The translations under genes and the position numbers were made by a program. DNA of 64,000 bases from Raillietiella orientalis (Eukaryota), in the NCBI GenBank assembly GCA_036172245.1, contig JAYWIR010000014.1, forward strand, positions 1,240,001-1,304,000. The letters are read 5' to 3'. This document shows, piece after piece, positions 1 through 64,000 of this stretch (its first letter is position 1; each line of letters opens with the position of its first letter). The notes below the pieces were generated by a model that was not told the origin of the DNA, searched no databases, and saw only the letters and a list, made by a program, of their open reading frames with translations.

Positions 1-99
1 CGAAGGAACACAGGAGTTTCATTTTCCGAAATCTAAAGCAAGCAGCCTCCGAAATGGGAAAAATCGACAGATGCCAATGACTGTTGCCGAAGACTTCAC

Positions 100-3000
100 T
101 TTCCCGAGGATTAACCCACATCCTCTGAGATAATACATTCTTGCGTAAGAATTGCCTAATGTGAAGTAGGTGAATCTAAAATAAGGGTATCGAAAAAGAA
201 TGGTAATTCTTCCTCATCATCCATGCTGCGTCACTCAGCAACAGCAGAGGAGCTACTGGGTTTTGAGGAGTGAGAGTCCAGCTAGAGCAGATGCAACAGT
301 GCCTTGTCGTACCCTGTTCAAAGAGCCTCGAAAAGCAACCAAGTAAGAAGGAAGAATCAGAGTGGGGATTTCTAGTCATGAGAACGCTCTGACTAATGAA
401 ATTCTCTCGTTCTGCTGATTCGGACGCTGCGTTCTTCTGAACGAAGTTCTTGTTTTCAGGCTGACCACTGCAGCATTCCTAGGTCATTCGTTTCAGTATC
501 GTTCCTTCCTTTTCACTTCCAGTGTGTGAGAGATGACTCAACCGGTATTGATAATGCATCACGTGTTTTTGTTGGAATGTGGTAAATTGGCCAAGGTGAT
601 CAGAAGAAACACTGACGTGCTGCTGGGTAAAGTTTCAAGCCGGTACCTCTGTAAAAGCCAAAGAAAACCCTGTAAGAAATCATCGATTGAACTTTAGCTG
701 GGTCAAGATTAGCGGGAGGAAGGTTTCCAGTTTTTCCTTCCACACCATCAACCAGGAAAACCCGAGGATCCAGACTCCTGATTGGGGGCACCCAAGCTTT
801 ATTCATTTCTATGGAATTTGTACAACTGAGTTTATAACGGAGGGATTTATCCTCCCTTCTCAGGAACCTGAGTTCCACTCGAAGCCAGAACTACGAAGAA
901 ACTCGACAAGTGCCATGGGGAAACGCCGGGCAGAACCCTCGCGCGCCCTCGACGAGACATTTTGCTTTCCTAGTGACCGCAAGCGTTACTTAGACAAAAG
1001 ACGGGAACGACTTTCATGTTTGTGCAGAGCGCGGCGCCTTCCAGCGTCTTTGATTGACCTGCTTACGCACGCTGGAGCGCGGAGTCCCCATTTATGATTG
1101 ATACGCTAAGCAGAGGTCAAACGAATCAAACGCTGGACGAATTGCAGTTCCCCTAAACGCTCGCCCGTAATTACAGACGTCCACGCTCTTGCGCAACGTT
1201 TAGTGGGGAGTTGCGAAAGCTGTTGCTCTCTGGCGACGCTCGGCTCTTTCGCGTCGGGTGTGCTCTCGGCAGAATTCCTTCTGCTGGTGGTGGTTCCTGC
1301 AATTTCGGACAAAACAAAAGAGGGAAAAAGAGCATTCTCCCGTCTGGGAATGATCGCAAATGATCACGCCGCGATGCTGGATTGATATCGGTCCTCTGCG
1401 TTTCAAAAGGGGAGGGAAAAGGGAGGAGGGGAAGGAGGAATGGCTGGTGGTTCGATCGATTTCTCGCAGGTCATTTCCACTAAGGAAAATGGGAACATTT
1501 TCATTAAGCCGGCAACGGAAAGCAGAAAGAAAGATGAAAAATAGGGGGTAAACGAAAGAGCACCTTCGAGGAATCGTCCTCTATAGGTTGCTGCTGGGCA
1601 GAGAGGACTCCTGCGCGGGCACAGCACGCGTCACCTCGCGCCACTTCATTCTCGCCGCTTTTCAGAGATTCCCGTCCGTCCCCTGGGAGTTCGGTGTTTT
1701 CTCTTTCAGTACGCGAAAGAAGTTCGCGTCTCCAGTGACCCCTCGGATTTATTTTCACACGGTCTGCACCAACTATGAGACGCGAGATTTCCGGGTCTAA
1801 TGCGGAGGAAGTGCCCGTTCTCCGTACCGGTGACTGAAAGCGGAAGGCTACAATCCAGAGAGAGGATCGAGCAGCTGCCTGGGGTTCTTCGATCGCAAAC
1901 TGTCCTTGCTGAGAAGCAAAATACCTCTTTGACGCGGGGATGCTAAACGCCCGTTGAGGCATGCGGGCTCAAGAGGGAGAACAATACTCTGTGCTCTCCC
2001 TGTACCCCCACGGACTCTGACAAAAAACACACACACACACACTTACAAGGTGCCTTTGCCTGCTCACCTTAGGGTGAGTTCAGGATGGCAATGGTACAGC
2101 CGCTGTCCTCAGCATCGCCCTGCAAATGTGTGAACTTTCCCCCCTGGCCAACGAATCAGCTTCTCCCCTTACGATATTTGATTTCGTAGTGTAGATTCGA
2201 TTCTGAAAAATTCTCTTCTTCGGCTCCTCCCAGGTGCTACTCTTTCCCTCCCCATGCTGATCTCTGGGTAGACCCTGATCGGCTTTGCTAAAACCTAACT
2301 GCGATTTTCGCGACCACGAAGATACAATGAGAAGGTGAGCGGTGGCCGGCAGGCGTGGAGCTCCACTGAGTTCCTCTCTAGAATGGGGTGGATAGAAAAA
2401 ATGGCGATGCGGTGTGCAGCAGAGAAGATGCCTCTGTCGCGGGAGGTTGAGGTGGTCCGCTTCTCCACACTGTTCTCTCGTGAAGATCAGCAGTGCCCAG
2501 CCGACTCCTTGCGCAGGAACGGTAAAAACTCGCGAATTGGCGCCGAGGGGTGAGAAAACGAACTTCTCCAAGCCCGGAGGGCTCCCTCTGAAGCCTCTAG
2601 GTCCACCGTACGCCACGTGTCCCACCCCTTCGGCGGAGCGGAGCGCCTATCAAAGGGAAGGTCTGGATAATTTGGAAGAGCTCAGAAAATTTTGCCCATG
2701 ACCTCCCCAGCATCTCTTCATAAGTGTCTTTCCCGTGCAAAAGATTCCTCGGAGCGAGACAGAGGAGGAAAGAGAAAGAATGGAAGCGGGAAAATGTTGT
2801 CGGAGCAGAGGAAGTAGGGCAAGATTCTTGAACCCGGCCAGATGTCTCTTTCCCCCTCCCGGTTAAGAGGACACCGGGAGGACGAAGTCTGGTAGCAGCT
2901 CTTCCGAGAGCAAGCAACTAGACGAGGATCACAGGTGAGCAGAGAGGTGCGCGATCTTCTCTCCTCGGGACCGGAGCACTGCACTCGAAAGCTACAAAGA

Positions 3001-3900
3001 CAGAGAGGGAGCAGATGAACTGATGGAGCAAGGAATTTCTTGGAGGTGTTTGGTGTCCTTGAACTGGGATGGAGATGCACCGAGACTCTCAAGACGGTGG
3101 TGGTCATCTTTCTCTCTCCTTCGGTCCTCGTCATCCTGCAAGAGCTTTTCAAAGGGAGCAGGGAGGTTGAGGGGCGTCCCAGGAAAAGGACAGAGAAGGA
3201 GCCGAGGTTGCTGTGAACACACGAATCCTCTTTTTGTAGATCCAGGAACTCTAGGAAGGGGAAAAGTCTCGAGAGGAAATCAGCTACCATCTTGGAGAAC
3301 TAGTCAAGACAGCTTGGAGAGTGTCCTTCGAGGAAGTGAAGGTGCATCCGTGTGAATTGGAGAACTCTTTGTCAATGAGAGAAAGGGAGGTGAGGAGCGC
3401 AATAGGGATCCAAAGGAGCAGAGTGACTTCCTGGAAGAGGATTGGGGCGAAGCGGAGTCGTTCCTCCCGCTGCTGCCCAAAGCTCGCCTCGTCGATAGAG
3501 TCTCACGAGGAAAGGACAATAGGACTTTCCCAAAGTCCCTCAGCTCGGCCGGCTTGCTCTGACCAGAGGTCTCTATCCACTGGCTTGCGGAAGCTGTCTT
3601 TACCGGGAAATCCGATGCGGGTGGCAGATGGACTGGATAGCTGCTCTAGCCCGCATGGTCTGAAGGAAGGTCTTTCGGCCCCAGCTGCCTGCTGGAGGAA
3701 AGTAACAGCCCCCTCCTGGTCTCCATGGAGAAACAGCTGGCGGAAGATGATCGCCTCCTCACCGCTTAAAACGGCAGGATGGAGCACACATCGAGGCTCC
3801 GACGCTTCGATCTCTGGGTAGACCCTGAAGAACCGCACGAGTATCGAGAGCTGGATGCTCCGCGGCAGCGTCGCTGCTCTCTGCGCGAGATTGCTTCCGG
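100..3900 (-). mobile_element. Degenerate Ty3/Gypsy pol remnant A1 (RT-RNaseH-integrase, possible chromodomain)
   Basis: Ordered minus-strand motifs across frames. RT: LWESPIVL (~3530, cf. SPWxSPIVL), HGCTFTSSKD (cf. LxGAxxFSxLD), LNLPAPFEKLL (3171, cf. LxNAPATFQRLM), FSELFQIIQTFPLIGAP (thumb/connection). RNaseH: VFTVPAQGVGWALL (cf. TDASxxGVGAVL), YEIKYRKG at 2188-2165 followed by ADSLAR (cf. IxYRxGxxNxxADALSR). Integrase: GHWRRE..DACC (~1740-1620), W...LPLIL...TGFS (~740-660). DEEELPFFFDTLILD (~220-175) is chromodomain-like. Many stops and frameshifts. Confidence 0.7.
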
Positions 3901-5724
3901 AAATCCCGAACTATGAAAGGCATACTCAACCTGACTTTATGCCTCTTGGCCTCGAGACACCCCGCTGTTTACTCAAGAAAAGGCTGAAACTGTTGCCCAG
4001 TTTGCTAAAGAGCAGAACAGGGTCAGAGCTTTCTTGGCTAAGATACAGACCTGCTTAGGTGCTTGAGAAGCGGGAAGACATCTCTTGAGATCTCACCGAT
4101 CACTGTTGGCCGAACTGTGGGACATGGAGGACGGAGGCCACCTCGAAAAATAAGAAACTCCGGAGCATGCAGATGAGCAAAAGAGGCTGAGCACCGGATA
4201 CTTGGGAAAGAGCGCAGCCTCCCTGAAGGAACAACTCACGACGAAAGACAGACCCTCCGGAAAGAAATCATCTTTCCTCAAGTGGAAGTCGATCTTCATC
4301 TTTGATACTTCTCCTTGCCATGTGATTGTGGACCAAAAAAAAAGCAATCCTGACTTTTGAAGGCTCCCTCGCTTTGCAGCTCCGCTCAAATTTCGACATA
4401 GATACGCAGACACTCTTTTTGAGGCTGCCATGCAGTTCATGTGCTGGTTCCGTGATTTCACGATCAAAGGTCATCCTGATCAATTTTTCTTGGTGAAAAG
4501 CCACATACCTTTCTTTAGAGGTTCCCCCTTTAGCTCCTTAATTCCTGGTTAACTTCTGGTCTCATTTGACGTGGTGCTCCTCGTGGGTTCCAGATTCCTG
4601 TGACGTCCATCCGTGCACACAGGATTCAAGTGATTTTCCAGGAATTTTGAAGCAGCCTGTCCTCCTCTGTCTCGCCATCTCTTTCGATACCACATTGTCA
4701 AGACCGAACTGCCGGAATCAGACGAAACGCTTTTCTTTCAATTTTACCCAGATCTTTCGTTGATCAGCTTATCCAGTGAAGCGGAAGCACCGGTGCATCG
4801 AGATCTTCAATAGCAAGAGGTGTCGTTTTATCCACTTCCTCGGCAGTACATTTTTCTTACGTGTTGTCCGACTAGCGAGCAGCCTGAAAAAAGATGCTGC
4901 GGCATCTTTTGCTACTCTACCTCACAAGTGACTCCCTCTGTTTAGGTAGTCGGTTTCTGTCCCTGGCTCTCTGAGCTAGAAACGGATCATCTCAGAAGAA
5001 GATGAAATTCGTTTGGGTCTTCAAAGCTTCCTCGATTCAATTCCATGTTCCTCCTGTCTTGGGTGTCACGCGATGGAATCGGTTGCCACGGGAAAGACAG
5101 CAACAACATCCCTTCCGGACCGCCAAACGAGAATGACCAGGATCGGAACCAAACTTTCGGTCTGCTTTTCCCCAGTTGGACTTTCAAGCAACCTGGTACA
5201 TGCCTGCTACAGGAAGCAACCCTTTCTGCGCTTCAAGATGCTCTCCCTCCTCCGTCCATCCCTGGATTTATCGTCACGGAGGAAGAGGCTATCTGGAGAT
5301 TCTCGCTGGGATGAGAAAGGAGTCACACCTTTGCGTGAATAAACCGGGTGTCTTGTAGAAGAAGGTTCAGCCATTGGACTGTACGGGGCGAAAGTTGCAA
5401 AGAATGCCCTCCAATCTAATGGTCAACAACATGACCTTCGCTTGCGAGTCAGTGCAGCTTCTCCACAGTAATGGATGGAGCTTTTGTTTGAGATATGCAG
5501 CATCAATGCAACGAGGGAGAACTCTTTGGGGATCCGTGCACGCAACCGGACGTCCAGCGCAGAGGGAGGACGTGGCTCGGACCGGTGCGCGCAATCCAAC
5601 GTCCAACACTTACTCTGGCTTGCCCGCTTTAACGGTCGTGTGGATGTATTCTCCACGCGTAGTACCAAGCGTTGCGGATACGAATACCCTCTACGTGGAG
5701 GATCGATGCTAAGAAATGGAGAAC

Positions 5725-6370
5725 GAGACTGCTTGGCCTACAGGCTTTGGATGGGGCACCCATGGAAGTCGGAAACCAGATGCCTCCTTGACTAGCTGGG
5801 ATTGGAAGCTGACCCTACAGGATCTTTCCAGAAATCAAGGAGCCGGTTTCCTTCAGGGTTTCCCTCCGGTTGTGAAAATAAAGCCGTCCCCCTAGAGGGG
5901 AACCCTCCATCTCGTACTATGGAGCAGGTTCATAACCCCGTCAGAGGTTGCCTCTTCAGAGTGTTACAGAAGCGCGCTGCTTCTTTCGGAGAAATCTGGG
6001 AGTGTCCCTTCGGGGTTCTCTTCAGAAGATAACAAGGAGCTGTAACCTTGTGGGCTTCCTTCGGGAAGAAATTCTGGAGCATATCCTTTCTGATTAGGAG
6101 AAGAACCAAGGAAACTTCTTTGGTTCTTCTCCGAAGGGAACCCACAAAGAGCCACTGATGAATGGCCCCCTCCGGGGGATTCCTCCAGAAAGAACAAGGA
6201 TAATGTTTCCTTCAGGGGTCCCTATCAAAGCGTAAGAACTCTTTCCTCTGGAGCCTTCCTACATTAACAGGGTGGTTCCTCCGGATTGCCCTTCAACTTG
6301 AAGAGTTACATGGACCTCCGAGCGGCGTGGACAGCGTTAAAGAGCTTCGTGATCTCTTTCTAGGAGAGCC
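5725..6370. repeat. Diverged direct repeat of ~21655-22320 (homologous RT N-terminal region of A2 and B)
   Basis: Colinear shared words: ttggcctacaggctt, ggaaacc, ctgaccct, gttgtgaaa, accctccatc, gtac(t/c)atggagc, gcgctgctt, ggcgtgg, aaagagcttcgtga. Confidence 0.9.
6097..6132. repeat. Perfect 13-bp inverted repeat with 10-nt spacer
   Basis: ggagaagaaccaa ... ttggttcttctcc. Confidence 0.92.
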
Positions 6371-9011
6371 AAGACAAGTACCGAAGAAGCGACGCTCCTT
6401 CAGCACTCAGCAAACAGAAGGGAAGACCCGAAAAAATAAAAAAGAGGAAAAAACAGTCACTCTTGCTGAGATCCACGAAAGTCGCCGAGGCGACTGTTCC
6501 GTTCCCCTGACTGCTTCACTTCTCCGGCGGCAGAGCAACAGCAGCAGCTCCAGAGGACTTTAACCTTCTGAACGGGAAAAAAAAAGAAAAAGAAAAAAGC
6601 AAATGGGTTATTCTTGAACGTCATAAAGATGTCCTCATTGAACCTCTGATGATGGAAAACCATTTACCTGTGAGAAAAAAATCAGCGAATTTTACCGAAA
6701 TTCCTCCCAATCTATCATTGTTTACTTTAGTGGCTGACAACGGACATTCTCGTCCTCTAAAAATGTCTTCCATTTTATGGCTGTTCACATCGTTAGGGAA
6801 AAAAAGTATGCGCAGCAACTTTTGTGATGTTTACTTCATATTCCTTCTTCAGGTCATTGATGGGAGTCGTTAAAGTCGAGCAGGAAAAAGAAGAAAGAAC
6901 TGTAATAGCACCGAGATGAACAAAGCAGGAGCTCGAAAGGCAAAAGACATGAGCTGAGGATTATTTTTTATGCATTTTTAAACAATCGCGTTCTTTCCCT
7001 TGGTTGCGTTTTTTTTTCCTTTCCCCTGTTGAAAAGAATTTATTTCATCTGGACTGCTATAATCCCGCTATGGATTCAATGGATGACCATTTTGGGGAGC
7101 GCTGGGGATGCCAAAGACCATCTCATTAAAATAATTAGGTCTGCTTCTTTCGCATGAGCCATGAAACTCGAGGGAGCAAACACCGAAGAAAGGAACCTGC
7201 GGTGAGAAACTCTGAGCGGATTGTTTCGTTGCTTTTCTCATGCTGAGGACTCGAGTCCATTTCGCGCTCGTGGAGCGCACTCGCTTCCTGGAAAATTGCA
7301 TTCGCCATTCCCGAAATCGATTATTCGGCAATTCACCTTTCAAGGGAGGACCTCGCCAACCAGCGATCGTGTTCGTTGGGCTCCTCTTCGTGTTCAGCTG
7401 CAGCACGAAATCCACGTTCGGATTCACAGTTCCCGGGCACTTGCGAGCAAGGTGTCTCCTCTTGGAGAGCACCCCGGGAAGAGCTAGGTTCGCAAAAAGC
7501 GACTGATGATTCCTGCAGCTGCTCGCGATGGACAGTGGCCAGCTCCCTTCCAGCTATTTATTTCGCTTCTAGAAGTCATCAACAATTTTATTGGATTGTT
7601 GGGAGTATGGACTATTTCCGAATATAAATTTTACGTACCTTGCACATGCCGAGATCGACTAATCTTGGCATCTGTGAAGGATGCCCTCTCTGACCTTTCC
7701 CACTCACCGTCTCTATAAGATTGACCATCGATAAAGTCATAAAATCCTTCTAGCAGTGCACCGGAAAGCGCGCAGTGTGTCACACCTGGTGGTGTGACAG
7801 CGCCCTTGACTATAATTTATAGAATCAGTGCAGCTCAATGATTTCATTACTTATTTGTTGTACATTTCCCTGCGCTAATAACTTGTTTAATCTTCGGATG
7901 CAAACCGCGTCTTTCATAACGTGAGAGGCATTGTGAAAGAAACGACAACCGATCCAAGAACAAATTTGATTTTCTTGCCATTACATCTCAGTAGTAAATT
8001 TCCCGCAAGCCTTTCCTTTAACTCCTGATGTCTCCGAAATAGAAAATAAAATACGGCTGCAAAGTGTGCGCGTGATCTCTTGCATTATGTTCTCTAAGGG
8101 GAGCGTACGAGTAGTTTTCGTACGCAAAATTGTTCGTTGTTTAGTGAATTCCTTATCGCTTATAAATAAGTAACTACTAAACCGATGGGTTACTAACAAA
8201 CATATCAATAAGCGGATTATGTCAGCAAGTGCAAGGTCATATTTTGTTTTTCCAGAAATCAATTGGTTTCCTTTATTTAATATCATGAAATTTTTTGCTT
8301 AATGATTGCTGATGTCGGGGGATACGGGTATTATTACAGTCTTCTCAGGCAATCGGGATTCGGCAATGTAAGAACGGACATGTAATTACACGGCAAAGTG
8401 CTCATCTCTGCGTGCAAATGGAAACTGTTGGCACTCGCAACAAATCGTTTCTATTACAAATAGAAGCTGAATTTCCTACGGCCGGCAGCGGTCCACAGCG
8501 GAGATTCCTTCGTATTGACGGATGTGCGACTCTCGATAAATGAATTTTTGCTTTCATGTGACGACTGTTAACAGTTCATTTTATGGCATCTCGGTCACAT
8601 GCTTACCTGATTGTGATGCGAGCGACCACCCACCGCCCACATGCAACTTCGTCGCTATGCTCTCTTTCTTCTCCTAAAATGCATTTTCAGCAGTTTATTA
8701 TTTGATCCCTTTTCGAATGATGTCCGTGGGGTCAACAACAACATTTATGAATTTAGCGCCATTATCAGCAATGAAAGGCACGGAAAGAAAGGTAATGTCA
8801 GCCTGGTCTTGGAAATGGAAAAATCAATTGCAACCGAAGCTGAATGGGAACCTTAAAATACAGTCACGAGGCAGCCACAAGGATCAGACGTCGGTTTTTG
8901 TGAAAACAGGGGAATCCCTCTAGTCGCATTGTGGGAGCCTAAAGTTGTTTCCGGCGATTTATTTTCGTTGGATAGAACGTGTGTGACCCCTGCAAAGTAC
9001 ACGAAAGGAAT

Positions 9012-9061
9012 CCATAACTATTCGCGACTATCCATAACTAATCACCCATAACTATTCGCGA
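9012..9061. repeat. Short imperfect tandem triplication
   Basis: ccataactattcgcga at 9012 and 9046, with ccataacta at 9032 between them. Confidence 0.9.
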
Positions 9062-9588
9062 AAAGTTTGGTAGCAAAATGTGAAATCACGAGGATCTCTG
9101 TCGATCCAACGCATCCACGGTGCAACTGAGGTAAGCATGGCAACGTTCTTCGAAACGAATCCGTGCTGCTAAACATGCTGAACTTACACGGGAACGGAAA
9201 TCACTCATTCTTCTAAACTAATGAATGCAATCGTAGAATTTGCGAACGGAGACTCCAGCAAGCCAAATTCATTGCCTCAATGGATTTTGCCTATCGCAAA
9301 AGGTAAGAAGATGTGGAAAGCACATCAAGAAGTGGGTGTGAAATGCCCTTGTGGCAGAAGGGTTTTCCTGAGCTTTAAGAGCAAATTGCCTCAAAAATGC
9401 TCCTTTCTCTCTCTCTTTTCTCTTTCAGACTTTTGAAACTCTAAGCACACATGGGAGAGGAAAAAAAAGAGGGAAATCAGAAATCCTCCTAAAAGCAGAA
9501 AACCCCCCGACATGTCGTAATTTCTGAAAAGCTATTATTACAGAGTTTTAGAGTTGAAATTTTTTTCTTTGAGTCGCATGAGGTTAAG

Positions 9589-9642
9589 GATTGACCTCAT
9601 GAGTTGTTAAGATTTGTATCTTCATAATTCATGAGGTCAATC
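9589..9642. repeat. Perfect 14-bp inverted repeat with 26-nt spacer
   Basis: gattgacctcatga ... tcatgaggtcaatc. Confidence 0.93.
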
Positions 9643-11699
9643 TTGATCGAATGCCACTAGCTACAACAATCATAATAAACTGCCAGCAAATTAAACCCAA
9701 AGGACACTTTTTGCTTGCTATAATTAGCGGTCAGTTTTCAGCCGAACTACCTCCACGATCGGGTAAGTACTCGAGATAAGTGATGCAAGCCGCTCTCTCT
9801 ATTTGAGCTGATTGAAAGAGCTCTTTTTAATCTCTAGTGAAAAAAAAATTGTGCTCATGCAAGATCCAGCACGTTTGTGATCTAAGAAAGATGCACCCAC
9901 TAGGAAGCAAGGAAGCAGAATCATAGGATTGCGAGGACTATCTCTATTCAGGACAAGAAAATGGCATTTGAAATCTACGAGCGCACACAGCGCAATTGCA
10001 AACATCTTTTGATACATTCCAAATGTAGAAATGTTCACTGCTCGCTTCGTCTACATCATTGAGAAGTCCGTGATTACTGAGAAGAGATGTTTCATGTAAT
10101 TCTTATTATAGGGAGCCACGTCCCAGAAGAGTTTAATGTAATCCGGAGAATACATAACCACTTTCAGTGGCTACTCTTCGGAAAACGTGGCACGCAGTAG
10201 GTGTCAGTCATAGGAGCCCACAACGAAACGTTTGTCTGTTCAATCCAGTTTCCCTATTCCAGTGGTTTGCGCAATCCTGAAAACAGAAAGCAGGCGAAAA
10301 ATGGTTTAGCCCGGTTCATTATGTACCACTAGGCACGACATAGACTGTGATAAATTCCCAAAGTTCTTCCAGACAACTGATTCACATCGTGCCTTTAGCA
10401 AACATATGAGGTCTTCCTAAAGCTAAAATTCGGGGACAATCAGTTCTGGAAATCATGGAGGAGTTTACGGAGACCCGTATCACCCTAGAATTTTTCACTC
10501 GGGGAGCTCCTCGGATTGCAGAAATATTTCATTCTGTTATCAGTCCATTTACGGCGATCCACTTCCGGTCAGTACGCTAACTGTCCCCAGATTACCATCT
10601 ACGAGACTGCGTAAAGAACTACGAAAAGTTGAAAATCGGACGCACTGAAAACATCCATTTTTTTTTTTCCCTTCCTCTTGAAAAGAACTCTTTCTTTAGC
10701 AAAAACGACACATGACTGATATTCAATTACCTCATTTGGCAATTACCTTTTCGAGAGTCTCATTGGATGCAGTGTGCAAGTGGCAGCTTTTTATGACATT
10801 GGCGGGCAAAGGAGTGGCATTCTGGCCGACCGTGTACCGCCTCTGAGATTCATGCGCACTGCTGCTTTCTCATTCTGTTTTCCAAATGTGTCACTCAGGT
10901 TCAGTCCTGCTAACAGTAGCTCTTTTTCAGATGCAGATAATCGTGGTGAGGCAGCCTGAAAGCTCATGCGGAGACTCCTACGAAGATTGAATGGTACGTC
11001 ACTGGAGAAAAACACTCTCGATGGCTCTTAAGAGCAGGAAGGCCGTGAGCTTCTAAGTGAAATCGATTTTTTTCCAAAGTCAGATTACGTCTGCTCGAAG
11101 GATCCAATAAAATGGGTGCACATCAGATTTCTTCATAACTGATTGGATCAGAATCCGTAGTCGGTAGCAAGGCTGCCCGCTTGGGCAGAAGGGACTCTGA
11201 CTGGCTTCCCAATTTGTGAATGCAGGCATTCATCAACGATTGAAGCCAAAGAATGGTGAATGTACTTGACTTTGCCCACGAGTTTACCGAGTCGGTGGAC
11301 CTCATGCTTCCTTTTCAGTACCGAAGACCATAGGTGCTGCCTCCATCCCCAACATTCTCATCAGAATTGCATGGTACAAATTCTAGTGAGCAGTCCCCAT
11401 ATTCTATAGGTGTTTCCGTCATCTGGAAGGAGAATGAAAAGGAATTTTTTTTCTCATTTTGGTTTTTAGTCTTCATTAGTACGATCTCCTTTACTCAGCC
11501 AATACGGTATTCTTGGAACATCAGAACGAGGGTACAGGCTAGAAGAGATGCAGCAGGATTCTGGATTTTGAACTGGTAGGTGAGATGTCATCATGATCTT
11601 CATCAGTACTGTGATTTTGCGTTGGTAGCCGGAACGAAAGCATGACAAGCAAAGAGGGACATTAAAACTGCAGCAGCTCACCCTCGAGTCCAGATTTCC

Positions 11700-14600
11700 T
11701 CTGCCCATCCTGTGTGCTTTCATGACCTTCGGTGGTGTACATCGCTATGATGATTTCTTCTCAATTTTCCGTCAAATCATTTCACGCATTATAGAGTCTT
11801 TGCGAGCGACTACGGAACCGGTTAAGCGTCCGAGGATCGCTTCCATGATCATCGTCGGCACATTTGAGTTACACTTTGAGACACGAAGAGAAAAGATAAG
11901 AAACGAAGACATCTACTGCTCCGGAGCAAGCTTGCCCAAATGTCCAAATGGGGTTCAGCAGCATAACAGAACATCTGCTTCCCGGTTTCAAGAGCAATTT
12001 TTGTTGTAAGATGTGTGAGGAGAGTTGTACGAAAGTCCTCTTATCGCGTCTCATCGCTCCATGATCTGAGATCCTGAGAGTTAAAGTGAACTTCTGAATA
12101 GGTCGTAAGGGAACCACCATGAACAAGGAGAGGATGGTCTATCAAAGCATCTGATGAAAGCGAATTTTTTTTTGCCTTGCACAAACGGAAATAAAAGAAG
12201 AAAAGCAGCACATGAAGTGTTCTTATAGGTCTCCAAATGCTGCTGGAACTACGAAATGAGAGCGAGCAGCATTCTCAAGATTGAAAGCTCCTCCCAAACA
12301 TTTCAAGAGGTGCGTTTTTAAGCCGGCATACACCACATCAGCTTTACAAGTCATGTGCGAGAAGATCAGGAAAAAATCAGCGTTCATCTAAACGCTTTGA
12401 AAAACTAAATGCAAGACAGAGAGAGGGGCAGGAGGGGATGTTGAATGTCTGCAACGAGACTCCGAAGGTAACACCTGATAAGAAACAAAGACGCGCGAAA
12501 ATTCTAATGTTACCCTCCCTTTAACCTTTCCTCCCTCAAACACACATACACACACACGCACGCTGGGTTCGCAAAGTGTGCTTTTCGAAATACAGATGAA
12601 GTTTCAAAAGGAAGATCAAGGGATGGATTTTTCTTTATTCTTTTGGCTCTCTTAGGCGACTTGAAGGACCAGTCCAAATGCTCAGCACTTATTCTCGATC
12701 CGTTTCAGATCGCTGCAAGAGCACTAACACCATCAACATCTAATTATAACTTTTGGAAAAATGAATGATGTGAATTCCTTACAAACTTGATGACGCACTA
12801 CTGCGGTCGTCCAACATCCGAAGGTTTTCAGCTATCACTTTGGATCGATGATGTTCGTCTCTGGAGCCAAGACACGAAGACAGCATTTTACGAGCTGGCC
12901 CTTATTTGCCGAAAGGAAAACTCGCGCTCCGAAGTTTTAACTGAGATTCCCATCTCAAATCACGAGTTGTGGTTCAGTCGATGACTGTGATTCAGGAACT
13001 GTCATCCACTGACGAGACTTTGACTGCAACGAGAATCATTGACGAAAACCTATTGGGATGGCTGTTTCTTGGAATCAGTTTCCTGTCCAAGAAGGAGGAT
13101 TCTTCCGAAAAAAAAATAGTTTGGGTAGTGACAGAGAAGTCCAAAAATTCAAGAGGCTTTGTGATGTTTAGGAGTTATCAACATCAAGATCTAACTAAAG
13201 CAGGAAAAAGAATCGCTCACTGCTTTCCTCTTCTACAAGAATGGTGAAGCGAACCCATGAGCATTTGGTTGATTTCAGGGATGGAAAAAGAAGAAAGATA
13301 TCTTGAATTTTCAAAAGACTGATGATATAGGGAGCTTAAAAAGACGCTCATCTCAATGAGCAGACAGGAACCCGCACAGGTACCTCGTTGTTTCATGTGA
13401 GCATTGAGAAGAAGAGAGAAAACTTTACAATCACATTGGGGTCTCCTGTCTTTGTTTATTCAGAAAAGAACATTAGACTGCTTCCCGAGTATGCTTCTTT
13501 CTGGTGGTCAGAGGCAGCAGCCCAAAACGTCTTTCCGCCAACTCTTCACCTTCGTGCTAACGGAGGCCGTCTAGATGGTGCTTGAGTTCCGAGGGAATGG
13601 AGGTTCTTCCGCTTCCGGACACCGAGGCTCATAATTCTCAAAAGAGGCACCCCGGACGAGAAAAATTTAAAGAGCGATAGAGAAAAGAAAACCAGCCATT
13701 TTTTTTGCTTTTGTTTACTCGATTTTTTTTTATTTCGTCTTTCCTCTTTGTAATCGAAAAGAGAGAGGGACAACACGGGTGCAACGGGAGAGTCCTTACA
13801 GATTTATAGGCATCCATCAAGAAGAGCCCGATACGTCAAAGTAGGTTTCCACTTTCAGGAAATCGTTTCCAGCGGCGCGCGCATCCCACGGAAATTCCTC
13901 TTCATCCATCAAGAAAAAGCTGAATGAAGTTCCAAGTGGACGACACTTCCGGGAAAAGCGTCCGTCCGAATTTCGTCCTGGGGACTCATTTGCAACTGAA
14001 AAACACTCGTCGCTCCTGGCTGTCGCACAGACTGTGGATTGCGTGAAGGGAACGTGTAGATCTGGAAAACGCGCGTGGTGCCACACTCGCTCGCTCCGCC
14101 GCGACCTGCGGGAACCCACAGTCCATCCTCCCACCATGGAACACCGTGAGGAGGACGTTCCAGAATCCGTGGTCGTTCCCCCAGCGTAAAGCGTTGTCCC
14201 AGCGGTCCCAAGATGCTAGAAACCTCCCAACGTGCAGGGAACTGCGAGGACTGTTGAGACTCCCAGCAAGTTTGCATCATGACCCAAAGAGTCAGAGGGA
14301 AAGGAGGAGGGGAACCGTTTCTGCTGTTCTTCTGCTGTGAAGCTGATCAGCTCTGGCGAAGGGCAGAGCCCCGAGGAGCTTTCTCCAACTCTTTTCTCCT
14401 GCTCGCTCTCCCCACCTTGCTTGGGAGAATCCCCATCGAGTGAGGAAACCACAATGAGAAAGTCTTCTTGATCCAAATTTCATGGGAATGAGGGGGAGAA
14501 GAGAGAGCAAGGAAATTTTCCGGACGCATAAGAACCCTCAACATCCCAGAAGCTCTCACGAGAAGATCCTCTCTTTTTCGATTTGGCATGCATGGACTTT

Positions 14601-16440
14601 TGAAAGGGGGATGGTCGAATTCCAAGCGGCAGGATGAAGGAGCAAATGATGGTGGGTGGCGCTCCTCCGGTGGGAAGCCGACGGAGTGGGCTTCCGGAGA
14701 TGTCGACTCCCCTACCATTGCACGCTCTTACACGACTCAGCAACTGCCCTTCTTTCCCTGAGAGCTGAATTGCCTCACGAACGGTGACCATTCGGTTTCC
14801 ATACTGCTCCTGTAGAAGCGGTAGACCGGGTGAAGAGCAACTCCAATGCTCCGAGTGACGGGACAGCCGTACTCCAGCGACGGGCTTACGAGACAGCGTG
14901 AGAGAAGAGGAGGAGGCAGTATGACGACCTTTATGAAACATAAATCAAGGAACATCTCGTTACCTAGGAAGATAACAGACAGCATCCAAGGAACATCCGG
15001 AGGATGGGATAGCCATAATCCCGCACGGATGTGAGGAGTCAACAAGGATCTCTGCTTCCCATCCAATCAACCTCATAAAGATTAATTATCGGTTATCCTA
15101 ATCGGTTATCTCAGTTCCAGAGCTGACGTCGGCTCAGACAGAAAACGACGGATCGTGAAAGATAGTTCACCTGCCGGCGGATGCTGCTCCTGCCACCACT
15201 GCCGCTGCAACAGTTCCTGCGCTGCAGACGCATGCTGGTGCTCCTCTCCATCTGCTACAGATGCGGAGCTGGGCTCGGGGAAGATCACCCGGCATTTTCT
15301 AGAACTCTAATTAGATTAGCACGCGAAATTCGGACATTCTTCTTCCCTCGGAGAGGTATCGAATGCTATCCATCTATCCCGCATCCTACGACAGATGAAC
15401 AGATGTTCCGCATGCAGCGCAGCATATGTTTGAGCCGACATGTCACGGAGATTATTTATTCCTTGCGAGTATGGATCTTTTACACACACGCGAGTAATGG
15501 CTCGGGTCATCTGCAATCATCGGCCGGCGGCTAATGAAATAATTGGTCAGATTAGAGTGCCATATGGTAATGGGGTGTGTGCGCTTCATCAATAATTGTA
15601 TCCCTCATTTTCTTCAACAAGGAAGCGAGGCTGATCGGAGGCGCGCATGACCGTGTTTCGGGCACCGCGACTCTTGATTTAATTAGAGGTGCATCAGTGG
15701 TGTCTTCACTGTAAACTCCAGGAGAGAAAGATAAACAAAAAGACTAATGAGAGGCCCGGAAAGCCATCGGAAAAAAAAAAAAAAACGAAAAATAAAAAGG
15801 AGACACGGAACCCCGGGAAGGGGGACTCTCCAGCCGGGAAACACGGCGAGGTGACGCGACGAACAAATGGATCCGAAAAAAGAAAAGGAAAGAAAGCATC
15901 GCTCTTTCTGGAGGAGACGCACGTCGATTGTCCTCGACATCTGCGGGGCAGCGCTGCCTGCTTTTTGACGACAACGAAATCTGAAAGACCACTTCGAAGA
16001 AATTCCTTCCGATGCGGAAAAGGAAAAGAGCAGCGTATCTTCCAGGGGAAGGTTGCACATGCGGTGGAATTCTGAAACGATGAGTGAAGTGTTCCAGAGA
16101 GGCTGGAAGGATAATCTGGAGTCGCATCTCTCTCCAAAGGATGCTCCTTTGTTTCTCCATCATTCTGAAATGCCGAATAATAAAAAAAAAAAAAGAGCAT
16201 CCATTTTTTTTCTCTTCTCTTGGAGCAGTTGCTCTCCTTCCCGGGTCTGGAAGCCCGTCTTCGTAGGAGGTCCCAACATGGCATTGTTGCTTCCTTTTTG
16301 TTCTTCGCCTCCGACTTGCGCTAAAGATGGATTCGAAATCCAGGACCTTGAAAACAAGAGAAGGAAAAACACCCGACCGCGGCGCACGCGTGCCGCGGTC
16401 AGGTGTTCTTGCGCACATGCTAACGAGTTGAGAATCCTCT
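11700..16440 (+). mobile_element. Degenerate Ty3/Gypsy element F (PR?-RT-RNaseH-integrase, possible chromodomain)
   Basis: RT: GDLKD...TPSTSNYNF (~12655-12755), WIDDVRLWS at 12841 (YxDD), FLGISFLSKK..EKKI (~13065). RNaseH: LGSPVFVYSEK (13436), TPDEKNLKSD (~13650). Integrase: HGTP*GG..PKM..CEDC (14135-14254, HHCC), ACMDF (14586-14600), HLP..APLHLL (~15170-15255), FE..GDYLFL, WLGSSAII (15498, GPY/F). FEIQDLENKRR (~16330) is weakly chromodomain-like, so the end beyond 15620 is uncertain. Confidence 0.72.
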
Positions 16441-17129
16441 GATGTGCCAGCGGAGAGGACACCTTTTTAGGTTGCCTTGCCTCGGCTGGACCCCAAGGCT
16501 GCCGTCTTCGGATGAACGATCCTCCACCTCATGCCTCGTGGATGAGCTCTCAGGAAACGGATGCTAAGAGATGTTTTTTTTCTCTCTCTCTCTCCGTGGT
16601 AAGCGCAAACCGGGAAGATGCACAGCTGTGCTGCCGCGCTTCGCGCGCTGAGGTCCCGCCTGGAAAGCAAGAATGCTCGGGAGAGAGACAGAACGTGCTC
16701 GCCTAGACGAGCTCTCTCGGGAACATCCCTATCCCCTCCTGCTGGTGACCCTCGGTCTGTTTTGAGACGAGGGATCTGTTTCTCTTCTCACCCCATCACC
16801 CGAATTCATTGTTGGCTCAGCTCTGGAGGGGCTGGATAATTGCACTCGCTGCTGCAGGTCATGGCCCATGGAGACGCACTCCTCGTTTTCGGTCTTTTAA
16901 TTTATTTATCATTTTCTGTGTGGAGCGCGCTCGCTGCCAGTCACTCCCACGTGCTTCCCCGTGTTTGCCGAATGAGGTCCATGGAGCACGCAATCCACTC
17001 CGAAAAATAATGGGTGAACTTCCGGTTCGGTTCCAGCTATCAGGGATCCGTCGTGCATGAATGACCGCTCGCCCTGGTACAGCTCGCAGGGTCCTGATAA
17101 GAGGAGGCACGCCGGGCACGGACCGTCAG

Positions 17130-17570
17130 GAACGCTTGTTGATGGGGGCACAAGCGAGTCGATCCTTGGCTAGAAACGCTCGCGCTCTGGTCTACCCCTC
17201 TGGTGGGGTAGCCCAGGGAGGAGCGACCACCGAGCTAATCACGGGGTCGAACGCATCATCTGCGATACGCGAGCCTCGAGTGTGCAGTCTGGGTGCCACG
17301 ACGCGTGGTTTCGTGCACGTCTTGTCACCACCACTGGAAACCTTGCAAGAGGCTGCCCGCAGTTGTTGAGCAGCAAGTGTGCCTCGGAGACGAAATCCGT
17401 TCCGCGTGCTCTGGAGTGTCCGTAGGACCTCACGAGGCCACACTTCTCCAGGCCATAAAATGCATGTTCTTTGATTGCAAAGCACGCGCCTCCAATTGGC
17501 ACTGCGCAGCGATGTCACGCGGTGATGCTTCACGAACAAAGTTTTCAAGGTTCCTCCGGGCAAGTGACCT
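17130..17570 (+). mobile_element. Retrotransposon aspartic-protease/linker fragment G
   Basis: TLVDGGTSESI at 17132 (cf. ALVDSGASxSI), followed ~350 nt later by APPIGTAQRCHAVML (cf. LPPxRxxxHxIxL, the PR-RT linker). Only two motifs. Confidence 0.4.
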
Positions 17571-18229
17571 GTGAAGCTCTTTTGAGAAGTCACCATCTAA
17601 TGATCAGATAGAGCCAAAAAATTTCCATTTGGTTCTCCAACACCCTGGTTGCATTTTTGGCTCCCTGCCTCCACACCCCTAAGGAGACCGACATGGTAGC
17701 TGTGGTAGTCTTGAAATCCGGGATGGATTACCCGAATGAGCCTATTTGGTGGCTCAGTGGGAAGATCATTTTAGCTTATGGTTAATTACTAGCGAAAAGG
17801 AACAAATGCTCCCTGCCCGTGTGGGTGACCAAACATATCTGATGTAAGTATTTTTCGAATGCTTTAATTTACGAAATTTTCAAAATTGCAATTTTTTTTT
17901 TTTTCTTTAAAAAGGACTTCTGAATGAACAAATGTTTTTGTTTTTGATTCGAGAACATCCTTCGAGGCGTATACCTTTGAATCTGCTAAGCAAAACGAAA
18001 CGTTCCTTTGAGCACATAAATCTGTCTAAACAACACAAATTGGTACTCGTAAGTGAATAGTAAACATCTCATGAAGATCATTCATCATTCGAGCCTTTCT
18101 ACCTCGTCTTCTCAGAACAAACTGATTCACTGGTCTAGCCTCAAAGAATTGAGCCCATCCGATTATTATTTTTTGGATTCCAATGCCCTTTTCTGGACAG
18201 TTTTCACCCATTAGCTGAAGCCTCCTAGC

Positions 18230-21200
18230 AGAGGCACCTACATCATTAGGAGTCCCGCTCCAAACAGTCGCACTTTCCATTTCGGAAGGCTTTCGTAGGA
18301 CACGCTCCTTAAACAAGCAAAGATCCCTCAGCAGCGCAGATTCCTATTATGGACAAAGATGCTGCTATTCGGGTTACAGTTCTGTCAGAGTGAATAAAGA
18401 ATCAGGACGAATGCAAACCCAGTGCGAGAAACGGTTGCAAAATTCGATCTGAAACTCGCGTGCTTCTGGTGACCTGCTGAGAAGTTGTTTGGTCGTCAAT
18501 TTACTCCGAGCTTCTATGGGGTACGAGCGGGGATTGCATCTCCCTTAAAAAGAGCTCTTTTTAAGAAAGATGCAGATTTTCTAAGAGGCAAGATTTTCTA
18601 TACAGATTTTCTTTCTCAGAGGGACAGAATTCTAACGGAAGATTCTTGTGGTCACGAGGTCCTGACTGCAGCTACGAAACGGAGACGTTCAGGTTCACCA
18701 TTCTGCCATCGAGGAAGTGGTAGGAAGTTGCTAGCTAGCTTGGTTACCAAGGCACAATTCCGAGGCTCTTGTGTTTTCAGCATCGACATGCATTCTCAAA
18801 AGCATATTTGTTTGTCTAGAAGGGGTGGAAGATTCTAGAGTGGGATAAAGCTGGTGGGGGGGAAAAAAAAATTGACTTTTTTTTTGTTTTTAATCATAAA
18901 TGCTCGGGATTTCCATGATTTCAAACGAAGGCTCTGGTGAATTTTCTGCGGACAGCCACTGTGGCGTCATGAAATAGGAGCACGTGGAGGTGAATTCTTT
19001 CAACTTGAATTCTTAAATAAGCAGAATTTCTGGGTGCCAACACCTGGTGCAAGCGGAAGAAATGCAGAATTCTACCCCACTCCAAGAACCTCTTGTGATC
19101 TGACCGCACAGAAAAACTAAAAACGTGGTTTCGTTTGGTTTTTGTAGTCAACGATCCACCGTATGATCTGCAAGCAGAATCATTCTGGTGAGAGAAGACA
19201 AGATGTAGTTTTCCAGGTTTGTAAAAGTCCAAGATGAGCTCATCTGGTGGGTGCTTTTGATTGGAAACCTGCTCTTCGGGTTGGGGTGTGTTAGCACTCT
19301 CAGAGTGCTCCCGAAAACATTTTCCGATTCTGACAGTCCGGTGACAAAAGCGGATCTCTTGACGCTTTGTGTGTTGTAAGGGGAGATGGCTCCGTTCCGC
19401 CGTAGGAAATCGTGTATACTCATCTTCATTTGCGATTCAGCAGTCTTCTTTGCTGCGTCTGACATTAGAAGGAAAAGCACTGACGTCGTTCCACGAAAAT
19501 TTCTAGCAGAGCAAGAAGATTGGGATCCACAAGTTCTAGATCAAGGGAAGCATTCAGAAAGGAGGAGGACGCTCATCCACGATAAAGGCAAGGCATGAAA
19601 GCAAACGAAGGGTGAGAGCACTGATAGGAAACTCGGATAGTTCACGTCACAGAAACTGAAACTTTTTGTGATGATAGGCAACGAATGATCGGGAACTACG
19701 CAAGAACTTTCGTTTCATCTAAGTAAGCATGTTGAACGGCGTTTGAGGAATCTACCTGAGAGGATACAAACGACGGAAAGAAAAATAAATTCTATTGAAA
19801 GAGAGGTCTCTGTTATGCGCTTTCCATTTTTCAAATGACGTGTCTTCGATCATGCGGCGAGGCACACATCCGCAGTAGCATAATACTATCTACCATGATG
19901 CACAGTTGGGAGCCGTACATTTTGGTACTTTCACGGAGGCAATCAGAAAAGCATGGAATTCCGGGAAACGTTGAGAACTCAAGTCTCACCCACACATCAA
20001 CGTTCGTTTTCAAAATAGACACTTCGCAATGCACTCGAATTTCCTTGGAGCTTTGAACACCATGAAGGCCAACTGGCATGACTGAAGAGAAGAATGAAAG
20101 GTCCTGCCATGACCGATCTTTCATCCTGCATGAGTCTTGCGCAATCTCATCAGAAATCAGCTTCTAAATACTCCATCACAACAAGAGAGGCAAATCTTAA
20201 GTCACTGTGTAGTAATTGATGCGGCACATCGGTTTTCAGAGTGAGCTACGACACAGTCACTGCAGCATCGGCATGTCTCGATAGCACGGTTCATTTGTGA
20301 AGACTGTGTGATCTTCGGCTGCCGATGACTTGAAAACCAAAAGGTACAACGAGGAGTGCACCTACTGGAGATCTTAGAGATTGAAGAGACTCGTCAATCT
20401 CTCAATCTCGTGTTTCTTGATACGCTAGCGTTGTTTTGAGAGATTCCAAAGCCGTGAAGTTTGCTAATGGAACTGATTTCGTTCCAGCATCCCGGCTGCA
20501 TGGAGGGATATTACGTGTCACCTGTGCAATCTCTCAGCAAATGTCCTGTTTTTTCCCAGACAGTAGTCCACGAAATAAGATTGAAGAGCTTTGTGCTTCT
20601 CCTCCTGATCAAAACGCGTTCCACCATGGATGAGTGGGAAGCTGCTGAAAATTTACAGTGATGTAAATTCAAAGCAAGCAAACTTTTCTAGATCACCCAA
20701 CTGAAGCAAAGTGCAGTGTAGTGAATAGGGGAAAGGAAGGATGGAATGTGATTGAACAGATTCGTAAGAGATCATGCGAATCTCTTACGGGGTCATTGTC
20801 GAGAACTTTTAGATCCTGTTGCCCAACATCCTATCAGACTCCCAGAAAGTGAGCCACTTTTTGGTCCAAGAACATAAAAAACTGACTATCCTCAAGCAGA
20901 AGATGCTCTCCATGGCACACGTTCACATCTACCTTTCCTATCTTTGCCTAAAGGAAACATTCAAAAACGGATGCTGGGGAATCAAGATGCATTTCTGACT
21001 CTTGAGCATCAATAAAAGAAATCTGGTGAAAGAAGGGTAAAAAGAAAGAGAAAATGATAAGGAACTTTTGGTATCTCTCTGGGATAGTTCAGAAATCCTT
21101 TGAATTCCCTAAGACATCCTGACCTTCCGACTTGGATCGCACCGCTATTGACTCTCAGAGCACCTTTCAAAAGTGCATCGGAGTCCTTGTTCTTGTCCCG

Positions 21201-22780
21201 ATGATGGCAAATCTTTCTCGTCGATTCCAGTAGTTTGGAAAAAAGAAAATGCATCCTTTTTTTGCCCATGACAGCAAAATTCAGCAAGGAAGCTGCTGAT
21301 GAGCTCAATGTGAAGAGCTCTCTGAGCTAGTTGGAAGGCCTACCAATGTTCTTCTTGGATGCCGTCAACGAAGAGAAGCAGTCGAGTGCAACGGCACTCC
21401 TGTTTTCCTCAACGAGCAACGGAACTTTTTCCACTGCGCCTCCACATTCTCCTGCCTTTTCGACTGCTCTTCTGCTTTGCGAAAGATCAGCATAGGAACC
21501 ACCAAGTCTTCCAAAGTCTTCCAGAGCCCTCGTTGGTGGCCTTGTGGCTACGGATTCTACTAGTGGAACCTTTCAAGTTGACCGTTGACCCACGCAGAGG
21601 ATGGACACCAAAAAAATGAGTAGTGCGCCGTAGATTTCGAATACTCTCCTCAGGAAGACACTGATTGGCCTACAGGCTTCGGGTGCGGCAATGATGAAAG
21701 CTGGAAACCGGACGCCATCGTTGGGAACTGGAAACTGACCCTCTGGGGTTCTTTCACGAATCAAAAAGCGGCTCTCTTCGGGGTTCCCTGCAGTTGTGAA
21801 AGTGGAGCCGCCCCTCCTCAGAGGGTACCCTCCATCGAGTACCATGGAGCTAGTTTATATCCCCCTCGAGGGGTTCTCTCTCCAAAGCGTAAGAAGAGCG
21901 CTGCTTTCTTCGGGGAGTGCCCCTTTAGAGAAATTTGGAAGTGCTTCTTGGGATTCTCTTGAGAGGATCCCCTCTTGAGAGGAGCGTTTCTCTTGCTGGT
22001 TTCATCTGGAAAAGGAATTCAGAAGCAGATCCTTTCCGGGTTTCCTCTGGAGAAGAAATGAGAAGTGGCTGCCTCTGGGGGGTCCTTCCAAAGAGAATAA
22101 GGAAGAGGTTCCCTTAGGAAACAACCAGGGAGAGGGTTAGAGGGTTTTCTTCGGGGTTCCCTAACAAGTGTAAGACGAACGGTCTCCTTCCTCGGGAGCC
22201 TTCCAGGATTCATGGGATGGTCTCTACGGAGTCAGCCCCTAACTGAAGAGTCACACGCACCCTCGGGTGGCGTGGTCAGTGTCAAAGAGCTTCGTGAGCC
22301 CTCCCTAAGGAGACGAGCGGTTCTTCAGTGCTTTGCAAACCAAAAAGAAGAATATGCGGAAAAAAAGAAGTTGGAGGAAAGAATCGAAAGCAGGGGAAGC
22401 CAAGAGGATTTCCATCATCCTGGGCCGATGGGAACGATTTCTCTATGAGGTCGCTACTGGTCTTTTAAAAAAAACTTTCAAAGTCAGCTCAAGGTGCTTC
22501 CTTTCTTCATGTCGTGTGAGAAGAGGTACATGTTCCATCGGACGTCTTTCCCTTCAACGTCCCAGCTGCAGCGTCTTCCTCTCGTCAGAACTGCAGCTCC
22601 CTGATTTCGGAAGAAGAAGATGATGAAAATCTTCCTATTGCAGTGATCGAAGAGGGGATAAGAGAAGAGAGCTCACAGAGAATGTGCGAACGTTGGCATC
22701 TCTGAATGGTGGGAAGACAAGGGCTGTCGGAATCATCCAACAGTTCTGCCGTTCCGAATTAGGGAAACTCTGGAAGAATC
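18230..22780 (-). mobile_element. Degenerate chromovirus-like element B (PR-RT-RNaseH-integrase-chromodomain?)
   Basis: ELLDDS (~22745) is protease-like. RT: MVLDGGY...FLIRERTPEGQF (21845-21735), STVNLKGSTSRIR, LREFKGFLNYPREIP (21113-21069, cf. LRSFLGLxNYYRRFIP). RNaseH: KFSAASHSS (~20650). Integrase: IHDF..NGAI..KRSAF (~19420-19350), LDF..VRSDH..SAYLRIQVERIH (19232-18990). YESLPKWK (~18297) is chromodomain-like. Confidence 0.72.
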
Positions 22781-23049
22781 CTCCAAAGCGTTTTCGTGGG
22801 ACTCCTGTAAAGGAAACAGGCGAGATACTGACGAAGACGCCTAATTTCTTAAAAAAAATAGAGAAATAGTAAGCAGTTGTGAGGCAGGTAGTCTCCGGAA
22901 TACTCAGAAATCCTTCGTTAAGAGGAATGTTTTCGTGCTGCTCTCCTCACCGACTCTGCTCGAGAAGTTTCTCATATCGCTCGCGAGAGGCGCTGTTTGC
23001 TGCTCCTAAAAGACTGACTCCAGGAGTTTTACTTCTTTGCTAAAGAGAG

Positions 23050-26000
23050 CAAACTCCAAAAGGTCATGCTGCTGCACGCGAAGCCAGATGGGGGAAAAAG
23101 ATTGGATGGGATTGGAGATGGTCATCGTAGAGGTCTCTGTGGATGGGAAGGATGTGCATTATCTCCAACGGAAAGAATGAGTTATTCCCTCTTTTCTCCC
23201 ATTATCTGTTCCGATTTGGCCATTTTTTCCCTTTCGCTTCAAGATGCAGAAAGGAAAGTTAAGAATCCGGTCGGAACTGCATGCGAAGATTCAGCTACAG
23301 AAGGAAGAAACTCAGCTTAGCAAGAGCGGAAGAACAATAGGAAGAAAAAAAAAATGTCCATTCTCTCGCAGCCTCACAAGCCTTGTCAGCTCTCACAGAC
23401 ACTTGGAACATGGAAAAACATTACAGACATGCAGTCTGCGATCTCCAGGTCATTCGACCATAGACTCGCAGGATTGCCAACGACCTGCTCTCGACTGACA
23501 CGACAGCTCAATTCCAATCTCTTTGGAAAACTGACGAAGAAGTTTTCCAAAGATCGTTTCCCACAGTTTTCGAATGTTCCAGTTCCCCTCTCTTTCTTTT
23601 CTTTCCTTCAGAGTTAGCAGGAAGAGGTAGGATGAAAGAGAGCAGAAGGAATCTCCAAAGAAGTGGTAGGGAAGTTAAGGTAGGACTCTGAAGAAGAACG
23701 GATAGGGAAACTCCATGAAGCGAAAGATCGTAACTCTTCCAATTGGTGCTCAATGATCATTTCTAGCCTGTGTTCGCAAGATTTCCCACCTTTTTATTAC
23801 CCTAAACTTCAGGTTCTCCTTCCCCTTTCGATCCTCTTACGCTAACGGCCTGAAGACACCAAAGAATACACTTCTACTTACAAACCAAATCGGTTCCAAA
23901 GAGTGATTTCAAGGCAAACATCATGCATCGGCATGTACGAAAGGAGCTCAAAAATTCTTGAGCGCTGCTGTAAAAGACTGAGATCCCTGCAAAAGCAGAA
24001 GGAACACAGAAGACGGCCACGAATGGCCCACCCGTAACTGCGACTACAGGAAGGTGGTTCAGGTGTTGCCTTCTACATTGGCTGGCTGCCACATTCGATC
24101 ATTAAGACAGTGGTAGAGCATCGAAGATCTAGAGGGCATGGACGCTATCGCTCCCCTGCCATCACGAGTACACTAAAAGAAGTCATCTAGAATCGGCGTT
24201 TAGTCATTGCTGGAGCTTTTGTTCCTTTCAGAGCGCGGGAGACCCTTTTCCCTTTTCTAGCACTATGACGATGCATTTTCTGGGAGAAGTAAGCTTCCAT
24301 TCCTGGACCACTGAGTGCTTGCGGAGGCGAAAAGGCAAGAGCTTCCACCATGACTATTCAAAAAGGCAGCTGCAATTTTTTTCTTTTGCTATAGATTCGC
24401 TCCCAAGAGATAAGACAGGGAGCGTGCAGTTGCTGGGTTACCTCGTCTAATTCAAGAATTTAGGGGTGCCTGGGAATGTGACATTTTTCTCATACTTGCC
24501 GTGAGTTCCAGCCGCCTCCAGAGAAAACGCCACTGCTCGCAGTGCGAGCTCCACATGCTGCTTTGGCTCTGCCTCTTGGTTGTTGCTTTTTTTTTGTTTT
24601 GTTTCGTTTTGTTTTCCCAACGATGAAAAGTTCTTCCAGCTTCCAGCAAATTTGCGCTCCTTGAATTTCAAGCAGACTTGGCAGAAAATTCAAGGCCGTG
24701 AGCCGGGAGTTTCCTTTCTGTCGAGTTTGCAGAAAAGTCCATCGCGTTATAGGTTCTCCTGGAACAATGGGATTCAGGATCCTTCTCAGTGATCGCGGCC
24801 GATGAGAAAGGGGTGATCTCGTGAGCCTCCACACATGATGCACGTCACGTCTTCAATGGATTCTGGAAGAGCACATTCGCAAGGGAATTATTCCCACTTC
24901 CCCCTCCATCTTCGAAAAAGCAATGAGCTTCAGTAGCTCATCAACCACTGCATTCAGATTCCTGCTTGCTTGACTCAATCCTCATCCTTAAGGTTACTCT
25001 GCGAAGCACACAGGAGCGCTTGACCACCTAGTCGAGATGCAGCAAACAAGTGGGTGACTAGGAAGCAATCGGGATTCATCATCTAAAAGCGGAAATCCTA
25101 TTCCGGGATGAATCCGATGCGCACGCTCTTTTGCCTCTTTCCTTCCCAGACGTGTGTTCAGGAGAACATCTGCGGTAACCTACGGCGTCCTTGCCACGTC
25201 GGAGGAGCAAAGCGATGCTCACCTGTTCTTGTCCGATCTCTCTCTCTGAGCAGGAAAAGGAGGAGCAACTGCGCGTCGTGGCTGGAGAGGCAGGACTCAC
25301 TGACTTGTCGGTGGCTTTTCACTCAGACGGAAGATCCGCTTCGTGGAGATCTTCGGCCTCCCGCAGATCCCGTCAGATGCTGAAAGCAGACGCCGGACGA
25401 GCCGCTCCTTCCTTTTCGGAATCTCTGCAAAGAGCTGCTGCTGTCTATCCTGTCCAGGTAAATTCCTTTGAGGTTGCTGCACGCTCGCTCGTCTGGGAGT
25501 AGATTCGGGAACGCGCGGGTGGTTCCGATCGAAAGACCGGCGGTGCCATGTGTGAATCCCTTCGCTAAGGAATCCTCCGTCTGGTAGCAAACGCATCTTC
25601 CTTTATTTTCGAAGGTCAGTGCTATGCTGCATGCATCGAGACCTCAGCTTTCTCATCTTGACTATCCCTTCCGCTGTACCTCGACCTTGCACCGCTCCAG
25701 GCCGCGGAAGTCGCAACAGAACAGCTCGAGACATGGCCCATTTGCACAAGGAGGGGAAGCAGGTCGTTTGTAGAATCCACTGCGTTGCTCTCTCAGGTTG
25801 ATGCAGAGAGAGGGAGTCTCACCTGTAAAATGGGGGCATGCATTGCCCAGGTCCTCTTCTCAGTTTCCAAGCGGACGATTCTGCCTACCATGCGAGAAGA
25901 AAAGGAACTTTTCCAGAGAAGATCGTGACGTTTTCTTTTCACTTACTGACTTTTTCTGGCTCGTGGGATCGGGATTGACACTTCTTCGAAGTGTCATTCT

Positions 26001-27050
26001 TCAGCATGCTAGGAGTCTCTTTGAGAGCATTTCATTCTCTATCGTTTCTTGCACTCTTCGAAGTGCTCTCGTGGCAAGAAGCTCACGATGGAAATTTCCA
26101 AATGGGAATCTGGGACGCCTCCATCTCCAATGAAACAGCTGGTGGTGCGTTTTTTCCCTTTTCCGTGGGCTGTAAGTGGGGTCCCGCAAGCGCTTTCCCA
26201 TTCCCAACGGCGCGAAAATCCCGCCATCTTCACGGTCAGGATGCGGGCAGCGAGCGAGAACTCCAGCTATTTGGAGAAAGGGAAACGCGGGCAGAATCGC
26301 TATTCTTTTAAAGGGTTCCCATCCTAAGGGAGAGACGGCCAGGCATTCCCTAGTAGTCTTGATTCGACGAGAACCCTTATTGAAACGACGTTTCTTGTGA
26401 GAGACTACGCCCTCTGCCAGTCAGCTGCTCCTTCGGAAGGAAATCAATGTCTTCACTGCAAAGTGCTTAGATCAATTCAAACCTCTCTTGGCTGTTTTGG
26501 TTGTCTCTGTTTGTGGGTGTCTCCTGCGTCACTGACTCTGTGTTTCCAAGCCGGAACTCACAATCGTTGCGCTACTGAGACATCCAGACATCGATCTCTG
26601 CAGTTTCCTAATCCAGACCTGCTTGTGTTTCCTACATGCCACCAAAACACCCCTCTTTAAAACCACTGTTTCCGAAATTGGGAGGTCGAACATGATTCCC
26701 TGTATTCTACGATTTCTCTTTGGAATGAAGATTTCTCCAGACGCTTCTAGATTCTCTGAGAGAACAAACCCAGGACTCATTTTTGTTCCCATTCATTTGT
26801 TTCGTGATGAATCCAGGCTGCCAGTTGTTGTGGCAACTGGTTACTTCCAGTCCTTTATTGCAGCTTGTAAGAATAAATATCAAAGAGAATGAAATGATAA
26901 TGTAGTGCAGAGTAGGACACGGGTTCCTAAAAAAGTACGAAGAATGAGCTAGCGGGATGATCTAGTGAGAAGTCAGCTGACCTGCCAGTAAGATCTGCCT
27001 CAGGGAAGGCGTTCCAAATAAACAAATCGAAGAAAATATGCAGCCGTTTA
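23050..27050 (-). mobile_element. Degenerate Ty3/Gypsy element H (RT-RNaseH-integrase)
   Basis: RT: PNSWSS..WRDFRAV (~26270-26205), GPGQCMPPF (~25855-25829, cf. MPFG), KEFTWTG*TAAAL (~25470, cf. FxWxxxxQxAF). Integrase: GPGM (~24305), HLPVVAVTGGPF, LHGVSLSVLLQSPTLTSLPLLW (23720-23655, cf. LHGxPxSIVSDRDPxFTSxFW), LSVGDN (~23175, cf. FxVGDxV). The 5' boundary is uncertain. Confidence 0.68.
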
Positions 27051-29519
27051 TATGAAGGTGGGGCAAGAGAAGGAGGTCTCTGGTAATCCCCTGTCTCTGC
27101 TTGCTATGCAGGATGCTAGCAAGTTCCACTCTCGGGTCCACTAGGTGGGGTCATCTCGCTGTTCTCGTCAAGGAGGAGGTCATCACAGTGATGGCGCTTC
27201 CGCCCCTTTGTGTTCTGGCTGCGTTTCGTGCCGCAACTAGGGTTGGGTTTTCGGGAGTGCGCTGCAACCACTTCGGCGCACGCTTGCGAAATTACTGAAG
27301 CGCATGCCGCACAAATGCGTACCTTCCTCTCGTTTGCAGAAGGAGATGCTAGCATCCAAATGAAGGTTCTGAAACCGTAATGGTTTCGGATTCACGCAAA
27401 CCCAGACCTAGCTTCTGTTTTGACTTGAGCGATGGTCGACACGAGAAAGCGCGCTGATTTCGAAATGGATGCTTTGCTGTCAGAATTCATATCTGGCCAG
27501 GTAAACGATCTTAAAGGTAAACGATCTCGAATTGCGAATAGGTAGTCAATAGTGACTGAGCTATTGCATTACTTCGCCCATTTGATTCTGAACATGGCAA
27601 GTTTTTAAGAGAGCTCCTGAGTCACCATGACATCACCAGTGGTTGTGCGTGTGCTCTGTGTGTCTTCCGCACGGGAGTCGTCATTCGTGATGAATAACTC
27701 GCACGGAATGCAGCGTTCACAACGTTCCTAAAAGTGAATCTTTTATTTTTGAAAAATTTCAACACTGGTTGTTTGTTGCTATGGATAGTATAAAGCGATT
27801 TCTTCTTCCTAAACGACTGCGTGAATTCCTTAATGTCACCTGCTCATTATGAATTCCACTATGCTGCAGTCCTTAAAACTACACTCCTGGCATCCTTAAA
27901 TACTTCTCGACAGTTAGATAGAAGATCCTAAACCAGTCACCCTAGGATCTCAATGTTTATCTAATAAACTTCACCAATGCAGCACCTTATGACCCAGGTT
28001 TCCTTTCTATAATTCCTTAACTTTTTGTTTGGATATCTTACCAGCAGAAAAAGAACCACTGTGCTTCCTTCTTTTGCAATCATGATTTTCGAAAGTGTAG
28101 AAAATACGGAAATTGGTGCACAGAACCTAATGAATTTTGGCTGTATCCATCATGCAGAAGTCTTTTATTATGCTGGTGCGATCAATTAATGTTGTGCGCG
28201 GAAGCAAATGACGTCACCCTGCTGTCAAATTCAAGAATTTCAGGAGCATCTTTCGAACAATTTTCGAAATTTTCTTCTGGACTCCTAAAAGTAACTGCTA
28301 TTTGAAGGCGAACCATGCAGCGGACACTGTGACAACCAATGCACGACCACGAAAATTTCCTGGAAATCTGCTAATGTGAGTTTGGAGCAGCTGCTAGCCA
28401 AAGGAGAGAAGGTCTTTTTCATTTCTTCAAGAGGATTCGTATAGATTCTCCTCCCACAATGCACGCAGGATTCGAGGATGAAATGAGCTATCGCGTACTT
28501 GAAGAAGAACATGCTTCGGATTGCGAACTTGCCGGAAGAGTTGACCTGGTCCAAAGAAACCAATGCAACCTTACGGCACTGAATGACCCATAGCAAACTG
28601 GGGAGAACCTCCCCGATGATTACTACGGAATATGTGATACATGAAATTCTCTCCTCTATTGTGAAAAACAGAAAGATTCCAGCAAGAAATCCAGCAGATT
28701 ACTAATAATCGTGAGCAAAGTATTTATAAAAGGCATAATGATAGCGTGAGATGTAACAGAAAGGTCCTCTCCGGTATATAAAACTGGAATCATTACGAAG
28801 AGTGTTGGTACTTGCATATTCACATAATCGTAGAAGAAAGACTGAGACTACTCTCAGAATTGCATTCAGCGTTTAACCTCTCAAACTGATGATATGGAAC
28901 ATTCGAAAGCCTTCCTTCATTCTACATAGTCCGATCTTTGACCTCAGTTTTACTGTTCATGTAGCAACCAATTCTTCTTTCTTGATCAGCAAATAATGAA
29001 GAACAGTGAGGGATTCGGAGAAATTCCATTCTTATTATCATTCACAGCTCTGTGTGTTGAAAAACAAAACCAACAACCGATTCTCTGTTTGTAATTCTAC
29101 TCATTGCCCTCACATCGCTTTCACATTGAGATCATCGTAAGCTGCAGAGTCAGAAATGAGGATCCGACGGAGCCAAACACATTTCACCGGTTGAAAGAAT
29201 TTCCTTTTTCTGTTAGGAAATCTGGAACGAAAATGCAGGGAAGCACCTTGACTGAAAAAGTTTTGATCCTCTTCTACGGATGTTCCTCATTTGAATTCTC
29301 CACAGCAGAAACTCCACAACTTTTCCTGCAGGGTTAGTTACACATGTGCTAAAGCATCGTTCGTAACGCAGCAGACAGCTTCAATCGTGTGCGGGTGTTG
29401 GAGTTTCTCTTTCACTCGAGCAAGTTCCGTCAAGCGTCTTTTGTAGACAGGAAAGTAAGGATGCGTCATCCGAATAAGCAATGGTGGACGCTTCTCTGGC
29501 TCAACATGAGACTGTTCTT

Positions 29520-32500
29520 GCACGCAGAGGAGCTTCCCATACGTGAATTCTCTTTTGGAGTTGAAGGACAAGGCAAGATGTGCTACGAGAATGCCGCAAG
29601 CACTAAATCATAGCACGCGGCATCCTCGTCTCCACATAAAGAGGCACGATGCACTCTCTGCATGTGTGAAGGAGGGAATCGCTGCCAAATGGGAGGTCAT
29701 TTCTGAAAATCACAGAATATCGATGCTTGCACTCAGATCGGACCTCGTGTACCAAGGAAGTAGGATTCACACTGTGAGCACTGTGAGTGTCTGATGCTCT
29801 TTCGGAAACGCGGCTCACAACAGGATGTGAGGAAAGGAAGGGTCTTAAGACTTCTCACTTTCCCTTTTCCGGCGTCCAAGCTTCATCCCGTCACGTGCCT
29901 CCTTACAATTCTGGAATTCCAGAAAGAGCCGATTTCAGGATGGCGCGCTCCTCGATGGCATGCCGAGCAAAGGGGAGAGCTGATGCTCTGATTCAGTATA
30001 CAGAGAAACAGGGATGCATTCCGTGAACGCATCAGTTGAATTGTCCTCCTGAGGAAGCATCGTTGCCGCTTACAAAGGAATTCTCTCTCCTGAACTGACT
30101 ATTGAGCTGCACGTCTCAATAACCTGAAGAAATTCACGCGGCCTCCGCTGGATGAGCGAATGGAGACGATGGCTGAGATCAGCCCCCTTAACACTGCCGT
30201 TTAATCAGTTTGGTTTGGACTGGCTAAAGCGGTTTCAGTTTTGTTGGTCTCTTCGGAAGATATACGAGTTTTCGTGTTCTCAAGGAGGGGAAACTATCCT
30301 TTACGCATCTCTCGACCCACTGAATCATTGAACCCTGGTCGGTGGTTCCCATACACCCATGTTGTACATGGAAAAATCATTTCATCTGAATTGCAGAGCA
30401 TCCATCCAGTAATGCTGCTTTCTTTTTCATTTTCGTTACTTAGTAATACGTAGCGTTGGTTATTCTCACCTTGTTGCGCTTCTTTCATGATAAATGGTTC
30501 CTTTGGTTTGGATGCGCCAAGTCCTCTTGCATCCCGAGCTCCCGTAGCTGCACGAAAGAATGTCTGATTTCCTCTTCTGGAAACGAATTTCTCAGGTTGA
30601 TTTCACTGCTTTCTTTGCCTCGTGTGCCCTCATGGAGTGGCACCAAAAAATCACGATGGGCGCATTCGCTGTGCATTCCTTTTCCACAGCTCCATTCTGA
30701 CACATCAGGGAGCGCAACCTGCAGATTGGTTGAAGGTTTGTTGATGGAGGAAGTAAGAGGAATTCATGGCAACTATGAAACAATCAAAATGAACGAACGA
30801 ATAGAAAGATTAGAGAGAGAGACTCAAAACTGTGAGATGATCTGTGGAAACTTTCTAAAGCACATCAAGGCATGAAAAGATTTCGGACATATCACAGGTG
30901 TAATCTTTCTAGCAGCAGTTCCAATCGCTCTACTAGCTAAGAGTTTAACTGCAGCGTCTTTACTAGCAAAACACGCTAGCACAGACGATCACAGACACAG
31001 ACTGGTAGACAGCTAATAAATGTTCCCAGTTCCATAAATGTTTCTTGGGTGGGGAAAACTTATGGTAGCCACCAACGATTTCACGCGATTCGAGCGCTCA
31101 GGAATTTCCTTGCTTCACAAAAAAGAAACGAAGTATCAATTGCTTGTCCGTCTTAGGCAGCTCAGGCTCTTGAAAACTTCACGTGATTGCTTCACAAGAT
31201 AGTACTTGCGCGGAATTTTAGTGTGCTACGATAGTCGATAGTTGAAATCAGGCTCACCTGAGAAGTTCTGCAAATTTTGTCTTCAAGAACCAAGCTGAAC
31301 TCTCCGATTTGACCTCCCGACACCGCAGAATCTCCAAAGCACTCCCTCGCTATCAGATGACTTGGAGATTTTGGAAAACAATTGTGGAAATGTGCACAAT
31401 CACTGGAAATACTAAGACGAAAGATGCTCCTTGCATTAAGAAGAGATCGCAACAAAGGTGACCAGAAAAGTGCAGCAGAAATAGGGGGGAACTTCGACTT
31501 CCACGACCAAGGTGAATGCACGGGTAGCCTTGCATCGGCAACCGTGTGCTGTCTTTCATTGGAAGCAGCTCAGGAGCTCTCCTAAGCCCCCGAGAATAAA
31601 GCAAAAGAAACTCAGCCTCCGTGTCGGCGCCACGATTCGGACGAGTTCTTCCAGAGTTGCTTTCGCTTCGCTTCCTCTTCGCCAAAAAGCTTGACGATTT
31701 CCGTTGAGCTTCGCTCAACAAAAGCCGAGAGAGTCTCAGGCAAAAAAAGAAAAAAGAGAATTAGCCTTCGTTTGGGTTTCCGTTTGATCCAGAGGGTGGG
31801 GGCAACGTACTTTTCAAAATTGCTTTCGAAATCTTCACAGTGGAGCATGGAAACCAAGGCGCGGGTGTTCAAACACTGTCGTTACCATTCGTGGGCCGAA
31901 ACAAGCGTGTTTGCGCATGGCACACTTACCATCCGAGCTCTCCCGCTTGTTCGGTTGCTGGAAAGTGGAAACGAACTTGCAATTCGAAACTGAGCAAACA
32001 GAAATGGAAACAGCCTCGATGAACATCAAAGAAGAAAAAAAAAACCTTGTTCGAAGCACCTTTTCACGTCCGAACAAACGCTTCAAGAAAGTCATTCGAT
32101 TACCTGCAATTTCCTCGCGTGAGTTTACCAAATCTCTTCGATGTTTCATTCTGTCGAAGAGTCCTCATTATTTGACAGTGAAGTTTAATCGAGATCGGAG
32201 AGTAAAAGTATGAAATCCGATTCGAAGGGTGGTTTCTCGCAGCTGAATCAGTTATGCGACTCTAAATTCTTGCTCACTTCTTTTGCAGCTGTAACTATTA
32301 CATCGTCCCTATGCAATTAACGTAGGTTCCAGAATGTCTATAAAAAACGATTCCCCGATAACTCGGAGCACGCAAATGAACTCGGAGACGCCTGTTAGAT
32401 TTTTATCTCAAATTGTCCAAGGAGTGCCAGTTATTGTGAGCAAATGGAAACGTTACTAACGAGTATGATTACATATGCCACAAATTATAGACAGCGGTTT

Positions 32501-33552
32501 CTTCCTGCCCAAGGAAAAGTCGCGTTTCTACAGAGGATCATAATAGACCTCACTCTCACGAAGAGGTGTACTTGAAGATACAGCAAATAAATGTTGCGCA
32601 TACTTGTACGCATCTGTACATACATATGTGGATAATACATCTGAATATCCTTTCAAGGGCTATTGACATTACCAGCAGGAAAAAGTCATCGCGTTGCCCT
32701 ATCGAAAGGATAGGATCGGGGTATCTGCTGCGAGAATGGTTCGGCTCTGCTTCATGGGTTTGTGATGAATTCAGCAAAATTTCGGCAAGCTATGCGTACA
32801 AAATCTCCAGAGAAGAGTAAAATTAGATGGAAACTAACCTTTTTGGAAATTGCTGTCAAGTGTATTCCATCCTTCGCGTTCTTTCTGATGTTTACTTTGT
32901 TGTGTTCACCAGAATTTCAAAGCTTCGTGAGCTTCCTGGAGTACTCCGAAGAGTATGCCTTCTCATCAGATTTCAGTAGTTTCATGTTGCTGGCCAGGGA
33001 TGCAAACAAAACGCTGATTTCGTAAATACAGGAAAAGCTGACTGCGAGTTCAAGTTTTTATCTGCTACCCTAATTGGTTGATTTATTTTCGAGAGTCCCC
33101 TCTAGAATTTAAACCTCGGACAGTGCATGGAGACGTCAAACCCTTTGCCTAACACTCTGCCGAAGCCTTCTTACGTGTTTCAGAAAAAGCGTTGGAGGAT
33201 AAAAATGGATGCTATTGAAAGAAAGCCATTGATTTATTGAAACCCTGGTAGAACACACCTCTCTTGCAATGCAATTTTTCTCGTTCTTCATTAACATCAT
33301 TTTCATAACAAGAACAACAAGAACAGGAAGGTGTTCCATGTCAGCCTTCCCAACAGCAGAAAAGATAGGAGGAGAAGAGATTGCAGACATCGTTAAAGAA
33401 CAGGACAGTTTAGATTTGCCGACAAGACTTCTCGTTCATCAGGGAGTAAAGCTTTCGAGGTCTCTTTGCATTAGCAACATGATGTATTTTCCAGAAGAAG
33501 CCACACGCATGTGAAATTTTCAGGTATGTCTGTAAGGAAAGAAAATTCTTGA
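29520..33552 (+). mobile_element. Degenerate chromovirus element I (RT-RNaseH-integrase-chromodomain), best-preserved motif series
   Basis: ELPIREFSF (~29530) is the PR-RT linker. RT: LLVSSEDIRVF (30241, YxDD position). RNaseH: VPIALLAKSLTAA (30918) and MFLGWGKLMVATND (31038) in one frame. Integrase: LHSG..RGCSNT (~31830), FLSQIVQGVPVIVSK (32400), VFHVSL (33331). AFEVSLH*QH..HVKFSGMSVRKENS* (33451-33552) is in frame with VFHVSL and matches the chromodomain pattern YEVExIxxH..LVKWxG..ENTW. Confidence 0.78.
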
Positions 33553-33699
33553 CGTTTCGTCATAGGCCGTCTCGCTTCATGATGACGGTTCTCCAAAATC
33601 ATCGAAACGAAAGCAGTTCCATTTTAGAGCGTGCATAACGTTCCAGTTCTTGGGAGAGCACCTTTTACGATGTCGGCATTTCTCATCACTCGCTTGCTC

Positions 33700-34500
33700 G
33701 GTGTTCTCTGGCACCCCGTTAACAGCCTTCCCGCAACTGCCCGCAAAAGAACTTTTTCTAGGAAATGTCTGAAGAGTTTTCCTCCCTGAGGATCTTGGAT
33801 CTCCCTGAGGTTTTAAAGCTTTCAAACTTTCGAATGCTGTGAACCGTGTTTATGAGTTCATGATCTTGTAGGGGTTCAGCGTCTCAGGACTTGGAGCGAT
33901 ATGTCATTTGGATTCAAATCTTCCAACGCACCATCGCGGAGCATTTCAGAATTCTTTCATCTATCAGAAGAGATGCTGCACGATTTGATTTGGCAGTCCG
34001 ATTGGGAGCATGGGAAAAAGTAGTTCATGGTCTTCTATTCGCTTTGTTTTGCTTACATGAAACTCCAAGTGTAAGAGTTCCAAATAGGTAGTAGAATCTC
34101 AGCATCCGATGACCGCGAAGGGTTCCACGAAGGGAAGAAATGGGAAAATCGTTCCGATGATATTCGCGAATCTGCATATCTCAGTGGTCCTGCAGGCGAC
34201 TTCATCGCATTTTCCAAGGAACGGCACTGGCTCGAGGATGAGGCGTGTGCTCTGCTTTCCTCGGTAAACATCGGAATAGGTCCGCGTTGCCAGTCATGAA
34301 AGAGCAATAAAATGGCATTTCAAAAATCATTTTGTACCTTCCAGAACTACATGTTAGGATTTCTCAAATACGGCAATTACTTCCCATTCCCTGCTGTCAA
34401 TTAAGCAAGCTTTGTCGTCAGTGGTCCTGATGTCAAATACCTAGGGAAAGTCTGGAGTTTCTTGGGAGAAAATGAAATCGGAAAACTCTCGATTCGGGCG
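33700..34500 (+). mobile_element. RT fragment J
   Basis: In RT order: RLRTWSD (~33880), FYSLCFAYMKLQV (~34035), YLSGPAGDF (34177), WLEDE (34227, YxDD position), DVKYLGKV (34429). Confidence 0.5.
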
Positions 34501-35139
34501 TCAACAAATTTCCTAACCTTCACGTGCACCAAAACGATCTGAGGTTCTCGGAGGATTCGCGGAAACATTCAGGTGAGGTGCGAGCCGAAGAGGAAAGAAT
34601 TTTCGTTGATGCGCGTGCGGGGGTTACGCATAGACATGCGCCTCACATCATGAATCGCGTGCGTGGCTTAATTATCGATCGTAGGTTGAAAAAAAAAGAA
34701 AGAAAAAAAGAAAAAAGTGACGTGCACGCACCTAATTTATTTGGCTCCGAAAGTGATTTGCATGAGTTCTGTCCAAACCTTTCGTCATCGCCTGTCTTTT
34801 TCGCCAGACGGTGAGGAGGAAGGAAGCGAAAAGATTGACGGGGTCGGACTGGCGCACATGACGTTCCGGAGCGAATGAAAGATTCGGTCTCGCTGAATCT
34901 GACCGCTTCCGCGGGAAGACGCGTTGCCTGACTGCTGCAAATGTCGGGAAAAGTTCAAATTTATCCATTACTGGCTCAAAATGTGACTCGTTGATTTCGT
35001 AATTCTGCAAGATGGTGGGAAAACTAGCTCTCAGCGAAGGTCTCATACGGGTCCGAACCAAGGTAGGTGCTGGACCACGCTGTGGGGTTCCGTTGGCACC
35101 AGAGAGTCTTCCAGGAGGCTCGAGGCATCCTGAAATGGC

Positions 35140-37400
35140 GAAAATGAAATCCTCAATGGCGCTCAGTTGGACAACAAGGAACTCGAGAACGCCTTCACGG
35201 GAGATTTTGCAGTGCCATCGTCTGGATGGAGCTTGCAGATCTCTCCGCGCTTATTCTGCGCGACGTTAGGGATCTTCGCATTGGACGTGCCCATCTGGCT
35301 ACTCTCTGAAAATGAGTATGAATCAGTGCTCGCGCGGGGCGAGGAAGATCCGTCTGAAAACGAGGGAATTTCGGAAGAGGAGAGCACCGCAGCTTGGCTA
35401 ACGACCTAGGCAGCGGGTTTGTCGAAGAGCGGCAGCGAATGTGACGAGTTCCATCCCGAGGGCATGATGAAGATGCGATCCAATTAATGGGACACGATGC
35501 GAAATGATGGCTCGACAAGTGGCGCTGCAGGAGCGGAGGGATCTTCATGGAAGGCAGGACGGGCAGGAGCGTTCCCAGGGTTTCCACGGCGGAATCCGTT
35601 CACGCGCAGAAGAGACTTTTTGCTTGCGAGAACAGATGAGCTGCCTCCTTAGAGGAAGGAAGGCATCCGCGAAGTTCGCTGCCAGCGCCACGGCCTTGTT
35701 TCTATCTCGGCCACCTCCCCCTCCTCCCGAAGCAACGAGAGCACTAGAGGAAACTCGATGATAAATCTTGAAGCTTCGTTGCATGTGCTGTCTTCAGCGG
35801 CAGAGATTCCTCCTCCGGATCGGCTGACTCCGCGCCTCCTGGACGCGGCGAGGCTAATAACGAAGAGCCTTTCTGCTGGAGCCTCGGCGTGTAACCGTGA
35901 CAGAGCGATGATTGCGTGGTCCATCGAATCGTGATCCGCTTCACGGCTTCATGTCATTCGGAATATTTATTCGCGATGTACATGCACGAAGACACCAAGG
36001 AAAGTGCATCGATTCCATTTATCTGAATCTCTCATCATCAATTGAGTTCCTCCATATTTTACGAGGCGGTTTCCATGTCAACGACGGTGCTCTGACAAGG
36101 GTCTGAGAAGGAACCTTTAACGTGACTTTAATTATTCCAATCATTTCCCTCGTGCCGCCCGCTCGCTGGACGAATTTCTCGTCCCAGAAAATTCTACGCG
36201 TAACGTCATCCGCCTGGAGAGGAAGGGTTGGGCGCGAGCCCGGCTTGCGCTTGCAAACACGCGCGCAATTGCACGCGGGGGGAGAAAAACATCGGGCACG
36301 GCGAGAAGAACACCCGGGAAACGAGTTCCTGTCCTCTCCGCTGGAACGCCGAAATTGAGGATCGGAACTGGCTGCGGTGGCAACATCCCTGGAGAGGGAC
36401 GCCTTCTGTCGCCTCGCTGCGCTTGCAAACGAGGGCAGCAGTGGGGGATTCGCCAGCCTGCCTTCGGCAAGAAGGGTGGCAAAGAGGAGAGAACGCCAAG
36501 GCTCCTTCCCTTCCTTCGTGCGAAGAAACTGAGTGAAGCGCATGAGCGACGTGTTTCGCACATGACTTCAAGGGCCCTCAGTAATCCGCCCACCCAACGT
36601 AGGAGGATTACTGTGAGCCCACGAGGCTCATCTCAGCGAAGAAGTAGAAGCCAACAATGGCGGTCGATCGTGCATCCAAATTCTATCGAAAAGGGGAAGG
36701 GAAGGCAAAGAATAGAAACCAAGAAGTGGCACTCCAGCCTCACGTGAACACTCTAGAATTTTCCGCAGCATTTCCAGGAGATTCAGCCTCAATGTCAGCC
36801 AGCCTGCTCCAGGGAAGGGAGGGACCGAGAAGGAAGAGGAGAAAGGGGGGCAAACCCGAGGAGAGTCTCCAAGGAAGCGCTCCAGCCTTCGGCAGAATTC
36901 TCTTCTGGATGAAAAGGCAGCAAAGACGCAGTGGAAAGCTGTCAGTGGGTCTCCGCCATATACAGAAGACCATATCGTTCTTCGAGCGTCTCTGTGTGTG
37001 TACCCGCGACGAGGTCACTGAGGGGGCTCATCAAGTCCGGTCAAAGAACGGGTCTGTTACTTCGCCCTTCTCCTTGTAGGAGATCTTGTCGCCCTCCTCC
37101 GCCTCACGGAACCCCTGCGTCCAACTCACCACCCACCTCTCCCCTCTTCTCCGGGTGAATTTCTGCCGTCGAAGAGATGCCTCAGAGAGACTCCTCCCTT
37201 TGGCGCGCCCACTGCGACACCGGCCCGAGTACCTCGAGTGAAATTCTTCGGATGATTTACCGACGGCGGCGTCCACGTCGTCTATTTGCCTTCCAGCTGT
37301 TGTTTCTCGGTCCGCATTCCAGCGACTTGCATCTCTTGAGACGGCATGCGTGAGCCGATCTCGGAGGACCAGCAGCAGCGGTTAACAAACGCAGCGTAAG
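35140..37400 (-). mobile_element. GC-rich degenerate unit Q (RNaseH-integrase-chromodomain?)
   Basis: RNaseH end: RWVV..KISYKEKGEVTD (~37135-37055). Integrase: RILPKAGALP..W..LADI (HHCC region), GVPLQGCCHRSQFRS (36403, cf. GxPxxIxSDRGxQFxS), DWNN (~36140). EGVLEFLVV (~35197) is chromodomain-like. Confidence 0.58.
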
Positions 37401-37739
37401 GCGAGTGGGCAGGAGCGGCGGGGGAGCGGAACAGGAGGAGGAGGCGCGGGCAGCTCCACGACGCCTCCTTCTCCACCCATCTCTTTCCCACGCGGTCTCT
37501 GCTCGTTCGGCGTGGGGAGGAAGTCATGGAGGGAGGTTGCGTAGCAGCAGCCGTCGCACCCGCCGCGGTTCCGAGAAACCGCTAAAAGCCCTTCGCCTCC
37601 CCCCTCTCCCACCCTCCCCACGGCGGCTTTACCTGCGGACCTCTCACCCACTAGCCCTCCCTCGAGAAGCGTGGAGCCTCCTTGCAGCTTCCTCGGATGG
37701 TACGTTAAGGGAAAAGGGGCGGATTTTCTTGAAAGGGGG

Positions 37740-40700
37740 GAGGAAGGACTGTCACTGAGCTCGCACGTGCATTCGCCCGTCCTCTCTCCATCTTGGACTG
37801 CTTCAGGCAGGGAGGCTGAGCATGCTTATAACCTCCTCCTCCTCCCATCACCTCCACGACCCTCGATGCCCCATAGGTCCTCCTCACAACCTGAACTCCG
37901 GGGTGATACTCCGGGGACTCACCCTCTGGAAGCGTGGTCTGCGTCCTCTTCAAAGCCCCCACCCGGCTCAGGGAGTCAGTGGAAGCTTGTACCCTCTCTA
38001 AAATGGGTGAATCCAGGACCTATCCCTCATCCCTTGCTTCCAGCAGGGAAGGAGGTTTCCTCTGGAGACATCGGAAAGGCAGATGACTGCAGGTTGCTGT
38101 GACAAACCAGAGCTCTGCTATCCTCTGGAGCTGCTGCTTCTCTGTCTTCTTCCTGCACTCTTCCTCCTCCCCTCTCCCTCTCTTCCTCTTTCTCCTCACT
38201 TCTCCTCCTCCCCTCCTTTTTTTTCGGTTTGGTGCGCTCGACCGCTGGACGAGAGTGCGTGTCCAAAGGGAGTGGGCGGAGGAGACCGATCGATCTCTGT
38301 CCAAGGATAGAGAGGGGGTCATGCCCTGAGGAACGCCAGGGGGACGAGAAGGGGAGAAGCCCTTTCGCGAGTCACCCTTGCGTCCCTCCAGAGGCAACCC
38401 TCGGAGGCCTGCCTCTGGCCCTTTCGGGACCGAGGCTGTCACTGCCGGAAGGCCCTGGGTGGGACTCAGAGACTTGGGGGTGGGACTCTGGAAGAGTCAA
38501 AGAGGAGAAGAGAAGTAACGTTGCCTCGGGGTTCACCTCCGTGCCCGGGGGATGCTACTCCGCGGTTCCCTCAAGGGAGTTTTCGAACAGGGGAGAGCCA
38601 GCCTCGCTTTTCTGGGAGAAGACGAGAAAGGAAGGCGGGGAGTGAGAGCATCCCTCGCTCACACGCCAAGGGCAAAAGCGCGAAGCTTCCTTGGATATAG
38701 AAATGGACGTCAGATGAGTTCCGATAGGAAAATGGGAAGGATGCGCGAAAATTTCTGCACGCCATCTCTGTCGCAATCGTTCCGAGAGTTCCTGAGTGAT
38801 CGGCAGGAATGACCTTCATTTGACTACGGCGCGAACTGTGGACCACTCCTAGAGAGAACCGAAGGCTCCGTTCCCAGTCCCCTGCAGCTGTTGACGACGT
38901 GCGCTGTTCTTCACTTAGGCAGCACTGCTGCCAACCTCTGAGTAGCTTCAGTAGTCCTTCCTGACGTACGAGGCATCATCGTGGTGGACAGAGGAACACG
39001 GAAAAAAGCTGTCGATATGGTGGAGGACTGATGTGGCCTCCGTCTGCACGCGCTGTCACCGGTTTTCCAGGCGATCCCGAACGCGGGAGAACCGAGGGAC
39101 CGTGGAACGCTCGCCTGAAGTAACGACATACGGTGATGCTCATATTTCTCACCAGCACTTCACCGTCCTCTTTTCTGACGTAAAAATTCAGGGAAATGCC
39201 CAAGTTCCTTTCTTCCCGCTGCAGTAACAACTAAGCAAAGGGTGAACCCTTTGTTTGCTTCCTTGCATCCTCGCTACGAATCCTCCATTTCAGGGTACAC
39301 CCAGCATGTAATTGCTTTCTTCTGATATGCTTTCGCTCGGTGTCAATACTGCTCTTCCTGGAGCGTTGAGATCATTTAGTCCAAGAGACCAACCGATCCG
39401 CACAAGTCACGAAGTCTGGGAGTCGAGCCAGGAGCCACCTTTCTTCCCGTTATAGGCACTTTCGAAAGCGGGTCTTGATGCAGGACGAGAGGGAGGAAGA
39501 CTCCATCCTTACTATTCTAGGGACTCCGGGATGTGTGCCTAACGATGATATCAGGAACAACACCAGTAGAGTGGAATCTGCGGATAGGCTACAAAGCAAC
39601 AGAGAGGATGCAGACTACATGAAACGACAGTATTGAGCGATGAGTCAAACGACATCCCGAGCCTTAAGGAAGAGAAGGAGCTGCCACAAAAGTCATAACT
39701 TTGTGCCAAGAACCCAGACTGAGTTCCAGCACTGTCGATATCTGGAAGAGTACTTAGATGAAGAGAAGGAAAGAAACAGGGCAGGATCTTCAAAGTTCTT
39801 TTAATCTTCACGTCATGACGATTTTATTCCTCTGTACCGTATGGGTTACAAAATTGCTTCCAAAGAGAACGCTCGCATCGCTTGGTACCAATTCTTCTTA
39901 GGTGCCGATGTTCTGAGCGATTCATCCACCAGACCGTCACCCCAATCTGTGGGTGCAGCGTACGTCGCGGACACATTGGATGTTAGAGGAAAATGTAGAC
40001 CACCTCCTCTGTTGTAAAGACGGATTTTCTCAAGAACCGACATCCCGCATGGACTCTTGCACGGCGATGGAGCGGTCCCGGCACACGACACGATGGTACG
40101 AGAGACATTAGCCTTCTCCATCACGGACATCGCGAGCACGCGACAGCACCACCAAGCGAACAACGTGCCGCCAAGGGATTTCGGATTCGCAATCGAGAAA
40201 GAGAGCCGCTGTCCGGATGAGCGCAGCGCGGCACCCAACAGAAGCGATCCAGAAGCACAGAGAGTTCGTACGGAGAAGAGTACGAAGTTCAGTGCGGACT
40301 CCAGAGTGCACAGTCGAAAAGGTTGAAGCTCCTGTCCTGGAATTTTGTTGGTAGCGTTGTAGTTTACACAAACAGAGCCATCCCACTGCTTGTCGAATCT
40401 GGGGAAGATCGGGGTGTAGCCGCACGATCCCCAGCTCTGTCGTCGTTTGTTCGTTTTGGGAATCGCACGCGACCCTACAGAACCAACCGTGCGGGTTCCG
40501 ACGGCTACCTCGACATCCCAATTCTTCGCAGGTGTTCCCTATTCTTATTCTATCTTTGTTCCATCTTTGTTTCTGAACGGATCGTGAATGCTGTTGAAAG
40601 GACAGGCAACGTCCGGGATGGTGGCCATTCTTCTTCCTGCGCGCAGTGGCAAATCCGGACGGTGACGAGCGTCCACTCCGGGGTTGAGCTTAGTGCAGTT

Positions 40701-42700
40701 GACACTTCCCAGCTTTCCGTGATCCAACGCGGTGGGAACGTGTACGAGACTCATCGGCGAGAGAACCGTCCGTACTAATGACTGCATAGCCGAGCTGCTA
40801 GAAGAGCGTTCTACCACATCACCAAGCACAAGATCTGCTCCATGCCGAAACTGAAGCAAGGAAACTTCTGCTGATGGCAAAAGCTTCTGATTCAGAGTGG
40901 AAGTCTGCCCCCTTAAAGACAAAGTCTCTTCTTGACTGGATGAATTTGCAGCCCACAGGTGTTTCGTATTGGCCGTGAAACCTGCTTTCTCCATTCCCTG
41001 AAGAAACACAGCGAAACGGTAAAGCAACGCGTCGTGTCGCCGGATGTTGAGAGGTTGCCATCAACGGCTATTCCGCAAATCCGCATTCCGATCTTTTGCT
41101 TGATAACTCTACAGCTACAATCTTGTTTTCTGTGTGCAACCCAGAAAATGAGACGGTAGTTGTGAGATGCTAAGCTGACCAGGAGGACATTTAGACGGAC
41201 AGAAGGATGACTTTGTAATCTGAAAATAGGATGCACCCTCCCGAAGCAAGAAAGCGACTGGAGTTTGTAGGTAGTTCAGTGCATGGCATGGCTCATCTCC
41301 CATCCTTGTGGCTTTTCTACCATGGAACGCCTCATCTTCTGAAACTGAACTTCCTCCTCATGGCTGCATCGAATTTGCTGCCCCCAGTGACGATCATGGC
41401 TCTCCAACCTTCAACAACCTCATGCATCCACTCTTGATGACGCCTCTGTAACTCGATCTGAGGTGTCTTCCTGTAGTGAATACGGATCAGAGTTCTCTGA
41501 AAGTGGTGAGCCCTACATGAGGGAGTGTTCGGAAGGCGTATGGGTATTCCATGGTTTCGGAAATCTGGGAATCAAGCATCGAGAGCTCCAAGACTGCGAC
41601 ATTCACGCTAGACCCCCGTCTTTCTTTCCCCCCTTAACCACCGTAATTCGATGTCATTCAAGTGTGAAGTGATACTCGATGGATGTCCAAAGCGCAGCCA
41701 CCATCAAATTTGCAAGTTTCGGTGTGTGGAAACGATATTTTTCATCCCAGAGTGCTCAAGAGACCAGCTAGGAAGCTAACCGGCAGCTCCATTTGTGCGG
41801 AAGGAACAGCCAAAGCGATTTTTTCACCATTTCCTCCCTCTGGTGTCTTCAATAAGTGACACCATTGTTGGAGAGATGCCTTTTTATTTGACAAATAAAG
41901 GAAACCAAGCCTTCTTCCCTGATCTTCCTTACCTTCCACTTCCTTTTCAAAATGCCGCCGGGTCCCAACGGCACGCCTTTGTTATTCCAGGGACTGGAAG
42001 CTGGAGAAGACAAGCAGCATTTCTTCCCACGAACGCCCCGAGAGCACAGTGAAAAAAAGAACCTCCTACGTCATTCAAATGTGCTTGGCGAGGGAACTTT
42101 CGACAGCATCCTTTTTTCTAAGCTCTTCCAGAGTGGATGGACATCTGCGTAAAGCACTTCGTGCTGAGGGTGAAGAAATCCTGCAAGAGATCGCGCACTG
42201 GATTCTGCGCAAAAAAAAGTGCCAGATACAAGAGCTTCCGCAGCTTCTTTCAACAAATTCTTGGCGGATCGGTGAAAGGTGGTGCTGGGTGGTGCTAGGT
42301 GCCAAGAACCCAAGGTGGAGTACTCGAAAGCTTCTTCGAAGCAGGAAAGGACGCCGCTTTTGAGTTGCTTCGAGAGTTGGCACTGCAGGGACACGGGAAT
42401 ACAGAGGAAATTCTGCAAACGCACTCAGAGGGAAGCAGGAGACAAACAAACTTTGGAAATCATCAAAAACGGCCGGAGGCTTCCCGGGAACGAGGCTGTT
42501 GGAATGGGATAGCTTGTTGCCAAGCGCGCTTGGCAACGATTCCAGAATTCGCTCCCACACATGAATTTGAATACGAATTAGCAAATGAACGACGCTTGTC
42601 GAAGCAAAGACGAATTAAAAGTTCCACGATAAGAATCACCTTGCGCTCTCATCAAGTAAGTGAGGTTGCGCAAGGATGGTTTCGTAACCTCAAGCGTGTG
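37740..42700 (-). mobile_element. Degenerate chromovirus-like element C (gag?-RT-RNaseH-integrase-chromodomain?)
   Basis: RT: KSHKDGR..C (~41310), HPIFRL, VALPFRCVSS (~41030, cf. VMPFGLxNS), QLGYAVISTDG (~40790). RNaseH: CASGSLLLGAALRSSGQRLSF (~40260), NWYQAMRAF. Integrase: WVYPEMEDS*RGCKE (~39300), ISLNF..TVCRYF, SRSGPQFA (38853-38830), GPGF..LP..DHAS (~38020-37925). GRRRR..ECTCE (~37845-37760) is chromodomain-like. The gag assignment (42700-42080) is weak. Confidence 0.75.
39874..41016 (-). repeat. 1,143-bp near-identical inverted repeat, copy 1 (within element C)
   Basis: Reverse complement of 59892-61034. The ORF-track translations match except YTN/YIN. I saw one substitution (40369 vs 60539). 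Confidence 0.97.
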
Positions 42701-43079
42701 TGGCGAGTGTTGGTGGAGGAGGTGGAGATGCGCGCTTTTGGAACGAGCGCCATTTACTAGGCAGCTGCTGCATCTCAAGCGAGCCTCCACCACTTGGTCT
42801 TGCTGGAAAGTGTGCATCCGATGGGGGGGGGGGCAGTTGTTGTCGCCGACGGGCGAGTTCTTTGTCCGCACAGTCGCTACCGTTGCTGGTAGTTCGCGTG
42901 CATCGCGTGGCTGTGGTTGCTAATGGTTCCTGGGCAGCGACAGTGAGAGAACACCACCGGTGTTTGCAGGCGGAATGGTTTCGACGCGCCTGCGCGGAAA
43001 TACCCGGTCACATTTGACGTGTCGCTGGCAGCGTTCCATTTGCTCGAGTAACAACATTTAATTTATTGGAAAGAATTCC

Positions 43080-44010
43080 TGAGACGTTGCGAAAATGAGA
43101 TGCGACGAGTACTTTGAATGGGAGTAGGCAGAGATGTCGCAAACAATTGATGGGAACTTGAAACTCGAATCAAACGATGTGCGCAGTCTGTGATACCATC
43201 GATGGTTGGTTTTAATTCTTTTAATTTTCATCAGGTATGCGCTATCAGGCATGTATTGACTACGCATATCATCGAGAATGCGTACTGCCTGCAATGATGA
43301 TTAGGGCGGACGCTTTCCATCTCACTTTATGTTCTTTAAGGGAGAAATTGTTGGGAAACTGTCCCTGGGAAGTTCTTGGATGCATCGATATTTGAATCAT
43401 GGATTCTGTCGATTACGAATTGACGTAGATAATTATAGCGCAGTTACCATTTTTTTTTCCTTTGGAAAATCAGCATTATTTTGCTAGAAATTTTTTCGTA
43501 GGCAGTACCGATTCTTCTGTATGTCGTGCATTTTTCAACAAATTCGAAAGAACATATTCTTTTAGCATCAGTGGATCCAGAAAGTTTCCAACAACTGCTA
43601 ATGAGCAAACGGTTTTGTTAAGAAACAAGTTGGATCATGCAAGGAATCTGGGGAAAAAAAAAGATGTGAGTAGGGATGCACTACAGCTAGTCACACTGGC
43701 AATGTGACTAGCTGTTTGGTGATCAACTGTAAAGAAAAGCCAAAAAAGCTCCACAGAACTTAAAGATGCCCATCACAAGGAGAGCTCAGTGTAGAAGGTA
43801 GCGTGTTCTGTAAGCTAAACTTCGAACGGACAGTGGTAGTAATTAGGGTTACTGCCATTTTCTGCACAGTAAAGTTAAGGTGAGGTCTGTAAAGGAGAAT
43901 AGGCGCAGAAGGAAGTGGAGTGTTTTTTTTTTGGATTCACCAAAACATAATCATCATCGTTGCCATTGATCACTGAGCAGAAATGCCTGGAAGGGGTCTT
44001 ACTGAATGGA
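43080..44010 (-). mobile_element. RNaseH / integrase-start fragment L
   Basis: DPFQAFLLSD (~43998) and ELSL*WA..LFWLFFTVDHQ (~43790-43716, cf. ELLAxxWA..FxxxTDH). The HHCC-like remainder is weak. Confidence 0.5.
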
Positions 44011-44159
44011 GTTGGTAACTGAATTACTGGAAGAATTGCTCCTGAAGACAGCCATTGCTGAATGAATCACACACCTGGCAGACGAATCTTGCAGATCATA
44101 ACTAAGGGATTCTTATTATGATCATTTGGCTTTCGTATGAATAAAGCAATCAGAAGGTA

Positions 44160-47100
44160 ATAATGATTCCGTTGTGTACTAATTACTGATACGAGCTCTA
44201 CATTTCAACAACAAGTATGACCTTGAAAAATGAGGTTGGATTTCAGCGAGTCTTAAGTGTTTTATAATCGCATCTCAGTTGCGATTATAAAAATGGAAGC
44301 GAATGGAAAGAGAATTTATTCCTTGAGATTACGGGAGTTTGGAAAAAGATCGCTTTTGTGGGTTTCGTTAGCCCTATCGCGGGGGAGGCACGACTCGTTG
44401 TCGACTGCTTTGAATTGGAGACACCTTGAGTCTACATTGCACAATATCGAATCTCTCTAATACGGATGCGCTATCTTGCAAGTTTCGGATCTTTTTTGAG
44501 TCAAAGAAATATTCAAGAGAACGTTATCTTTGCTCCGGAAGAACTTCACGATGTAGGACAAGGCAATCTGAGTCATTAACGCACTAAACTCCCAGGTAAA
44601 AAAAGGAAAAGAAAAAAGAGACGCATCAGAAAGAAAAAAATGCGATTGTATGAGCGATGCGACTTATCTTAACGAGCAGGGAGGATACATGTAGATGCAC
44701 ATTCTGACTGTAAGAAATTCTCAAACCGAGAAGCTTTGCTCATTTCTTAAATGACGTTTTGCGTATCCGCCTACCTGATTTCGTCTGGTCTTGAGAACTT
44801 GAGGTTCAGTTTGATGAAATTAACAAAAGACTGCAATGAAGGCATACTTTTCATGTGACCCCATCAATTCTGGAAATCACACGCCTCACATATAGAGATC
44901 TGCCAGAGGAGGAAGAAAAAAAAAAAAAAAATGGCATCGAATGCAATGAACGTATTAGTTACTAATGAAACGTAATTCATGCAATTCGATATCATGGTGG
45001 TTACTTTCTTGCAGATGATCAGTTCAATCTATTTCTTTTTTGTGTATACCTGCTTGTTGCTGTACACGGAAAAGCTATGTTTGTTGATAATGATCTCAGC
45101 AAGCATTCAGTGAATGCCAATATTCACAGGTGGAATGACAAATGCATACAAAAATAGATTTTACTTGGTATGGTTGCTTCACTGATCACTGCTGTTTTCT
45201 TCCTGCCTCTTCCAGGAAAGCTGCACAGGTTTTTGCCAATGAAACCTTAGCAGCTGGAATATGCTTCGAAATCCAGAGGCAAATGCAGTTGCAGATGGGC
45301 TTGCAGTGTCCCGTTCGAGCGATCCAAATAAATGCTCCACACTCCCAATGATAATCTTCTTGCTTGGCTTTGAGAAGATGACAGGCTCACGAAAGGGGAA
45401 TAGGTACTTGTCACTAAGCGGATACCAATGCGGGTACTTAATTCCTTAAGATGCTGAAGTGTTTTCTGTTTAACCGAGGAAAGGTCAGCATCTGCTTGTG
45501 AGGCACGAGCAAGGCGTTCAAAACAGTAGGGTGGTATAGGCGGACACTTCACAAGCTCAAAAGAATCTTTCTGAAATAAAACACGAGCCTTTTAAGAAAT
45601 TCAAACACGTCAGCACACAAACTGGGTGTTCATTCTCGTTGCCGTTTGCCCTGGTCTGGGTGTGAAGGGTCCAGAACTAGAAGCCGACAGGAATTTTCTG
45701 AATACAAACAGTCTAAGTTCATCGTTATCCAATGTTATCATACGCAAGTCAGTCTGCGTGAGAATGAAACTCGACCTGCAATGACCATTTAACGTTGGTT
45801 TTCTCCAAGCCATTTGCGAGTGATAGAGAACGTCGAGTCGCACCTTTAACCAAAATTCCATTTGAGATTTCCCGATGTCTTCGACAGGATTGCAGTCCTC
45901 TGCAAGCAGGAGCTTTTCGTAGTAGTTTGTCTGCAAAACAATTTCCGACCCATGAATACGCTGGATGAAAATGTTGTTAGTATCCTTGTAAGCCAAGAAG
46001 AAGTTTTCTCACGAGGAATGATAAACATGAAACACATCATAGCAAGAACAATGAAGCTTTTAATGCTAGTGGAGTGCACTAACAAATAAACGACCACAGC
46101 TACTTTAATTAAGACACGTAAGGTAGCAAACTGAAGTGGAAAATGGGATGGAATTTTAATGAATGCCCACTTTTTTTTTTTCTCGAACGTGTACCAGATA
46201 CTGTTGGTACTAGTGATGAGTGCTTCAATTCTTTATCTGTTGATCTGTTAATGCTATCAAGGCGGTGTAGTTCTTTTCATCTCATTTCCTTCGATGGTAT
46301 CATGCATTCTTTGATTCATCATTTTAATTTTATGGGGATCCTATTTAGTTATCTTATCTGAAAGAGATTATTTTTCAGTAACTTCCTTCATGCTTTTTAG
46401 GTAACGTATATCTTTTCCAACAGGCTGCCTTGCCCAACTTGGGCTAGCCATACTGAAACCCTACAGCAATCACTAACAGTGCTGTTAGTCGTTTTCTCAG
46501 TAACGAGCTTGAAATTCTTTAGACAGATATCGTCAGTGAGCAAATTTGCATGTTCCTTTGCATATTTTAAAAGATATGAAAAAAAAAAAGCACGCTTTGC
46601 AAGCAATAGGAGAGAAAGGAAAAAAAAAGCATAAAACTGCGTTATTTTCGAGACCATCTAAGGCTCTGTTTCATCATGGTCCTCTTCTTGGATTGTCCGT
46701 TTCTCTAGATCATTCAAATCCATTATCTTTTTTCGGTAGGATATAATTCTTCTTCACTCTTTGACCATGGAAGATGTGGAAATCTACGTGGAACACCGTT
46801 ACTACGTTAAATGAATGATTTTGGGATGAAATCCATTTTCGCACTGGAGAGGAGATGGTGGATTCTGAGGAACGTCCACAAACAACTACGTCTTTAATTT
46901 TTTACGTTGCTTCTCAAGTGTTGAATCTTCATCTCGAAAAACTTTGACGAGGATGTTCAAGCGTCTCTGGCAGATGCACCTTCCTTGAGATACCTATCGT
47001 GTCTGCCATTATTTGGCAATCTTCAGAAAGCTCATGTTTACAAAATTAGCTACTAAAGATCCCGTTTCTATAACTGATGCGATAACAAAACGCACTCTTC

Positions 47101-47700
47101 ATTCTTTCACAAAAAGTTCTTTCTTGATTCAAAAGTGGAATTGACTTGGGTGACTTGTAAAATTTGTTACCTCCTCCATCTCAGTTTGCGCAGAGGATGG
47201 ATTTGTATGAGCTGGCATTCGACCAGATATAGAGCACGTCATGCATTAAGAAACTAGCGTTCGAGATGCAAGTGCATTAACGAACAACGAAGAATAATTA
47301 GTGCCTGTTCAAAAATGTTGATTTATATGATCCTTCATTTCAAAGCCATTTCATTTGTAAGTTCATTTTAATTCGCTAACGCCATTTTGAAGGATGTAAT
47401 GACACTGGAATGCCCGTGCGTAATATCCAGGAACCATCCTCAGGAGCAATGGAATGGATATTTCGGTCAACTACACAAGTTTTCAAGAAAAATGGTGCCA
47501 TTCTTGTGTTGTTGATCATCAAAATATCCAAGCCGGACATTCGAATTTTTGATACTTCCTAATGGTTTTACTTTTGCAAACGCAGCTTGCCCTCTAGAAC
47601 TGCAGTCATGTTAGTCAAACCACTGCTTTGTTTTCTGTTCAAGACAAACAACCTAGTTGTGGAATAAAGATTCCCAAAAGTCATGCTGGTGTTTGAGAAG
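44160..47700 (-). mobile_element. AT-rich degenerate chromovirus-like element K (RT-RNaseH-integrase-chromodomain)
   Basis: RT: FLMHDVLYIWS (~47250), FCYRISYRNGI (~47090). RNaseH: NFKLVTEK (46516), RVSVW..IYVT*K. Integrase: FWLKVRLDV, LKELSTRIGIRLVTSTYSP (45450-45394), HLPLDFEAYS, *ADTQKR..FSV (~44770). DAIIKHLR..SYLLLKC (44274-44200) is chromodomain-like. Confidence 0.72.
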
Positions 47701-47869
47701 TTATCTGTACCAAAACCGAGAACGTATGTTGCGCCTAAGAGAAAGCATTATGGGCTGTCCTTCTGATTGAATTGAAAGGTTTCCTTGACAACGGAGTCTT
47801 GTAAATTGAAATGCTCATGATTTGGGAGCGGAGAGAAAACGATAAGCATTTTAGAGTAACCATAAGCTA

Positions 47870-47909
47870 TGCTCTATTCTTGCTTGAAAGTCTACTAAAG
47901 AATAGAGCA
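47870..47909. repeat. Perfect 12-bp inverted repeat with 16-nt spacer
   Basis: tgctctattctt ... aagaatagagca. Confidence 0.9.
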
Positions 47910-49989
47910 CAACTTCCGCCTAGCTTCCTTGCTTACTAGCAATTATTTTTTGACGTACTCCATGTCGAAGAATATAGGATTCAGGGATATAGGATTAATT
48001 TTCAGGAATGTGTTCAAGTACCTACAGCCGAAGAACTCGTTTAGACGGCTGCAGCTACATTCGTAACTTTCAAGTGATTTTTTGCATCTTTTATACCTGG
48101 TGATATAGCACTGGATTTGAGAGGGAATTTTTCAATTGACAGTTGTGTTACGACAAAATTCAGTTCATCTCAAGCTCATCTAACTTCTTAGACGAGAGAA
48201 AGAGAGGAAATGTCTCCAACGGAGGAAACCTTGATTCTCCCCGTAGCACATCATTGATTCAGTTCTGCATCGCCATGTCACATAAAAGAAATCCTTTGAC
48301 ATTCGAACAGCCGAATGAGTTTCTTGATGCAAATTCATTCATGCATCAGAGATACTTGGTCTGCTGAACCTGAGAGGAAATTGCAATGAACATCGTTTTC
48401 TTCGCTATTTTCCTAGCGACAAGAGCATCGGAGTCCACGAAATGAGACGAATATGTTCTCCTGAGTGCACGTAATTATAATGCAAAAACAAAAACATGTT
48501 CCGTGTTTAAAATTCCCCTGATGTGGTCACAGCGCTGTAAAGCATCGCGTCCTGTTCAGTGTAGTTCACGGGATAAATTATGGCTAGAAGCAGAAAAGCA
48601 ATTTCTCTGCCATTGTCACTGAACTGAGTCTTAGAACAGTTTCTCGTTGTGGAACTGGAACTTTCTTAGGGCTTAGACAACACATTTTTCGCGAGCTGCC
48701 TACTTTTCCTTCTAGCAGGGAACGAAAGAGGTGATTAACTTTTGCGCTTCAACCACTGCTGGGATGAAATTTAGCATCACAAATCAGGAAATCAGCGTCC
48801 CCATCAATCACGACCTACAAAAGATGAAAAGGTGCATTTTTGCAAAGGTTGCAGACGAGGCCGAACGCCGACTATGTGCTCTGAAGAAATTTCGGTATCA
48901 GGCATTCAGAAAATGTGGGAAAGTGCAGCGCAAAAATGTCCAATGTAAATAAAGCGTTTATATCTGAAAGAGAATTCCTGGTTCGAAAAAAGTGTGCTTA
49001 CACGAAGATCGCAAGATCCTTCAGGGATGAGAAATCGTAAATTCTTTGCGAGTTTTTTCATCATTCATTAGAACGAAATGAGCACGTCGGATGCATTTTT
49101 CACGCCACTTAGAATGCCCGACACTGTGAGGCATAAATTGGCGCCCATTCTTTTGTATCATTTTGAATTCTCTCGAAAGGAACGTGCTGTGAATAATTGA
49201 TCGAGACATTTCAATATTTGCAGTGAAAGATGCAACAAGATTGGAATGTGCTCACGATGAAGACAAGTTGCGGAGGGCCCCAAATTCCCAAATGCTTTCC
49301 GAAAGCCATTCAAGGAACTAACTTCTTCAAGAAAGTGAAAGGCTAGAAGGCGAAAAGACTCCAGAAATCCTTGGAAAAGTCTTTAAAGTCATGACCGCAG
49401 TTTCAACTTTAGAACGAGCAAAGTATGCATATATCCACGAAGTCCCAGAAGAGTCTTAGGACAGTCACACCAGGTGCACACCCAGGAGCTGCTAAAAAAT
49501 AAAGCATTCAGGAAAACCAACCCCATCACCTGCATGCTGTGTAGTAGGAAAGCACGGGAATCCTCAACTGTTAAAAACTACGTGTGGTGTGCGTTGTGTT
49601 GTTGTCGAAATGAAAGCTGCAAACACAGAACGCACATTTGCTGCGGAGGAGTTTGTTGCTTCCATATTCGTACATCAGAGTGCGGAAAGACGTGAGGAGG
49701 GAGCAGAGGGAAGTAGCTTTCCCGATTCAAGTAAGAACGCTGGTACGACTGCTTTCGTGCATCGAGCCGGATGCTGGATATTTCCACCTGGAAGGAGGGA
49801 GTCATGTGCTCACAGACTCAACGGAAGCGGATCGGGGAATCGTATAGACCTGGGAAAGCAACTTTTGACGCGCTGCTATGGAAACAGCCCAATCGCTCTA
49901 TGAGAGAATTCTCTATGCAACTTCGATCGCGTTTCGAAAACGGAAAAACGCGCAGGCTCCGAGAATAAGGTGGCCAACCAAAGAGCTCG

Positions 49990-52900
49990 ATCTTGCTGTG
50001 CGCGCGTGTTGGACAGCATGCACAGACGTGACACGTTTCTGCCTCGAGCGATACTTTCGGATGAGTCGGCTATTCATGTACCAGGGCGGGCTCATCTCCA
50101 CGGAGTTGGAACTCAAGGCTCCTGACAATCCATGAGTCACGCGAGAAAGCTGGAAGAGAATCTGGAAGATGAACCTCTTGTGCGATCCGACTCATGAACT
50201 GCGTGCTGAGATCCTTCTCTAGTATGTGAATGGCACGCAAGAGATCGCATTCATGAATGAGCTGGAAAGATGTGTGAGGTCACATGCCTAAGTGCAGCCG
50301 CAGGACAGGACGGAGCACCTTTATGCCAGTCTTCTGCCATGGAGAGCGTTCCTGATGACGCACTTTCTGGCCTAATGCATGGATGGACACCTACCTGTCA
50401 ACGCGGTGTCTAATGATCGCAGCAAACATACTCCGATAGGTGCACGAATGGAAACCGATCGCTGCTTGAGCGTCACCATAGCAATGAGGACTCACCCTGA
50501 GCAAGCTTCTGTTCCTTCTAAATTTTAGAGAGCAGTCAGAGAGAGCACGTGCCTCCTTTGTCAGTATGTTGTCATTCCGAGACGCCTTCCGTTGCGCGTC
50601 CGCGGCAGTCCATTGACGAAGGGACGGCGCCACCAAGAAGCAACCGAAGATGGCCGCGATTGCTTTCTGGGTGGCGGTTCCTTCGCTTCAGGTCCACTGA
50701 ACTCGCAGTGAGGTTTCTCAATCATTATTTGAGAAGGAAAGCAAGCCAAAGAACAGCCCTTCTTATACTCGAGAAACTTGTCCGGTATGTGAGCTCAGGC
50801 TCACAAGGCGAGGTGCTCCGCAAACAGCTCGTCCTGCTTTCCTTATGACGTTGTCATGCAACCGGTTGAAAGCGTACGAACGCTTCTGTCAGGCACGATA
50901 CAGCCCCAGTCGTTTCCAGATTGGGAATCCCGGTGACTCGAAGGATCCGCTGTCAAGCAGGAGTTGATGTGGGCAACGTGAGAAGAAAGCATGGCCCAGA
51001 AGCCTCCAATGAAGAGCAGTTCTCTGATGGAGAGGAAAAAGGATCTCCGAGCTCGGCACGTAAGGAGTTCAGTTCCAAGAGGAAGGGGGAGGATGCCAGC
51101 GGAGTTTTGGATTAGAATAGGGTGGAAGCTGCTGGACCAAGAGCCCTCGGCCAGGAGAGGAAAACCTTCGAACTGAAAATGGAACTTGTTCCCTCCTTAC
51201 CTCATTCAATGCTCTGCCGTCACCCTTCTGAGAGTACACCAAAGGCCCTAAAATGGACTGAGACGGCCTCAGCTAATGACTTCTCCTGAATGCAAGAAAG
51301 TATGGACTTGCATCAAGCAGGGTTGCACACTCAGTGCTTCCCGTTCCGAATTCTTGACATGGATGAACGCCAATGTTCCAAGGAATTGGCGTCCTGGATC
51401 ATCTCTTTGCAGTGCATCCTCCTTTCCTGATCACTCACCAGCCGAGGGGAAGGCAGAAAGCTCTTCCCACTGTTGTCCTTCACGCGATCCTCTAAGATGC
51501 AGGCGCAAATGCCTTAGTTCATTGCAACGAGAATACAGAAGAGGAGCAGCCGATTCCTTCGCAGTGGTGTCCAGCCTGCTACTTCAGATCAGGAAGAGCC
51601 GAGTTTCTCAGACAAGAGCCGTTTTCCCAGGGAGCAGCTAAATGTTCAGCAAGAGACTTCATCCTGGGTTCGAAGCTTCCAGATCGATATACGCAGACAT
51701 GGAGGACAGCAAAACAAAGCAAAGTCCTCGGAAGACTAGTCCGCTCTGGGCTTTCTACGCAGGAAGCTGAAAAAAAGGATATAAGATCTCGGTAACTGAC
51801 AAGAAAGCATATCGTCCCTCTAGCAGAGAGAGTCCTTTTCTCGGAGGCAGTAAGGGTGGTGTTTATGGCAAGAGGGAGCTAGTGAGTCGTGATGACCCTG
51901 GCTTCGTGAAAGAGACGAGAAGGTTTTTCTAGGGTTTTCTACCACGGAGGAGAAGGACCCTATGTCTTTGTTAGGAATTTCAGAACTTCTCCTTTCCCTC
52001 ATTATATATGGAAAAAATCCCCGAGAAATGTACACATAATCCTTTAGGAAAGAGGACGAAAAACAATCTGCTTGGGTTCATTCCCTGCATTACTGACTAG
52101 AAGAGGAAACTTTGCAAAAAGCTAGACTTCTGCTTTTCCAGGTCCTTCTCTTCCTTCTAGGGAAAGGGTTGGAGCGAAAGTAGAGGAGGAAACAAGGGGT
52201 CGGTGAAAAACGCTGCTGGAGTCTTCAGCTGTGGCCAGTTCAGATGTTTCACTAGAAGAGTATTGCGAGGGATCCTAGAAGCAGAAAATTGATTGGAATG
52301 GGAGGAAACTTCCTATCCTGCAAGGGGGCAAGAAAAAAGCAACGGTGATGCGGTCTCTCTCTCGGCTTCTCGGCCATCTGAAAATCCAAGAGAGAAGCAC
52401 AGCACAAGGCTGTCTGCCTTATGGCCTACATGATGCTCTCAGTCCTTATTTAGTGCATCCGAGTTTGTGAAGGTGCATTCCAGGACTTTCACAGTTCATG
52501 TGAACGTCCAGGGCTAGAAACGTCGACTTTCTGTCTCCTAGACTGAACGGCTCGTTCAACCTAAGTACATCTTTGCCAACTTAGAATAAGAAGAAACAAA
52601 AGGTCACCTTCCAGATATCGCTCCCTAGGGACCTCTAATACCAAGGTTAGGGCTACTGGAGTGCTGGAAATGCATCGACCTCCATACCTCAGCAGTGCTC
52701 GTGAAGCAAGAGCGCAAAAGGAGTGATGGAGGTTCCGCGCGATAACCTATCAAGAGATGATGAGTGCGGTTTGGGAGCCATGAGGAGCATTGTATACAAA
52801 AAGAAGCATGCAGTCCATGGAGACCACTGTTAGTAAATGTCAAGCAGGTGAACAGATGATCAAGGACGATAGATGCTCCTTACTGAGAAAATCCGAGCCG

Positions 52901-54250
52901 AACTCATGATGGCTCTACAGTCCACACTGACATTCTCTTCTACATTCAATGTTCTTGAAGGCTTGACAGCGTTTCCTCCTCTGATGCTCTCTTAGGTGAC
53001 ATGCAGTTCCCAAGAAATAAGAAGCATTCAGTTTCTCTTCTGAGTTCTCTGTAGACCCACTTCTGAAAGGGAACGACATCGTCTTCTCGACTATTTCTTC
53101 GGCCGACGATTTGCCTATGGGCCATGTAACATAAATGTAGAAGGGAAGTAGGAGTGATTCCGAGGCGTGAATGGCTTATGCTGAGCCCTGACGCTAAAAG
53201 TGAGACTTAAGATGACTCAGTGGAGAAGTAAGCAGGAATCTGATCTTCCGGTTTCTACAAGAGTTTTTCACGAAAATGCCGAAAAGGAGATCTACAGTAC
53301 GCGTCTCGAGGCCACAGGGACCACAGTTTGCAATGCGGAAGGTCTTACAGAAGACATGTTCCTTGAGTGTCACGGCTTCAGAACTCGTAACTAAAGTCAA
53401 AGGCGTGAGTCAGACTGCAGTTGCTCAGCCTAAAGAGTATATCAAGTTCAAAGTCCAAGAAGCGATCTTCTTGCAGTGCTACAGGGAATGTGCTGCTTTC
53501 TATGAGTTCGCAGTTCTGCAGGCTCACTGCAACACCTCGACTAGAAAGTGCCCTGGGATCATCAGATGCTGTTGCCTCAAGGCTACTTTTGTCAGTGTAA
53601 GCAATATTGGCTGCAAATTTGCCAGCCCTCTTTTTATACTTGCGATGCAAGCGGTCCTCTTTGCTTCGAGATCGGCTTCCACAGAAGATGAACACTGTTC
53701 GGAGTTCTGCTTGGATCTAAAATGGGTCCATGAGCACGCCCATGCCGCAAAGGCACGAGGAGAATTCATGCTCCAAAAAAAAGGCTTTCTGCTCTTCTGC
53801 ACTACGATCTCTGCGAATCGACGATGCTGCTCGCCTTTATAAGCCGATCGAATGGTAACGTTTCGGTGGATTTCTTGATTCATCCCTTATGATCTAGGAA
53901 AGCTCTGCAAATTTTTCGAGTTTCATGACCCACCTGGTAACCTGCAAACTTCCTCAGAATCTTTACCATGAGAAGTTTCCTTGTTTTCATCGTCAAGGAG
54001 ATACCAAACAAGGTCCTTGGGACATCGACATATGAAAGCTCTCAAGAGTGACGGCACCCGGTGACTCGTGCACTCATTCGGATTCCTTGTACTAACTTCC
54101 TTCCAACCTTTTTCTGACTATTCACTTTCACGTTCGGCGTCTTTAAAATGCTCTGCATCTGCTACCTCTTTCTGGCAAGAAGGCAGCTAATTCTCGTTTC
54201 CTTTTGGTTCTTCCTTGAAAACAGGTGGAGTCTCTCGTTTGTCACGTTTT
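49990..54250 (+). mobile_element. Degenerate Ty3/Gypsy element M (PR-RT-RNaseH-integrase-chromodomain?)
   Basis: PR: RVLDS..TFL (~50003). RT: ASAAVH*RRDG (~50600), FNALP (~51205), GVLDHLF (~51390), KC..FILG (~51640). RNaseH end: SYPARGQEKSNGDAVS (~52310). Integrase: EMHRPPY (~52667), VSKCQAGEQ (52829), SRPQGPQFA (53306), EFAVLQAHCNTSTRKCP (~53503), HEHA, ANRR. The ORF 53276-53842 covers the integrase core. Confidence 0.72.
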
Positions 54251-54369
54251 TTTCTGTAGTTGTGAGCTGGTTGAAGGCTGAATCGTGGACTGAAAAAGAT
54301 AGCCCTACCTCTGTAACACTATGGAATAGGCCGGAGCAAAATGCTTGACTACAGCTTAAAATGATTTAA

Positions 54370-54930
54370 ACTGCTCTCGAATACAGCCATTCAACAGTTG
54401 CAAAAGTTTTCGCCAGTGTAGTGTACTGTGCAGCAGCAGCCCTGGAAACAACCTTGCTTCGTTGTTTATATTCCTTGAAGAGAGTATGAATCCTGAAAGA
54501 GCTCCATGCGCATAAAACACCGAGTGTTTGCAAAAGCACGCGTCTAATAACCTGACGGGCTCTGAGATCCCGAGAAATGGATTCTGGGAGACGAGCCAGC
54601 AGTGTCCATCTCTGTGCTTCGTATTCCAAATCCCCTATCCGTACTTTGATCTGCCACTTTAAGAGAAATGGGATGCAGAGCTATCACATGGCATTCAAAA
54701 ACATGCCAGCTCTGTAGAGCCTGCATAAACACATGCGTTTTTCTTTTAAAGTTGACATTTGTGAAGATATAAATACGAGCATGCTTGCCACACAAACGTA
54801 GCACAGCAAATTCCAAAGTGAATTTTGTAAGAGTGAAAGTTGCAAGGAAATAATTCCATGAAATTTTCCTCTGTGTAGAATTTCGTGAGCATTGTGGTCA
54901 CTCTCGAAGGATGCATTCGTCATGAACTGC
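54370..54930 (-). mobile_element. RT fragment O
   Basis: ARIYIFTNVNFKRKTH (~54780, cf. GAxxFSxLDLKxxYH), then RWTLLARLPESI..QVIRRVLLQTLGVLC (ORF 54366-54629, cf. YEWxxLPxGL..QxxMxxVL..LGxxC). Confidence 0.45.
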
Positions 54931-56189
54931 AGCACTGTTACTAAATATCTACTCAGTCCCTAATGCACAGTAGCAACGGGGGAGAGATGGCAACTACTTG
55001 ATTCTTCAAGGAGTAGAACATCTCTCTGAAAACTTTCTCAGCAGAACAAAAAAATAATCTGAATGCAAAGAATGTAACGGTGTTCGAGCATTTGTTAAAT
55101 TCTTTATTCTGTAGTCAACGTTCCTCACATTCCAAAGCAAGTTATGTCATCTGTCGAGAAGGTTCTGCTGGCATTCGAATCCTCAACAGCTGGTTTTATT
55201 TCGCATTGTCTTCATGTTCGATGATTCCATCTTCTGCTTTTATTGTGGGCCATTTCCTTTTGTGAACAAGAGTTTGCTTTGCAGCAAAAATTTGCCTTTC
55301 TCAAGTCCTGCTAGCTGACTCAAGACTTCGGATCAATCAGTTGCTTCTGTACTCTCACATGCACTTCGCAAAGGCTCGTCTTGCCACAATTTTCAAATTC
55401 AGGTGCTCCTCAGCTGTAGATGCAAATAGGAGATAAGGTTTTGGCACATCTTTGAATTGGTCAGGCAAAAATCTTAGCTTGCAACTTTCCCTTTGTGTCA
55501 ACATCTTTGCGGGCGGCATGACTGCCATTACCTAGAAGAATCCTTTCTCTCTTTCAATCAACTTGATACTTCCTAAACAATTTTTTGTAAGGACACTGTC
55601 ATAACTGATTTCTTAGAAGAACTGCAAGGGATCTCGATCTGAAAAACAGAGAACTTTTGAAAACTCGAGTTGAATCCATGAGTATAGAAAGATTTCAGGG
55701 TTGAAATTCAATATGAATCGGAAAGATGCTTATATGATTTAATGAGGAAGAGAAGGCGTTGGAAATCAGAATATGAAATGTTGGATGTGTTAGCTAGGTT
55801 CAGTCAGCATTTTATCGATGTCAAGGAATCTCAGGAATTTTTTGAACGATTTTTTCCAAGGAGCAATGCAGAAGTGAAGGGAAATGTCTGACATTTTTCT
55901 GTGCATTCCAGTGCTCACAAGATTTTTTTTTCTTTTAAAATGTAAACATCTGAAACATTTGATAGACAATCAGAAGGCTCCAGAGAATAATTTTACTATA
56001 GCCATTTCCTTTTTTCATTGGTATCTTTTAAAAGACATAATGTAGAGTGAATGGATGGGGAGAGATCGATGAAACTAGATGGTGCAAATAAACACAGGTT
56101 CCCTGATAATATGAGGGATCACTAACTCGATTCTTCAACCCTTCGATCTCTATGGCTTAAGAACAAAACACTCTCACGAGAAATGCTGT

Positions 56190-58560
56190 TTTCATCCTTC
56201 CAGAGAGTATCTAGGAGATGTCTCTTGAATCCTGTTGCTAATTGTTCACGAGAAGAAACCTTGATTGAGAATTTCACTTTCCTTGATGGACAGGAATTCG
56301 TTCCATTTCCAGCACTTTCTCAAGTTGATTGGAAGACATTCTACTGGTCTGTGCCCTGTAGTAAAAGTTTCCTTTATTATCAACACAACATTCTCTCTGA
56401 GACTGAGGTTATTTGGAATCAGTAATTCAGTGCTTTCAAATGATAGGAATAGTTCCGGAATTCCCCTTTCGAGGAAAAAAGGAAAATCTATCCTGCTTGA
56501 ATTCTTAGAACACAGGGAAAGCAACGAGGAATATGAGACTCCATTGAGTTTCGTGCTCATTTCAGAATCTTGTTGTTTTAAGGACGATGTAGACCTTGTA
56601 GGTGGTCTCCACGAGACAGATTTATGATGGAGTTCCCTGTTGAGCATCAGAAGTCAACAAAAAAAAACCTTTATTGTCTCATGAAGTCAAATCTGTCTAA
56701 GGAATGGAAGCAGGAGATTTCCATCCTGTATGGGAAAAACACTAGTAAAGTGAATTTCGGCTTCAAACAGGAAACTGATAAGAAGCTCACGAGCTGCGTC
56801 TCTTCGTGTGTGTGCAAACTACTGCTGATTATGCAAGTCGAGAAATTTTTCCTAGGGATTCCCTATCACTTTCTTCAAAAGATGAAGGAATCATAGAAGC
56901 CTTAATGAGCCCCTATTTACGATTCATCCTCTTTGATTTTGAGTCTTTAAAAAATCAACGGTGTAAGCAAATCTTCTGTAAGAAATTCGAAAGCCGGCAT
57001 GGACAAATGTAGGCGAAATCTGATTTTCAGGGATACAAAGTAAAATTCCATCAGAGATCTTACCATTCCATGACGGCTGTCTTCAGCATCTACCTAATCA
57101 AAATCTTAGAAAAGTAGGACAATTTGCTGCTCATGCAAGCTGTAGCTCATGAATGAGTGGAAATGTGCACGGCCCACATCACCTCGAAAACGAGAGGTGA
57201 AGCATCTAGGTATAAAGGCTGACTTTATACCTAGATGGACCTAGCTATGAGGTTTCTCCTCAGGACGCACATTCAAATGAAAAAGTGCTCAGTGAGGAAA
57301 GAATGAGAAATTCCAGTAAAGGTTTCCTCTCGCCAACTTGAAGACGACGGACCGCTTCAAGAAAGGAGTCATACATCCGCCTACAAAAATGGGATCCGAC
57401 TTGGAGTGTTTTGCTCCGAGGGTAGCCGTGCCCATCACACTTCTAGTGTACTGGAGAAAGGCAGTCAAGCAGAGGATCTGTTCATGCATTGCTCCTATTC
57501 TTCACTCTGCGTGCATTACTTCCACATATTTTTCAAAAGCCCCCTTTCAATCATAAACTCTGTTGCTCAGTAAAACAAAACCAATAGAGATCGTTCGAAC
57601 AGACGGATTTATTTTTTTTATTTCTCAAGAGATTTCAAATGGAGGAATCACGTGGTCTGCTTCGCATCTTTTGAAAAACATTCATTTCCAAAAGTCTTGC
57701 AGTGCACAGTTGATGCGGCAATTTCAGTGCCATGGCTACCTGGAGTTTCATCTCAGCTCTCGCTTGCTTATCTGACGTGACCGTGCAGTCCTCTCTCAGA
57801 ATCGTTACTCTCGAGCTCGCTCGGTACCATGCTGGGCATGGTGTTCCCGAAAAGAGCCCACTCTGGAACCGTCACGAATCAGAAAGCAGCTTTGCATAAA
57901 GAAGCGTCCATTCCCTCACGGATTTTCCAATTTTTCTTCGGGGGTTGCGGTTTGAAACAATAGACGGCCCAACCGTTCCTGCGTTTCAGCGTCGAGAATG
58001 TACCTGCGATGAGAAATCCACCTCATGTGAGCCCCCAAGGGAGTCTCCTCTCTGGAGAGGGAGAGAATTTTCAGCCGTGTTCCGTTTCCTCACGAAGAAC
58101 ATACCGAAGGAAATGCTCTTCGGGCTCGCTTCAACTACTTCCTCTGGCCGTGCATAAAATCTCTTCAGCAACCACAAAGTTCAAGGTAAAAGTGATGTAG
58201 GCGGGCAGTGTGGGATTGTTCAGGAAGAAACGACCTCTGACACTTATTTTGGATATGCCCATATAAGACCACAGGAGCATACGTCATGCTCGTTTCGTAA
58301 TGATCGACAGTCCAACGGTCTCTGGACCGCAAGTCAGTGTTCATAAAAGCGAACAAACAGGAAAATGAGGATATCTCTTGGAATTGTGGAAGATCACCGT
58401 GTAGCTATTCAAATTGTGAGCGATTTTCTTGGTTTGGCATTAACGCTACAGAATCCAAATTCAACATTCCTCGGAAGGAAATGCAAAGGACACTGATTTT
58501 AGAAAAAGAAGACAAGGGAGAAGCTTTGTATCGGCACAGTGGTCTTCCTTATTGAACTTA
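56190..58560 (-). mobile_element. Degenerate Ty3/Gypsy element N (RT-RNaseH-integrase)
   Basis: RT: FLPRNVE (58480), AF..RWTV..MTYAP (~58350-58273), FYLELCGC*RDF, PWH*NC. RNaseH: KLARG..VRPEETS*LGPSR (~57340-57230). Integrase: RGIPELFLS (56467), TTGHRP, WNEFL, TSPRYSLEG. Confidence 0.65.
57203..57237. repeat. Perfect 15-bp inverted repeat with 5-nt spacer
   Basis: catctaggtataaag-gctga-ctttatacctagatg. Confidence 0.95.
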
Positions 58561-59599
58561 TATCCAAAGTGATTCAAAGACGCATTCCGAAGGGTGAGTT
58601 TTTGCTGAAGATAAGCCATAAAGAGGCATTCTCTGGGAGCTGAAGTACCTAGGGCATGGAAAAGAAAAAAATCAGAAAGTAGGACTGGGGACTAGAACAC
58701 GATCATTAAGAGTTGGGAGAATACCTGGAAATGCTGACAGCATTAAGAACGAGAGAAATTGATCACGGGACGTTTTCATTGAGACTTCCTAACACTGATC
58801 CTTAGGACTGATTTGCTATGAAGAAAATGGAAGAAATTTTTCAGGGACTCTCCATTAGATACTCTCAAAATCAAGCAAGAAAGAAGACTAACAAGAAAAA
58901 AATTTCGGTCCGCAGTTGCATCTAAGAGTGTCAGCGATAAGATTTCGTTCAACTTGTTAGAGTTTATTCGTGTTGGAAGGATGGATGCGGAAGATGAATG
59001 CCGGATTTTTATAGCTATTTTCTTATGTATTCTTGGTGCTCGTGTTCCTTGAGAGAAGCTCTCTCAAGTGCCTTTCAAAGCTCACTACCCTTGAAGAAAG
59101 GTTAGAAAAACTATAGGGTGGAATCTGTTCTTCATCCCTCAAAGATCAAGACATGCATTCATTGAAAGGAATGCAAGTCTTAACTAAACGTTGCTCGAGT
59201 TCTTTCGAGCTTCTCGTCTTTATTTTTTCCTGAACCTAGCTTTCAGATTACAAACAGGCCCACTAATCCAGAGGCAACTTGTTTCATTGAATTCTTTTTT
59301 CTCGAGTCATATCTCTAGACAAGACCAGGGAAATAGAAAAAGATTTCTCCCGCGAATCGATGTAATGATTTACTTTTGAATCTTTGAATATGCCACAGCT
59401 GATCCAAAGGAAACGAAGCCACTGATATATTGCATGCCTCAAGCATCCTCCATAGTAACAAAAACCAAGCTTCTGGAAGTGGACTGAAAATTTCATATGT
59501 ACCCGTTAATTAAGAAAACTATGATCTAAACATTCATACTCCCACTCCTTCCTTTAAGCCAATTTCATGCTTTCCAGCCGACAAGATAGGAAGTTGCAC

Positions 59600-61710
59600 A
59601 GGAACCCTGGGAACATCCAAAAGTTGTGCCGCATTCCTCAGCATCTTCGGGTCTTACAGCTCTTTGCGAGCAGAAACCCATGGCAAATCAACAGATTAGG
59701 ATTGATTTTCGTTTTGCCCGACGGGTGTCGCTAAACGTCAAAGTGCAGTGAAAATGGGCAAAGACTCAGAACACACAGCTCTGCTCGAACGCAGCATAGG
59801 ATGAAATTGCATCTTTACTTTGACAAAGTTTATGCTTTCACTAAAAGGCCAAATTTTCACCGAGTACTCAAGTAGCCCTAAGAGGAAACTTTTTCGCTGT
59901 GTTTCTTCAGGGAATGGAGAAAGCAGGTTTCACGGCCAATACGAAACACCTGTGGGCTGCAAATTCATCCAGTCAAGAAGAGACTTTGTCTTTAAGGGGG
60001 CAGACTTCCACTCTGAATCAGAAGCTTTTGCCATCAGCAGAAGTTTCCTTGCTTCAGTTTCGGCATGGAGCAGATCTTGTGCTTGGTGATGTGGTAGAAC
60101 GCTCTTCTAGCAGCTCGGCTATGCAGTCATTAGTACGGACGGTTCTCTCGCCGATGAGTCTCGTACACGTTCCCACCGCGTTGGATCACGGAAAGCTGGG
60201 AAGTGTCAACTGCACTAAGCTCAACCCCGGAGTGGACGCTCGTCACCGTCCGGATTTGCCACTGCGCGCAGGAAGAAGAATGGCCACCATCCCGGACGTT
60301 GCCTGTCCTTTCAACAGCATTCACGATCCGTTCAGAAACAAAGATGGAACAAAGATAGAATAAGAATAGGGAACACCTGCGAAGAATTGGGATGTCGAGG
60401 TAGCCGTCGGAACCCGCACGGTTGGTTCTGTAGGGTCGCGTGCGATTCCCAAAACGAACAAACGACGACAGAGCTGGGGATCGTGCGGCTACACCCCGAT
60501 CTTCCCCAGATTCGACAAGCAGTGGGATGGCTCTGTTTATGTAAACTACAACGCTACCAACAAAATTCCAGGACAGGAGCTTCAACCTTTTCGACTGTGC
60601 ACTCTGGAGTCCGCACTGAACTTCGTACTCTTCTCCGTACGAACTCTCTGTGCTTCTGGATCGCTTCTGTTGGGTGCCGCGCTGCGCTCATCCGGACAGC
60701 GGCTCTCTTTCTCGATTGCGAATCCGAAATCCCTTGGCGGCACGTTGTTCGCTTGGTGGTGCTGTCGCGTGCTCGCGATGTCCGTGATGGAGAAGGCTAA
60801 TGTCTCTCGTACCATCGTGTCGTGTGCCGGGACCGCTCCATCGCCGTGCAAGAGTCCATGCGGGATGTCGGTTCTTGAGAAAATCCGTCTTTACAACAGA
60901 GGAGGTGGTCTACATTTTCCTCTAACATCCAATGTGTCCGCGACGTACGCTGCACCCACAGATTGGGGTGACGGTCTGGTGGATGAATCGCTCAGAACAT
61001 CGGCACCTAAGAAGAATTGGTACCAAGCGATGCGGACGTAGACAGAGGTTCTTTAGAAGCGGTTTTATTATCCATACCTTCGTGGGGCTGGATTTTATAA
61101 CAGCAAGGATTTTATAACCTCTTTGGAGAACAACAAAATGTGAGAATACCAAGATATTGAAGTTTAAAAGGATCTGCCACCATTATTATCTTTAGTTCTC
61201 TCTCATTCAGGAAGTAGAGCTTGTTTGAAGATGTTTCAGCAATTTTGAGCAGTTGCAGAACCTCGTAGTTCTTTGAGTTACAGCATATTAATGAGAAAAT
61301 AACGATTAGGTTTCTCAGAGTAAGAAGTCAAGGCAGGTCAGGCTAGTTCCTTATTTTTTTTTGAATATGTATCCTAGAAGGCTTTATTTATGCATTGGAA
61401 TAGGCAAGATGCCTGGAAAGCATCGCTTCTGGAACTAATGTGGAAGAAATCCAAATATGCTGTCGAGCTTCCTTGACCGAGGATTGCACTGCTTGCATTT
61501 ACCAAAGGGAACAAAGATAACTCAGATGTCAAGTACAAATTCGTAATTTCTCTAAAGGGAAGGCTGAATGAGTTTGTTTAACCTGAAATACTCATCATCC
61601 TCTATTTCTTCATGAAAAGCCAAGATTCACACAACCTTTCAACTTAAAAGTCCATTTTTCTGCTTGTTTGTTTGTCGTTATTGAAGGAGTCTCCCAAACA
61701 TTTCGTCTTC
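59600..61710 (+). mobile_element. Mosaic Ty3/Gypsy element D (own RT start + block shared with C + own RNaseH end and integrase start)
   Basis: QKP..IRIDFRF (~59670-59715, cf. KPxGxxRxCIDFR), then the block 59892-61034 shared with C, then FIIHTFVG..TARIL (61063-61114, RNaseH end), DCTAC (61482) and LFVVIEGVSQ (~61667). Confidence 0.65.
59892..61034 (+). repeat. 1,143-bp near-identical inverted repeat, copy 2 (within element D)
   Basis: Starts tttcgctgtgtttcttcag and ends taccaagcgatgcg. Identity to 39874-41016 stops abruptly at both ends. Confidence 0.97.
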
Positions 61711-62049
61711 CTGGAAGTGATGCTTCCCTTGCTGAAAGTTGAATAGCTCCTCCATCCAAACTGGCATCCACACCTCTTTCCACCTGGTTGTCGGATGTCA
61801 GACAGCGACAGAGGGAGGGAGGGATTCGGAACGATCTGCTCGCCAGGTTTGGTTTAGGAAAGCCTGCAAGTTGTGCCCTGTTTTGCCTTAATCCCACCGG
61901 GACCAGCATCAGCGCATTTCTAGAGGAGGATGAGTAGCATCCAAAGGCGAGGGCTCGACTCCCGTAGTGTCTCATGAGGGAGCATCTTCTAGATAAGCGC
62001 ATCATTGGAGAATTCGTAATCGAGGACCTCAGCTCGAAGACTGCATCTG

Positions 62050-64000
62050 AGTGCGCTGAAGGAATCTTGCTCTCGCATAGGTGACAGCGAGCAGGAGGAG
62101 TCAAGGAGGAGATTCGTGTGGAGACGGTAAACCTATGGTGCGCGGAAGCTTGCACATTCAGCAGGACTACTGTAAGAGTGATGATGCTACAAGCAGCCTT
62201 CGGGACTGACCACAGAATGGATTCTCTGAGACAAACGATGCAGGTGCTTTCTCTTGTAAGAAATGGCAAGAAGAAGAACTATCGTATGCTGGTCGTGGTG
62301 CATTCTCTCCTTTGCTTTACTTGGCGCTTTTAGAGATGGCATCTTGAGTGTTGTCAATGTGGGAACGAAGCCCCGTTTCGTTGCGAAGAAAATGGACAAA
62401 TCACAGGTAGGTCAGTGACGAAAGAGGTTTGTACCCAGTCACGCTGGAACTTTATTAGAAAACAAATCACAAGAGTGAAGGGAGATATATCCTTTCAAGA
62501 CACAAGAAACGCCCATACAAAATGTTAAACCCGGAAAACCACCGGCAAGCAGGCAGACTTCAAAAAAAAAGGGAACAGAGGGTGTGGACACAAAATAAAC
62601 AAAAAGGTAAGGTGGGGACAAGGATCTTTGATTTCAAATGTTCCTCTTCTTCTAGAAGCGTCGCTTGACGATGGTGACTTTCTAACGACTTTTCTGGGCA
62701 AATGAGGCCACCTTGCAGCTGCCTCCATGAAGTCGGCGGCTATGCCCGTGGCGTCTTTTCGCTGAGAACTTCCAACTTACGACGAGCCGTCACAATGGCA
62801 CGAATGCAACATATTGTTGCGATCACAGGGCCTTTCTTCAGTCTGCCTTAGCTGAAGAAGCGTTGCAGGAGGTTGATGACAGTGTCCTGTGGGACGAGAA
62901 GTGCCGAAGCAAGTCTCCGCCATAACTCCCGCAAGAACTGCAGTCCAGGAGTAGGTGCGGAAGCGATTCCATCGCTCCGCACCTGAGACAGTCTGCGGAG
63001 GCAACTCCCTTGAAAATCAGCTCTGATTGCACTGGAAGTCCCAGTGCAGGAATAGCAGAACATAGTGCTTCCATTGAAGTGAGAACACCGAGGTGTCCAT
63101 GCACTGGGAAGGGACCACAAGTTCATCGGGGGGTACACCAAGAAGCCACTCCACCGAAGGAGTGCCTTTGCCTGGGGACAAGGAGTGACAGCATCCACCA
63201 ACTCGCACGTTTTGCAGCTGCTCAGGAGTTTTTCCACTCCTGCAATGTTGCAGGAGAACTCCTACCTTGCCAGTTGGCTACTGTCGTTGTTTGCCCTGAG
63301 GGCAGACACCGCTGCGTCCAGGGGTGACACGGCTGCCCGAGACCAAAGCGACCAGTCCAGCAGAATAACTCCTAGCGGGTTGCGTAGCAGACCCTGTAGA
63401 GGTCGCAGTTGCTCTGGACGCACTTTCAAAATGGAAGTCCAGTGCTTCAGAGCTTCCTGCCGCCAGGCATTCCAGTTCGTGGCAGTGACGAAAGAGAGCG
63501 GTTGCACCAACACTACTCCACTTCCTTTGCCCGATCTCGCCTTCTGTGTCCCTTCATTTCCCTTCCAGAGGATTGAAACGTGTTTCCCTAAACTAAGGGA
63601 CCTGAAGGTGCAGGAAGGGAAGGAAGTGCTCCCGGGTGAGGACAGATATGCAGGTGTGCGCTCCTAGAAAAAAGTCAACTCTGCCTCTTCGCATTATGCA
63701 GTTCCTGGGAACGCCTAGGTGTCGGAAGGGCCACCATGAAACGAGAGAGAGCGGCTGCACTCGCTTCTGAAGGATCCGGTGAAGGGTCATTGGGCATAGG
63801 TAAGGTAGAAACAAACATATGAACTCCCTCAATCCGCTCAAACGGAAAGACAATTGGCTGGATGGAAGCCACCCCTGCCGTTCCAGAGGGAGCGATAAGA
63901 ATTCTGAGGAAGTCCCAAAGGGAGAAGTCAACAAGGTGGTATCTCGAGACGGGAGTGAAAGGCAGACGGAATATGGAAGTAGATCCCAAGAATCTTGGGA
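62050..64000 (-). mobile_element. Degenerate Ty3/Gypsy element E (RNaseH-integrase), continuing beyond the window
   Basis: RNaseH: LVDFS (~63935), LSLVSWWPFRHLG (~63750), NPLEGK. Integrase: VEKLLSSCKTCE (63237-63202), MDTSV..KHYVLLF, TPRA*PPTS, YLPSLL*FVF**SSSVTGYKP (~62490-62425), KLPRTIG..VTY (~62150-62075). Confidence 0.72.

Follow-up and report, generated by a model that had tools for sequence, protein, structure and literature searches.

Palindromes of the primate X and Y chromosomes, whose arms undergo arm-to-arm, GC-biased gene conversion, are among the closest described counterparts of the structure reported here. They share with it inverted arms around a unique spacer, an arm identity of at least 99.9%, sharp boundaries, and, more doubtfully here, arms that are richer in GC than their flanks (PMC8981503, PMC3723533). 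They differ from it in scale and setting: the arms described there extend from tens of kb to Mb, while the arms described here measure 1.14 kb, carry no genes, and lie in DNA that is not known as sex-chromosomal, and we infer conversion from one genome. A second group of described processes includes one-sided invasion/SDSA finished by end joining and MMBIR/FoSTeS template switching (PMC7407515; PMC9299229, the latter citing Puchta 1998). Such events resemble the present locus in having one junction in similar sequence and the other without homology, a kb-scale copy taken from a nearby ectopic donor, and extra bases together with a small duplication at one junction; they differ in that the similar patch here is only 64-78% alike, no microhomology is seen at the other junction, and the insertion is putative. 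The third comparison is with the pol region of LTR retrotransposons (Ty3/gypsy with RVT_1 and RT_RNaseH, Ty1/copia with RVT_2), to which the locus is likened by a long near-open frame and a 38-residue stretch that faintly resembles copia RNase H; in contrast with such elements, it has no match to RT, RNase H, integrase, protease, or gag, no LTRs, and a profile score at the level of shuffled sequence.

The window is a 64-kb stretch (64,000 nt) of the genome of Raillietiella orientalis, in which positions 59892-61034 of the forward strand (arm D) are the reverse complement of positions 39874-41016 (arm C, minus strand), with 99.913% identity over 1143 nt by blastn. The match is far beyond chance, and the near-identity of the two arm sequences is established. 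The earlier note had reported this near-perfect inverted pair with a single substitution, and its coordinates are correct by both blastn and base-by-base comparison: exactly one mismatch lies within 59892-61034, at position 60539, where D carries A and the corresponding position of C, 40369, carries G on the aligned strand. The boundaries are sharp. Among the 12 positions that precede 59892, 10 differ between the copies, -1 and -2 included, and right of 61034, the copies are unlike at 61035 and 61036, after which the register is lost. A repeat search of 36-64 kb returns a single inverted pair, delimited as 39869-41016 and 59892-61039 with 18,875 nt between the arms, and blastn finds no other significant partner of the two arms within the window. 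The 18.9-kb spacer (41017-59891) has two ends that are mutually unlike and no Pfam domain in its ORFs of at least 90 aa. A sensitive self-blastn of the whole 64-kb window (E<=1e-5) returns two pairs, namely the arms and one old pair at 66%; the old pair is in direct orientation (5725-6367 versus 21657-22313) and unrelated to the arms.

An assembly artefact, whether by double placement of a single real copy or by a mis-join that made the second, is quite improbable. The copies differ at one base and are bordered by four distinct junction sequences, and an assembler would not produce the diverged similarity that follows the outer junction, which is a mark of biological origin. An inverted 1.1-kb repeat 19 kb away from its partner is also unlike the usual hairpin or collapse artefacts, which counts against misassembly.

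Older homology around the tract is present on the outer side only, that is, to the right of arm D and on the low-coordinate side of arm C, and this one-sidedness is a firm observation. Specifically, near-identity stops at an indel (61035-61047), with D holding 8-10 extra nt exactly at the outer junction; past the indel, 22 of 28 nt are alike (61050-61077 versus the reverse complement of 39839-39866). The earlier note had already pointed to this 22/28 match, and it is real, as it is reached by none of 4978 control pairs of 60-nt segments, drawn at random from the window, the highest of which has 20. Further out, a gapped alignment of about 80 nt connects D 61127-61206 to C 39833-39758 at about 64%; it is reached by 0/395 real-pair controls at L=150, by 7/392 at L=250, and by 26/391 at L=400. 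Moreover, the local alignment of the 400-nt outer flanks is reached by none of 200 shuffles, and the junction-anchored outer alignments are reached by 21/1000, 18/998, 10/994, 2/992, and 22/991 controls at 60, 120, 180, 240, and 400 nt, respectively. Lenient blastn of 53-64 kb against 33-47 kb lets the main alignment grow to 59892-61077 versus 41016-39839. Exact 7-mer sharing between the outer flanks is not elevated (8, versus a control mean of 5.8, a value of 8 being reached by 24% of random pairs). From these alignments, we conclude that the older homology probably runs on for about 115 nt in C (39758-39873, minus strand) and about 170 nt in D (61035-61206, plus strand), over which the copies would be about 64-78% similar, with indels and D-specific insertions. 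The outer margin of D also carries a 12-nt tandem duplication (at 61090 and 61107) that C lacks. Scrambled templated filler at the outer junction was considered on account of three shared words of at least 9 nt (mean 0.45), but their diagonals are scattered and the 7-mer total is not above controls, and this candidate was rejected.

Conversely, the inner flanks are indistinguishable from random pairs: their best 28-mer has 13 matches against a control mean of 13.7, their local alignment over 400 nt is equalled in score by 171 of 200 shuffles, their anchored alignment by 672-866 of about 1000 controls, and the inner junction shows no microhomology. Apart from the main alignment, lenient blastn of the two neighbourhoods (11-14 kb) against each other yields nothing colinear (next best E 0.18). 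The earlier note had interpreted the block as a patch sitting in register, at the homologous position, within a diverged element D. As the inner flanks are as unlike as random pairs, an in-register patch inside a diverged homologue is not supported; the similarity belongs to the outer flank only.

The composition of the block sets it apart from the surroundings of D. Its GC content is 0.53 and its CpG o/e 1.05, the 1-kb flanks of C having GC 0.50 and 0.48 with CpG o/e 0.81 and 0.69, and those of D having GC 0.41 and 0.42 with CpG o/e 0.72 and 0.54. Arm D is a GC-rich block amid AT-richer DNA, in keeping with the remark of the earlier note that D's flanks are the more AT-rich, and arm C is compositionally continuous with 35.9-39.3 kb, which makes it the likely original context. 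The excess over C's immediate flanks amounts to only about 5-7 points of GC, and the GC-richness is absent from the block's first 150 nt. In a second-order Markov comparison, the log-likelihood ratio of the block is +0.022 per base towards the C side. This value resembles three of the six held-out C-side chunks (+0.023 to +0.027; the others score +0.013, -0.004, and -0.032) and exceeds all five D-side chunks (-0.021 to +0.008). The block thus demonstrably fits the C side in composition, and on this basis it is reasonable to regard the C side as the probable home of the block; the proposal that C was the donor is borne out in direction by both GC and the Markov ratio, and stays a reasonable guess.

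Near-identity, with 1 mismatch in 1143 nt, directly adjoins the 22/28 match and then an outer margin at about 64%. Because this near-identity stops abruptly beside much older similarity, copying between pre-existing relatives is indicated, not a plain new duplication, and a conversion tract in an older duplicate is classically recognised by young identity beside old homology. The reading that we tentatively favour, with a probability of about 0.45, is that the two copies form a small, low-copy inverted duplication (arms of 1.14 kb, spacer of 18.9 kb) that is old and whose inner 1143 nt have been homogenised by non-allelic gene conversion. We infer both the old age of the duplication and gene conversion as the mechanism. 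According to this model, an old inverted duplication would have drifted, in its outer 115-170 nt, to about 64-78% similarity with indels, and the inner 1143 nt would have been kept alike, or very recently made alike, by arm-to-arm gene conversion. The conversion tract would halt at the 8-10 nt indel at 61035-61047, with whose position the end of the tract coincides exactly, and the outer margin, behind the indel and too short to recombine alone, would have decayed. The inner boundary (59892 in D, 41016 in C) would correspond to the end of the originally duplicated segment. GC-biased conversion, in turn, would yield an excess of GC and CpG in the block over the flanks at both loci.

The conversion model needs no unusual step, and it predicts the mild excess of GC and CpG of the arms over both sets of flanks. 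Against it, the inner side has no residual similarity, and the boundary of the original duplication has to fall exactly at the end of the identical tract; older homology on one side can be reconciled with this family of models only where the inner boundary marks the limit of what was first duplicated. Likewise, the outer similarity past the 22/28 match is modest and weakens with a larger search space (the controls at L=250 and L=400 given above), and the small GC excess over C's immediate flanks, together with the ordinary GC of the first 150 nt of the block, also counts against the model. The earlier note had invoked recent conversion between the two loci, of an unusual, homeologous kind between diverged partners. 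The copying part of this proposal stands, in that copying or gene conversion gives the best account of abrupt 99.9% identity beside older, weaker similarity; homeologous partners of element origin are unsupported, and conversion between diverged partners is not required if the arms never diverged.

The main rival reading explains the asymmetry of the junctions by a recent, one-off templated copy of C into D: after a break at D, one-sided invasion or template switching in or near the old outer patch would have copied about 1.14 kb of unique C-side sequence, and homology-free end joining would have closed the other end. This account is possible but doubtful. It would explain directly why one junction lies in similar sequence and the other lacks homology, and why the block suits the C side in composition and not D's surroundings. 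Moreover, the 8-10 extra nt of D at the outer junction and the nearby D-only 12-nt tandem duplication are like the filler and slippage of repair junctions, and one-sided invasion with end joining, non-allelic homologous recombination between similar non-identical repeats, and microhomology-mediated template switching figure as established repair outcomes in PMC7407515 and PMC9299229. However, strand invasion is poorly served by a patch of about 120-170 nt whose similarity is 64-78%, and had microhomology alone been used, it would have to be a coincidence that extended old similarity borders the junction. The unlike positions -1 and -2 and the lack of visible microhomology at the inner junction also speak against a one-off copy, as does the fact that the flank segments, including the outer patch, have no further copy within the window that would mark the patch as a dispersed repeat. 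It is rather unlikely that so diverged a patch (about 120-170 nt, 64-78%) sufficed to seed a kb-scale germline ectopic copy from C to D; if it did, homeologous remnants would routinely nucleate one-sided templated copying and build mosaic relics in this arthropod. Should relatives prove to have no block at D, they would make this a neat natural case of one-sided templated repair that started from strongly diverged sequence.

The earlier note had also given the two copies an identity, as long-dead, diverged RT/RNase H retroelements between which homeologous conversion or an RT template switch would have transferred 1.14 kb of C, in register, to D. This is very improbable. Six-frame read-throughs of two segments, 36-45 kb and 56-64 kb, in which stops were written as X (12 translations), match 0 Pfam families at E<=0.01, and the six translations of 3.3 kb around each copy in the claimed orientation match 0 families even at E<=10. 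In particular, neither the block nor the flanks of either copy have a Pfam match to RT (RVT_1 or RVT_2) or to RNase H, and a copia HMM places no domain near the arms. Models of integrase, protease, gag, transposase, and endonuclease have no match in the block or within several kb. None of the 87 stop-to-stop ORFs of at least 90 aa in 34.4-64 kb reaches a curated Pfam cut-off, and of the 99 such ORFs in 1-34 kb, one has two sub-threshold matches. The only retroelement-flavoured ORF match is to zf-RVT (62841-63122, minus strand, E=0.031), with 15.4 bits against a cut-off of 27.5 and 1.8 kb outside the block.

Structural hallmarks are likewise missing, and the absence of retroelement and transposon hallmarks is established for the features searched. 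In 36-64 kb, there are 0 direct-repeat families of at least 40 nt, Tandem Repeats Finder returns 0 arrays, and self-blastn gives no direct pair near C or D, as LTRs would. The block ends have no TIR, TSD, LTR, A-tail, or microsatellite tail, and no direct terminal or tandem repeat, consistent with the statement in the earlier note that TIRs, TSDs, and poly-A are lacking. Rfam, at gathering thresholds, has 0 matches in the window, and the DNA of the arms appears to match no known protein or RNA family.

Motif readings by eye fare accordingly. The LPF motif of RT and the RW-like motif of RNase H, which the earlier note had recognised at the two block ends, find no RT or RNase H model that matches the block or its flanks. 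The letters IDFR, placed by the same note about 64 codons before the block, do lie in the block's frame about 65 codons upstream of it, but they are separated from it by three stop codons and have no model behind them. Alignment of the C and D flanks to RVT_1 and RT_RNaseH models, which had been proposed as a check of register, was run with Pfam and gives 0 families. The statement that both copies carry the same inactivating stops holds, but trivially, the DNA being identical. No RT was found, and the RT template switch is therefore without support.

One frame of the block is nearly open, with only 2 stops in 380 codons, a number to which no shuffle out of 2000 gets down. Across the 64 kb, just 2 of 315 sliding windows are as open; GC by codon position shows no periodicity (0.541, 0.507, and 0.545). 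The frame hints at former coding sequence, and appears to have no credible relatives. Its 404-codon read-through has no relative at E<=0.01 among 6267 word-sharing candidates, and phmmer against 1.84 billion representatives returns two matches (E 6.6e-7 and 2e-5), both inflated by repeats, with one short stretch matched seven times in P0001, a Sushi-repeat protein, and five times in P0002, which consists of five tandem fragments of copia-type RVT_2. The copia lead was followed with a profile built from 25 of 120 listed copia-type polyproteins. On the six-frame translation, the profile gives two marginal matches with negative scores, neither in nor beside an arm, and on the block frame it scores -4.0 bits, a value that 32 of 300 shuffles equal or exceed. 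With 119 copia-type proteins (P0002 left out), tblastn against the window reaches a best E of 0.02, with three weak HSPs per arm. Lastly, hhalign against an alignment of 24 copia polyproteins returns one 38-column stretch (probability 1.3%, E 0.04) that resembles copia RNase H in the vicinity of its DADWAGD motif and is the same stretch that gave the P0002 match. An alignment by eye of the block frame to copia motifs was dropped after the negative shuffle test and hhalign result.

The older similarity on the outer flank, the near-open frame, and the 38-column stretch are the observations that favour retroelement identity and an in-register patch. Against them stand the 0 Pfam families at either threshold, a copia profile no better than shuffles on the block and with no domain by the arms, the weak tblastn scores, the unrelated inner flanks, and the lack of LTRs.

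A related alternative is that a fragment or copy of a mobile element, for example a truncated non-LTR element or an unknown non-autonomous one, was inserted independently at both sites. The near-identity of the copies in unrelated inner-side contexts, the near-open frame as a trace of former coding, and the weak zf-RVT-like ORF, below its cut-off, suit this alternative; it is nonetheless improbable, given that the block ends have none of the terminal features listed above, that no RT, endonuclease, transposase, or integrase is found in the block or within several kb, and that older similarity past the outer end is unexpected for independent insertions. The near-open frame, moreover, has no credible relatives, and in a protein atlas in which 91 in 100 proteins of known families reach 2300, both long ORFs are unrecognisable (1043 and 1373, with no usable match). 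An index of other genomic windows holds no look-alike stretch, a 39-nt word of the block has 0 matches in metagenome contigs, and a 230-aa ORF used as query has no relative in viral contigs; these negatives speak weakly against a high-copy element. Short repeats 630-670 nt apart had raised the possibility that the block is itself a tandem duplication; this was rejected, as the two halves align no better than shuffles (108/200) and lenient self-blastn shows no period.

The locus looks like an ordinary small inverted duplicate of unannotatable arthropod DNA, and both its structure and the process invoked for it are already well described. Retroelement identity, "register", and an unusual homeologous conversion are not supported, and DNA copying between the two sites is a reasonable reading. 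The value of the analysis is one of correction: neither an annotation of the region as retroelement RT/RNase H nor the use of the "in-register patch" to argue for homeologous conversion between dead elements is warranted. In their present inverted arrangement, the arms could also let the 18.9-kb spacer flip.

The 64-kb window holds 186 stop-to-stop ORFs of at least 90 aa, where its base composition would lead one to expect roughly 80, and frames almost devoid of stops occur in the GC-rich DNA at 13.8-16.5 kb and at 35-39 kb. None of the 186 ORFs reached its Pfam cut-off. To the right of arm D, the plus-strand copy (59892-61034) of the near-identical 1143-nt inverted block, an ORF on the minus strand (62841-63122) matches zf-RVT weakly (E=0.031; 15.4 bits, under the cut-off of 27.5). 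The C..C...H...C pattern is typical of LINE ORF2 tails, and the ORF may be the degenerate 3' terminus of a LINE that extends towards 64 kb; it is unrelated to the block.

Tblastn with copia-type proteins returned clusters of weak HSPs from many plant copia polyproteins, at 5362-5478 (plus strand, 32 HSPs), 1936-2130 (plus strand, 11 HSPs), and 43518-44036 (minus strand, 16 HSPs), with E-values of 0.02-0.3; the plant queries behind them are mutually related, so that the HSPs are not independent. A profile built from 25 copia polyproteins did not confirm any of the three clusters, which may reflect chance or very decayed retroelement remains.

Besides the pair formed by arms C and D, the only internal similarity that self-blastn detected in the window is a direct pair of approximately 650 nt with 66% identity (5725-6367 and 21657-22313), which probably represents two old copies of some repeat. 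Lastly, an imperfect palindrome of approximately 78 nt (41098-41175; 68% self-complementary, with an E-value of 4.8e-5 from a search of limited size) lies within the spacer between the arms, approximately 100 nt from the inner boundary of arm C (39874-41016, minus strand). Speculatively, such hairpin-prone DNA by the duplication boundary could be relevant to breakage.
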